Shown: positions 1 to 64,000 of the stretch, one piece after another
Position numbering within the stretch: the stretch's first letter is position 1
Layout: every line of letters starts with the position of its first letter
Position numbers and translations under genes: made by a program
The notes under the pieces: generated by a model
What the model saw: only the letters and a program-made list of their open reading frames with translations
Databases searched by the model: none
What the model was told of the DNA's origin: nothing
DNA from: Podarcis filfolensis
Taxonomy: Eukaryota
NCBI GenBank assembly: GCA_964270895.1
Contig: OZ185436.1
DNA: 64,000 bases
Strand: one strand, 5' to 3'

Positions 1-223
1 TTCATTATACACCTTTAGGCGCCAGGTAAAAATGTTCCTTTTTAACCAGGCCTTTGGTTGATCTGATTGACATCTTATCCCCTTTTAAAATGTGGGTCTT
101 TTTAGGGGGTGGAATGTTATTGGGTTGTTGTATATATATTGTTTTTTATGTTGATCTTTTCTGTGAACCGCCCGGAGACCTCCGGGTATAGGGCGATATA
201 TAAATTCAATAAAGAAGAAGGAG
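1..223 (+). mobile_element. L2-type LINE 3-prime end
   Basis: ORF2 end (aatgttcctttttaaccaggcctttggttga) and the typical tail tgtgaaccgcccggagacc...gggcgatatataaattcaataaa, similar to the copy at 58462-58875. Confidence 0.6.
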
Positions 224-460
224 GAGAAGGAGGAGGATTGGGGCAGGTCACCATAGTATCTCTCCTTCCTTCCTTGACTTTTTAGCCCAGTGTGGCTGGC
301 TAGACATGTACATGGTTTCAGATGTCCATGTATTATGTTTATTTTAAATGTATATTATCCTTTTCTACAACAAAATAGTGCTTCTTTCCAAAGAAATGTA
401 TTGAGCACTAGAGCAGTAGAAGTTACCATTTTATTCCCAAATATGTGATTGTGCTATAAT

Positions 461-488
461 AAGAAGAAGAAGAAGAAGAAGAAAAAGA
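461..488. repeat. (GAA)n microsatellite
   Basis: Read directly from the sequence. Confidence 0.9.
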
Positions 489-490
489 AT

Positions 491-600
491 TTATTATTTA
501 TGCCCCACCCATCTGGCTGGGCTTCCCCAGCCACTCGGGGCAGCTTCCAAAAAAATATTAAAATACAGTAATATATCAAACATTAAAAGCTTCCCTAAAC
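491..600 (-). mobile_element. L2-type LINE 3-prime tail fragment
   Basis: Reverse complement reads gtttagggaagcttttaatgtttga...ggaagctgccccgagtggctggggaagcccagccagatgggtggggcataaataataa. Confidence 0.55.
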
Positions 601-2373
601 AAATTTGCTATAATTTGAGGGCATTTAAACTGCAAAAGTGCAGGCGCCTGCAGTGTTCCTTTCTGATCAGGGTTAGCAAACTGCTTTTTGTTCATTTGTT
701 GCCCTAACGTATCAGGAATGTAAAACGATTGTAAAGCATGAAATGACTGCAGGGAGACCGGCAAGGAAGAGTTATGTGAAGTGAGTGTCTCACAACTGAA
801 GTAATACACATTGCAATCTAAATAGAGTGTAGAGGATAAGACCATTAAGTCCATGCCCTAAAATTACTTCGTCACCCACACTGCTGCTTGTTTCCCCTCA
901 AATCCAGCTATGTTAACTAGCCTTGGTATTTTGTCCTATCCCCTTATTTGCAGCTGTTTTGGTGCAATCAGAGGCTCCAGATGTCACAGTTAATGATGAG
1001 ACAAGCAAGGATGCAGCTAGACAGCTCTGCCTGGATTCAAGTAGCCTCTAATAAGATATACGGTATCTGTTTCCACAGCCTTTCTTCAAAGCAATTCTAT
1101 GCTAGCTTTCAGACCTCTTGCTAGCCACATTGCATATTCCCATTTGCACCTCACACTGCCATACTGATCACTGCTGCTTGGCTGCAGGGGGACAAACCAG
1201 CTCCCTGTGCCAGAGTGAAATAGTATGGCTGTGATCCAAAGCCACTTTACCCAAAAGTAAGCCCAAGTGAATTCAGTAGGACTTACCTCTGAGTAGACAT
1301 TCTTAGGACTACTGTAACAAACTTTTTGCTGCCGAATCCAGCGTTCTCCTAGGATCCTTCACTTGTGTTGAGGCCCAAAAAATATTCAGTTCCCCTCTGA
1401 CTGGACTATGGAATCCATGCCATTGATCTAAACTGTGTTGCACAATTGGATCCTGAAGTTTAGAAAACAAACACAAAACCTTGCTTTTCACTCACCTGAA
1501 TGCAAAGTACCCTGCCTGTGCTGCCTGATAATCCTGGGGTTTTCTAAAAGACTCAGATGACTCGAGTAAGCAATTATAAACCCTGCCACCTGCTGGACAC
1601 AATTCCTTAGCTCAAACGCCATGTTGCCAGCTGCAGTTACAACCCTGTGTGCGTGTTTGCACTGTAAAACGACACCTAGCACTTTGACAACCTGGGATGT
1701 TCTGGCATACCTGCCAACACTTCACATTAACCCAGGAAAGTAAATATGAGTTGAGCTAACTAATTTTAATTAGGTCACCATGTGATAATTAAGTAGTTAC
1801 ACGTATTGCTGAAATTGTAATAAGGAGCATAAAAGGGCACACGTGACTGTGGCCAGGTTTTCATGTGTGCGTTTGCAAACACCCTGTCATTATTGGATGA
1901 TGCACCTTCAGATGGTAAGAACATGGTATTTATCATGTCCTAGAAAACTTGACTTCTTATTAGTCCCAGATTTCAGAAGAGGGTTGCTAACTGATTGTCT
2001 GCCATGTGGTCCAAATCAGCAAACAAGGCAGGGATGTGGTTGGACTCCATCATCTCAGACGGATGTTTTATGGTGGATGTATCCTGCAATAAAGTCATGG
2101 CACAATTAGAGTGCATTCGAGGTGGATTTCCCCACGCTGCCACATATTGCTGCCGGAGGAGCTACAGCATGAAAAAAGGACAAAAAAGAAATCAGAACAC
2201 TGATATTTCAGCAGGATATGCACTGATTGGAAATGAAGCAGTGTGATCACTCCAAAACTTTTGCAAAGTGGAATTTCATGTGACCACACCAATAGCATCA
2301 TGAGCACAATCACAATGGACGCACAACAGAAAGGACGCATGGAAGGGTTCTGGCTTTGGCCATGCTAGCTGGG

Positions 2374-2744
2374 TGTCATAGGCCAGGAGTCAGCTTCACC
2401 TGCTGAGCAGCAGCCTGAAGGAGCAGAAGGCAAAGTGACACCTGCTGATGATCAGCCTTCTTGCTCCGGATGAGAACCAGCTGGCTCCAGCTTTCTTAAG
2501 CTGGGTTTCCAGCCTCAGTCAGTTGCTGGAAACATGTGTCGTTCCCGTGCCCTTGGACCCTCGGCTTTCTTGACTCCAGGGTTGTCTGACTACGTGAACT
2601 GAGATACTCCGGACCTTAGGACTGGACTGAACCTGGACACTCTACCTCCAGGCAAGTACCCAACCCCCACCCCGAGACTCAGCTGGTTGGCTGGCTTCTC
2701 CCTCCACTGAGCTCCACCATGGCTGGCAGCACAGGACTACGACA
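2374..2744 (+). mobile_element. Probable solo LTR (Gypsy/Ty3-like), 371 bp
   Basis: Starts TGTCATAG and ends CTACGACA (TG...CA, 8-bp inverted termini with 1 mismatch). Flanked by CTGGG / CTGGA, a near 5-bp TSD. Orientation is inferred. Confidence 0.6.
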
Positions 2745-5121
2745 CTGGAGACTGATGGTTCAATGACATTGTGGTGGAACTACGTGTTCTCCATTATTGA
2801 TCTAAGGGTGCAATAATGTTATTGCTTCCAGACTTTTGGCAGCAAACATTATTAGCTTGAATCCAACCTTGATTGCCCCTTGTAAATTAGGACTGTAAGT
2901 ATAGATTCAGCCAACCCCAAGCTGTTCCATAGGTTCCTTAGACTCCCATTCCCTAGGCCAGCTCATCTTCAGAGTGGACTTTGATGATGGTGGTGGTTTT
3001 TTTCCCTCCTGCAAAGTTGGTACCAGGATAGTTCTATGCTTAGGATGCATTCATCTGCCCCGGCTGCAACAAAACATTTCTCTCCCATATTGTTAACTAC
3101 AGCCACAGCAGCTGCTATAACTGTCCACCGGTCTGACATTACCTCATCCTTTTTCTCCCAAGACAGATGGATGCCAACAACAATATAATTTTTTGGGGGG
3201 TGTCCCTAACAATTTGTTTTATTTCTGTTAATAGTAATAATAAATGCATATGCCACTTAATACCAAAATAAGCTGTTAAGTAGTTTCCAAGCATAAAAAC
3301 CAATTACAGTAACGTTAAACTATAAAAACCCATAATTAAAAGATGTAATCAAACAGTCCCATTAAAACACAAGTACTGTAAATTAAAACAGGTCAGGAGA
3401 TCAATTGTGACTACAAAAGCCTACACACACACGCTAGGGACAAGGGAAGTTTGCTTGAATCCACTTATTGACAATGCAACCAGTCTCATAAAGTGCCAGG
3501 CACTGAGCAAAAGGAATAAGCCCAGTAAGCATAGCACCGGTTTATTGAGCCTAGAACAATGCTCTGTTACGCCTGCCAACTTCTGATGCATTGATATGTC
3601 ATTATTATTATTATTTATGTTAGCAACTAAATAAAAAATAGTAGTAAAACGATCATTAGTATCCAAGGGCGAGATACAAATTAAAAATATCCATTGGAAT
3701 GCAGCATATTTTGTATTCCTGTCTCTTCCCGGCACACACCAAATTTCCATTTAAAGTTCATGTCGCTCTGCCTTCATATTTCTCCCAGGCTGAAGTACCA
3801 CTTGTTATGTTTTATGCTTTCCTTTTGTCACGTATGCTCCCATCTCCCTCTATTTGTCTAGTTCTGGAACACTCACATCTGTGCTTTCATTGTTGCTTGT
3901 GCCTTAACCCCAGAGCTATTTTGGAAGACTAAGATTTGCCACCTAAATGGAACTGATGAAAACCTGCCAGAGCCGCTGCTCATTTGCATTTGCAGTGTAC
4001 GGCAAAATATAGAACTGGAGCTGGGGTGCCAGTTCAGAATTCACCAAATGGGCATTTTCTTGAACGTCCCCCATCCCCCCCCCGAGCAGCCTGTCTCCAG
4101 AAGATCCCTGCCCCCTTCCTGTTTAGCTGTTGGTACAGAAGCAATCTGCGCCACATTTCTCTTATCTCTCCCCCCAGACTTCCTCTCTGCCTTGGAAAGG
4201 ATCATCAGAATAATTGCCAGGTGGCTAGAGAACTAGCAGCTGTTGCCCTTGGAAATTCCCTGTTGACTTCCCACTTCTGCTCTGAGTTTCCCTCATGTGG
4301 CTTTGGGCTTCTCTACTTTTTCTTTCCTTCTCAGGATTTCTGTTTCGGGGACAAACACTCACAGAAGAAGGGCCCTGTTGGATTAGGCCCAAAGCCTATC
4401 TATCTCATCAGTCCCAGGTAGCATATTCAGGAATTGGCACGAATGATGGGAGTTGTAGTTCATCATCTGGAGGTCTACAGGTTTGCCACCCCTTCTTTAC
4501 CATTTCCCCTTTGGGGGTCTATAGATCTAGCCATGAGTGTGGAAGGGACACAGACACTTGCCCTAGCTCACAAACCTCTTGCATGTCATTCTGGAGGGTG
4601 TTTCATGCAGGGATATAGCTAGGGACTGGCTAGGTTGGCTCCCACCCAGGGGTGCGTGCAAGAATTGTGACTCTCCACTCTTGCTAGGAGTCCGCCCACC
4701 CATCTACATGCTCTCCGGGCCACTCCTCCTTTGCTCTGGGCAGCGGGGCAAGGCACACAGGCTTCTCTGGGCACCTTGGCAGATGAGGTTGCTGGCATGG
4801 ACCATCACAGCAGTACTGTGGGGGCTCCTCCCCAGTTGGCCAGTGGCACTATTAGAAGAGTGAAATTTTGAGTTTCTGCTCCATGGTCTCTCCTGGCTTC
4901 AGAGCTGCCAGTACATCTCCTTGTCAAGGGTGCTAAGGAGCCTAGGCACGCCTCTGGTTTCATGCTAGGAATTTCCCATAGCCCTCTCTGGAGGTCCTCT
5001 TAAGTGGTGTTACAAAGTCTGCATCACTGCCCTGCCCCATTGCCCTGATTGTTCACTCCCTCTCCTCTGCTAATCCAGGCAAAAAGGGTTCTGGGAGGGA
5101 GATGGAGACAAAGGGAATCAT

Positions 5122-5285
5122 TTATTGTTATTGTTATTGATATCAATTTATTATTATTAATTTATTTATTGAATTTGAATTTATTTGAATTTATTTCTTG
5201 AATTTATATACCGCCCTATACCTCTGGTCTCAGGGCAGTTCACAGAATAAAATCAAGATATAAAACCACAAAATACCTAATACTA
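5122..5285 (-). mobile_element. L2-type LINE 3-prime tail fragment
   Basis: tttatataccgccctatacctctggtctcagggcagttcacag is the reverse complement of the tail seen at 160-220. Confidence 0.55.
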
Positions 5286-5857
5286 TAAAAAGAAAAACCC
5301 ATTTCTCCCCTTCTTGCTGACTGGATAGTAGAGGAGAACTGGATCCCTTTTAAAGCATGAGATTAGGTACAGTTGTGTACCATCTCATAGGGGACACTTT
5401 TATAGAGACGTGGATTGCTCCAAAATCTTAGTTGGGGTGCACATTCCCACTCCCTTATCTGCAATCATCATCTGGGGGGGTCATGTGTTTAAGAGCGTTG
5501 TGGCAAACCAACAGTTTTGATAGCAGAGAATTGTTGTGGGCCTGAAAGCAGACACGCACACACAAAATATGGGGTGGGTCAGCATTTCTTATGAGGTGCA
5601 AGAGCACATCAACCAGTTCCTTATTAAGTCTTCTTATCAAACTTTTCTGTGAACGTTTCCGTAAATAAGGAACTCGGAACAAACTTCAGTTTTGTATTCT
5701 CCCACGAGGTTCAAGAAGAAGCCTAGTCAATTGTGGAAGTTGGCTCTAAATTCAGGTAATCCCCTATGGCAAAAAGTTTAGTTCCTCAGCAACAGATGTT
5801 AGTCCCAAAAATAGAGAAGTCGATGGCTTGTGGAAGAAGCCAGTGACATGCACCTTA

Positions 5858-5865
5858 ATTTGCAT
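5858..5865 (+). promoter_or_regulatory. Octamer motif ATTTGCAT upstream of DNASE1L3
   Basis: Exact octamer 107 nt before the ATG, followed by an AT-rich AAATATAAC. A second exact octamer lies at 3982-3989. Confidence 0.3.
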
Positions 5866-5971
5866 AGGAATCATGAAATATAACAGCTAAATTCCACTGG
5901 TTTTTGCAGACCAAGTGCTGAGTGAGAGAAGAACACCTCACTGCGTTTTCTTTTGGCCCAGGTTTGAAAAG

Positions 5972-6103
5972 ATGTCACGCGTTTCTCTGTTTCTGCTTTT
6001 CTCTTTTCACGCAGCTCTGAGCCTTAAAATCTGCTCTTTCAACGTGAGGTCATTTGGAGAAGCCAAGCGAACAAGACCAGAAATCTTGGATGTCATTGTA
6101 GAG
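5972..6103 (+). CDS. DNASE1L3: DNASE1L3 coding exon 1 (MSRVSLFLLFSFHAALSLKICSFNVRSFGEAKRTRPEILDVIVE)
   Basis: ATG at 5972, signal-peptide-like N-terminus, donor GAG|gtatgt, phase 0. Confidence 0.95.
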
Positions 6104-9100
6104 GTATGTTGTTCGCTCTACGGGATTAAATAAATACTCAGCTGAACGGAGGGACACTTTATCTAGCTCATTTTTCAGGGTATTTTATCTTCACACAGCC
6201 AAGTCCTGCTAATGAATGGCTGAGCATTAATAAATCTGCTGTGTTCCTAACAGCGGAAGAATCAATTTGCAGACCTGAAGCCATATGTTCAGCAAGATTT
6301 ATTTACACATTAAATCTAGCAGAAATACAATGCTGAATGCTGTTGCAGATGAACATGAGGGATTATGGGAACATTTTGATGGGCAAGAAAAATTGTCCCA
6401 TTCTCATCTATAGTCTCATCAGACGTTGCTTCGTTACTAGCATGCTTAATTTGTTTAATCACCACTATGAAGTACTCTGGTCTCATTAAGGAGAAATTAC
6501 AATCACAAAATAAGTTGGACCCTTGCAGACAAAAGTGATTGTATTATAAACACCTTCCGAGTGATTTAAGCACTTTGGTGCCATTCAAAAACCTGTGCAT
6601 CGGATGCTTGTAAACAAGAACAATACATCACCTTTGCATTGCAACGAGCTCTGCTTGAAGCCATTTAGCACTTCTAAAGTGTACAAGAAGACGTACAAAT
6701 GCAACCGCTGTTCTGAATCCTTCCTCTCCCAGCAAATTATGAACTTCAAATCTTTTGTTTGACAGTGACAAAATGAGGGCACACGCAGCGTTTTGTGACA
6801 TGACTATTTCTGTATCTGCTTGCAGACTCATTTCTGTAATTTTATTTTATTTTTAAAAAGTGGCCCAAAATGCTAATTTGGCTGAGTGGCTTTAAACCAG
6901 TGATTCAGCACACAATACATGAATGCTAAATTCAAGTCAGCAATTCAGATGCCTCTATGGATCTTCTGCCACCATTAGAGCTATAGTTTGTCCTTTAAAT
7001 TTAGGAACACAGAAAGCTGTCCTATACTGAGACAGGTAATTGGTCCAGCCAGTTTAATATTGTCTGACTGACAGAGGATCTCCAAGATTTTAGAGATTTT
7101 ATTCATTTTTAATTGCATCGTTTTGCCAGGGGTTTCTTTGGTTGTCACCCAGAGCTCATTTGGGAGGGATGTGAAATAGAAATTTAATAGTTGATGTAAT
7201 ATAATATAAATCATAATTGTATTCTTTTATTGGTCTGCTGCTAATGAATGCAGAGTACAGAGGCATGAACCTGTCTGTGTACCTTAAGACACTTTAGAAT
7301 TTTCACTTACGCAATCCTTTCAATCTCTTGGAACATCATCCCATTTCTTAAAGGATAGTCTCACAGTATTTATATAGTCCTCAACCCATTATTTTCCATG
7401 GTTTCACAATAGATGTGAATACCAGCAAATCAAATACTGCCTCAGCCACTAGCTTTGAGATATCTGGAATTCTAGAATACACAATACATTAATTGGCTTT
7501 GCCTCTCTCTAAATCCCTTCATCTATCAAGAACAGTGGCCTGCAGATGGGCTATACACTTTCTAAACTTTTTTTTCCATGTACCACATAACTATTCCCAC
7601 ATTTATCCATTTATCCACCTTTTTAAAGAAGAGTTGGGGGGAGATTTGCACTAAAAGTACTCTGGAAAATATGGGACACTGGTGGCACTGTGGGTTAAAC
7701 CACAGAGCCTAGGACTTGCCGATCAGAAGGTCAGCAGTTCGAATCCCCACATCGGGGTGAGCTCCCGTTGCTCAGTCCCTGCTCCTGCCAACCTAGCAGT
7801 TCGAAAGCACGTCAAAGCACAAGTAGATAAATGGGTACCGCTCCAGTGGGAAGGTAAACGGCGTTTCCGTGCGCTGCTCTGGTTCGCCAGAAGCGGCTTA
7901 GTCATGCTGGCCACATGACCTGGAAGTTGTACGCTGGCTCCCTCGGCCAATAAAGCGAGATGAGTCGGTCACGACTGGACCTAATGGTCAGGGGTCCCTT
8001 TACCTTTCCTCTGGAAAATGGGGGAGCATGCGAAATCACTGAGGGATCAGCTAATCAGTGTCATGCACAGTTTGTTTCAAACTTGCAGAAACAGTCTTTT
8101 TCATGCTATGGATTTGGAAAAGGATAGGTGTGTTTGGACTGAACTTAGTGAGAGTGCTTCCAGAATATTGCTGGTACTCTCAGGATTTTGTTTCTGTCTT
8201 CCCTCTAACTCAGGAGCTCTCTAGTACAGGCGCTGAAAGACCAGGAATTTTTTTGAAGCCCATTTCTGATAGGTGAAATGTTCAGGAGGCATGCAAAGCC
8301 TGTTCATTCTGGGAATTCCAAGTGTGTCAAATAAAGCATTCTTAAGAATGTTCTTTCTTTCCTCCTGCAGGTTATTTCTCAGTGTGACATCATGCTACTG
8401 ATGGAAATAAAGGACAACAGCAACAGGCTATGCCCCTTCCTCTTAGAGAAATTGAATGGGTGAGATGTGAATGTCAAATTTATTAAAACATGCAGGGTCA
8501 GATCAAGGTTTTTTTGGAATTGGGGTCTTGGGCAAAAAGCTTTCAGTGGGCCCACTTCTCACCTGGCCCACCTCCTTGCTACTGCCATCGCTGTTCATTA
8601 GGGCCAGGTGGCCCATGAGGCAGGATGAGGCAGCCTCCTTTGGTGGTAGAGCACCCCCAGAGGCTCCCCACCCCGCCACCCCCACTAATGGTGGAGAAGC
8701 CGTGGTAGTTTCTGGTGAGATGTCACGAGATCTCTTCAGAATCCACTGCAGCTTCATCGGCACTGCTGCATGACCCAAGTAAGGGAGACTGGCAGTGGTG
8801 GCATCAGTTTCCTGTTTCACCTCAGGTGACTAAACAGGATGTGCCGCTCAGTGGAGGACCTACAATTTTAGGGCCCTGAAGCTTGAACTGTCATGGAAGG
8901 CCCCTTTGCAACCAGCAACTAGGTCTGGATAACCATTGTTATCTTCTTCAATAGGATTGCTCCACGACAGATCGCCACACCTGTGCTACTGACTCTCAAA
9001 CTTTGTTGAAGTGTATATACAACTAAAAAAGTTAACCAATTTGAGCTGTGTGACTCAAATTGCGTCTACTATACCCAACATCTTTAAGCAATGTGGACTG

Positions 9101-12100
9101 AAGTAGCTCCTGGGGGCCCCTCCAGGATTAGAGGCCCTGAAGCTTAGTTTCATAGTAGATCCATCCCTGATGCTGCCCCTGCTGTTCATTCATTTGCTCA
9201 GAAGGAGAGGCCAAGGAAAGTGAAGGTTGCTGCTCCCCCTCCTTGCCCTTGTCATAGTTTGTGCACTTGGAGAGACTGAGCATGCAGGACCACAACACAG
9301 TGGTAGAGCACCTGCTTTTCATGCAGAAGGTCCCAGGTTCAATCCTTGACATCACCAGTTGTGTTTTATGATTTTCCTGATATTGTAAGTGAGCCAGAAA
9401 TGGTCTGTGACCATAATAAATACATACACCAGTTAGGGCTGGGGATCATCTTCTTCTTTAGCAATCACTCGTAGCCGAGTAAGATTGTCTTCCATGAACA
9501 TGGTTTTAACAGTAAATCCTTAAGTGACTGTGGAGGCCAATTCTGGATCCACAGGTCCTTCCACAGTGGGGATAGGTTTCTGGGTGGGAGTTGATCATGG
9601 TGAGAGTTTGTCAAGCATGCCTTCCTCGTAGAGCTTTTCTCTCTTTCGCCCTGAGTTTGAGCATCTTCAAAGTCTATGACACCTTTAGCTGGGAATATTC
9701 CCTGCTATAAACCCCTGAGAACCACTGCCGGTCAATGAGGACAACACTGATCTCATTGAAAGGCAGCTTTCAATGTGTCTAAGCAGCAAAAGCTAGGAGT
9801 AGGAAGAGAAGGGCCAGTAGGCCCCTTCTGGGATGTAGGCCTCAGGAGGTGACCAACTATGGCAGAGGAGAGGAGAATCAATGCTGAAGGAGGCCTCCCC
9901 TTTTCAAGCATGCCATGGTGGGTGCCTGCAATATGGTGGATTAATTCCTTAACTCACACTTCAGGCCCCCTCACGACACATTGTTTGGGAAATCACTAGC
10001 CCTCTCGAGCGCATTTCTTTCTCTGCCAGAGATGGGGAACCTGTGGGTCTTCTTAGACAACTCCCATCATCCCTGACCATTGGCCTGACCATTGGCTGGG
10101 GCTGATGGAAGATGGAGTCCAACAACATCTGGAGGACCACTGGTCCCCCTTCCCTACGGTATGATATTCCCCCCAGAAACATTATCCACGCTGCAGACCA
10201 TCCCACCTAGCAGAGCAGGAGAACCTTGGGATGGACTGTGTCAGGGCAGAAAGGGGATTTTGCTCAGATAGTTAAGCAGTGAGCTTCTCCACAAGCCAAA
10301 GCCAGAAACATTGACTATTGTTTGTGTTTCACAATGGTGTGTGTGTTTCCTGTGTATTCTTTCAAATATATCAAAAATCATTTTTCTCCAGTCACTCGCA
10401 AGAAAAGTACAGTTATATGGTCAGCAATCGGTTAGGAAGAAGGACCTATAAGGAACAATATGCTTTTTTCTACAGGTAAGTGCATTTCGAAACTTTCTGC
10501 ATGTGGCATTCTTTGGAAACTGCAAGAAAATAAGCTGGTGTATTAGCCTTCAATTCCCAGTTTAGATTGTATATCTCCTGGGGAAAGGGACCTGTCTTTT
10601 GTATACATATTAAACTCTGTACTCTCTGATGATACTGGGTAATAAATAAGAATAAAAGACTCCTCTGGGGCATCTAGATTGTCTTGGCAGACTTGGGAGT
10701 GGTTATACGAGCTGTAATACCCCGCGGGGGACTCTCCAGACAGCCTTTTTATTGCATATTCATGATGATTTGTGCTCACAATGCTATCGGCGCATTCACA
10801 CATGACTTGAAAGCATTGGATTTTGCAGGAGACTCCCACACTGAAACCAGCAAAACAACCCTTCCTTCCCCTTGGGAAAATGCCTATAGAGCACCCTGGA
10901 AGTGATGGCCTTATTGCCCATTGACCATGGTGGCCCATTGGTCAAACAAGGATTTCTTCCAGTGCTGCTCACTGTACAGAAGCAGTATTCATATTTCTTT
11001 CAGATATATGGATGTTATTGGATCCAAAGACTAGTATCTCCCATTTGCCTTTTTTAATGAATAAGCAAAAAACTAACTTGCAAAACTACTTTAAGTATCC
11101 TCACCAAGGGTAGCCTCCAGACGTTGGACTTCAGCTCCCAGGCAGCATGGTCAGTGGTCAGCAACGATGGGAGTCGTCATACAACATCTTGAGGACACCA
11201 CATTGGCTAACCCTGATCTGCACTAACATCCCCTTGTTTCATCACTTTTTGTTTTATATTGCCCTCTCACAGCATCTCACTGGCTTCATGGCATCCAAGC
11301 ATTAAGCTCTGAACATTTCTCATATATACATGCTTCCGTCTTTTAGGACTGTGGTGGATTGATGCTTCTGTAAAAACAAAACAAAAAACAACCACCACCA
11401 CATAACTCTGAACACATGATTTTCTGTTCCTGAAATGCATTTTCACCCCACTTATACAGCAGAACATGAAAGGATTTCATAGCTTCAGGTAGTTGCATTA
11501 CTGAGCCAGAAAATTTGAGATTATGAAAACTAGCTTGCTTTTTTTGCGGCATTTTCATTGTTGATTGTAGTCTTATTAGCTACCTTGTGGATCTTGGGAC
11601 AGAAAGTCAGCCTATACATTTTTTTAAAAAGGTCTAAACTATTTGATAGAGCTGATATTCTGTCTGTATGTTAATTCACACTTCAGATCAAAAATGGTGT
11701 CAGTGAAGCAAATCTATCAGTATCCCGATCTGCAGCCTGATGACGAAGATGCACTTTCCAGGGAGCCTTATGTTGTCTGGTTCTCTTCTCCAAAAACTGG
11801 TGAGACATTGCTGAGCATGCACTATCCTCCTTCTGCATGTTTCATAACCCACAAGCAGAGATACAGGAAAAGGATGAGCATTAGGGAAGCCCCAGATCTT
11901 TATTTTAGACTCCACTGATGAGCTCCGAATGGCAAGCCTTAATGTAGGGCCTGCTGTCTAGGCAGCTTATGGAGCCAGGCCTGCTTAGTTTCAGGAGTGG
12001 AAATGCATTATGGGCCTTCATGGGATTCTGTGAGCCACAGAGTACTCTTCAATCCCAATTTGGCTGAGGTTACTCTGCAGCTTCTTTAACTTCATGATTA

Positions 12101-15100
12101 ATCCACCCTTGATTGCAGCTTTTTGTAGAACCACAAGCATAATCCAGAACTCGCCGCACGTTGACTTATTTGTGCCAAATTTAATTAAGGTCCTAAACAT
12201 TAAATAAGTCAAGACTGTAAAACTCCAAGCACTTTGCAATGAGATCTGTTGACTTCAACATTTTCCAGCACTGCATAGCAGCTGGGCTTCTAAGCGTGAT
12301 TAATGTCCTAGAGCTAGATAGCTGCACATAGAAAACATCTGAAGATAGGGTAGTAAGTAGCAAGAGGAATGCAGTGTGGCACATGATTTAAATGGTTGAA
12401 TTATAATTCTCATTAATATATTGAGGCTTAAAGGTCCATACAATAATGTGCAGGGCTGGGTCTACAAATTTTGCTGGAGGGGGCAAAAGCCTGCACTGCT
12501 ACCACCCCTTCTCTTGCAAATTCATGTAGTCTCCACCACCATCACTGAGAGGACGACAGAGGCACAGGCTTCCTTCTCTCGATGGCACCAACAGGGGACA
12601 GGACACAATGAGAGAAAATCTTTTCCCCCTTTATGTCCCATGCAGGCTTCCGTCTCTCAGTAGTGGTAGTGATGGCAGTGGGACAACAAAGGGGGAAAGC
12701 GTTTTCCCCTGTTGTCTCCCACTAAGAGAATAAAGCCTGCCGGTTCATGTCCTGTCCCACAGCCACTTCTCACCTTCCTCCTCCTGAGGCAGGCAAAGAG
12801 ATGGGCTTTTCTAATCAGCAGCAGCCTGCCAGACCATAAGGAGTCATCAAACATGTACCGAGGCCATTGTGTATCCCTGTCCTCTTTCTCCTGTGCCGCA
12901 GGGCAGGATGCTGTTTTGCCGCTACCCCAACCTGCTGCCCAGGGCATGTGCCCCCTTCCCCTCCCCTTGATCCAGGCCTGGGAATATGCATATTTTGCAA
13001 TGCTAACATGTCAACATCAAGATGTCCTTTTTCATCCCAGTTTTCAAATTGGATATAAGGATAGGATTCCCAACATACATCCTTGAATGGAAAAAAGCCC
13101 ACGCTGGTGAGAGCAGTTCCACTGCAGATGCTAAGTGGTCCTTGGGTCTGAGCACGTAGCTGTATGGAAGGCCACCTGAAAGCATCTGTAACCCACTCAG
13201 ATCTTTAAAGGAAGTGCAGAGTCCAAAACTATGTAAATACTCTTTTACTCTGCACCCAGTGCACTCCCACCATGGGTTTGGGAAGTAGGGTACACATTGT
13301 GTTAGCCACAAACCATGCCTGTCCTGTATCTGGCTGTTCATTTCTTATGCAATACAGTGGTACCTCGAGTTACAAGCACCTCAGGTTACAAATGCTTCAG
13401 GTTAACAAACTCCACTAACCTGGAAGAGTTGCCTCAGTTGAGAACTTTGCCCCAGGATGAGAACAGAAATCGTGTGCTGCCAGCGCAGCGGCAGCAAGAG
13501 GCCCCATTAGCGAAAGCATGCCTCTAGTTAAGAACAGTTTCAGGTTAAGAACAGACCTCCGGAATGAATTAAGTTCGTAACTAGAGGCACCGCTGTGCTG
13601 TCTTTTGGTGTGTTTTCCCCAAAACCAGCTTTGATCTTAATTGAGAAAAAGAGCAACCTAGCTGCATTTTAAGCCAGTAATGGGTATACAGACCAAGAGG
13701 AAGGAAGGAAGGAAGGAAGGAAGGAAGGAAGGAAGGAAGGAAGGAGCTATTCAAGAGGTGTAGATCTGTATGTACAAAAGTGTAGCATGAGAATTGTTGC
13801 TAAGCAGAATCAGAGACAAAATGGGCCTGCTAAGATCTGGAATCCATTCTGGGCCCTAACAATCAAACTTCTTATATAATTACAAAACTTTAATGTACTT
13901 GATACTGAAAGAAAGATGGACAATGGGTGTTGTTTTGTCTTTAGAAAGACAAAGACTATTATGTTTTGGTAGGCTCAGGTGCCACATGAGCTTAACTCAA
14001 GACCCTCCAATATCCATGACCTGTAAAAGGCAATATACCTAATAAACAGATTAGATCTGTCAGTTTTTCTAACCATAATGGGAGTGAATTTTGGAAATGC
14101 TGATCATCTTATTTTTCAATGTTTGCTTCTTAAGTGGTCAGGGAATTTGTGATAATCCCTCTGCATACAACACCTGAAATGGCTGTTCGGGAAATTGATG
14201 AACTCTATGACGTGTACTTAGATGTAAGACAACGCTTCAAGTCTGAGGTTAGTCGCTGTTCCTTGGTGCATTTGTGCTAAAGTTGTGCTGAATATCAGCC
14301 CACCCCAGTGAACACCGGAACTTAGAAAGCTGCCTTCTGCTGAGTCAGACCAATGGTTCATCTAGCTCAGCATTCTCTGTGTTGATGGGCAGGAGCTGTC
14401 CAGGATTTCAGATGGGGGTCTCTCTCAGCCCTACCTAGAGACCAGGGATTGTGATCTTCCACATGCTAAGCAGAGGCCTTACCACTGAGCTACTGCACTT
14501 CTCCTAAAGCTCCTAGTCAAAGTGTGGCTTGGTTGTTCTGAGCAGCCCAGCCATGTTCCTGGAGACAGGATTACTACTGCCTCTCATCCGTACTAATGAA
14601 TGAAGTCATTTCAGAATTTTATCTCTCCCTCTTCCTCATAATCACACACCATTAACTTCCTCTCCTTTTTCATTTCTCTGATACTCCCCATAGATCTCTT
14701 TGCACCTGAAGATCTATTGAGATAATTCTCAGATGTGGTTGGCACACCCAGGGGAATTCATCAGTGACTCTGTGAGCCAGTCTGATCTAGGTGCGCCTGC
14801 TGCCATGATAGGGCGCCTTTGCTAAGAAGCTCAAAATAGATCACTTTCCTTTCCCAATAATAAAAAGTGGTGGAGGAAGTTGTCATACCTTTCTGCCTTG
14901 CTTTCTGCAATCCTGTCTCTTCAAATTTGTCTTTTCACAATCTCCTGCCCCACCTTGTAGAATTTCATCTTCATGGGAGACTTCAACGCTGGCTGTGGCT
15001 ATGTTGCGAAGAAACACTGGAAGAATATCAGACTGAGAAATCACACTGAATTTGTTTGGCTGATTGATGACAAAACTGACACGACAGTGAAAGCCAGCAC

Positions 15101-18100
15101 CCGCTGCCCCTATGACAGGTAACAGCTGGTTTTAGAGCTGACTTGTGAACCCTCCCATCTAGAGCCTCTGCTATTATCTGCAGTGTTGGAAAAACTCTGC
15201 TGGTTACCTTAACAAAATGCATGTTGATTTACTACAGGTTGTTAATATTGTGAGGGGGAAATGTGCACCTGGGCTATCTATGCATGGATAAATTATTGCA
15301 TATTTGGTCTCTTACCTGTGTGACATCACATCCAGCTATTAATCTATGGATAACCAATCTGTGACAAGTGCAAGAAATGGGCCTAGGCAGCTGGAGACTG
15401 TGGCTTTCCTGGACTGGAGCAGATTGGCCAATCTAGTTTCCACTGCTCCATTATTTCTTAAGAACATACACTGGAACGTGAGAGTCCTGCCAAAAACCTA
15501 TCAGAGTCCAGCATCTTGTTCTCTAAGCAGCCAACCAGATGCCTAAGGGAAACTCACAAGCAGGGCCTCACCACAACAGCGCTCTCCGCACTTACAATTC
15601 CTGGCAGCAGGTATTCAGAGACATACTGCCTCCAGCAGTGAAGGGTGGAACATAGTCATCATGGCCATTCATTTGTCTAATCCTTTTTTAAAAGCCACAC
15701 ATGGTGTCTATTTCGGAAGTGAAATCCATTGTTTATGTGACAGTGTGTGAAGACATTCTTTCTGTTCCTTGGCTCAGAAGAATAAAGCTATACCAATGCT
15801 ATCTCAAACCCTCGGTGAGTTAGGGACTTCCCCTGCATGTGAAGACAGGCTCTGGCAGATTGAGCAGATGAGACCAATAGTGGGTCCAACAGTCAAGAAG
15901 ATGATTCCTGCATATACTTGTAGAGGGAAGTGAGGGGCAGATGGAGCTTGTCAACCTGGGAAGGTAGCTCATCTAGGAGAAGGAAAACTCTGATCCTAAA
16001 CCTCCACTGCCTTGTGAGACATCTTTGGAGGGGAGGGAAAGGCTGAGGGGTAAACTTGACACAAATCCAGAGAGGAGGCCCCAAGGTGGTTGGATGGTGT
16101 CTTGTACGCCGCCTTTTAGTAGCTCCTGCAACCAAGCTGATGCCGAAAGTATTGCTTTACTTTACTTTGGACCACATCAGCGAGGCTGAGGTGGGGGTCT
16201 TGTTGCCTGGGCAGCCCAGACCTCCATACACACTGCCCAGGTTTATGCCTCAGGAGGTCACTTTGGTGCTGCTAACACCCTGAGACTGACTTCACCCCGA
16301 GAAGCACACTCCATTGTGTCTGAAGACAGACAGATGCCAACAATTACCAAGGCACAATGGGCTTCATAGAGAAAAGTTTTTCTTCCTCCCTCAAAACACT
16401 AGAATTCATGGAGCTCCAATGGAGCTGAATATTGGAAGATTTGGGACAGATGAAAGAATGTACTGTTTCACACAGCTCATAGGCTATGGCACTCGCTCCC
16501 ATAATAGGCAATGATCGCCACCAACTTGGATGGCTTTAAGAGGATTGGAAAAATTCATGGGGAATAAGCCTATCCATGGCTGCTAGCCAGGATGACTATG
16601 CTCTGCCTCCACAGCTGGAGACAGCAGTGCTTCTATTGCCAGTTGCTGGAAACTGCAGGAGGGGAGAGCGCTCTTGGGCTTGCAGATTTCCCGCAGGTAT
16701 CTAGGTGGCTACTGTGAGAACATAATGCTGGGCTAAAAGGACCATTGGCCTGATCCTGCGCTCTCGTCTTATGTTCTTATATGTACTACTGTGTGAACTT
16801 GAAGGCCACCTCCTCATACTTCATACCTGCCTTGTTGCACACGTTTTGTTTAATTCGTTGTATTCCATCATTCTTGCACATCCTACTGCGCTATGCAAGA
16901 AAAAAAGAATGAACAACTGAAACCATTCTAAAATATTTAAAAGTCTACAAAAGAGTCAAAATGTTGCATCAGTGATCCGGGGATGCAGGGAAGCAGGTTA
17001 GCCACCACTGTAATCCCCCATTGAGAGGCAGTAAGGGCAAGTTAATTGCAGCTTTTGCAACAGAACCATTCCTGGGTTGCACGTTGTCATCCTCCCTGTG
17101 CAAGTCCTTTGGTTGATTTCCAGACAGAAAACTTTTGACCTCCATGAAGTCTGCCAGGATAATCACCTGAACATACTGATGCTCACGATGAGCTCATTCT
17201 CTGCTGTTGGCACAGCACTTTCCCTCCCTCTGCCCACGCTGTTACCCTTGGCAAGATCACCTCCCTTCCTTGTTCCCGAAACAGCTGGCAAGCAAGCGCT
17301 GTGTTAGATAGGAGTGTACTTCTGAGTCACAATCCAGCCTCCTTTCCCAGCAGTGTGCATCAGGTAGTGCCAGGATGATTAGTGATGTCTGAACATAGTC
17401 CTGTGAGGACGGGGAGTTTGGGAGAAAGAGAGAAATCGCTTGGGGAAGCTCTCCTCCGGTTGTTTTTTGCACAAAGCACTGCACAGACAAATGTGTCAGG
17501 TGGGTATCCCTGTGGCAGCCTACCTGCAGTGGAATGAACTTCACCGAGCTGAGAGCAAACATTCAATCCCTGAAGATCTCCAGAGGACTTTGCATTGCAG
17601 AATTAGATGGAGAAAAAGGCTGGTATCATTGGGTTAGTGACTGCATTCCTAAGCAGTGGTGAATTGGCAAGAGTCCCAAGGCCAAGATAGAGAGGCTGGA
17701 GGGGGGCCTTTTTGCTCCCCCCGGGCCTGAGGTTCCCCATCCATGATCTGAGATACGCAGCTGGCTAACCTTCATGCTTCTCAGAATTTTGACTTACCAA
17801 GTAAGGCCTGACACCAGAACAAGAATATCAGAAGCAGTCCTAATAACAAGCACTAAAGCTTACCTGTATCTGTGCAGCTCAGCCAGAAATACTTGAGAAC
17901 CCGCTACATTTGGGATAATTTTAATTGGTTATTCTTTTGTTTTTCCTATCTTTATGACTAATGGAAACGGATCCTGTATTGAGGCACTTAAATTGCCATT
18001 TTCCATCGTCCTCTACCACCCACGGAAAGATGAAATAGCAGCTAAGAGACAAGCTATTTGTGGATCAGCTTAATTGCTGGAGTTTGCAGGCAACTCGCCT

Positions 18101-20611
18101 TGCCTTGCCCCTGGGTCGCTTGCAAATTCATCTTTGTGCTATCAAAACCCACGATGCTCCCTGCTCACCTTTTCTTTCTGACAGCAGCATATGTATTCTC
18201 CTCCTGCACAGCAGGCTAACACCCAGTGGTCTTGTTTTCGCCTCTTACAGGATTGTACTCCGTGGGGATAAACTCATAAATGCTGTTGTGCCAGACTCAG
18301 CCGGCATCTTTGATTTTCAGAGGGCCTTTTCGATGACTGAAGCACAGGTTTGTGTAAGACAGGAATAGTACACAAGCGGAGTGTTTTTGCGTTCTAGTCC
18401 TGCATCCGCCGGGGCTTGAGTCCACAGCTGCGCTGCGTCAAAACTGGGGAAGCAGACCAGTGAGAGAGGCAGGCAGCCAGTCGAGGGGAAACAAGCAGGT
18501 AGAGCCGAGAAGCAGGAAGAACCATGAGTTGAGAAATATAGGGAATCACATAACAGAATTCCAGGCACATCTGCACAGATAGACAGGTGTGTGCCATGTG
18601 TACAGCCAACATACTTCCATCACTTTATCCCCCACTGTGTTTGTCTACGCAAATCAGAGACCTGTGTGGATCATGCTGCGTAAACAGCTGGAGTAACACA
18701 ACTCCAACAACTGAGGAGCCAAGAACATGATTTATGTAGTACCTGCAGCTGCATCAGTGGCTAAACCATGAGCTGATAACAAAATACGCCACTTTAGAGC
18801 TGTACTTTGGCAGTCTTTAGATTAATGGCCTGCCAGTGTTTGAAAAAGAAAAGGTTCTGACCTCCTTTTTTACTCCTTTACCTAATCCTCAGACCTTAGT
18901 TGGCACAAAAGAGTCTTTGAGAAAGAGTATTCTTGCAAAGTATTGCTTTTATTCTTAAAAAGTCGTCTTCTCCAACCACCATCAAGATCGACAGCTTTTT
19001 ACACACACCAAACGCAACCAGCTTCCTACCATCCAACCAACCCACACCCAACACTAACATTGACCACTCTGTATATACAGGTACAATTAGGTGAAAGGTT
19101 GCATGAGTCATTGTAGGCCGCTGACTCATGCTGACTTAGTCCTTTTAGCATTAAAGAAACAGCGGCCAATTTTTAGCCGTGACATGGCCCATGTGCTCTG
19201 TCAGCGAGTCCTGCCACTGATAGGGCACTCCAACTAGCCCCTGCCCCCTAGTGTCCCTGGGAGGAGATAGAGCTCAGTGGCATAGCATCTGCTATGCATG
19301 CAGAGGGGCCCAGGATCATATAATTATAGAATCACAGAACTATAGAATTGGGAAAAGCCCTGAGGATCATCTAGTCCAACCCCTTGCAATGCAGCTGTCC
19401 TATACAGGGATCAAACTTGCAACCTTGGCATTATCGGCACCATGCTTTAACCAACTGAGCTGTCCAAGAAGGACTAGGGGGGGACTCTTGTCCTGAACCT
19501 GGAGAGCCACTGCCAGTCAGTGGGGACAATGCTGAGTTACAAAGACCAGTGGTCTGATCCTATGTTCTTGTGCACACACAGCAGGAGTGTCTGCAGGGAG
19601 GGAGACTTTGTGCAGGCTGCTACACACGCAATGGAGCCCATGTGCATCTAGAATCCTGATTGTGCAGGGCACAGTGGCATAGTGTGGGCGGAGCCACGGG
19701 GCACTTACCCTGGGTGCAAAATTCTTAGGGGCACAAAATTTCAAAAGGAAATAAAAATATTAATAAAAAATAAATAGTGGACCCTCCTGCTAACACAGAA
19801 TATCTCCCAATGTTCATGTGGATGGGCTGCGGAGAGGATTTGAGCTATGGCTGGTTGCTAGGGTGCCTTCTGCATGGGCTTTAGAAACATGACCACTCTC
19901 CCTTGGCCATGGCTGCCACTTGGGTTGGCTGCCAAGCTATTGCCCCTTCACTCCAGCCTATTGGCAGGCAGTGCCAAGGATACTTGCCTTGCCCCAGACA
20001 CTGGCAACCCATGCTATGCCACTGGAAGGATGTACAGATGGCAAGCATGGATCTAGGGTGTGATGTCATGGTCAGGACTACTCAGCACAGCCTTCTCACA
20101 TATTGGCAGAATGCACAAGAAGTTTCCCCGAAGAAGGCTAATGTGACATGGGGAAACCCACACTAACACAGTGCATTGTGCTGCAGTATTCACGATCTAT
20201 TCCCTGTGCTGTAATGTAGTAGAGCTCTCAGGTTGGTTGCATATTCCATATGTGTGCTTGTCGGACAGATGCATCCATAGCCTTCCTGAGCAATTTGGCT
20301 TTGGATGTTTGAAAGCATAGCAGCCAGATTTATTTGTGGCTTCCCTGGAATAAGGGCTATGCACCTCACTTAGGGGCTATCTTTGTGTGGCTTCATATAG
20401 CAACAAATGGCAATTACTCAACATAGTATGACTTTTAAATATTTGTGTGCAAGGGACAGGGTGTCCAATTAATCCACCTATTGTGTCCCTTACTCTGCAG
20501 GCTTTAGCAGTGAGCGATCACTTTCCAGTAGAGTTCCAGCTGAGAGCCAGCAGACATTCCCCAAGACGAGCAAGAGCAAGCAATCGTAGGCGCCTCTTGC
20601 AACAGGGCTAG
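5972..20611 (+). CDS. DNASE1L3: Deoxyribonuclease 1-like 3 (DNase gamma), complete gene: join(5972-6103,8371-8459,10392-10475,11687-11799,14135-14247,14961-15118,18251-18347,20501-20611), 897 nt, 298 aa
   Basis: Eight GT-AG-bounded exons join into one open frame with a signal peptide, ICSFNVRSFGE, MEIKD, KEQYAF, SREP, PLHTTP, MGDFNAGC, PYDR and VSDHFPVEF, plus a basic C-terminal tail. The gene is convergent with FLNB, as in human. Confidence 0.97.
7671..8008 (+). mobile_element. Sauria SINE, near full length
   Basis: tRNA-like head, BovB-like 3-prime end with an ACCTTT tail and an 11-bp TSD CTCTGGAAAAT (7660-7670, 8009-8019). Closely similar to the copy at 53200-53560. Confidence 0.9.
8371..8459 (+). 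CDS. DNASE1L3: DNASE1L3 exon 2 (VISQCDIMLLMEIKDNSNRLCPFLLEKLNG)
   Basis: Acceptor cctgcag|, donor GG|gtgaga, 89 nt, contains the catalytic Glu of MEIKD. Confidence 0.96.
9281..9760 (+). mobile_element. tRNA-derived (Squam3-like) SINE split by two later insertions
   Basis: Head at 9281-9360, middle agggctgggga at 9435-9445, remainder from 9688. The inserts are bounded by CACCAGTT and GCTGGG duplications. Confidence 0.6.
9446..9687 (-). mobile_element. RTE-clade LINE 3-prime fragment
   Basis: The minus strand encodes KGVIDFEDAQTQGEREK...(frameshift)...PHCGRTCGSRIGLHSHLR, the C-terminal zinc-finger-like end of RTE ORFs, followed by a (GAA)n tail. Confidence 0.75.
10392..10475 (+). CDS. DNASE1L3: DNASE1L3 exon 3 (HSQEKYSYMVSNRLGRRTYKEQYAFFYR)
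   Basis: Acceptor ttctccag|, donor AG|gtaagt, 84 nt. Confidence 0.95.
11687..11799 (+). CDS. DNASE1L3: DNASE1L3 exon 4 (SKMVSVKQIYQYPDLQPDDEDALSREPYVVWFSSPKT)
   Basis: Acceptor cttcag|, donor G|gtgaga, 113 nt, SREP motif. Confidence 0.96.
13355..13595. mobile_element. Tigger/pogo-like MITE
   Basis: TA|CAGTGGTACCTCG ... AGAGGCACCGCTG|TG; degenerate TIRs with a TA-type TSD. Confidence 0.75.
13699..13745. repeat. (GGAA)n microsatellite
   Basis: Read directly from the sequence. Confidence 0.95.
14135..14247 (+). CDS. DNASE1L3: DNASE1L3 exon 5 (VVREFVIIPLHTTPEMAVREIDELYDVYLDVRQRFKSE)
   Basis: Acceptor cttcttaag|, donor GAG|gttagt, 113 nt, catalytic His in PLHTTP. Confidence 0.96.
14319..14504 (-). 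mobile_element. tRNA-derived (Squam3-like) SINE
   Basis: Reverse complement has an agtagctcagtggtaag head and a ctagatgaaccattggtctgactc...aggcagcttt tail shared with 32272-32462. Confidence 0.65.
14961..15118 (+). CDS. DNASE1L3: DNASE1L3 exon 6 (NFIFMGDFNAGCGYVAKKHWKNIRLRNHTEFVWLIDDKTDTTVKASTRCPYDR)
   Basis: Acceptor ccttgtag|, donor AG|gtaaca, 158 nt, MGDFNAGC motif and the conserved Cys pair. Confidence 0.97.
15850..16310 (+). mobile_element. RTE-like LINE 5-prime region fragment
   Basis: gggaaggtagctcatctaggagaaggaaaactctgatcctaaacctccactgcc resembles RTE 5-prime sequence as recalled. No ORF support. Confidence 0.45.
16355..16780 (+). mobile_element. Decayed CR1 LINE 3-prime end
   Basis: Residual ORF2 (REKFFFLPQNTRIHGAPMELNIGRFGTDERMYCFTQ), a CR1 3-prime UTR and a cttatgttcttat tail. 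Confidence 0.7.
18251..18347 (+). CDS. DNASE1L3: DNASE1L3 exon 7 (IVLRGDKLINAVVPDSAGIFDFQRAFSMTEAQ)
   Basis: Acceptor ctcttacag|, donor CAG|gtttgt, 97 nt. Confidence 0.95.
19261..19569. mobile_element. Nested SINEs: a minus-strand tRNA/CR1-tail SINE (about 19315-19466) inside a plus-strand Squam3-like SINE
   Basis: Outer head at 19261-19314 and outer tail at 19467-19569. The inner copy reads tggacagctcagttggttaaagcatggtg...ggttggactagatgatcctcaggg...ctatagttctgtgattcta on -. Confidence 0.65.
19672..20024. mobile_element. Non-autonomous DNA-transposon-like element
   Basis: Perfect 11-bp inverted termini CAGTGGCATAG ... CTATGCCACTG; no clear TSD. Confidence 0.5.
20501..20611 (+). CDS. DNASE1L3: DNASE1L3 exon 8 (ALAVSDHFPVEFQLRASRHSPRRARASNRRRLLQQG*)
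   Basis: Acceptor tactctgcag|, catalytic SDH motif, TAG at 20609-20611. Confidence 0.95.
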   Translation, partial: ALAVSDHFPVEFQLRASRHSPRRARASNRRRLLQQG

Positions 20612-20780
20612 ACAAGAGACTGCTGTTCTACAAAGAAAAGAAATTGGATGTATATTCACAAGAAAAGAGTGGGTTTAGTTTTTGACCTTTTCCTTGATGT
20701 ATGTCGGCCTCCCATATGGCCTATTTCACCAAAAATATGCAAACCGAAACTATTTTTATTGTTAAAAGCATTCAAGGTTA

Positions 20781-20791
20781 AATAAAATAAA
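20781..20791 (+). terminator. Probable DNASE1L3 polyadenylation signal (two overlapping AATAAA)
   Basis: AATAAAATAAA about 170 nt after the stop codon. It is the first canonical hexamer downstream. Confidence 0.6.
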
Positions 20792-21377
20792 TGAGCTAAA
20801 ATTAACTTTGCCGTAACCTGAAAGACAAACGCAGTGAGGCAATCTGAATGCCTTAGCAATGTCTTCAGCAGGAGTTGTTTGGTGAAACAATTTGTTCAGA
20901 GTTGTTCGGCATCTCTGCCTGTTCCCAACTTCGGTCTTCTGGCCAAAGATATTTTACAATCAAGAACTCAGAAAGAAACTACAGAAACACACTTTTTGCC
21001 ATTGACTGACTCCAGTCTTGTAGGTGGGTGCATGCACACGGGGGCGCGCACACACACACGTCACATTACTTCTTTGAAGTTAGAGAAATGTGAAATTGTT
21101 GATTTAGGTGGAACTCCAAAGGTTACCAAAATAAAAACCTAGCACTGAGACACTGAGTACTCAACTCTCCCCTCAGATCAGATCCAAGAAGAATGTGCCT
21201 TAAGGTTTTTTCAGTTTTTCCAATTTTAAGTTCAGTTCAGAGGGAGCAGTTTAACCCTCAAGAAATTTCATCAGCGTTCTAATACATACGTTTTTATAAA
21301 TAAGCTTGCCTAACATAAGCAATTTCATCTGATGTAGTACATTTTTGAGTGATATTTTCACTAGCATACACATTTGT

Positions 21378-21379
<2 letters not shown>

Positions 21380-21409
<30 letters not shown>
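21380..21409. repeat. (CA)n microsatellite
   Basis: Read directly from the sequence. Confidence 0.95.
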
Positions 21410-21410
<1 letters not shown>

Positions 21411-22239
21411 GGAATATGCCTTTTCATGCACATTACTTGGTTGGAGAACTTTGCTGCAAAATTCAGAGAACTTCAAATATTCAACAATGGCAGTGTTTCT
21501 GTTAGCCTATGGTTCCAAGGAGTGTGAATTACTGAATATTCACCTTACATACAAACTTAATCAAGTCTTCTCCCTCATCCTTAATCAAACCCAAATTCTC
21601 AGTCTGGATGAACTGAGACCATGCAAGTAGGTTGGAAAATGATGCTTTACATTTGCCTTTCTAGATTATTGCAATTTTAAAGATGGGCCAGTAGGATGAA
21701 TGTTGTAATGCTAGACTAAATTTTATTTCACAGCTTGATCTTGCTTGGGTGCTCAGGATCTAATTTCTTCCCGTATTAAGGTGACAGGGAAAATTATCCT
21801 CAAGTCAGACTGATTAATGACTTGGGTGGCTTTTTGTCCTTTTCTCTCTCTTATGGAACCATCTGTTTTATCTTCACTCTAATTGTTTGTCTTTGCACAC
21901 CATGCACAAATTGATGTCCTTTGTTAGATCAATTAATATGCAGCATGTTGGAAGTGAGATACAAGTAACACAGGGCTGTTCTCCAAGATCACAGTGAAAT
22001 ATAGCATTACATGGCAGGCTGATATGAACCTAGAAAAAGGATTGTCCTTAAAAGTAAAGCAGCAAAACGGGTGAGAACTGAAGAGGAGGAACACACCTTT
22101 GTTTAGATCTGTAATCATGTACAGCCAGTTTTCCCACCACCCTCTTTGCATATTGCAGAACACCAGTGGGAGTGGAAGATAGCTGGTTGGTACATTTACC
22201 CTTTTCATTCATTCATTGCATTTGTATCTCACCTTTTTC

Positions 22240-22420
22240 TCCAAGGAGCTAAAGGTGGCACGCATGGTTCTCTCTCACCTCATTTAACCCCCACAACAAC
22301 CCTGTGAGGGGGGTTAAGTTGAAATTACTTGCCCAGGGTCACTCAGTGAGCTGCATGGCCAAATGGGACTCACAGGTCCCAGTCCAACACTCTTAACCAA
22401 TACACCACACTGGCTCTCCA
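22240..22420 (-). mobile_element. MIR-like SINE fragment
   Basis: ggagctaaaggtggcacgcatgg...cacaacaaccctgtgagg...cccagggtcactcagtgagct...caccacactggctctc, with related pieces at about 30305 and 35815-35930. Confidence 0.5.
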
Positions 22421-22424
22421 TTTT

Positions 22425-23041
22425 TTTTTTGTTTTTTTATCATGATTTTTATTGAGTTTTCCATATTTCATTTCATTACATTACACATATCTACAGCTTA
22501 CATTATTACTCAAAAAGAGCATCGACCTCCTTCCCTCCCTCTTTTCTGTCATCCCTATAACTATAACGTATCTATCACATTTCAATAGTCACTTCTTTAC
22601 CTTATATCAACTTTTAGAATCACCCTCTAGCTTGTAAATTAGCTCCTTAATTCCACATTACCAAACATTTCATGTTAAAGCTACAAACGATTTCAAATGT
22701 TTACAATTTTCTTTCAAATAATCAATAAATTTGCTCCAGTCCTTTTGAAACCTTTCATCGGGTCGATTCCTGATTTTCCCCGTCAACTTCGCCAGTTCCA
22801 TGAATTCTACCATCTTTATCTTCCAGTCATCCAGGGTGGGGAGTTCTTGCTGCTTCCATCTTTGAGCCAGGAGGATTCTTGCAGCCGTTGTGGCGTACAT
22901 AAACAAATTTACAGCTTTTTTGTGAATTTCCTCACCAATTAACCCCAATAAAAATGCCTCTGGTTTTTTGCTAAAATTATATTTTAATACCTTTTTTAAT
23001 TCGTTGTAGAATTAGGCCTTAACCTTAGTGCAGGACCACGA
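22425..23041 (-). mobile_element. 5-prime-truncated L1 LINE with poly(A) and 16-bp TSD
   Basis: ORF2 C-terminus (KPEAFLLGLIG...LFMYATTAARILLAQRWK...DWSKFIDYL). TSD ACTGGCTCTCCATTTT at 22409-22424 and 23042-23057. Confidence 0.85.
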
Positions 23042-23983
23042 ACTGGCTCTCCATTTTGATGTTCCAACACTCGCTACCATGAACCACAGAGCCCATGGTG
23101 CTTCCATGTTCAACCACACGGGCCAGCAGTAGAAGGATCAGCATGAAGATATATTGAAAGCAATCCTAAAATGGGCAGGAATTGGAGTGAAAAGGGGATG
23201 CGGCATCTCCTATTTTTAAATTTGATGGATGGTAGGACTTATATTTTCTTGGAAGTGTAACCCACCAGTGCTGGGCAGCTGCACTGTACTTAGTGCTGCC
23301 TGGTGGGTAGAAATGGCATGTGGAAACAAGACCACGATGGATGATGAAAACATCAAAGGGCTTACACAAGGAAGTACACAGATATGAGCTGTCACCAAGA
23401 CTTTGCCACAATGATCTCCTATTCTTTGTTTTTATATCATTGCTGCTCTTTACAACTGTGGTGTTTGATATTTATTTATTTAGCAAGCTTTTTATACCGC
23501 TTTATCAAAAAGAAAACCTCTAAGTGATTTGCATAAAATAGTATGAAACGTTCATTTCAAAAAAATAGCGATAAAAGCAGACATTTAAAACATTTCTCAG
23601 AAGTGCAAAGCACTGGTCACAGCATCAGTTCTGCACTTTTTATCACCACTAGAGACATAGGATGTCACCCAACTAACATCAGTACAAGGATTTATGCTTT
23701 TGCAGCGGAACCATCCCTAGTTTTGTCCCTCTGTGTGCACCTCACAACCTCCCCAAATCTGCTCTGGAGGTTTGAGAGAACACCTAGATCGGATTAAGCA
23801 GGGAGGGGTGAAAAACTCAATTGGTGAGAGTTTTATTTGGATACGGCCCATAGGGTTCTATCCAACTTGGTGCACGATGAAGTGCAATGGAAGTTCCTCT
23901 TTCTCTTTCTTCCCTGTGTCCCCAAAATGTGTTAATGTTCTATCACCCACCCTCTGGAGCAGATTTTGCAGCTGAATAGGAGG

Positions 23984-24072
23984 CATAGCTGTCAACGTTT
24001 CCCTTTTTTTAAGGGAAATTCCCTTATTCCGAATAGGATTCCTCGCAAGAAAAGGAAAAGTTGACAGCTATG
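23984..24072. mobile_element. 89-bp hAT-type MITE
   Basis: TIR CATAGCTGTCAAC ... GTTGACAGCTATG with a perfect 8-bp TSD ATAGGAGG (23976-23983, 24073-24080). Confidence 0.9.
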
Positions 24073-25344
24073 ATAGGAGGGCTGTAGCAGAGAGGGGAAA
24101 GATGTTCTGATGCGCAAGCGGAAATCTGTTACAGAACTGCAGCATTACTTAATTTTGCCCTAAAGGAGGAATATTTGAACTAGCCAATGACATATCAGAG
24201 AGAGAGGAGAAATGTATTTTTTGTGCAGGCAAACAGCCAGATAGTAACGCAACAATGCCCTACTTGTTCTTTTACTTTCGTCAGCCAGCCATATTCCTCT
24301 ACATACTATAGATCAGGGCTCTAATGTGATTTCTTATGAGAGAAATATGGAGATATCAAATAACTGCTTTGTTAACAAAGAGGTTTCACCCTCCCCAGAC
24401 ATCTCTCTACTGCAGATTTTTGAAACGCCATGGGAAATGTTTGTTAATGACTATGAGTATTCTGTTTTTCCACCCTTCCCTCTGCTTTCTTCCCTACAAA
24501 AAACAAAATTATTCAACTTCCGTTTATATACTTTGGCCTTTGGTCCGGCTGTTGGGACAAAAATATATGAAAGCTGACACAGTGACTCTAAACATGGCAG
24601 TCTCCCGAAATCAATGCTCCTTAACATTTAGTAGTTGGGGAATGCAAACAAGGCACTGTTTTTAAAAGGAACACGAACTGGCACATGGAGACAATTATCC
24701 CATAGGGAGGATGCGCTCAAGCTAGGACAATGGAAGAAGTTGATGGGGAAACAAAACAGGAATAGACAATTCCATAACCTCCCCTTGTCTCAGTCCCCCA
24801 AGACTGAAGACAGAATAATGATAAATATAGAACATGCTGACTGGCTCACACCAGACCAAATAGGTTTCAATTACATGTTCTTGCACAAGAACTACCATGA
24901 TCTCCAGACCTGATGCAGTGATTCTCAAAATGTGGGGTTGGCCTCCCTTAGGAAAGGCACATTCCAGGAAAAATAGGATTCTGAGACAGGGAAAGGACTC
25001 GGTAGTTAGAGCACATGTTCTGCATGAATCATAAAATTATACAATTGCAGAGTTTGAGAAACTTGACAAGACATGCAGGGTTTCTTAGAGGCTATCAGAA
25101 AGAAGCTATATGCATATCACTCAAGAAACCACAATCCAATGAAAATGGGTGTAGTGAGCTCCCAAGCCCCTGACTCAAATCTTACTGTAGGCACAAATTT
25201 ACTAGGAGTCATAGGTATGCCATCAGTTTCTCAGCCTCTGTCTTCTCTCCACTACCATCAATTGGCAATATGGAGATAATTACAGGTCTGTTGTACAAAT
25301 AACAGAGATATTATGTGTGATGTAACTTTAAATGCGCTGTACAT

Positions 25345-25788
25345 GCAGGTCCTGCTTACTGAACACAATCCATTCCCACAATCATTTGGTAGACAACTGT
25401 TTGCATAACGAGCCCATGGTGTCCATTGATTTCTATGGGAACATTCCTAATTCGGGATTGCTCCAATCTCCCCACCCCCACTTTCCCCTCCAATGGTTTC
25501 TTCCTGAAATGTCTACAGCCAACCAACAAAGAGAGACAAAGGGGGGAACTTATTTTTCCAATAGCTCCTGCTCTCTGTTTCACCCAATCTTCCCCTCCCT
25601 GAATGGCTTCTGCCCCAAAATGGCTGCCGCCGACCAGCAAAGCAGAAACAAGCAAGAAATTAAGGAAGTGGGCCAACTGTCTGTTTGGATATCAGAATCA
25701 GAACCTGGAGTGTATAGTAGAGTTTGGGGATAATTATGTTTGGATAAGTGACCTTTCGCATAGCAAGCATACAGATAGCAGGACCTGC
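25345..25788. mobile_element. Decayed DNA-transposon-like (Tigger-like) element
   Basis: 12-bp perfect inverted repeat GCAGGTCCTGCT / AGCAGGACCTGC near the ends. The exact termini are uncertain. Confidence 0.45.
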
Positions 25789-25852
25789 TTGCATATAAAA
25801 TATTGTCATAATCACTGCCACCTCATTTCTGACACACCCTTCACCAGTACGT

Positions 25853-26235
25853 GGGCATGTTTAGCCTGGAGAAGAGGAGGTTAAGGGGTGATATGATAGC
25901 CATGTTCAAATATATAAAAGGATGTCACATAGAGGAGGGAGAAAGGTTGTTTTCTGCTGCTCCAGAAAAGCGGACACGGAGCAATGGATCCAAACTACAA
26001 GAAAGAAGATTCCACCTAAACATTAGGAAGAACTTCCTGACAGTAAGAGCTGTTCGACAGTGGAATTTGCTGCCAAGGAGTGTGGTGGAGTCTCCTTCTT
26101 TGGAGGTCTTTAAGCAGAGGCTTGACATCCATATGTCAGGAGTGCTCTGATGGTGTTTCCTGCTTGGCAGGGGGTTGGACTCGATGGCCCTTGTGGTCTC
26201 TTCCAACTCTATGATTCTATGATTCTATGATTCTA
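25853..26235 (+). mobile_element. CR1 LINE 3-prime end (ORF2 C-terminus, 3-prime UTR and (ATTCTATG)n tail)
   Basis: ORF GMFSLEKRRLRGDMIAMFKYIKG...LEVFKQRLD is uninterrupted, with an octamer tail. TACGT occurs on both sides. Confidence 0.93.
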
Positions 26236-26848
26236 CGTCCCATTACAACAATTTAAAGTTCAGTATTAAAAAAAAACAGTTAAATGACCGTCATAGGACT
26301 AGGGTGGGTCCTGAAAACACACATTTCAGGTGTCAAAGGTCAGGGTAAGAGGTATTTCATGATGAATCATGCTGTGATATACTAGAAGGGCTGATCACAC
26401 CACTAGGTGGAGTGAGTTTGTTGGCCAGGCAGCTGATTTTGGATGCAATGGTAGCAAATTGTGATTTCATTTATTACTGCTGTAGTTTTATTACTGGGAA
26501 GAGACCCTGAGGCATTTTCTGCCAAAAATAATTGGACCAGCCTTGGGTACTGTGCACCATGGATTTGAGGGTAAGGGCCGTACTTACTGTTCCCCTTCTG
26601 TGTGATCAGGGCGGCAAAGGTGGCAAAGGCTCTGTGTTTGCTTCAGATGGGACGTTGCCTGCTTCCGGTGGAAATGCAACCAAGCAAGAACTCAATCATT
26701 CCCTGTACTATTGGTCTAGGACAAGAGACTTCTTTTGTTCTCATATTTCAGCTGGGGGTAGCTTTTAAATTTGCCGGTGGCTTCTCTACCCTAAAGAATC
26801 GTGCTGTAACCCACCGTGTGATCTTCAGTATATGAATTTAATAAACAA

Positions 26849-27168
26849 TGTTGTTGTTTAGTCATTTAGTCATATCCGACTCTTCGTGACCCCATGGACC
26901 AGAGCACGCCAGGCACTCCTGTCTTCCACTGCCTCCCGCAGTTTGGTCAGACTCATGTTTGTAGCTTCGAGAACACTATCCAACCATCTCGTCCTCTGTC
27001 GTCCCCTTCTCCTTGTGCCCTCCATCTTTCCCAACATCAGGGTCTTTTCCAGGGAGTCTTCTCTTCTCATGAGGTGGCCAAAGTATTGGAGCTTCAGCTT
27101 CAGGATCTGTCCTTCCAGTGAGGACTCAGGGCTGATTTCCTTCAGAATGGATAGGTTTGATCTTCTTG
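26849..27168 (-). mobile_element. BovB (RTE) LINE 3-prime fragment
   Basis: ORF MRREDSLEKTLMLGKMEGTRRRGRQRTRWLDSV...WRALVHGVTKSR and a (CAA)n tail. Confidence 0.93.
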
Positions 27169-28266
27169 TTTCTCTGAGTTATTCAAGCCCCTTTGCCACG
27201 ACAAGGCAGTGATCCATGAAAGAGTAATACACAATGATAATAAATAGGCCAACCACCACTATATCCTTTGGTCAAAGCCCTTCCTGAGACTTTAGAAGGG
27301 CATTGTGGGGAGAAAACTTAAATGAATTTGAAAATCTTATCTTATTTCCTTGTAGCTCTCAAAAGCAGGAGCATTTCTACATTTTATATATATATTTTGT
27401 ATCACATTTTCCCCACCAGGGGGAGCATGAAGTCCTTGCTGTTGAAAACAAGGCAATGATTCAGATATAAAGCATTTGATTTATTTTTCTGACAAAAATT
27501 CAAGAATATTTGTTTGGTCTGCGTTTTGTTTACTTCAGGTTCCCCTGAGATTTATTTTCAAGCTCTACAAGTGTGTGCGCACGCACGCACACACACATAC
27601 ATATACAGGGATAAAACCACGCTTTTACAAGCCCAGTTGTCCTCTGAAGCCTCGCTGGCCAAGCCCAGGATGACAGCCATGTTTTCATTAGAACAATCCT
27701 AGCTGAGCAAATACAGAGCTCAGATAGGAAAAACTGAGGGCTCAGTACTTCTGACTCAGGACAAACTCCCATTTTCTCTAGTGAAGTCATTTCCTTGTGA
27801 CTCGTCTGGGAATATCCACAGATAATGGTTTACAGAATTGCGTGTGTGTCAACAATGAAATTATTCCTCTAAAATGGCTTCATTCCACTCTGAAGAAGCC
27901 AGAAATACACAACCGCACCTCTCTTTCCATCAAAAAGCTATCAACTCTTGGTCCCCACAGTGAAATACATGCACATTTTAAAATAAACAAGTGCGGTTGA
28001 TGCGGCTCCCGTTTGTCTTCCATAGGGTTTCTCTGCTTGTTTGCCATGGTCTCATTTCTTTGTTTATTCACTCAAATCAATGTTTGGGATTGTTTATATA
28101 TTTTCGTCTACGTTGCATTGTGTTGAAAAGCTCCTTGTTTGTTCTGTCTGCCCTTGACTTCACCGGCTAACTGGAAAATAAATAACTGTCCATTTGTAGC
28201 TGGGTTTGGTGGGCAGACTAATGTAACTACACAATGCGAAAAAGATTTGAGGCATTCATAAATCAA

Positions 28267-28331
28267 AGGAAGGAAGGAAGGAAGGAAGGAAGGAAGGAAG
28301 GAAGGAAGGAAGGAAGGAAGGAAGGAAGGAA
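28267..28331. repeat. (GGAA)n microsatellite
   Basis: Read directly from the sequence. Confidence 0.95.
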
Positions 28332-28696
28332 TCCTAACATAAGCTTTGCTATGTTTTCATCACACCACCAAGCTATGGGTCATATTCACTCAGTGTAAAC
28401 CAACTGAAATGAATGACCATGGCTAATTTAAGTCCATTCATTTCAGTGAGTCTACTTTGAGTAGACATTCGTTGACTACAATCCTATAATTCCTGTGATT
28501 CTTCAGGGTAAGCCAAATTGGCCTATAAAAGAGATACATTTATAGTTTTGGCATGACCTCATTGTCCGTCTTTGCAGAGAAAAGCATTATATTCAGATGT
28601 CAATTATTTTAGCAATGAACAACCCACTGTGGAAGTGCAACTCACTGTGTTTGTATTTCTAAACAATCATATCTTCTGGATCAAGCTCAGGGGAAA

Positions 28697-28843
28697 CTAA
28701 GGTGGAATCTACACACATATAAAAAAGCTGTGAAAAATACATTGAATTTTGCATAGTTCACTTTCGTCATCTAGTCTCACATTTGTATATTGCACTCTAC
28801 AACACATTTAAGATGTTTTATTTGCAGCCGTGTAGCTGAGTCC
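28697..28843. mobile_element. Short interspersed MITE-like repeat, copy 1 (copy 2 at 43491-43641)
   Basis: Both copies start ctaaggtggaatctacacacatataaaa and end ttttatttgcagc.gt.tagctgagtcc. Confidence 0.7.
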
Positions 28844-30734
28844 CAATTCACTCTGTCTACAGCAGAAGTCATTTGTGTAGAGTTGGTTAAGAATGGGAGA
28901 GCATTTCAATTCAGTTTCATTAAAGTACAATTGATTTCATACATTCCAAAACAATGACAGCACCAAAACAAGTATAACCATCGAAATCTGCACTTATCTG
29001 AATTTTTCAAGGGAGTTCTCCAGCCAAACAATATTTACAAAAATGCATCTGTTGCTGGAAATTATGTACTAAAGTGCATTGTATTAGGAGAAATCACTAG
29101 CAAAAATGCATATTCAAACTGTATACAAATATGTGTCAGGAGAAATTCACACTAAAATGCTGAATAATTTTCATGATTTATTTTTTTCAAATTGCTAGTT
29201 GCTGCAGGACTGAATTTAAGAATGAAAAAATGAGAAACTGAAAGAAACAAAATTGGCAAATCCTTCCATCTCTAGTGCTGATTGGGCTGTAGATGTGACA
29301 TCATTAATCCACCTCCCATAAAACAATTTTTGCCGTGTTTTAAATTTTATTCTCCTGTTTTGAAGTAACATATTGATGTATATTCAACCGAATGATGGAA
29401 CAAATTCTGATTTCTCACTCTGGGCTGCCTGACCACCAAAGTGGAAAATAACAACCAAGAGAGACTAGAATAGTCTGGAGGAAACTGAGGACCCCCTCCT
29501 CTTATGCCAGATATGAAAGCTCAAATCTCTGTTTCTGAAGCGGGAATTAAAAAAAAAACCCATAACAATTAGAAATGAGAAGAATAAAACTAAGCAGTGT
29601 TAACTTGTCAATTTTAATCAAAACCATAACTTTTCAACTGCTTGGCCTTTAACCACCCAGCCACAATGTGCCCCCTTCTCCTCCTGCCTTTCATAGCTCA
29701 GCATAGCCCATGAGGACAAAAACAAGCAAAAAGTAAGTATATCTTGTAATGCCAAAGTAAACACAAGTGTTTATTATTTTTTGCTGGAGCAGAAATGTCA
29801 AGGATTCACCCGGCCTTTTCTGTCCGCAACCTACATGCCCCTTGTAGATACCTGAAATATGTCACCTCCGCAAATTGTATACATCCTGATGCATTAAGCG
29901 GGTGGGGGAAAGTGAAGAAGAAAAATCTTTGTGTGGCCATCGAGAAAGGTGGTGTTGATTTTATGGCTGGCTGCTGCTAATACCACCCAGGTTCTTATTT
30001 CAGGCTGTGGCCATATTTAGTGCACAGATTTCTAACCACATCTTTTTCACAGTCCTGCAATAACATATAGTATTTTAAAAATGTATACAGATAAAAATGA
30101 ATGAGCCACTGGAATGAGCACAGGTGTGAGGATCGGAATAATTCCCCAAACTTTTCCACAATGTGGTACAAATATTAAGTCTGTCTGAGTAAAATGCAAT
30201 ATTCCTTTTTCTGGATTGAAACTATCCCATCTTCAGCATTATGTGTCACACCTGTATCCTTCAAATGGCTCAGTGCAGTGTATACTCGGTTCTCAATTTG
30301 CCTCACAACAACCCTGTGAGGTAGGTTAGCTAAGGCTGCAATCTTAAATGCACAAATTAATAAGTCCCATCAAACTAAAAGGAAAACATACAAAAGATTG
30401 CTCTGTAAGAGGATTATTGTTACTTGGGCAGGTCAGTATTATCCCCACATTCCGCATGGGGAAGCTGAGGCTGCAAGATTAAGACACCCCTAGTGCATTT
30501 ATAGTTGTGACATTTCAACCACTTAGTTCTCAGCTCACATTCTTGGGGATGTTTATGCTATGTGAAGTTTAAAATGCCTCTAAACCTCTCCCATTCTCTT
30601 TGTGCAAATATTTGATCATTGTTAACACAGAAGAGAATAGTGGTTTGATTTTTTTCTAATTGTGTATGAGCGTTCTAGACTATAGGTTTTACTTTCAAAT
30701 TACAAACTCACTGTAAACCTCATGGTGGGGATTA

Positions 30735-30983
30735 CAGTGGTACCTGTACTTATGTGCACCTCTTCTTGCGTATCCTTCGGGATACGCACGCGGCAAACTC
30801 AGAAGTATATTTCCGGGTTTCGCCCCGCATGCATGTGCAGAAACGCTCTACGCGCCACATGCATGCGCAGAAGCGCTTTTTCGCACCTTGCACATGCACA
30901 GAAGCGGCACCTCCGGTTGCAGAAACCTCGGGATCCGACCAGAGCTCCAGAACAGATCCCGTCAGCAACCGGCGGTACCACTG
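30735..30983. mobile_element. Tigger/pogo-like MITE, CpG-rich, with three internal GCATGCGCAGAAG-like units
   Basis: TA|CAGTGGTACC ... GGTACCACTG|TA. Confidence 0.85.
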
Positions 30984-32271
30984 TATATTCTATTTTTGTA
31001 GGGTGGTCTTCAATAAATGTGTCTCTACAGTGCATGGGTATCTATTTGGGCAGTGGGACTTTCCCCCTCTTCCCACCCCCCACCCCCAGATCTGCTCCAG
31101 GGTGTTGGCAGAACCCCTAGAACAAATTTAAGGGGTACACAGGGTGAGTTCTGTTGTTCAAGCAGAAATCCTTGCACTAATAGGGACGTGACTTAGCCCT
31201 TCTTTGAATATAACCTTTAGTCACTAGGTGGCACTAGGCTTAGTTGTGTCTGGATGGAGTCAAGAGTTTCCTCTTGCTGTTTTTTTCCCCTCTGGCTTCC
31301 TGACTAGTCTGACTTCTATGCCTCCCATGCAGCTTCATAGCTAAAGGGGGATTAAAAATCCCACATCCAAAGACAACACTCCTGTCATTCTACTAGTGAC
31401 TCCTCACAACGCCCTTCCTCCTGTACAAATTAGCACAGCTTCAAGCCCTCACCTCTAAATGTTCATGCATGTGCTGTTTTATAAAATGAGGCTAAAATAC
31501 TAAAAAGCATATTTGCTATAGCTTCTATGTAAACTAATTAGACAAATTAATTGCAGGATTTTATATAAAGGCCTGCTTCTGTTTTAAAATTCCTGTGCAG
31601 GAAATACTACCAATTCTGGGAAGACAAAACAAATAAGCAAGCAAGTTTCAGTGAAGCTATTTTGATAACCTTTTAAAATAGGTGGCTCACCGTAGATTAG
31701 GATGCCAAAAAACAGTTTGGCCCCATCATGCTGCTTCCTCCTTGGTCTGTATTTCTGAAGGGATCTCCAAAGAAAGCTGTGCTTAACTTAGAGATCACCT
31801 CCTTGTTTATTTCCCATCATCAAAATAATATTGCACTCTCAAATACAAAATCTATGTGTAATGTAGATGTCATTTCCTAGCTGAAATGCTGCCTAAGGTA
31901 ACATAACCACATAAGGCAAGCCCTGCAGTTTCAGATGTGGGGCTCATTCAGACAACCGGCTTATTGGACATTCACCCTGCTTTTGTTCCACTTTGTTTGC
32001 AGGGCAGTTATATGACAGTGTTAATCCTGATTTGCTTGTGTGGTGGTTGTGGGTCTTCCTGTGAATCATTCATTCATCCTTCATGTGTATGCGCATATAG
32101 AAATTGCTGGGGAAAATAAAATCCTACACTTGCCTTCCCAGAAATTGATGTGTTCTCTTACGTTCACTGACTTTGCACAGAAAGAGGGGACTCCCTGTGG
32201 CTTTTCCTTAACTTTAGGGGTCTTTAGAGGAAGCGAGTCTTTAGGGGAAGAGATTTCCAATGGCCAAGCAT

Positions 32272-32462
32272 GAGAAAGGACCATAGCTCAGTGGTAGAAC
32301 TTCTGCTTTGCGTGCAGAAATTCCCATGTTCAATCTCTGACATCTCCAGGTACAGCTAGAAAAAAGTAGCGTCTGAAACCCTGGAAAGCTGCTGCCAGCC
32401 AGTGCAGAGAATACTCAACTAGATGGACCAGTGATCTGAATTCAGGCAGCTTCCTACATCCA
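32272..32462 (+). mobile_element. tRNA-derived (Squam3-like) SINE, near full length
   Basis: ggaccatagctcagtggtagaac...gttcaatc A/B-box head and a ctagatggaccagtgatctga...aggcagcttcctacat tail. Confidence 0.75.
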
Positions 32463-32627
32463 TATATACACCATCCAGAAGATGTTTTTATTAAATTGTC
32501 ATTTGCTACTCAGGGAGGGTGTAGAATAATTATCATACTGCTATCTGTCCTGAGCCCTGTCCAGAGAAATGCAAAGAGATGGTGAAGCCTAAAACCAAAA
32601 TGAAATGGAGTAAGTATTGGTCTAGAC

Positions 32628-32763
32628 CAGGCATCCCCAAACTCAGCCCTCCAGCTGTTTTCGGATTACAATTCCCATCATCCCTGACCACTGGTCCTGT
32701 TAGCTAGGGATGATCGGAGTTGTAGTCCCAAAACAGCTGGAGGGCCGAGTTTGGGGGTGCCTG
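32628..32763. mobile_element. 136-bp palindromic hAT-type MITE
   Basis: TIR CAGGCATCCCCAAACTC..., TSD GTCTAGAC / GTCTAGAA. Confidence 0.9.
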
Positions 32764-34765
32764 GTCTAGAAGCAGCCTGTTATTCAGTCCATGGATCGGC
32801 ATAAGCTGAATCGCAGGACTAAGTTGTGGCTTTACTGAGAGCAGATAAAATATCAGCAATATATATCCACATGGACTGAAATTTTCATCCCTTATTCCCT
32901 GCTGGCCCATTGGACAGCATTCCTGTAGTAAATCACAACACTGAAAGTATATTTCATGTTACTATCAAATTTCAGTCAAGTGAGACATAAGACACTATGA
33001 AATTATTCACATATACTTGAAAAAGAGCCACCTTTTAGATACATTAGCACACATAAATTTATGGTTCCATCCACTAAATTTATTTTGCAGCTCTTTTGTT
33101 TTATGCTATTTTGTTCTAGTCAAGTGGTCTCTGTGGAGCAGTGAGTCACTGGATCTCTTCGACTTCTCAAGCAAACAAAGCCAAGAAAGAAAGAAAAATT
33201 ATCACCACCCTGGTTCCGGATCAAATAGGGAGAGTAGCTGAAGTTACAAAGTCCATTGTATGAGTGTATATAGAATGAGGGTAACACAAGCTGTGAGTTG
33301 CAGCAGCACAGTTTGTCTTGGCTCCAGGGAGCACCTTCAATTTTTCGGGTATCTCAATTTTCATATAAAATACTTGTATGTCATAGCTGTGGAGACAACC
33401 TTGAAAAGCATGCCTGCCTTATGCACCCCTAAGAGCATGAGCACCCACACAACCCCCCATTTTAATTTTAAATCTCATGTTTTTCAGCCAGGCTTGTTTG
33501 AGCTGCGAGTAACAACAGAGCTTTTGTTCACTCTCCTGGCTGTAACGCAGCAGTTGGGAGCAATGGAGGCCTGTCAGCAAAAAGCTTTCGAAACAAGGGG
33601 CATTCTGAGGCGGTCACGACTATTCTATGGAGTGGGGAATCACATATCTGAAAATAACCCTTAGAAAAACAAGGGAATTCTGGTAGCCCCAAGTTCACCT
33701 CACTTGGGGGCCTCTGTCCCCTGCAGGCAGCAACCTTGGCTCATGGATCGATTTCCTGCTCAATCTGAGCTTTGCTGTGGATATGACACACAGCAAAGCA
33801 TGGCTTTCTCACATGATCTTTTGAAGAAACCAGGGTACTCTCACAAGTCATTCACATCCATGCCTGAAGAGCTCTAGGAAAAATAGCAAAAACCACAGAG
33901 CTACCCGTCTCCGAGGGCTGTGTCCTGTGAATTTTTGCTCACCATTAGTTCGTTGTCTCCATGACTGATCAGCTGATCAGCATACCCATGTCTGACATAC
34001 ACATAATTGCGGCTATAAATTCCTCATGGTCTACCTTTATTATACAAGTGAATGATGGGTTCGCTCCCATGAGTGAAAATAGTAAAGTCATTGTGGTACT
34101 CCACCCCGCGTCTAAGAAGCAATACAACAGCTCACACAACCTCCAGGGAAGAATACGATAATGTACCCAATCACTAATGGAGCAGACTTGGTCCATCTAG
34201 TCCTATACTGTTTACTCTGACTGCCAGTTGCCCTCCAAGGCCTCAGTCAAAGGTCTTTCATAGATCCACTACCTGGAGAACTGGGAATACTTTGTCACAA
34301 AAGTTTTTGTTACAAACCTGCACCCTTTTTGAATTTCAAAGCAGTTCTCTAACTTCATCTTGGTATAAACTGTGATAGGTGCTTTTAAAAAAAAATCAGC
34401 CTATGGCAGGTCTTCTTTCAAGGTGTCACCACAAAAGGAAACCATCACAAGAAACATCACAACAGCCATATGAATTAATTGGCTCTAAATCAGACTCTGG
34501 TCCCAAATGTATGCAAGGTTGTATACACATCCTTGACACAGAACCCAGTAAGTTACTCTGCCGGAATGATAGGTGCTGTGCATCTGTTACACAAGAAGCA
34601 GTGCTACATGCTACAGGGAAAGGAAGGCTAGAAGCAAGTTCTAAATCTGAAAGAGTAATTATGGAGGGAAGTAATTATAGAGGGTTGTCTGATCCAATAC
34701 CACAACAAATACCCATGCTAGGCAACATTGCACAAACATTTCCACATGTCAGTTAGCAATAATAT

Positions 34766-34884
34766 TCATGACAGCTTGTCAGTTTTTGATGGATGATAGA
34801 AGATTCCGTTTTTGAAGTAGAAAGTATCCTTTACAATTCGGGATTTGCCATGGATTGGTGTCCTCATGTCCTTAACCACGTCTC
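34766..34884 (-). CDS. SPMIP1-like: SPMIP1-like coding exon 2 (119 nt to TGA)
   Basis: Acceptor atttatttttccag|GA, frame-compatible with exon 1, encodes the family-type FYxKNGIF C-terminal motif. It is too short to appear in the ORF track. Confidence 0.82.
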
Positions 34885-37326
34885 CTGGAAAAATAAATGT
34901 GTAATTGAGCATTAAAAATTGCATGCCTAAGATAACCTAAAGCAGAATGCCAGCTGCCACATGATGTGATTTTCAGATTCCGTTACAGAACAGTCACAAT
35001 TTGCAAACTGATAAGCAAGGAGCAGTATAAACCTGTCATCCATTTCCTGGATTTGGTGAAATCATCACCAGGCATTTAACTGACTGCCATACAAACCATC
35101 ATGAGTTCACCACCTGTAGCTGTGATGACTACATTGCCTTCCTGGGGCTGCTCAGGTAGTTCCGCCTATGCTGTAGATAGATAGATAAACTTTATTCGCA
35201 TTAGCCAACAGCCATAGCAACATAAAACAAGCAATATATACAATTAAAAAGACAAAAATGGTTAAAAAGGGCTATCAAATGACCAAGATTATCATTCAGT
35301 TGCCTGCGTTTACAATTGGCTAACGCCAACATGTGCTCTTAACTGAAGAAGAAAGCACTAAAACCTGTTTGGGTCTTTTGGAATGAGGCTGATAGACCTG
35401 AAGAGCTGCAATGCTTTATAGCTCCCACTGAACAAAACTCTGCTCCATAAAACAATAATGCACAAAACAGCAGCTTAGTTCCACTATTAATAAAAGATAT
35501 AAATGCTTAGATCAGGCATAAGCAAACTCTGCCCTCCAGATGTTTTGGGACTACAACTCCCATCATCCCTGACCACTGGTCCTGTTAGCTAGGGATGATG
35601 GGAGCTGTAGTCCCAAAACATCTGGAGGGCAGAGTTTGCCTATGCCTGGCTTAGATGATGGCAAACTTTTTCCCTGTCTTGTAATAGCAGCAGACTATAC
35701 AGAAATTCAGCAAGTGCACCCTTGCCCATCATTTTATCTTAAAAGATTCACCTGCCTAATTTCTACCATTCAGGGGGCAGGCAGGCAGTCATTTCCTCCA
35801 AGGAGCTTAAATATGGCTTCCCCCTCCTTCCATTTTATCCTCACAACCACCCTATGAGGCAAGTTAGGCTGAGAGATGGTGCCTGACCAAAGATTCATGA
35901 CTGCATGGGGATTTGGACTCTGAAGTGGGGCCTGTAAAGGTGTCGTCATCCCAGGCAAACACCACCAGCTTGTGCTTCACTTTATTTAGTTCTTACTGTT
36001 TTGTATTTCTTCTTAACACTTACGCTCAGAGCAAAGTCACCATGTAAGCAAATGAAACATCATTCAGACTCTGGCATACAGAACTAGATTGGCTTCTGTC
36101 ACCGTGACTCACGGAATAATGCTTTGCTGGGGGCTTATGCAGAATGAAATAGGAAGGCTGCTAAGTGGTAACAGATAGAAAGGCAGGCATAGGGCAACTA
36201 GAGCAAGCGGAAGGCACAATTTAGCTCCCGCGCCTCAAAAATGCATTTCTGAACAAAGCTTAAAAGGGAGGGTGACCATGTGGCCTACTTTCCAGAGGAC
36301 AGTCCTCTACTGAAGAACAGTCTGCTCCAAAAGAGACAGACGTCAATGGAGTTGTCAGTCAACAACTGATACCTGGTCACAGTCTTCCCATTTGACCTAT
36401 ACTAATTATTGTCAAATTTGCAAACGTATAAATTGCCTTATGCTAAATACTGCGCCGATTTCTGGCCTCTTTTGAGGAGATACATTTCCTCGGGTTTTTT
36501 GCCAATGTGTAAGTGGGCCACCATATTTAAAACTGTTCAGGAGCTGGCATGTGTGCATAAGGAAAGACAGACAGCTGTCAGGGACACATCCTGTTAGTGC
36601 CCTATGCCTTCCCAAATCTGCTAGAGATCAGGGGAAGTCCTACAACAAATTTAAGCGTGTCATGGCGGGGGAGATTACATATGGACAACAGACAGCGCTA
36701 CACTGCATTCCACCCTAATAATTTTCCCTCACAAAGACAATTAAAGCGGGGGAGGCAGAAGCAACTTGAAATATTTCGTCGTCACTGGTGAAGCATTCTC
36801 TTAAGCCTACTGCATGCCTCTCATGCTCTGGGATCCATGCAACAGCCATTACTGGTTCATTACTCTTACCTAAGCGCCAGCCATATTCCCATGACGACAG
36901 CACTGGGTAGCAGAATTTCTCCTCAGGGCTCTTCATCTTCCTCTGCTTGAGGTAGTGGTTCCTCCCTTTGCCTTCATGGGAAAAGCCCTGGTATAGCAAC
37001 TGAGTTGTCTGTGGCGTGGGAACCCTCATCTCAGGAAGAGGCTCCTGAAGGCTTGGGCCTTCCTCCTCCTGCTTCTTCTCCTTCCCTGACAGCTGCCGCC
37101 TGTCCTCTTTTTGCACAGTTACTTCTTGACACCGGAGGGAGCTTGCACTCTTCTCAGGAGGGCAGATGGCAGGCAAGAAACACTTCCTCTTGGCGACCCC
37201 ATAGTCAGTCACCCGCCTGGGGTATTTGTGCCCGTATTTTGCCTTCCAGCTGACCCTGCAGGAGGCCTCCTTGTTAATAAGCTCCCTCCAGCCATCTTGC
37301 TCCCGTGTGGTCAGCAGACCCCTCAT
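34766..37326 (-). CDS. SPMIP1-like: SPMIP1 / ATP6V1FNB-family sperm microtubule inner protein-like gene, join(complement 36870-37326, 34766-34884), 191 aa
   Basis: ATG in a good Kozak context (ggggccATGA) at 37326. The N-terminal W-x-E-x4-E...W-x2-KYG pattern and the EMR-P...LLYQGFSHEGKGR..YL..R....PEEKF.YP..SSWEYGW block are typical of the SPMIP1 family. A GT-AG intron (TTAG|gtaaga ... tttttccag|GA) joins in frame to DVVKDMRTPIHGKSRIVKDTFYFKNGIFYHPSKTDKLS*. Family recognised from memory; orthology is not established. Confidence 0.85.
35513..35648. mobile_element. 136-bp palindromic hAT-type MITE (in the SPMIP1-like intron)
   Basis: TIR CAGGCATA.GCAAACTCTG, perfect 8-bp TSD GCTTAGAT. Confidence 0.92.
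36870..37326 (-). CDS. SPMIP1-like: SPMIP1-like coding exon 1 (457 nt)
   Basis: Part of the ORF at 36715-37377, with a phase-1 donor immediately after SSWEYGWRL-G. Confidence 0.85.
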
Positions 37327-37396
37327 GGCCCCAGAGAGATGGCAGAGTCTGTGTGGTGACCACCGTGTGCTCGGCAAATGTTACTTCCTGCCTCTG

Positions 37397-37410
37397 GTGT
37401 CCAAGGAAAC
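37397..37410. promoter_or_regulatory. X-box (RFX-site)-like element upstream of the SPMIP1-like ATG
   Basis: GTGTCCAAGGAAAC (GTTTCCTTGGACAC on -), one mismatch to RYHNYYWWRRNRAC, about 70 nt 5-prime of the start codon. Confidence 0.4.
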
Positions 37411-37464
37411 ATACACAGAAGGGCCAGTGAAGCTATTCTCAAATTACAGCCTCTGAACAGGGCC

Positions 37465-37474
37465 TGTGTGTGTG

Positions 37475-37502
<28 letters not shown>
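37465..37502. repeat. Compound (GT)n(CT)n microsatellite
   Basis: Read directly; about 140 nt upstream of the SPMIP1-like ATG. Confidence 0.9.
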
Positions 37503-37505
<3 letters not shown>

Positions 37506-39239
37506 ACACACCCCTCCTGCAACTAGGTGACTACAAGGCATAAAGCTGCGTTGGAAGGGTTTGTTTTTGGTGAAATGTTGAAAACCTTAGGTGGGCTTCT
37601 TTGCAGCTACAATTGCCCGACAGGTGGAATTAGTTACCTTACAACCTAGTTGGGGCTTTGTAACTGAAGATCGTAAATCAAACTGAAAGTAAAGAACCTT
37701 GCCCTCCTCACCCTTCCCACTTGTGCTGACTACAGAGAATATTTACACCTGAGAAACACACAAGTGTGCACACACACAAATAGTGATTTAACAAAAACAC
37801 TTGGTTGGAAAAAACAAAAAAAAAATTTCCTTCCAGTAGCACCTTAAAGACCAACTAAGTTAGTTCTTGGTATAAGCTTTCGTGTGCATGCACACTTCTT
37901 CAGATACACACTTGGTTGGAACTTCTGTAACTTGGTTGGAAGTTAGCAGTCCATCTTGAATGCAAGTTGTGCAACAAGCAAGCAGGGGATTTGCCAATCT
38001 TCATTTCCCCGATTTTAAGTTGCATTGGACTCAACCCAAAGAAAATCAAAGCCAAACTCAGCGGAAGCCACAAAAAGTTAGATTGGCTACCATTCCATGT
38101 GGTGCCTGTGATTTCTCTCTCTGAAACCACAAAACTGGCTGTGTGCCCTTGCTCAAAACCCACCCTGGGGTTTGGGTGCGTAATACAGCCCCAAAGCAGG
38201 CAAGTTTTGACTGGCTCTCTGTGTGTTACACAAAGAATTCAAACACCTTCTTAAAAGCCCCCTGCCTCACAATGCAGTAGTCATAGTGATAGCTGAAAGG
38301 TAGCACAGTAGGGGGATAAATCTTTTTCACAGAAATGTATATAGCATACAGCTACAGAGAGGAAATTAAAATGCATGCAAAGGTACTCTCTCTATCTTTC
38401 TTGTCCCGTGGTCTTAATTTGAGCAGTTGCCCTTTAAAAGCAAAGCATCTTAAAATAACAGAATCAAAAGCATTTGTAGCTGAGAGATGGGTAAGGCAGC
38501 TGTATAGAGATGAACTCCATGCCAGCCATTTGGTTTCATCCTCTAATGCTTTCATCGCAATGCAAGAACTACCACACCCATAAAGAAATGGGAAAGTTTC
38601 AGACCTCTGGAGTTAAGCCATAAATTATAAGATTCAAATGCCAGGCCTCCACCCAAGTTTCAAAGAGTACATAGTGAGTAAACTAATATAAAGAGGAGAG
38701 AGAATATTCTGATGAAATTCATAACACTGAACTTTGAAACTGGTGTGTGTGCCTAGGAGTGGCATGGAAAACAGTGAAAGCTTTTGTATGTAGCTCTAGC
38801 TATTAACTGCCCACAGATGTGAGAATCTGACATCTATTAGAAAACATGGCACAGCCCTTTTAAGCTAGGGCCACAGTGGAAGAATATTAGCACCGAAAAA
38901 AGAACATTGCAAACAAAACAAAAACAGCAATCATTACTTCTGGTTCGATGGTAGCATTAGTTACAAAGACTGATAAATTCCACATACACTGTCCATCACC
39001 CATAGCTCAGAAGAAGGGTGCATTCTATGCAAGCAGAAATCTTGGGTTCCATTCCTGGCATTTCTGGAGCAGGTTGGAAAAACTCCTGACTAAAATGCTG
39101 ATGAGCTGCTTCCATGTCAACACAGCTCAGGCTTTTTCAACCTGCTGCCCTCCCAATGTTTTGTATTACCAGCTCCCACCATCCCAAACATTAGCCATGA
39201 TAACGGGTGAATATGAGTTGGTAGTCCAAAAAAACAGGA

Positions 39240-39400
39240 AGGCACTGGGTATGGGGAAAGCTGGCTATGGTCAACTGACAGTAGCTCTGAAAAAAGAAGC
39301 ATTTTACATAATTTGCTACCTGGTCTTTATCTGGAGAAGCCAGGACTTGAATCCTCTGAATGCAAAGTGTATACTCTACCACTGAACTACACCCCCTCCC
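39240..39400 (-). mobile_element. Decayed tRNA-derived (Squam3-like) SINE
   Basis: Reverse complement head ggtgtagttcagtggtagagtatacactttgcattcagaggattcaagtcc. Confidence 0.5.
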
Positions 39401-39989
39401 CAAAATTCAGATCTCCAGAGTGCCTTTCAATGGCATGGCAAGAACCAAATGATTTTAGGGATTAGGGGTAGACTTTGGCAGAGCCACGCAAACAAGTAGG
39501 AGGCTTAAGAGCTAAATACTTGACCAAGGGCTAGCTTGTTTTCACAGCACAAGACCTAGAATATTTAGTGTAAAAATCTGTGGAAAAGACAGAGCATACC
39601 TAACTCAGCCACAGAGACAGTCTTAAGAGCTAGGGAGCCTGTGTGTTTAAAATCATGCATGATGAACTAAAGACCACAACTGCTTTTACCATTGCCAATT
39701 ATGATCCATGTTCAAGATCTCCGTACTACTGTTAGGCACTTTGTTGCCTTATGCTATTTCGAAGTTTCAGTTCCCATTTCAAACAAAAACCACCAGCAGG
39801 AATGACATTTGATGCAGGTACAATACAAGTTAGTCCATTTAGACAGACATGAGTCGTGGCAAAACCAAAAAAATACTTAGAAGCCCACCTGAGTTTGTTT
39901 TTAACATGCACATTTTATTTCATGAAGCCAACATTCATGGTTTTTAATAAGTTATGGGATACAATATTACAATCTTGCAATTATTCCAG

Positions 39990-39995
39990 TTTATT
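39990..39995 (-). terminator. Candidate FLNB polyadenylation signal (AATAAA on -); a second one lies at 39914-39919
   Basis: TTTATT on + about 1.37 kb beyond the stop codon, at the end of an AT-rich 3-prime-UTR-like tract. Confidence 0.45.
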
Positions 39996-41366
39996 CTGCT
40001 TTTCCTTATAGTTTACAATGTAGTGAGCATTTCACATTAAGGCACACAGAACAGTAAAAAAAGAAAAGAAAAAAGGATGTCTTGTTACTCTAGCTCCTCC
40101 TCCAAGAAGCTGTGCTCAGACCTAGTGCACTGATATACTATTACAAAAATAAAGCTGACCAAGTAGAAATCTTTCTCTAAACAGAGGGAACAAATTTCCA
40201 TCAAGTCTCTTCTTCCATTAGGCACATTTAAAGCTCTTTGAGAAAGAGAAAATCTGCTAAAAGCCACAGGAGTTTTGTAGTAACCATTAGTTGCATACCT
40301 GGAATGTCTTTTGAAATCTGGAACGGCCATGTGCTCATTCCCTTATCCCAAAACAATGAAGGGGATAAACACTTTGTGCATGAACAGGCTCAATAAACTC
40401 GCACCATTAGCAGAAACATTCAGAGGTACACTTAATATTGTCTGGCTGACTAGGCTAGTTTTCACATCATCATGATCAGGGACACGATGAGCAAGTCAGA
40501 AGCTAGTTTTTGTTACTCAGCTAAGAGCCTCGTGTGCTGGAGATAAACGTCTTTCTAGCATAGCCAAGGTGTGAGCTGCACAAGCATGAATTTTACACCA
40601 AGTGCAGAAACAAGCAGGCAACTCTTTGGAGAAACTGAGTTCCTGCAATGTTGCACCTACTGTGTGTCAGCAAAACGCACCTGTGGCAGAATATCAGCTA
40701 ATTTGGCATCCCGTCAATCACAACAATCATGGTTAAAGTAAGCTAGCATCGTAAGTGTACACAGCAAAAGAGGTAAAGACTTCCAGGAACAGTTTGATAC
40801 CCCTTGCAGTTTTCATTTTCTGCTAATGTAAACAGCCAAGCTTTCCGTTATGGTGTTTTAGTGTTTAGCTGTAACGCTTGAGAGTTTTCAATGTTACGTT
40901 TTTTTAAAAAAAAAATCAAGTATACAAAAGGCACAGTAAGTACCAGTTTTACCTTATTTTCGTTACAGAAGAACTTTAACTGGCAATAGCCAAAGTGATT
41001 TTCTACAGCTAAATTTTAAAAGTTTCCAGTCTAAAAAATGTCCATCAAAAGTCAGTAGTTTAAGCTACCCAATTATCAAACACAAATTCCAGTTTAACAT
41101 GTAAATTCTAAAATCCACAAAAAGGATAGTGACCTTGTTACATGATTGCGTATCGATCCGAAAGGTACATTGGTTTACATTTGTATAGGAGGGATGCTTA
41201 AGACAAATAGAACACTTTTAAAAAGTTGCAGAATTTAAGTTGGGGTGTATTAAAAAATGTGTCCTGTATACATGAAGGTATACTCTATTTCTCACAGGAA
41301 TGCTCACAGTATTGAATTGTTCAGATTTCACTTGAACAGAGCTGAATGTTTTGAAACAATACGAAC

Positions 41367-41554
41367 TTAGGGAACTGTAACGTGGAAGGGGCTTCCAGGA
41401 ATGTGTTCTTCACCCCACTTCACGGCTAGAATATAGTCACCCTTCTCCTTGACGACGTACTTTACATCGTACTGTTGGTTCCCAAGGTGTTTCACAGATA
41501 CTTCTTCACAAGGAGTTGTAGGTCCATGGACACCAACTAACAACATATTTGAAC
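41367..41554 (-). CDS. FLNB: FLNB last coding exon, dimerisation repeat 24 ([19 protein letters not shown]...FHVTVP*)
   Basis: ctgccttag|, TAA at 41369-41367. Confidence 0.97.
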
Positions 41555-44500
41555 CTAAGGCAGAATGAAGAGCGTTACTACCACACCCCAAATTCAAACA
41601 GCTCCAATCCAGCTTTACTAAATATTTTGACTAATCAGACTCAAAGTTAAGAGCCTTGCTAGATCAGGCCAAAGGCTCACTTAACCCAGCGCCCTGTTTT
41701 TCACCAAACAGGTGCCTATGGGAAGTTGGGATGCAGAATCTGAATTCACAGCACTTTCCCCATTTGAGAGTCCCGTATTTGGGTCCAGAGACATACTGCC
41801 TCCCACAGTGGAACACAGCCATTACGGTCAGTAGTCTTTAATAGTATGCTACTCATGGAGGATAATGCTATTTGCAGGGCAAGGTATTTCTGCAGAGAAA
41901 AAGCACTGGGCAAAATTCATCAAGTAAACCTTGCTGACTCCTGTGCAAGACAAAGAATTCTAGTTCTTTTCTTAGCAGTTCATCTTTCGATCAGGCTTTC
42001 CCAAACTTGTGTCTCCAGCTGTTTTTGGACTACAAATCCCATCATCCCTGACCTGCTAGCTAGGGAAGATGGGAGTTGTAGTCCAAAAACAGACGGGAGA
42101 CCCAAGTTTGGGAAAGCCTGCTTTAGATGCTCTTAAATGCTTTGTAAAGCGGTGGGAGATCCAACATTCCACTGCCAATGGCAATTGAATACTTTTCTCT
42201 GGGGCGAAAGAGGCACTAAAGATTTAGTGGACACTTACAAGGTGGAGAAGCTCAGGTCTTTGGTCACTGGACCAGTAACAGAAACCCACATTTATTTATT
42301 TTTTAAAAAAGGAAGTTACCAGCTTTGCTGCAGTCGACAGAAAATGTGTTTTTCTGGCCCACGAAAGCTCTAGAGAGCCCTGCTCCCGTGGAGATCACTC
42401 TGCTTGCATCAGATGAAGATCTGGGAATGGCACTATAGCAGGTATCCGTTGTTGACCTGGTCACAGATTCCACCATGATGGAGGATGTTTCATTGGACAC
42501 ACCTGGGCTAACCAGCCGCTGGCCTACAGAGCAAGAAACCAGAGGACAGTTTAAACAGTGTGGCAGTACCCCTGCTGCTAAGTGCAAGAGCAAAATGGCT
42601 ACCGTCAACTAGATGCCAGTCAAGTCAAAGACACTGTGCCACCTTGGGAAAGTCCATCTCTCTGCACCCACCCTCCCGCTGAGAACACAACCAGGTAGGT
42701 AATACTGGCTCACGAGTCTTACCTGTCACTTTTGCTTTGAAAGGGCTGCCGGCTATGTGATTGGGCCCTCCGTATTTAATTCCAATTAAGTAGTTCCCTG
42801 GGGCCATAGGTGTGTACATTACATGGTAGCCCTCCAGAGCTTCTTGACAATCCATTTTCACCTTTGACGGCCCCTCTATTGTAACAGCAAGGGTTCCAGG
42901 GCCTGCTTTGGTGGTGTCTATAGTAAATGCCGATTGTAAGCCTGGAAAGCAAAGGAGAAATAGGAAGCATGGGTTCCAAGACTAACCGTTTGTCACGTCA
43001 CACTTTCATGCAGCAATCTTGTTTGCCAAGTATATGTCATGGATACAGCCTCCCACCCCGCAACAATCTGCCATTGCAAATTGTGTATTTTTTTAATAAT
43101 TTTAAAAAAAAACCCAGACCACTTTCTCAAGAAATACCCAAAGTGAGTCACGACCATGAATCAATCAAAAAAGCAAATACTCCAAAAGATTTAGAAAAAA
43201 ACTTGTCCCACCTCCTAATAAAAGCGGCCCTTTCTTTGATGTCTTGCGATCACAAATTTCACACTTTCCCATGCTGTTGCACAGGCAAGTGCAGGCACCC
43301 CCTACCTGCGGCCCTCCAGATGTTTTGGCCTACAACTCCCATGAACCCTAGCTAACAGGACCAGTGGTCAGGGATGATGGGAATTGTAGTCCAAAACATC
43401 TGGAGGGCCGAAGGTTGGGGGTGCCTGGGCAAGTGTGTGAGGACAAGCAAAAAGCAAAACAAAACCTAGAACGATTGATGAATGCTTCTTCTAAGGTGGA
43501 ATCTACACACATATAAAAATGTTCTGAAAATGCTTTCCTTTAAAGCGTTTTTAAAAATACATTGAATTTTCCATAAGGCTCCCCATTGCCATCTAGTGTC
43601 ACATTGTACAACGTTTTATTTGCAGCTGTATAGCTGAGTCCTAAGTGCAGCCAGACCATCAGTAAGTAATGTTTGGCTGTGTGGAACCCATTACAGCTTG
43701 ATCAATAGCAAGGACCCAGCCCAAAATGTTAAGCATCAGCGCTGGCAAATGGGTATGTTGCCGGTAATACTGACAACTCATCTGTCGAATTTCAGTTAAT
43801 TTCTCCCTCTAAGGGCCTCGGGAGATATAAACAAGCACTACTCCCATGTGACCCACTGAAAACTACACAGGCCAGAGATGGAGAGCCTGTGCCCCCCCCC
43901 CCCCGCAAACTGATGTTGTGGAACTCCCAACAACCCCAGCCAACATGACTAATGGACAGGAATGATGCAACTGTGTGATAAACTGCTAAACTGAATTGTT
44001 CAAATCAATTCAGCATCCATTTCTGCATTTTCTTGCATATTAGCTTTCCCCTGTTTTAACTGAAATGAACCGAGACCACCACCCATTTCAAAACATATTG
44101 GCTGAGCCTATTAAAGGTATAGCCCAATTGTACACACCAGACAGAAGAGTGTTAGCTAGTGAGACAAAGGCAATCTCTGGGTCAAGACCATCCTATTTTT
44201 CAGAATTCTAACGCAGAAAGAGGAAACCACTCACCTGTTACGCCACTCTCAAGGCCTGGCCCATAGGCGGTGACAAGAGCTGGGCTATCTGCTTGACCTG
44301 GTTCCCCGACTCTAACTTTAAAAGGACTGCCTACCACATGGCTACCGTTGAACTTCACATCAATAGAATGAATGCCGTTTTCACGCGGGATGAACCGAAC
44401 AGCGTATTTATCTGCAATACATATACAGGCAAATCATCATAAATTTAGGTTGAGAACTTGATGTTAAAAAGCAGAGCACACAGCATCTAAAACTATTTCT

Positions 44501-47500
44501 ATGACTGCCATGTCTGGGCCGTGGGAAGGTGGCACATGGAACATGCCTGAGGAGAAGCAAAGCCTCTGAAATGCAATCCTCATGTGGAGAACATGCATAG
44601 GAGTTGGAGCTGTCACCTTAAAATCCATTCTTATTGCTTTAACCACCAGCGTGCTGCAAAATGGTTATCCACTTGCACTGGTAGAAAACTGCATTTCTTT
44701 ATTATACAGCAAATATTATAATTATAGCACAATTGAGTATAGCTTGTTCCTTTTAATCAGTGACTAGTCTGAAAACTGTCTAGGAAACATAGAATACTAG
44801 AATGGTAAATCTGCATGGTTAAAAGTAGCTAGAAATGGCTGTCAAAATGTAAGGCCAATTTAAACAAATTGGCACCAGCATCAGATGAGACCCTGTTGGA
44901 ATCTACCTACAGGTATACCATGTATTTTCAAAAGTGAAGGATGAGGGGAGAAAGAGTTAACGAAAATGTATAGGGCAGGATGGAAAGACAGGAGCCATTT
45001 CAGGTAGCTAGAGTTGAAATATCTACAGCAGGCTTTCTCAACCTCGGCCCTCCAGATGTTTTGGCCTACAACTCCCATGATCCCTAGCTAACAGGACCAG
45101 TGGTCAGGGATGATGGGAATTGTAGTCTCAAAACATCTGGAGGGCTGAGGTTGAGGAAGGTCTACAAGTAGGATTATAACTTTTCCTTGGTCCACTATTT
45201 AGCTAAAAGTTGTGAAGCAATCTCCCTACTGTGCAGAAAGATGCACATGCAGCCATTCAACTGAGCTATTAGCACATGCAACCTCATGCACACCTCTGTT
45301 CACAGGAGGACTTCCTCTCTGCACAAACAAACAACAACTGGGGTTGTGGTAAAGTGCACGTGCCAATTAGCCTTAAAATGGGTTATGCAGAAGTATTTTG
45401 TTCAGTACTTCCTTTTTTCCTTTTACCACCAAGGAAGTAGTACTAAACTCCTTTGTGGAACACAGTCCTTTGTACAATAAGCATCCAATCACTGTTGAAC
45501 ATGTTTCTATACTGGCATGAACTGAAACGGCCACCTCCTGTTTAATTATTACAACCATTTTGACTGTTCACATATTTAAAGCAGTTTTGAGTACCAAGTT
45601 TACGACACATCCTTACCTTGCTCCAATTCAGAAACATGGCATTCTTCTACGGCTCCAATTGGGCTATGCACTTTAGCGTCAATCTTGCCCTTTGCCCCGT
45701 TAAGCCTTATAGCGAAGGATGCTGGCTGGTTAACCTTCAACCCAGACTCCTAACAACGCAATAGTAAGATCCTCACATACATATTGACATTTGACTTGCA
45801 AGGAATATATAACAGTCCAGTCCTTTACTGCCTCCAAAATATAGCAGCAGCTTTGCATATTTTGTCTAACACAGAACCAATATTTGACACATGGTAGCCC
45901 TGTTATTGCATCACAGAAGTTATGGTCGTGGAAAAACGTTATCAGTCTCACTATTTACAAAAATGTGTCTGACACAAGCACCCTTAACCCTGCTATATGT
46001 TATGCTTTTCTCAATTGAGTATTCTCATGTCTTAAAACTAGGAATATTTTTTATTTTTAACTTCCTAGTTCTGAGGGTTCTACAAATAACAACACTTTGG
46101 AGGTTCCGAGCCGCAAGGTGGTTAGATTGGTCTCAACTAGGGCCAGGGCCTTTTCAGTACTGGCCCCGACTTGGAACACTCTGTCACAAGAGACTAGGGC
46201 CCTGCGGAACTTGACATCTTTCTGCAGGGCCTGCAAGACAGAGCTGTTCTGCCTGGCCTTTGGTTTGGACTCAGTCTGACCCTCCCTTTTGGTTTTGATT
46301 TATGGGCTACTACTAAAATGAGGCTGCATTTTAAATGGTATTTTAACCCGTATTTTAATTAACTGTTGTTTTCTCCCCCATTACGTTTTATTGCTAGCCG
46401 CCCTGAGCCTGGTTCTGTCCGGGGAGGGTCGGGTATAAATAAATTATTATTATTATTGACTAATTATATTCCTGAACAGCAGTACAATACATTCCCAAAG
46501 TGTGGGCTTGGTTAAGTTTGTCTACCCACACACTTTTTCTGATCTGACTATAAATGCGCAAGGTCATCATTTTGCTACAAATGTAGGGTGCCAGCCCAAA
46601 AAATCATCAAATGCATCAGCTTTAAAACAAAATGCTTGTGCTGCCCAAATCTTTATGGTTGTCTGGGCTGCATTTGCTTTGCTATACTCCCAAAATCACT
46701 TGAAATCTCTTTTCCTAATTGTGTGGCTAACTCATTAACATGCTGCCAAAAACAAATTTAAATATTGCATCTAGAATTAAGCCTGGAGCTTTCTGATTAA
46801 GCAAAGCATGATTCACCCTATGCCAGCCAATACAACATTTGGAGATTTCTGTTAACACGCCAGCAAAGGTGGAACCAAAAGCATATATCAGTGCACACCT
46901 GCTCCCCAGTAGCAGTCACCACACATACAAAAAACCAGAGTCTCCTGGTGTTATGCATGTGTGATTCCCGCCCCCAGCCTCTGGAAAATTGAAGTTCCAT
47001 CAGAGAGAGGGTTGCTGGAATGCTGCGCTTTTGCTTTCAGTGCAGAGCTTACCTTAATTTCCACTTAACAGTTTTATCCTCAAGAGAGAAATAAACTGAA
47101 ACAGGCAGCTAAAATACACCAAGGAAGTTTTTTATGGAGTGCCAAAAGACAACTTTTGTAAAAAGATTACTCCTCCCCCCCCCCAAAAAAATATCAGTTT
47201 TATTTCCCTCTTCAGGGTTTAAGTCAGCTGACACCACACATTCTGTCAAGAGTCTTTAAATGAAACACAAGAAAAACATCAGTACCAGCAGCTAATTATC
47301 GTCCTTGTAACTCCTTGTTTTAAGTTCAGCTCTGGCTAGAAAGTTACACCAAATGTCAGTCTATAAAACCATAGTTCTGAAAAGCAGTGCAATTTAACTA
47401 ATACTGCTGGCCTCAAGCTGCAGCAAATCTACACATGATGGGCTGGATGACACTCAATCTGAAACTTCCAGGCTTCTTATTTTAGATTAAAGACAGTCAC

Positions 47501-50500
47501 TTAAAAATATTGCTAGATGCACACCACGGAAAAAGTCAGGACTATGTACAAACTAAAGCAGCTAGAAGTCTGGAATCCACTCAGACTTTGGCTGCTGTTT
47601 AAGAATCATTTAAAGTACAAGCTTGTGGTTTTGCAACATCTGCACATGTGTGAATTACTGCTCTGTGCTCACCCCAGAGCCTCATTTGTTCAACCATGTG
47701 CATTCTGGGAGCATACGCCAAGCAGAAATGTTGCATGTTAGCCTAACTGCCTTGTCAGCATGCAATCATGCAAGCCAACTTACCCCGCTTAGTATTGCTT
47801 CATTGCTGAACGCTGTCATATATAGACAAACCTTGTGAGAAAATTAACAGCAAGGTTTATAGAACTGCTTAGTGCCACTGTGCGGGGAGAATGGAGGCCA
47901 CAGTTGTTCCTTAGCTGAATAGCACTAGGAAAGAGTCGCCCCTTTTCAGATGCTGTTTCCTAACTTGGAAGGCCTACATGCGTGCCAAGGGATCTCCTCT
48001 GAAGAAGTGAAGCTAGTGAGCAAGTAATAATTTTAAGGAGCTTGAGCACAAGGATGGTATCAGCTTGTGGTAGGCTATGGGAGATGCTTCCTTATGTCTC
48101 ACCTGAAGGCTCATAACAGTGAGCCTACGAGCATCATCGGAAGGAGCAATCACAGGAACCAGGTACGGGCTTTCCGGAATATGCTCATCGTTGAACTTGA
48201 TGGACACCTCGTAGTTACCTGGAAGAAATAAGAACTTTGCTAAGCAAGGAGGAATTGTTTTCGTGGTGTTTTGCTTCATTTCAACTTGCTAATACTTAAG
48301 ATATCCATACCAGGCTCTTGAGCAGTGTATGATACACCACACGATCCATCTTTATGGTCTTCAAAAGCAATTTCTGCCTTACTTGGTCCTTCTACTGCAA
48401 TGGAAAGACCTCCAGCTCCAGCTTCCCTTGTCCAGATGCTGAACTCAGCTGTTAAAAACAACAACCACACCCAGGAATTAGAAGCAGGCAAGTGACCCTC
48501 CAATCCCTTTGTGATATGGGGCTCTGCAACACAAGGCAGGGTCACTAGGCTTCCAGAAATGTGTTCTAGTGTTACAAGGTGTAAGCACCCTGTTCCAAGA
48601 TTACAGCTATCGTCCCCTCTCACTGCAAGGCCCTTAGACCCATGCCCATGTATTCAGATGAAATTTAGTGAAGGTCTTACCTGGGATACCTGCCTCTGCT
48701 CTTTCAAGTCCTGGACCGCCAGCTCTGACCTTATTGGCCCCTCCTTCACCAAGCGGCCCAACGGTAAACTGGAATGGACTGCCTGGCACATGCTGTCCTC
48801 TGTATTTCACATCAACATTATGGACCCCCATTTCTTGTGGTACAAAGCGGACACAGTACGTGTTTTTATCATGCTCTACTATTTCTGCATCTGTCATTCT
48901 CCCAGATGGGCTAGTGACCCGAGCTGACATGTCACCAATGTCGATTTCTAAAAAAAAAGGAACTGACCATTAATGGGGAGCAGGTAGATTTGGTTTCTAA
49001 ACATCTAAACATTGCCCAGTGCACGAGGGCAGAACTCCCCAGTATTTCAGTTGTTTTGAAACCTTCCCCATAGGAAACCCAGTCACCAAGTTTAGTTGAC
49101 TATACAACTGAGGTTCTTGGGATCTATTGGAAGTTCCAAAGTCAGCTGCTTTCAGATGTTTGAAATGCCCTCAAACATTACATGCTAAGTGGCCCTTGAG
49201 TGCACATTCGTCTATAGATCATACACCAAAACACTTTTACCTGGCAGACATTTGCTGGGAACCTGATGGAACTCAACTTCCCAGAACTGCAACCAGCAAA
49301 ACATAACTGACGATTAAGTGAGTGCATACCAAGCATTCACCTGTGCATGCAGAGTGTCAGATACATATATTAGGGACGAGCACATACTTATCAGTTCACC
49401 TCAAAAACCAAGAATCTTCACAAATCCAATTATTTTGTCACCCACCACCCTTGACAAGCAAGTCACGGTGTCTCCATTGACTGCAGAATGCAGAGTTAAG
49501 AGAGCTTGCAGCTGGTAATGAGAAATCAATACATTGCTCTTTGAGCCCCCACTATCCGTTTTTGAAACTATAGAATCTCTCAAATGAAATTAAAAGAGAA
49601 TACTTCAAAAGCTTTAAGCATATTAAGGGGCTCCCTTTACTTGCAAAATATGGAATTGGGACAGAGCCTCAACTGCACTCACACTGAGTCACAGGCATTC
49701 AAGTGTGGGGGATGAGTTAAATTTGAGCCCACTCCCCCCCCTTTTTTGAATGTTTACTTGATCAATGTATACAGCAGATGCACAATTCAGAAAGCAGTCT
49801 GCCTCTTTCTGAAGCACTTGACAAATGAATCAAGAATTGAATCACCCAACTTAAGTCCACTTCATCCCCCACACCAGTAACTACTGGGAAGTTAAAAAAA
49901 ACAACAACAACCTTTTCCTGTTGACAAAAGAGGATGGAATTTTCAGGCATAATAGACTCCTCCCACAACAGAGCAGATCAAATCTACCAAGTTACAGACA
50001 AATATGTCCAGGAAGGGTTGTGCTTAAGATTCTTTGAAGTTCTCTTAAAGGAAAGGAAAGGAAAGGAAAGGAGAAAGGAAGCAAGGAAGAAACTAATTTT
50101 ATTTGGGAACAGAGTTGGATTTAGTGCAGTGAACATCACCCTTTCTGAGAACTGATAGGAATTGGAATTCAACAATATCTGGAGGGCCACAGGCTCCATT
50201 ACTGACTGAGGGATTGTTACAGGTTTTCGTAACAAATACTTTTGCTGCTTACTTGCCATGCATTGTGCCTTAAAGCAGATTTTACTGAAGTATGTAATGC
50301 AGTTATAGAACAACCTCAGTACTACAACGTACCCACTACCCCTAAGGAGCCAGGTATGTAATACATCTGTAGATCCCATAGAAGGACTGATTGGAAACAC
50401 TGTTGTCTGGTGTTGGCTGGGTTTTTTGTGAAACTAGGACACCAAGATTCTCTCAATTGAGTCTGGCAGTTTTCCTTCTGCTCAACACACAGGAAAGTGG

Positions 50501-53500
50501 GAATGAACTGGTGTGAAACACGGGACAATCTCTCCAGACATATAGCCATTTGGAACCATGTAACTATGAGAAGGCAATAGGGGGAAAGAAAGGAAGAGAA
50601 GACAGGAAGACCAAGATTGATTAGAGCAGCAGAGAAAGAGACAGAAACAGACGTCAGAATATGTATTAAACTGAAACGGCATGCTGAATATATTCTGTAT
50701 ATTAGTGCATTCTATGAGCAAGATAGCATTTATTCTTTAACCAGCCAATTATTTTATGTGTCTCCCCCAGTTAGATCCACATGATACAGATCTCTATAGC
50801 AGCGACTACGCTCCTACCCTTCTAAAAATATGGCTGAAGGTAACTCAAGCATTACAGTACTCAAGGACAACCTTCTGAGATCATCCTAACACCCGTACTT
50901 CACACATAGCATGAATGAATGAATTCCCAGAACAGAATTTTTGGGCATATTGTTCTTCATCCAGTACTGCTGTGCTACAGTGAGTTAAGCCATGGTTTGG
51001 CTTAACATGTAGCCCAAACTCAAGCTCATGGTTTGTTTCCTCTAGACAAACCATAAACTGTGAAACCAGGAATAAACCTTGGTTAATAAAACAAATCTGG
51101 GTTCAGCCATGTGCTAAGTCAAATTGTGGCTTAGACTCAAGTAGATTGGCAGCAGGAGGAAGGTCTAAGAGGCAAAAATAATTGTATCATTTTGAATAGC
51201 CTGTGCATTCACCTTAAGTCCAGGTTTGGCTTAGCATTACACTGTGAACCAGGTCACTTGTTATGAGAACTGAGTCAGTGGGTGATGTGCTAGAAAGCAA
51301 AATTGAAATGCCACGGCTGCTTCATGGGGCCTAGGAAGAAATGGGCGTGAGTCCTACCATGCAAACAATGCCTTCCCTGATCTCTAGAATTATTTGGATA
51401 ACATTCCATTTTTAAATCTGATTGCAAAGAATGCCCAGAAGATTCAATGGCTTATTGGTTTATGGTTTCCAAAACAGTAAATGTATTAGTAGAACTAACT
51501 TACCTGGAATTTTTAAGTTAAGATCACACAAGCTTCCAACCGTGGCCACAGAAGGAGCCCGCCGAGTACGTGTAATGCTTTCCTTCACCCTTCCTTCCCC
51601 ACTTATTTTCACAGTGAATGGGCTCCCTGTAGTTAGTAGAGACAAAACAACATTGAGTTCGATCTATCAGTACAGAAGCATAAAGAATTTCACAGGAAAT
51701 AAAGTAGCATATCGTCTACTAATAGTTATTTCCACTACCATCTTAGAATTCTTTCCCACTGAGGAAGGCTGGACCGCTGCATTGTTAACTAAGCACATGA
51801 AGCATAAGACTTATCAGCGATGACCATCAAGGAAGTCCCATCTTCCTACACAGGTTAACTTGCTATTTACACACATTCAGCTTTACATGCTTCACGAATT
51901 TTAAATTAAAGGCGGGGCAGGTGTCCAGGGAAAAAAAGGCTTTGGCAATCCCACCCACCTATGACCCCAATGTATTTTGACTATACATGATTTTGGCTTT
52001 GCAAGCTACACCCTAGAACACAACCCCCATGTAAGTTGAGAGTCACCTGCACCAAACGAATATTCTAGTTTGAGTAGCAAAGAGATAAGTGTTACACTGC
52101 AGCAGGAGACAGCCCCTCAAACAAAAGCATCTTCAAGGTGCGCAAGAAGTTTATTATCCTGCCTTCCAAAATTTAGCAGTCAAGCTTCTTCAGGCATTTT
52201 CAGAACATGAAGGCCCTGGTGGGAAGCCTAGATAGTGTCCTATAGACTCTGCACTTATTACAAGAGGTTGGCGCTGATGGGGAAGTGGACCAGCAATGGC
52301 TCGCTTGCGTAGGCTTCTTTTCTCTTACCTGGGATGTGCTCATCAGCAAACTTAGTAGATACTATGTAGACACCAGGTACAGTTGGAAAGTACGAAACTC
52401 TGCAAGTTCCATCCTCTAGATCTTCTGTCTGGATATCTACTTTGCTAGGTCCTTCAACTGCCAGCGATATCCCACCATAACCTAGAAAAGAAAGCAGCTG
52501 GGGTGAGTGCAAGCAGTTGTGAAGAGCTCCAATGAGCACTGCCTAAATCTTGATGGACGGCTTTACGGATTGCAGTCATTGTATATTAACCATTACAAGT
52601 GAGCCAGCCATTTCAGCTCATGGTCACATATGGGATTTTGCTTGATAAGCTGCTTGTAGTATAGACCTGTGAGTTTCAACCTATATAAATTTGCAGATTG
52701 ACAGAGCATCCAAACCTGTTCTACATCATGGCAACCACAATTTACAAGTCAGAGGCAATTTTGTTCTGCTCAGTTGCTGTGATGATCAGAGAACGGCAAC
52801 AGCAGATCAACCACATCACAGGTGGGCAACCCGCAGCCCACAGGCATCCCTTAGATACTCTCTGGCAGCCCAGGAATCCCAGTACTGACCTGCATCTCTT
52901 GTATCTACAATGAAGTCACACATTTCAAACGTGCGTCCTTCGACCAAGCCACGTCCAGAAACCCTTGCTCTGCTCGCATCACCAATCTCAGACTGGACCA
53001 CCATAATGGACACCGGACTGTTGGGGACATGGCTCCCATTCTTCATAATACTGACCAGGTGCTCTCCCACCTCCCGTGGAATGAATGAGATACCTGCCAG
53101 ACAGAGGTTAGCAGCAAGACAAATTTGTAACTTCACACTTTATCTTTTTGCCCCCCTTCCTCCACACACATTGTCAAATCACAATACAGAACTGGAAGAT
53201 AGGTAAAGGTAAAGGTAAAGAGACCCCTGACCATTAGGTCCAGTTGTGACCCACTCTGGGGTTGCAGCGCTCATCTCGCTTTACTGGCTGAGGGAGCCGG
53301 CGTACAGCTTCCAGGTCATGTGGCCAGCATGACTAAGCTGCTTCTGGCGAACCAGAGCAGCGCACGGAAACGCCGTTTACCTTCCCACCGGAGCAGTACC
53401 CATTTATCTACTTGCACTTTGACGTGCTTTCGAACTGCTAGGTTGGCAGGAGCAGGGACCGAGCAACGGGAGCTCACCCCGTCGTGGGGATTCGAACCAC

Positions 53501-56500
53501 CGACCTTCTGATCGGCAAGTCCTAGGCTCTGTGGTTTAACCCACAGTGCCACCCACATCCCTGGAAGACAAATATTATTTGTGGCATCAAAATCCTACTC
53601 TAGCCACAAATTAAAAGTATTATTTGATTCCAACCGTGGCCCAGGCTCACAAGCTTCCCAAGAGCACCCTGCCAGCACCACACAACCAATACAGCAGCCT
53701 CCCTAGAAGATGATTAAGACTTACCAATGTGGTTATTGGGTAGCCTTTTCAGAAGACAAGGTTCATCTCGGCCAGATGGGGCTTTAATACTGGCTGTCAA
53801 GAGGCTAAGATCAGTCTCATTAATGTCTAACAGGAAGTCAGCAGCAGAGCCCAGTTTAACTTGAGATTGCTTCCTATTGTCATCTTTAAGAAGGAAAATT
53901 TCCCATTAGGACTTTGGATTAAAACACTACTAGGTATTAACATTACTGGATCTTAACATTCTGGGCAAACCATCCAAATTCCTCTCCACTTAAATTTACA
54001 AAGAAAGCATCGATGAGAATCAGAAGACATGTGTGCTGCTTACATATGCAAATTTATGCTCCACGAAACCAGGACTCTAGTGGACAGTAACTGGACAACA
54101 CTTGACAGCTCAGAAGTTATTGCAGGGAGCCTTTTGTTTCTGCAGTTCATACTAAATTACTGGGCAAAAGCCAGCTAAACACAACATGACTTCATCACAC
54201 AGCATGGTTAAAAACAAGTTGTCAGTTCTCCGTCTGCAGTCCACACAGAGTATGAGTAATTTTGTAAACTTTGTAAATATGTAAATTAATGCTAAATGCA
54301 ATGGATTGCAAACACAAAGCTTTTAGGCCCATCGTAGCTGTTTCAAGTGCTCCTCGTACCTGTGATTTTGGCAGTGAAAGGGCTTCCTGGGATGTGTTTG
54401 TCATTGTATTTGACTAATATACTGTAGTTTCCTGGAAGAGTTGGCAAGTAAGTCACGGTGCAAGTGCCATCCTTGTTATCAATGCAACTGATCTCTGCCT
54501 TGGAGGGACCTTCAATTGCTAGGTCCAAGCCACCTGTCACGGAGAAAAAAGTGTCACGGAGAAAAAAGTGCCACAAGAATTCTCAAACTTACATTTTTCA
54601 AGACATGGTCTGAAATAAAAATCAGTGAACTTCAATTAAGAACCAAGTTGCAGTTCCAGATGTGGGGAGCCCTGCTTGGATTGAGTACCACGGCTAGCCC
54701 TCTGAAGATTTCATTTGTCATATTCAAGTGATCTTCAAAAATGTTTTATTGGGAGTGAAAGCAAGCAAATTTGAATTAAGGGGAATTAAGTCTGTGTCAA
54801 ACTGACTGTGATCAGCTCTGAATTTCCTGCTGCAAACAAGGGGATGGACTACAAGGGCAGTAAGACGCTGGGTCCCAACACTATGGCTCTATACAGAAAC
54901 ATCTACGTTTCTCCTAAAGGAGGGTTCAGTGTCCAGAATCGTATTTGGATTTGCAGGTACACATCCAAGCTCAGCCACAAAGCTCACTTCGTGGCTTTGG
55001 GTAGCTCTCAGCCTAACCCATCATTAGGGTCACCATAATGTTAGATGGGACAGTTGTAACACATCATGTAATCTGCAAAATGCTTCAGAAGTACCATCTG
55101 TTAGTGATGCTATGTTGAACCACGCACTGGTATATTTATGGATCCCTAAAGTTACTGGGGAAACGAAGAAAATGATGAATTATTTCTATTCGCCCTCTAT
55201 GAAGTCTGATTACAGAATCCGCCTCGGAATTTAAATTTTGGGGCATGCTTACATGGAAGTTAAATATTGCACCAAAAAAATCAAACAGGATTCATGTCAA
55301 GTAAATTCTTCAGAGACTACGGAATAGACCACTTACCCTCACCAGCATCTTCTGTGACTATGGTAAAGGTTGCTGGCTTGTTTGCTACACCATAGACAAG
55401 GCCAGGTCCATAAGCAGTTACGTTTCCACTGTTGGGATAGTTCACATAGAACTGTAGAGGGCTCTCTGCAAAGGTTGAAAAACTATGCATAAACACACTT
55501 GAGATAGGATATTTAAATTATTTCAACATCTTTTTGTACATCTCTCCAAAGAGAACGAATATAAATTTGTGTGTTTACTCAGCAATTTAATACGTCTTAA
55601 GCTTGCACACACAATTTTTTTTCAGTTCTTCCCTATATTCCATTCCATATGACAGAGAATGCTATGTATTAAGACCCCTGCTATATAAGACCAAGATCTT
55701 ATATCCAGCATCCATTTGCCACAGTGGCTAACCAGATGCTTATCTAGGAAACCCACAAGCAGGAGGACATGGGGGCAATCGCTCTCTTGTGCTGCAGTTG
55801 TCCAGCCATTTATATATGGAGGCATGATGCCTCTGATGCTGGAGAGCCTTGCAAGAAATTAAATGCAAGATCCACTGTCAATCATGAGCATTTAGGAAAG
55901 TTTTCAAGCATCCTGCTCAGTTCCAGTAACTTTATCCTCCTCTGATTTCAGTGTTTCACTGGTTTCCATTTAGGTTTCACATTTATTCACCGCCCCAAAG
56001 TGTACTAGAGCACTCTAGAAAGCCTACTACTGCAAATAATGAACATATGCAGCACCCAACCCTCCACCAAAGTCTCCCACAGGAATTTGCCTTACACCTC
56101 CCAGCTTATACATCCACACAACAGGGACTCCAACCGTCCCGTGCAGTTGCTTTCTACCAGCAAGCAAACAGCAGGTCCTCAGTCATGCCCATGTAAAGGA
56201 TCCTATTCCTTACAAATTTATCAACTGGTTGCTGCCAGTGAAGTTTGAGTTTGCCAGAGGTTCACTAAGCCAGTCATCACGGAGCACATAAAAAAAGCCA
56301 ATGCTATTTTTTTTATAATAAAAAAAGTCCAGATTTATGCAGAGACTGTTCTTGTGGCTGGGACTTAACTGGCGCTTCTATTTCTAGCTCTGCCACAGGC
56401 TTCAAAGCTGAAATAGCTGAATGTGTCCCTGTCCCCAAAAAGCTATGAGCCGGCTCCAGTTTGTCTGGATGTGCCCCAGTTCAAGGAACAAAAAGCCCCT

Positions 56501-59500
56501 TTTGATATGGGAAGAAACCTGCAATGCCGCATCCAAGAGTAGATAGGGAGCTGTACACACAGGTAGCATGGAACAGGACATCCACCTCTTTCTGTTTTAT
56601 TTATTTAGAAAGCTGCTTAGTCACAAAACTCTTAAGTGATGTAATAAAAATTATTTGAGCAGTAGCACTACAGGTGCGGAAAGGCACCGAGAGTGACCCC
56701 CGAAGCACCAGCATGCCAAAGAGGAAAAATATCCATGCAGAATTCTTGGTTGTATCAATCCCAGTAAGCCAGGAGAATATGTATGCAAAAGCTGAACTAC
56801 CAGGGATTTGTCCATTTTCCCAGATAAAATTAATTGAAAATTCTTGCCAAGTAGTAAACCTTAAGCTAGCTAATAGTGTTGGCTTAAGAGAGGAGGCGGG
56901 GGAGGGGGGGAAGCCAGATGGATTGTATTCAGCTTTCATTTTTACAACTTCTCAATGAAGACGATGCATGTGTGTCAGCCAGCAAAAGTGGCGCAGGCAG
57001 TCAAAACTGGCAGTGTAAGTACTTCACTAGGAAATTGGGCTGAGCTCTTTATAGCTTGATCCTTTCCACAGATTATAGTTTAAGCAAAGGAGGCCTAATA
57101 TTTTACACATGCATTTCAAAACTTTTTCTCAATTCTAGTTGTAGTACCTCCTCACTAAAATAAGTTAATTGTAAGTTCCAAGCTAACTGCAAAAGTAAGG
57201 CCACAAAACTCTGTCCACAAAAGCCAAATCTGTTTTAAGTCTGGCACAGGCTGTAAACCCACTAAGAATTCCTCCTGCCTTCACTCAGCTGCCATCGCCA
57301 TACAAGACATGCAATAAACCCTAGACCAAGGCAACTCATAGGACTGAAGTGTCCACAATTGAAGAAAAAGTGTGAATAAATGAAGCCCTCAACAACGGCA
57401 AATGCAGCAAATCAACAAGAGCTGAGTTCTTGTAACATAACGTAGTGCTGATTTGAGATCAGCTGGCACTCACCTGGAATATGACTGCCCATGTATTTGA
57501 TATGCATTTCATGCAATCCAACCTCAACAGGGGCATAGCTGACGGTTACAGTGCCATCCTTGTTATCAACAATATCTGCTGGTGCAGTCTTCCCCGAGGG
57601 CATGTGAACTTCCCCTGAAAACACAAGGCTCAAACTGAATTCAAACTGCACAATACTTCAAAAAGCAAAGCCATGTGTTTTGGTGTTTTCACACTCAAAT
57701 CCGCATGGTATTGGGGCCCTCCTTTCACTCATATAAACAGGGGAGGGGGAGGTTATACAAAGGTGCAAAGGTTTCCCTGCATTTCTTTGAAAGCACTTCC
57801 AAAAATTCTCCTGCATTAAGGCTTGGAGATCCATTTACTCTTCTGATAATGACCAGAATATAACATGCTAATATTCTTTAACACAAGTCGTGTCCTTGAA
57901 GGTTGGCTTAGACAGACAAAATCCATAAAGCCATCAAGGTCTGGTGGCATCTACAACTCTCTATAGAGTTTGCCATGGCCGGCCAAAGCTGACTGTTTTC
58001 TTTTTTTTTTTTTAATATAAATATTTATTAGATTTTCCAATTTTATGCAAACACAAAAAGAAAAAGAAAAATATTAAAAACAAGTCAATTTCAGTAACAA
58101 TTTTTCAATAACATGTTTCTTTGACTTCCTCATACCTCCCCTTCTTGTTTTCTATTTCAAATTGTTAATCCAGCAAATCCTAATCTCTTAACATTTCTTT
58201 TAATTAACACCTTATTTCCCAATCAACTTTTTAAATTTTATGACTTAAACAATTTTAATCCCTATTATCTTTATCATAGCAGCTAGAAACCACAAAAATT
58301 CAATCCAGCATCTTTTCAGAGTTCATTAATTTTGTAATATTTCTGTAAATAATCCTTAAATTTCTTCCAATCTTCTTCTGCCGACTCTTCTCCCTGGTCG
58401 CGGATTCTGCCAGTCATTTCTGCCAGTCCCATACAGTCGATCAAAGCTGACTGTTTTCAAGCTCAGGACCGCAATACCTCAAGGACAGCCTTTCCCCATA
58501 TGAACCTACCCGGACCTTGCAATCATGATCAAAGGCCCTCCTCTGTGTGTCTCCTCCATAAGAGATCTGGAGGGCAGCAACATGAGAAAGGCCTTTCCTG
58601 CAGTGGCTTTCCACTTGTGGAATGCTCTTCCCCAGGGAGGTTCGCCTGGCACTTTCATTGTAACACCTTCAGACACCAGGGGAAAATGTTCCTCTTCAAC
58701 CAGACTTTTGGCTAATTAAACAATCTATGGCCTTTTAAACAGTGTAGGGGTGGGGTATTATTATCAGGCGCTTTGGTTTTAGCATTTTGTGCAAGGCTTT
58801 TTCTTGTTTTTGTTGTGAACAGCCCTGAGATCTATGGATGAAGGGTGGTATTCAGATTCAATAAATAACAATAATGAATTGCTATGGTATATATTTTTGT
58901 TTTTTTATATTGTGAACCGCTCCATGATCCTCGGATGAAGGGCAATATAGAAATTCAATAAATAATAATCGAAGGCCCCAATGAATAGCTGTTGCTCTGG
59001 ATGATGCTTAAGAGCAGATTAAATAGACTTGCGCAGTGGGGCACAAGGACAGGACAATCATGGCTACTCTAGGAGAGCTTCATTTTTATCTCCTCCCAGC
59101 TCTGCTAAGGCCAGACAATAGCGCAATCTTTTTGGAATATTATATTGCAGGGTGAAATCTATGCTTCTATTACAATGTATTACAAAGCTAAACTACTGAG
59201 CCATGCAAGGGGCACTCATAAGACAGGTGGGGGCAAGATATTTTCCTTGACATTAACTAAGCGATGGAGACTCTGTGGCTCTCCAGATGTTGCCTCTAAC
59301 CCACATCAGCCCCAACCAGCTGTCAGGGACTGTGAGAGTTAAGAGCCCAACATCTGGAGGGCCACAGGGTCCTCACCACTGCTTTAAAGAGAGTCATCAA
59401 CTGTGTGCTGAAAGCTTGTTTACCAGTTATTTCTCCTTTTCTTACTGCGAAAGGAATGACCATATCAAAGGGCTTAAACCCAAGACCATTCATGTCACCA

Positions 59501-62500
59501 TCAGGAACATAAGCTTCTTCTGTGACCTATTGTAGAAAAAAAGTTATTGTCATTTTAGGAGTTCTAGCACAAAACAGTTTGCTTAGCTATTTTTGATCAG
59601 TCCAGACAGTTGCATCCAGAATGAAGACACCACTCAACTGCAGACTGTTGACCACCACACAAAGCTTTGCTCCCATTCATTGTTTAACGTGAAAAACATT
59701 CAGAAGAGAGTTTTAAAAACATACAAAATGGAAGAGTAAAAGATGCAAGGATAGCTCCGTCCAAAGGAACACTGAAGCTGGCTATGGTCTGGAAGAAAGT
59801 TGTGGTTTTTTAAAGCAGAAGAGAAACCAAAACAAAGCCAGAGCAACATGGTCAGTGACAATACTCTAGGAAGAAGCCGTTCACCATCTGAAGTCAAGAA
59901 GAAAATAGCTCCCTAAGGACAAAGTACCACAGATGCACCGTTTAAAATGATTGTGATGTTAAGAGTTGTTAAATATATATATATATATGAAGGAAGGTTC
60001 TGAATCAAACCCAAGTTGCCCCAAAGTAGCTTTTTGATCACCAGTAAGATATGACAAGAAAGCAAGCTTAAACAGACCCAAGAGGCAGGATGTCAACTCT
60101 TGCATGGAACACGGAAGACAGTGTAAAAAAACAAAACTAGGTACCCAGGGATGGAATCCAGGGGGACATGCTGCATTTAGTGGCTCCTGAGACAACACTG
60201 CAACTTCATCTGCATCTGTAGCCTAGTTAGTGGCAAAAGGCAAGGTATAGTTTTAAAAACCCTCTTCATTCATAGAGCTTATAAAAAACATCGCAACTTA
60301 AGAGGTACATATGAAAGCAGCTACACCAGAAGCAGAATGCAAGGGTTCCATGGCACTTCCAAGCTAGCCACCTTCCCTCTCTTCCACATGAAACGAGAAT
60401 GTGCCCCAAAGCCCTTTGTGACGGAACTCCATTCTTGCGCAATCACTCTGTGTTGGGCTGACTTCTTGCTCACAGTTCCCAACTAGCTGGGACCACAACG
60501 GCGAAGAGCCCTGAACAAGGGGGAAAGTGGTACAACAGCACATCTGAACAGAAGAATGGTATCCGACACTAGGGTTTTGTGAGGTAGTATTTCTCATAGC
60601 CGAAAAAAACACTGCTTTGTCCACAAGAACCACATAGGCAAAACACTCACCTCACTCCAAATGCTAATTTAGGCTGCAATCCTAGCGCCACTTACCTGTG
60701 AGTTTGTCCTACTGAACTCAACAGAACTTTCTTCTCATTACTCTTGATAAAGATTGGACTAACAGGCTGCAAACGACTGTGTCAAACTTCATGTGACTTA
60801 TTAAAGCTAACGTGCTCACTACTTATCAGTCTACTCTTAAGTTCACGCAAAGGGTTTCAAAACCAAAAGCCAGGTATCTTACCATGACAGTGAAGGGGCT
60901 GTTTGGAATGTCCACGCCACCGAAGCGGACATGAATTACATAGGTTCCTGGTTTAGCAGCTGTATAATAGATGTCATATGTTCCATCCTCGTTTTCAATG
61001 ACCTCTGCTTCAACTTCTGTACCCTCTGGTGTCAGGACAGTGCACGTCACTTTGCCCTTGCCTGCAGATTTAGCATCAACCACAAAGCCTACTTCCTCTC
61101 CTGACTTCACTGTGTCTGCAATGCCAGGACCTAGGAGATAAATGGTATGGTGAGCATCAGGGCAGATTCTCATATCTTCTGCCAAGAAAGTCCTGTGCAG
61201 TTTCCTTTTGGACACCTGCATTATGAAACACACAACAAGTTAATCCAAACTTCTGCAGACAAGCAAGCCTAAACCAGGCTTTTGTCATGAAACCTTTGCA
61301 AACCACCCCAGCCATAGCGCAAGGTCCCCTGGGTGCATGTGGAGGTGGATGAAGGGAGGAAGAGATTCAGTTGCACCTCCAGCTCCATTTCTCCTTTATC
61401 TGGCACTCGTAACACATCAAAAGCATTTTTCACACAAGACAGCAATGTTTTACAGATGAGAATTTTTATCAGGGTACCACAGCATACTTTGATAAGGAGA
61501 GGTCTGTAAGTTTGTAAACACTGAAGTAGTTTGGCTTAACTTTAAAGGAGCCCTGCACGATTTGCCATCTGCATGAGCAACACAAAGCTTTATTCATGCA
61601 GAAAGCATGATGCTTGTTGTCAGCTTTCAAACGACAGGTTGCTGTTTGTAAGGTGGGGAGTGTGAAAAGAAGTAGGTGGCTATTGCAGCAGAGACAGCTG
61701 CTCTTTCCCTTGAAGCCCACTGTGCCCCCTTAATGCCTTTAAACAACCAGAAGATGTCACGACATAAACCCTACCAGAAACGGACCGCTGTGGATCAAGG
61801 CAACCGTGCAGTCACTCCTTTGGTGCAAACATGGTCTTTCCCTGCAGTCAACCCTAGGCTCTAGCATTAGAGCTTTGCTTCAGGCTGTAATGGATGCTTT
61901 CCTAAGAGACTGGCATGCTTACCAACACTTCCACATTCTTTGTGCTTGAAATATGCCTATTGGGGGCCCACGGTTGGCATCTGGCCACAGGCTCCACTCT
62001 GAACTAATTCTGCAGCAGACTTTTGGGCTCAACATATTCTTGCATCAAGCTGCAGTCACCAAGGGGAATCACTGTGCATGGTGAAGGGGTGCACAGCTCA
62101 GTGGTAGAGCATCTGCTTTGCATGCAGAAGGGCTCAGGTTTAATCCCTGGCATCTCCAGGTAGGGCTGAGAAGGCCCTTTACATGAAACCACTGTCAGTC
62201 AGTGTAAGGCAAAACTAAGCCAGATGAACCAAAAGTCAGACCTAGTGCAAGGTATTTTGTTTGTTTAAAGGCTGTACATCAAAATGCTATCTTGGGACAA
62301 ATGCAGATTTTAAAAGTTACTGTTTAAGTATGTGTGCTGATCATATAGGGCAGGTAGCCCATTTCACTTCAATATATCTGTACAAAGGCTTTTAGGAGAG
62401 CAGTTTGCATAGTTTGCCCGACTCCAGTACTCTTATAAAACACTTGCTTAGTGAGAAAACAGAACGAATTTACCTGTTGCCTGACACTTGCTAGCATCTC

Positions 62501-64000
62501 CTGCTGGTGACACACGAATTCGGTATGGAGAAAGGGGGATATCATCCCCACCGTATTTAATGCCAACTGAGTAGCGACCAGTCTTGTCAGGGAGGTAAGT
62601 GACTGCATAAGTGCCATCTTGGTTGTCTTGGACGTCAACCCTCTTTGGTTTGCCTTCTTGGTCCTGAATGCCAGAAGCGAAGCCACAATCAGCAAGAAAG
62701 CCTCAATCACAAAGAAGACGCAGAGCGTAAGCTCTAAGAACAGCAGGTGTTCAGGTTTACATCTACCCTGAACTTGACAGTTTCTATAACATGCTGGTTT
62801 TTTATTTTCAAGGGGACCTGGTATTTAAGCAATCAAAGGGCAGTTTGAGGTTGACATGGAAGTTCAAACGAATGTGATTTGCTGCTGCCTGTAAAAGCCA
62901 ATCTCGTGACAAGAAAAAATCCTTAGGACAAGACTTGGCAGTAAATATCCACATTGCCTGGACCCTGCAAGAAATATCACAGGCTTTGGATGAGCAATGT
63001 GCAATTGGCTTGCTTCTGTGGGTAATGCAAACACTTTCCATGTTACACTGGAAGCAGTCATTTTTGTTAACCTGTTCCTTCTTGATTAAGAATGGTCTAG
63101 GTTTATACTGAAACAGGAGTCTAATGCAAGACTATTGCATATCATAATGCCACCAGACAGCTTTTAGATGTTGTATCTGTGCAATAGCTGCAAGTCAAAG
63201 GTCCTCTGGGTAAAATGCAAGCTCTACTCTTCCATTATTTTTTTATAACAAGTTTTCATAGCACTGCTTATTAGACAGGGGAATGGGGCACCATGCATTA
63301 TTCTGGCTAATACATAATTGTTTGCTTTAACAGCTTTAATGCGCTGTGGGGGTTAACTAGTATCCCTCGAAACCAAGGTTTGTCTTTGCAAATGCTCATG
63401 ACAAAGCTGCCTTGAAACAGAGCCCAGAACAGCTATGATTACCTCTGAAGTATGTACTGGCCCTTCCACAAAACCTTGTCTATGTTCATTCATGGTGAAA
63501 ACTGCAGACTGGCCTAGTTTATGGGGATCTGAAAAGGCTAGGAATAGTTCACATCAAAAAGCACTGTACTATGTCCAGGGCACCCTCTCTCTATTAGGAG
63601 CCACAAGCTTTGCCTAGAAATAGTCGGCACACAGTAGCCTTGCTAAATTTGGGTGATATATAAAGCGAGCGAAGTTTGCCCACTGATACTTTTAAAGGAA
63701 AGCTTTAAGGGCACTGCTGAATGGAGGTCTGCACTGTTGAACCCCCACTGATGCTCAGCAGTGCACCAGAAGGAAACATTCTAGTTCTCCTACTCAAAAT
63801 ACCAGAGGTCTTTGAGTTCAGTGTGTGAAGATTCAGCTCCTGCGTTAAATGGTCAACAGTAGGAAGAAATTGTATCTTACGGTCACATGCACTGAGAGAA
63901 GTCCTTGGCCTGCATCTCTAGCATCAACAGCAAACTCAGTGGGCATGCTGGCAGGAACCCCATGGGAGCTTAGCCCTGGCCCACTCGCCGTCACTTTACT
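41367..64000 (-). CDS. FLNB: Filamin B, 3-prime part (20 exons, Ig repeats 14-24 with hinges 1 and 2); the 5-prime part lies beyond the window
   Basis: Twenty GT-AG exons give a continuous 3264-nt frame ending [12 protein letters not shown]. The C-terminus ([33 protein letters not shown]) and the hinge-1 motif ACPPGFHPW match FLNB rather than FLNA or FLNC. Synteny with DNASE1L3 agrees. Confidence 0.98.
41992..42120. mobile_element. Palindromic hAT-type MITE
   Basis: TIR CAGGCTTTCCCAAACTTG, TSD CTTTCGAT / CTTTAGAT. Confidence 0.88.
42320..42523 (-). CDS. FLNB: FLNB exon 45 eq., hinge 2 and start of repeat 24 ([15 protein letters not shown]...VDCSKA)
   Basis: ctctgtag| ... G|gtaact, 204 nt. 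Confidence 0.96.
42723..42941 (-). CDS. FLNB: FLNB exon 44 eq., Ig repeat 23 ([16 protein letters not shown]...GSPFKAKVT)
   Basis: ctttccag| ... G|gtaaga, 219 nt. Confidence 0.96.
43292..43427. mobile_element. 136-bp palindromic hAT-type MITE
   Basis: TIR CAGGCACCCCC.ACCT, perfect 8-bp TSD GGCAAGTG. Confidence 0.92.
43491..43641. mobile_element. Short interspersed MITE-like repeat, copy 2
   Basis: Same termini as 28697-28843. Confidence 0.7.
44235..44411 (-). CDS. FLNB: FLNB exon 43 eq. ([23 protein letters not shown]...GLESGVT)
   Basis: gtattgcag| ... G|gtgagt, 177 nt. Confidence 0.96.
45029..45159. mobile_element. Palindromic hAT-type MITE, right terminus clipped
   Basis: Left TIR CAGGCTTTCTCAACCTC. 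The right end lacks the final CCTG. Flanks are ATCTACAG / GTCTACAA. Confidence 0.8.
45617..45749 (-). CDS. FLNB: FLNB exon 42 eq. ([44 protein letters not shown])
   Basis: gttgttag| ... G|gtaagg, 133 nt. Confidence 0.96.
46080..46457 (+). mobile_element. L2-type LINE 3-prime end
   Basis: Residual ORF2 ([47 protein letters not shown]) and the tail gccgccctgagcc...gggtataaataaaatt(att)n. Confidence 0.75.
48103..48218 (-). CDS. FLNB: FLNB exon 41 eq. ([39 protein letters not shown]), ending in the Q/R editing codon
   Basis: ttcttccag| ... CAG|gtgaga, 116 nt. Confidence 0.96.
48311..48448 (-). CDS. FLNB: FLNB exon 40 eq. ([22 protein letters not shown]...YTAQEP)
   Basis: ttttaacag| ... G|gtatgg, 138 nt. 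Confidence 0.96.
48681..48947 (-). CDS. FLNB: FLNB exon 39 eq. ([16 protein letters not shown]...[10 protein letters not shown])
   Basis: tttttttag| ... G|gtaaga, 267 nt. Confidence 0.96.
51504..51626 (-). CDS. FLNB: FLNB exon 38 eq., the 41-aa var-1 segment ([41 protein letters not shown])
   Basis: tactaactacag| ... G|gtaagt, 123 nt, phase 1-1. Confidence 0.96.
52329..52481 (-). CDS. FLNB: FLNB exon 37 eq. ([18 protein letters not shown]...KFADEHIP)
   Basis: cttttctag| ... G|gtaaga, 153 nt. Confidence 0.96.
52890..53093 (-). CDS. FLNB: FLNB exon 36 eq. ([20 protein letters not shown]...FIVDTRDA)
   Basis: tctggcag| ... G|gtcagt, 204 nt. Confidence 0.96.
53200..53560 (-). mobile_element. 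Sauria SINE, full length
   Basis: (ACCTTT)n tail and an 8-bp TSD CTGGAAGA (53192-53199, 53561-53568). Closely similar to 7671-8008. Confidence 0.92.
53725..53883 (-). CDS. FLNB: FLNB exon 35 eq. ([53 protein letters not shown])
   Basis: cttcttaaag| ... G|gtaagt, 159 nt. Confidence 0.96.
54360..54533 (-). CDS. FLNB: FLNB exon 34 eq. ([17 protein letters not shown]...GSPFTAKIT)
   Basis: gtgacag| ... G|gtacga, 174 nt. Confidence 0.96.
55337..55465 (-). CDS. FLNB: FLNB exon 33 eq. ([43 protein letters not shown])
   Basis: ctttgcag| ... G|gtaagt, 129 nt. Confidence 0.96.
57474..57614 (-). CDS. FLNB: FLNB exon 32 eq. ([21 protein letters not shown]...YMGSHIP)
   Basis: gttttcag| ... G|gtgagt, 141 nt. 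Confidence 0.96.
58001..58441 (-). mobile_element. 5-prime-truncated L1 LINE with poly(A) and 17-bp TSD
   Basis: ORF2 end [41 protein letters not shown], homologous to the 22.4-23.0 kb copy. TSD CAAAGCTGACTGTTTTC at 57984-58000 and 58442-58458. Confidence 0.88.
58462..58875 (+). mobile_element. L2-type LINE 3-prime end
   Basis: Residual ORF2 ([16 protein letters not shown]) and the tail tgtgaacagccctgagatctatggatgaagggtggtat; a second tail follows to about 58970. Confidence 0.75.
59424..59526 (-). CDS. FLNB: FLNB exon 31 eq. ([34 protein letters not shown])
   Basis: tacaatag| ... G|gtaaac, 103 nt. Confidence 0.95.
60145..60222 (-). CDS. FLNB: FLNB hinge-1 exon (exon 30 eq.), [26 protein letters not shown]
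   Basis: actaactag| ... TGG|gtacct, 78 nt, phase 0-0, ACPPGFxPW motif. Confidence 0.93.
60883..61130 (-). CDS. FLNB: FLNB exon 29 eq., Ig repeat 15 ([16 protein letters not shown]...IPNSPFTVM)
   Basis: ctcctag| ... ATG|gtaaga, 248 nt. Confidence 0.96.
62081..62255 (+). mobile_element. tRNA-derived (Squam3-like) SINE
   Basis: cacagctcagtggtagagcatctgctttgcatgcagaagg...catctccaggtagggctg head and a matching tail. Confidence 0.72.
62474..62663 (-). CDS. FLNB: FLNB exon 28 eq. ([63 protein letters not shown])
   Basis: cattcag| ... G|gtaaat, 190 nt. Confidence 0.96.
63881..64000 (-). CDS. FLNB: FLNB exon (human exon 27 equivalent), truncated by the window edge ([40 protein letters not shown])
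   Basis: Open frame, donor ACC|gtaaga. Confidence 0.95.

Follow-up and report, generated by a model that had tools for sequence, protein, structure and literature searches.

An FLNB-linked paralogue of SPMIP1, one of the sperm-specific microtubule inner proteins (MIPs) known from recent sperm-tail cryo-EM, is encoded between FLNB and DNASE1L3 in the lizard Podarcis filfolensis. The locus very probably holds an intact, selectively constrained predicted gene, which we refer to as B-type in order to distinguish it from classical SPMIP1 (C-type), located beside ATP6V1F/FLNC. Our analysis shows that vertebrates ancestrally had two SPMIP1 genes, and that the same public name is in use for both. The protein most likely belongs in the lumen of the B-tubule of flagellar doublets, as judged from homology.

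Results

Structure and constraint of the B-type gene

In the window, that is the whole 64-kb stretch of DNA analysed, in which there are no N runs, the SPMIP1-family gene occupies the minus strand and comprises two coding exons (37326-36870 and 34884-34766) encoding a protein of 191 residues. The exons, of 457 and 119 nt, add up to 192 codons and are joined in phase 1. Exon 1 (36870..37326) opens with the ATG at 37326 and provides 152 codons plus one base. Its product comprises the helical N-terminal block, a variable linker and the start of the SPMIP1 domain as far as SSWEYGWRL, and shares 95% identity with the Lacerta agilis orthologue (P0001). The N-terminal start of the protein, MRGLLTT, is kept across vertebrates. 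Exon 2 (34766..34884), which supplies the C-terminal part of the SPMIP1 domain, provides 39 codons including the split glycine, followed by the TGA stop at 34766-34768, and its conservation was seen by tblastn in turtle, gharial, gar, sturgeon, stoat and bat.

The single intron (34885..36869, minus strand, 1985 nt, phase 1) lies five residues past the YGW motif, with a GT donor at 36869-36868, an AG acceptor at 34886-34885 and a pyrimidine-rich tract before exon 2. It contains a MITE-like hairpin element (35513..35648, unstranded) with 58-nt arms that are 97% complementary and a 20-nt loop; this element does not belong to the coding gene, and related copies occur at other sites of the window. 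The nearest canonical AATAAA, a candidate poly(A) signal on the minus strand, is found 725 nt past the stop (34036..34041).

Purifying selection is evident in exon 1, with dN/dS values of 0.21 between turtle and gharial (dS 0.68) and of 0.23-0.26 between lizard and either turtle or gharial. Constraint is tighter in the N- and C-terminal blocks (0.07-0.21) than in the linker (0.3-0.7).

Family membership

The Pfam SPMIP1 profile (PF22589, gathering cut-off 32.1 bits) matches residues 75-152 of exon 1 over profile positions 15-94 (105 bits, E 4e-30), and the match resumes in exon 2 at positions 95-122. The match is contiguous across the proposed junction, a continuity not expected by chance. The translated exons contain the core LLYQGFSHEGKGR..YL..R..PEEKF.YP..SSWEYGW; the SNYG-type tubulin-binding motif (S-x-x-Y-G-W) is present as SSWEYGWRL, and the preceding G.GR..YL..R...PE.KF block as GKGRNHYLKQRKMKSPEEKF. 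Residues G121, R122, Y125, R129, P134, G149 and W150 are invariant in 72 family sequences. The first-pass annotation had described an intact two-exon gene of 191 residues carrying this core, a description confirmed by the open reading frame, the GT/AG sites and the continuity of the profile across the junction. The SNYG module makes contact with tubulin (PMC10973386).

SPMIP11/TEX49, CIMIP1 (LLC1/C20orf85), CFAP144/FAM183 and CFAP90 share with the window protein a short S-x-x-YG motif and an accompanying helix, which make contact with tubulin (PMC10973386); membership in these families was rejected, as the Pfam scores stay under the cut-offs (19.9 vs 25.9, 16.8 vs 27.3 and 11.5 vs 28.9 bits).

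The intron position is common to both paralogue groups. In the window gene the junction falls at residue 153 and YGW at 148, and the same offset is observed at the seven B-type loci with both exons mapped and at the sloth C-type locus; the boundary is less precise for Huso C-type, where tblastn pieces overlap, and in Podarcis and Narcine the last C-type exon alone was mapped.

Conserved linkage of the two paralogues

An ORF at 41367..41597 on the minus strand, ending in a stop, holds the last coding exon of FLNB (Ig24); its best PDB match is human Filamin-B 2eed, and it scores 129 bits for FLNB Ig24, versus 103 for FLNC and 99 for FLNA. FLNB thereby ends 4 kb upstream of the SPMIP1-family gene and on the same strand, with more filamin exons up to the end of the window. 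On the plus strand, a DNASE1L3-type gene is represented by a first coding exon with a signal peptide (~5972..6133; DNase gamma 7kiu 27 bits vs DNASE1 21) and a late coding exon (~18210..18353; 7kiu 31 bits vs DNASE1 21 bits), the boundaries of both being approximate. As this gene is downstream and on the opposite strand, it is convergent with the SPMIP1-family gene. The position between FLNB and DNASE1L3, with FLNB on the same strand, had been given in the first-pass annotation and holds, with DNASE1L3 convergent on the plus strand and not on the strand of the gene. Neither ATP6V1F nor FLNC adjoins the window gene, which is flanked by FLNB and DNASE1L3 instead.

This arrangement is widespread, as B-type genes adjoin FLNB and/or DNASE1L3 in shark, sturgeon, gar, lizard, stoat, bat and sloth. 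In stoat the gene follows FLNB on the same strand and faces a 304-aa DNase; in gar both FLNB and a DNase are neighbours; in bat the neighbour is a filamin of 2633 residues; and the sturgeon, shark and sloth loci show a convergent DNase. C-type genes adjoin ATP6V1F in Podarcis, the sturgeon Huso, the ray Narcine and sloth. In the lacertid Podarcis muralis the classical copy beside ATP6V1F is at a different locus from the FLNB-linked gene, and in sloth the B-type and C-type loci are on two chromosomes of one assembly. FLNC was directly seen next to a C-type gene in sloth only, in the order FLNC, ATP6V1F, SPMIP1 and a KCP-like gene.

Two ancient clades

An exhaustive profile search returned 524 relatives, and the best 150 of these 524 were mostly invertebrate and B-type sequences; the classical type was reached via one marsupial representative (P0151), which then served as seed for the C-type search. 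The vertebrate SPMIP1-family tree splits into two old clades, B (support 100/97) and C (support 97/91). Both follow species relationships, and the Ciona, Priapulus and Saccoglossus sequences fall outside them. From the lizard side the tree contains window exon 1 alone, the exons having been searched separately, together with Lacerta agilis P0001, and the two are sisters (100/96) within the B clade. Forcing the squamate FLNB-linked proteins to group with amniote classical SPMIP1 is rejected by the AU test (delta lnL 75.6, p-AU 2.6e-19).

Both paralogue types occur in at least 12 species, and Rhineura, Elgaria, Heteronotia, Eublepharis, Candoia, Python and Varanus have one of each. One-to-one B-type counterparts were found in at least 20 squamates, as well as in turtles, crocodilians, fishes and mammals. 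The B-type gene is retained in most vertebrate classes and in many placental mammals, among them goat, sheep and many rodents, including mouse (model Gm45521). No anthropoid B-type protein was among the matches, in which Euarchonta (primates, tree shrews) are represented by mouse lemur and tree shrew only. The idea, raised in the first-pass annotation, of a second family member that is not the human SPMIP1 orthologue is thus upheld by the separate clade, the AU test and the FLNB/DNASE1L3 linkage. The outcome that had been set against it, a grouping with FLNC-linked SPMIP1 as the sole squamate copy, fails on both parts, given the AU test and the two squamate copies.

Names and existing gene models

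NCBI uses the name SPMIP1/ATP6V1FNB (also with "-like") for both paralogues, while Ensembl-derived names for the B-type are Gm45521 (mouse) and si:ch211-193l2.10 (zebrafish). These names are borne by entries from Phodopus, Jaculus and teleosts that belong to the same clade and are the same type of protein as the window gene; they differ in status, being predicted gene models only. We take the window gene to be the orthologue of the mouse Gm45521 and zebrafish si:ch211-193l2.10 models. A literature search on Gm45521, ch211-193l2.10 and SPMIP1-like/ATP6V1FNB-like found no paper on the B-type gene in the library searched. The paralogue had been called "hidden" in the first-pass annotation, which is apt for its nomenclature and inapt for the gene itself, predicted in dozens of genomes. 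The B-type is already annotated and is unnamed as a separate paralogue; a distinct symbol is warranted, and orthology-based naming is affected.

Relation to axonemal structures

Lacerta P0001, used as a proxy for the window protein, matches a chain of the sea-urchin sperm structure 8snb over residues 4-181 (129 bits, E 1.8e-36), and classical mammalian SPMIP1 in 8otz and 9v10 with 72 and 66 bits. Compared with the C-type, the B-type is the copy closest to sea-urchin sperm SPMIP1 and to the invertebrate single-copy genes. Sea-urchin SPMIP1 is a B-tubule MIP with a 48-nm repeat, located at protofilaments B07-B10 and modelled for residues 2-35 and 104-187 (PMC11834534). These two modelled segments correspond to the two conserved blocks. 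The AF2 fold of P0001, computed from a 72-sequence alignment, predicts residues 7-34 as helix with confidence and the linker as disordered; with a mean pLDDT of 59.5, the model as a whole is not good enough for an informative fold search. The solved structures in the PDB copy searched, including those of airway and other cilia, contain no vertebrate B-type chain, and the bovine and mouse sperm doublets contain the C-type only.

Discussion

Origin of the two SPMIP1 genes

We propose that the SPMIP1 family goes back to one ancestral gene, duplicated before crown gnathostomes; Ciona, Saccoglossus and Priapulus retain the single-copy state. The filamin neighbour would have been copied along with it in the 2R genome duplications of vertebrates, after which one SPMIP1 copy would have remained between FLNB and DNASE1L3, the window gene, and the other beside ATP6V1F/FLNC, the classical SPMIP1. 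FLNA, FLNB and FLNC are ohnologues, i.e. paralogues from whole-genome duplication; our literature search found no paper on filamin ohnologues. A whole-genome-duplication origin of the B/C split is most likely. As no lamprey or hagfish sequence of the SPMIP1 family was identified, it is timing and filamin linkage that connect the split with 2R.

Two other histories have to be considered. Many squamate entries bear the NCBI label "protein SPMIP1/ATP6V1FNB", as would be expected if the window gene were the true human SPMIP1 orthologue, translocated in squamates from the ATP6V1F/FLNC to the FLNB region. We give this practically no credence, and consider it refuted: squamates hold a second, classical copy, which is ATP6V1F-adjacent in Podarcis, the tree and the AU test reject the grouping, and the FLNB/DNASE1L3 position is common to shark, gar, sturgeon and mammals. 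A squamate-specific duplicate is likewise ruled out by tree, AU test and synteny. Alternatively, the paralogues could stem from a small-scale duplication in an early vertebrate, their positions beside two filamins being secondary or coincidental. Neighbours other than filamin do differ between the loci (DNASE1L3 vs ATP6V1F and a KCP-like gene), and no third or fourth copy was found. Such a duplication nevertheless appears improbable, as each copy is just downstream of a different filamin paralogue and on the same strand, and as the split is older than crown gnathostomes and younger than the tunicate divergence; filamin adjacency and the timing of the split fit a block duplication.

Proposed function of the B-type protein

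Judging by its homology with the sea-urchin sperm protein seen in situ, the B-type protein would be located in the B-tubule lumen of axonemal doublets. The two conserved parts, an N-terminal helix (~7-34) and a C-terminal SNYG-type module (~99-191, with SSWEYGW), would grip the inner tubulin surface, connected by the fast-evolving disordered linker (~36-98), and the contacts would span neighbouring protofilaments with a repeat of 48 nm. We infer an axonemal location and expression in testis.

The site of action could be different. After the duplication, the intact B-type might have specialised for a different kind of motile cilium (airway, oviduct, ependyma, embryonic node) or for a microtubule function outside the axoneme: high-resolution bovine and mouse sperm doublets list classical SPMIP1 alone, even though the B-type is encoded in goat, sheep and many rodents. 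We regard this as unlikely, considering that the B-type is the copy nearest to sea-urchin sperm SPMIP1 and to the invertebrate single-copy genes, and that the PDB structures of airway or other cilia likewise lack a B-type chain. Far less probable is a conserved-looking relic, expression of which was lost in this species; the distance of 725 nt from the stop to the nearest AATAAA would fit it, whereas the intact frame, the canonical splice sites, the 95% identity to the Lacerta protein and a dN/dS of about 0.2-0.26 speak against it.

Significance and comparison with known SPMIP1 proteins

A wider reading is conceivable, although we hold it only tentatively. The flagellar MIP that ancestrally occupied the B-tubule would survive, with little change, in the B-type, which would also be the principal "SPMIP1" in the sperm of fish, amphibians and reptiles. 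Classical mammalian SPMIP1 would be its faster-evolving ohnologue, and in some lineages (anthropoid primates, perhaps also marsupials, monotremes and birds) the B-type would have been lost or left unannotated. If true, it is wrong in detail to equate the "SPMIP1" of sea urchin or fish with human SPMIP1, as is done in orthology tables and structural annotations. In a Spmip1 knock-out mouse the B-type paralogue may compensate for the missing protein, and because of this possible buffering, knock-out phenotypes and unassigned densities need reinterpretation. Comparative studies of sperm axoneme composition should handle B-type and C-type separately, and the pair is a candidate case of ohnologue retention with lineage-specific loss.

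Classical mammalian SPMIP1/ATP6V1FNB (bovine sperm doublet, 8otz; "Protein SPMIP1", 9v10) resembles the B-type in the PF22589 domain, the intron position, the N-terminal helix, the C-terminal SNYG-type module and its length (176-190 residues vs 191). It differs in forming a separate ancient clade, in its locus (ATP6V1F/FLNC vs FLNB/DNASE1L3), in an identity of ~30-35% and in its core, TNF(T/I)YGWQL vs SSWEYGWRL. Sea-urchin SPMIP1 (8snb chain 1i) has nearly identical SSWEYGWRL and RIVKD.F..NGIF blocks, whereas its linker is unrelated and its gene is a pre-duplication single-copy gene, which makes it co-orthologous to both vertebrate paralogues. B-type SPMIP1 is thus a member of a known protein family, and no new kind of system.

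Gene model and repeats

The SPMIP1-family gene of the window comprises two exons on the minus strand. Exon 1 (37326-36870, 457 nt) starts with an ATG at 37326 and is followed by GT directly after 36870, while exon 2 (34884-34766, 119 nt) is preceded by a pyrimidine-rich tract and an AG at 34886-34885, and ends with TGA. Together they encode 191 codons and a stop. Their junction is in phase 1 and falls inside a glycine codon; exon 1 translates as MRGLLTTREQ...SSWEYGWRL and exon 2 as DVVKDMRTPIHGKSRIVKDTFYFKNGIFYHPSKTDKLS. Each exon was searched separately, and full-length comparisons were made with the 95%-identical orthologue from Lacerta agilis (P0001). Against the Pfam family SPMIP1 (PF22589; cut-off 32.1 bits), exon 1 scores 105 bits and spans profile positions 15-94; exon 2 spans positions 95-122. 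The match is thus gap-free over the proposed splice, providing independent support for the model. The N-terminus MR(G/D)LLTT is kept in all vertebrate relatives compared, which confirms the start codon. The two-exon model of the first-pass annotation (34766-37326) is exact to the base, from ATG, GT/AG and TGA to Pfam continuity. The AATAAA closest to the stop lies 725 nt downstream, and a compound (GA)n(CA)n microsatellite is found at about 37465-37510, 140-185 nt 5' of the start codon, in the presumed promoter/5'UTR region.

The intron contains a MITE-like element, a small hairpin resembling a transposon (35513-35648), with 58-nt arms that are 97% complementary and a 20-nt loop. At least four further hairpin-like copies occur at about 32638-32753, 42013-42091, 43311-43408 and 45047-45145, some of them in introns or the 3' region of FLNB. 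An interspersed repeat, probably a SINE, is present as near-identical ORFs at 7682-7918 (plus strand, DNASE1L3 region) and 53316-53558 (minus strand, FLNB intron). Two ORFs resembling retroelement protein tails, at 25851-26150 (plus) and 26870-27070 (minus), contain RAVRQWNLLPRSVVESPSLEVFKQRLD and RRGRQRTRWLDSV; they lie in the 16 kb that separate DNASE1L3 from the SPMIP1-like gene and are likely LINE fragments.

Genomic setting of the two paralogues

Filamin exons extend from 41367 to the window end on the minus strand, and the last one is of the FLNB Ig24 type (129 bits with human FLNB Ig24, versus 103 with FLNC and 99 with FLNA). DNase I-family exons occupy about 5.9-18.4 kb on the plus strand, two of which score higher with DNASE1L3 (DNase gamma, PDB 7kiu) than with DNASE1. 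FLNB and DNASE1L3 hence flank the gene, as first annotated, with the small correction that the DNase gene is convergent with it.

A word-indexed protein search with exon 1 returned one-to-one counterparts in more than 20 squamates, as well as in turtles, crocodilians, gar, sturgeon, coelacanth, newts, bats and stoat, most of which carry the NCBI name 'protein SPMIP1' or 'protein ATP6V1FNB'. The window itself is from a lacertid lizard or a near relative. The stoat protein, 'ATP6V1FNB isoform X1', is flanked on one side by a 2633-aa filamin, with a terminal exon of the FLNB type (137 v 104 bits), and on the other by a DNase-type gene of 304 aa in convergent orientation. In gar the layout is that of the window, with an FLNB-type filamin; the bat gene has a 2633-aa filamin upstream, and a convergent DNase is present in sturgeon, shark and sloth. 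We refer to this group as B-type.

From an exhaustive profile search came one protein of mammalian type, P0151 from the bilby, a marsupial. Used as a query, it recovered the classical (C-type) group, found in placentals including primates, marsupials, monotremes, tuatara, turtles and many squamates. One protein of each type is present in Rhineura, Elgaria, Heteronotia, Eublepharis, Candoia, Python, Varanus, Carettochelys, sloth, sand rat, hedgehog, manatee, coelacanth and sturgeon. The classical copy adjoins ATP6V1F in the lacertid Podarcis muralis, the sturgeon Huso and the electric ray Narcine. In sloth, where the two paralogues are on different chromosomes, the order at the classical locus is FLNC, ATP6V1F, SPMIP1 and a KCP-like gene, the filamin being FLNC (136 bits, versus 103 for FLNB). 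At the Podarcis muralis locus (2693-7758, 22493-25596), classical SPMIP1 and ATP6V1F point away from each other, and a TPR-repeat gene comes after SPMIP1; unlike in sloth, no filamin exon was found within 10 kb. The region may be rearranged in lizards, or simply more spread out.

Phylogeny and age of the duplication

A tree of 63 proteins was computed with IQ-TREE (LG+C20), the window being represented by exon 1 alone. The B clade (support 100/97) contains shark, coelacanth, ray-finned fishes, newts, a caecilian, placentals, turtles, crocodilians and squamates, with the window gene sister to Lacerta (100/96). The C clade (97/91) contains sturgeon, a teleost, coelacanth, lungfish, frogs, axolotl, mammals, tuatara, turtles and squamates. 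Branching inside each clade matches the species tree, and Ciona, Priapulus and Saccoglossus fall outside both.

The gene had been proposed to be a second family member, distinct from the orthologue of human SPMIP1, and this reading is upheld. Forcing the squamate FLNB-linked proteins together with the classical orthologues lowers the log-likelihood by 75.6 units, and the AU test rejects it (p-AU 2.6e-19); nor is the FLNB-linked gene the only squamate copy, since Rhineura, Elgaria, Python, Varanus and others have both types. The ATP6V1F-linked ray protein has a long branch and falls near Ciona in the free tree. Constraining it to the C clade gives a tree that is not rejected (p 0.164), so synteny and sequence are not in conflict. 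With shark in B and ray in C, the duplication is older than crown gnathostomes and younger than the tunicate split. This timing, together with the place of each copy directly downstream of a different filamin paralogue, fits the 2R genome duplications as the inferred source of both copies, with gnathostomes and invertebrates as the taxa sampled. Our literature search found no paper on filamin ohnology.

Intron position and selective constraint

In the window, in seven B-type loci (those with both exons mapped) and in the sloth C-type locus, the intron comes 5 residues past YGW. For the Huso C-type the two tblastn pieces overlap, making the boundary less precise, and one exon each was mapped at the gharial, Podarcis and Narcine loci. 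The dN/dS of exon 1 is 0.21 between turtle and gharial (dS 0.68, unsaturated), 0.23-0.26 between lizard and turtle or gharial, and 0.46 between stoat and bat. It is 0.07-0.31 in the N-terminal (residues 1-35) and C-terminal (from residue 99) blocks and 0.3-0.7 in the linker, the pattern to be expected when a functional protein consists of two binding modules joined by a spacer.

Discussion

Many genomes have a predicted copy of the gene, which names taken from Ensembl link to mouse Gm45521 and zebrafish si:ch211-193l2.10. A 192-aa B-type protein of the rodent Sigmodon hispidus (P0321) is labelled 'filamin-B isoform 4'. The name SPMIP1/ATP6V1FNB is given to both paralogues inside one species, for instance in sloth, Rhineura and Erinaceus. 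In the literature searched, no paper was found on Gm45521, si:ch211-193l2.10 or the SPMIP1-like gene. What is new here is the recognition that one name covers two ancient paralogues, and that of these the copy beside FLNB appears to be the more conservative.

Among 129 relatives of the stoat protein, obtained by a shared-word search of predicted protein sets, mouse lemur and tree shrew were the only Euarchonta, and no anthropoid, marsupial, monotreme or bird was found; the anthropoid absence from these sets fits the possible loss in humans raised in the first-pass annotation. The match lists contain no bird protein of either type and no crocodilian C-type. In the same lists frogs have the C-type alone, newts the B-type and axolotl the C-type. 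This patchy spread may reflect real losses, or gaps in annotation or search.

Sea-urchin SPMIP1 is tabulated as an inner protein of the B-tubule that repeats every 48 nm on protofilaments B07-B10, and its model covers residues 2-35 and 104-187 (PMC11834534); these two segments are the ones with aligned and conserved counterparts in the lizard protein. The C-terminal part is a module of the SNYG type, in which the motif and its associated helix touch the tubulin inner surface (PMC10973386). With a mean pLDDT of 59.5, AlphaFold predicts a confident helix at residues 7-34, then a disordered linker and short C-terminal helices of low confidence, a profile typical of a protein that becomes ordered only on the lattice. 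We therefore propose, by homology, that the window protein would lie in the lumen of the B-tubule in flagellar or ciliary doublets.

Outgroup proteins score higher against B-type than against C-type almost throughout, which suggests that, of the two, the one linked to FLNB has been the more conservative. The classical paralogue alone is modelled in the bovine and mouse sperm structures. Exon 1 scores 81 bits with the sea-urchin sperm doublet (8snb), 58 with the bovine one (8otz) and 54 with 9v10 ('Protein SPMIP1'), and P0001 scores 129, 72 and 66, respectively. The lizard protein is thus nearer to sea-urchin sperm 'ATP6V1FNB' than to bovine or mouse-type SPMIP1, and the core motif differs likewise, being TNFTYGWQL in the mammalian PDB chains and SSWEYGW in lizard, sea urchin and all proteins of the exon 1 word search.
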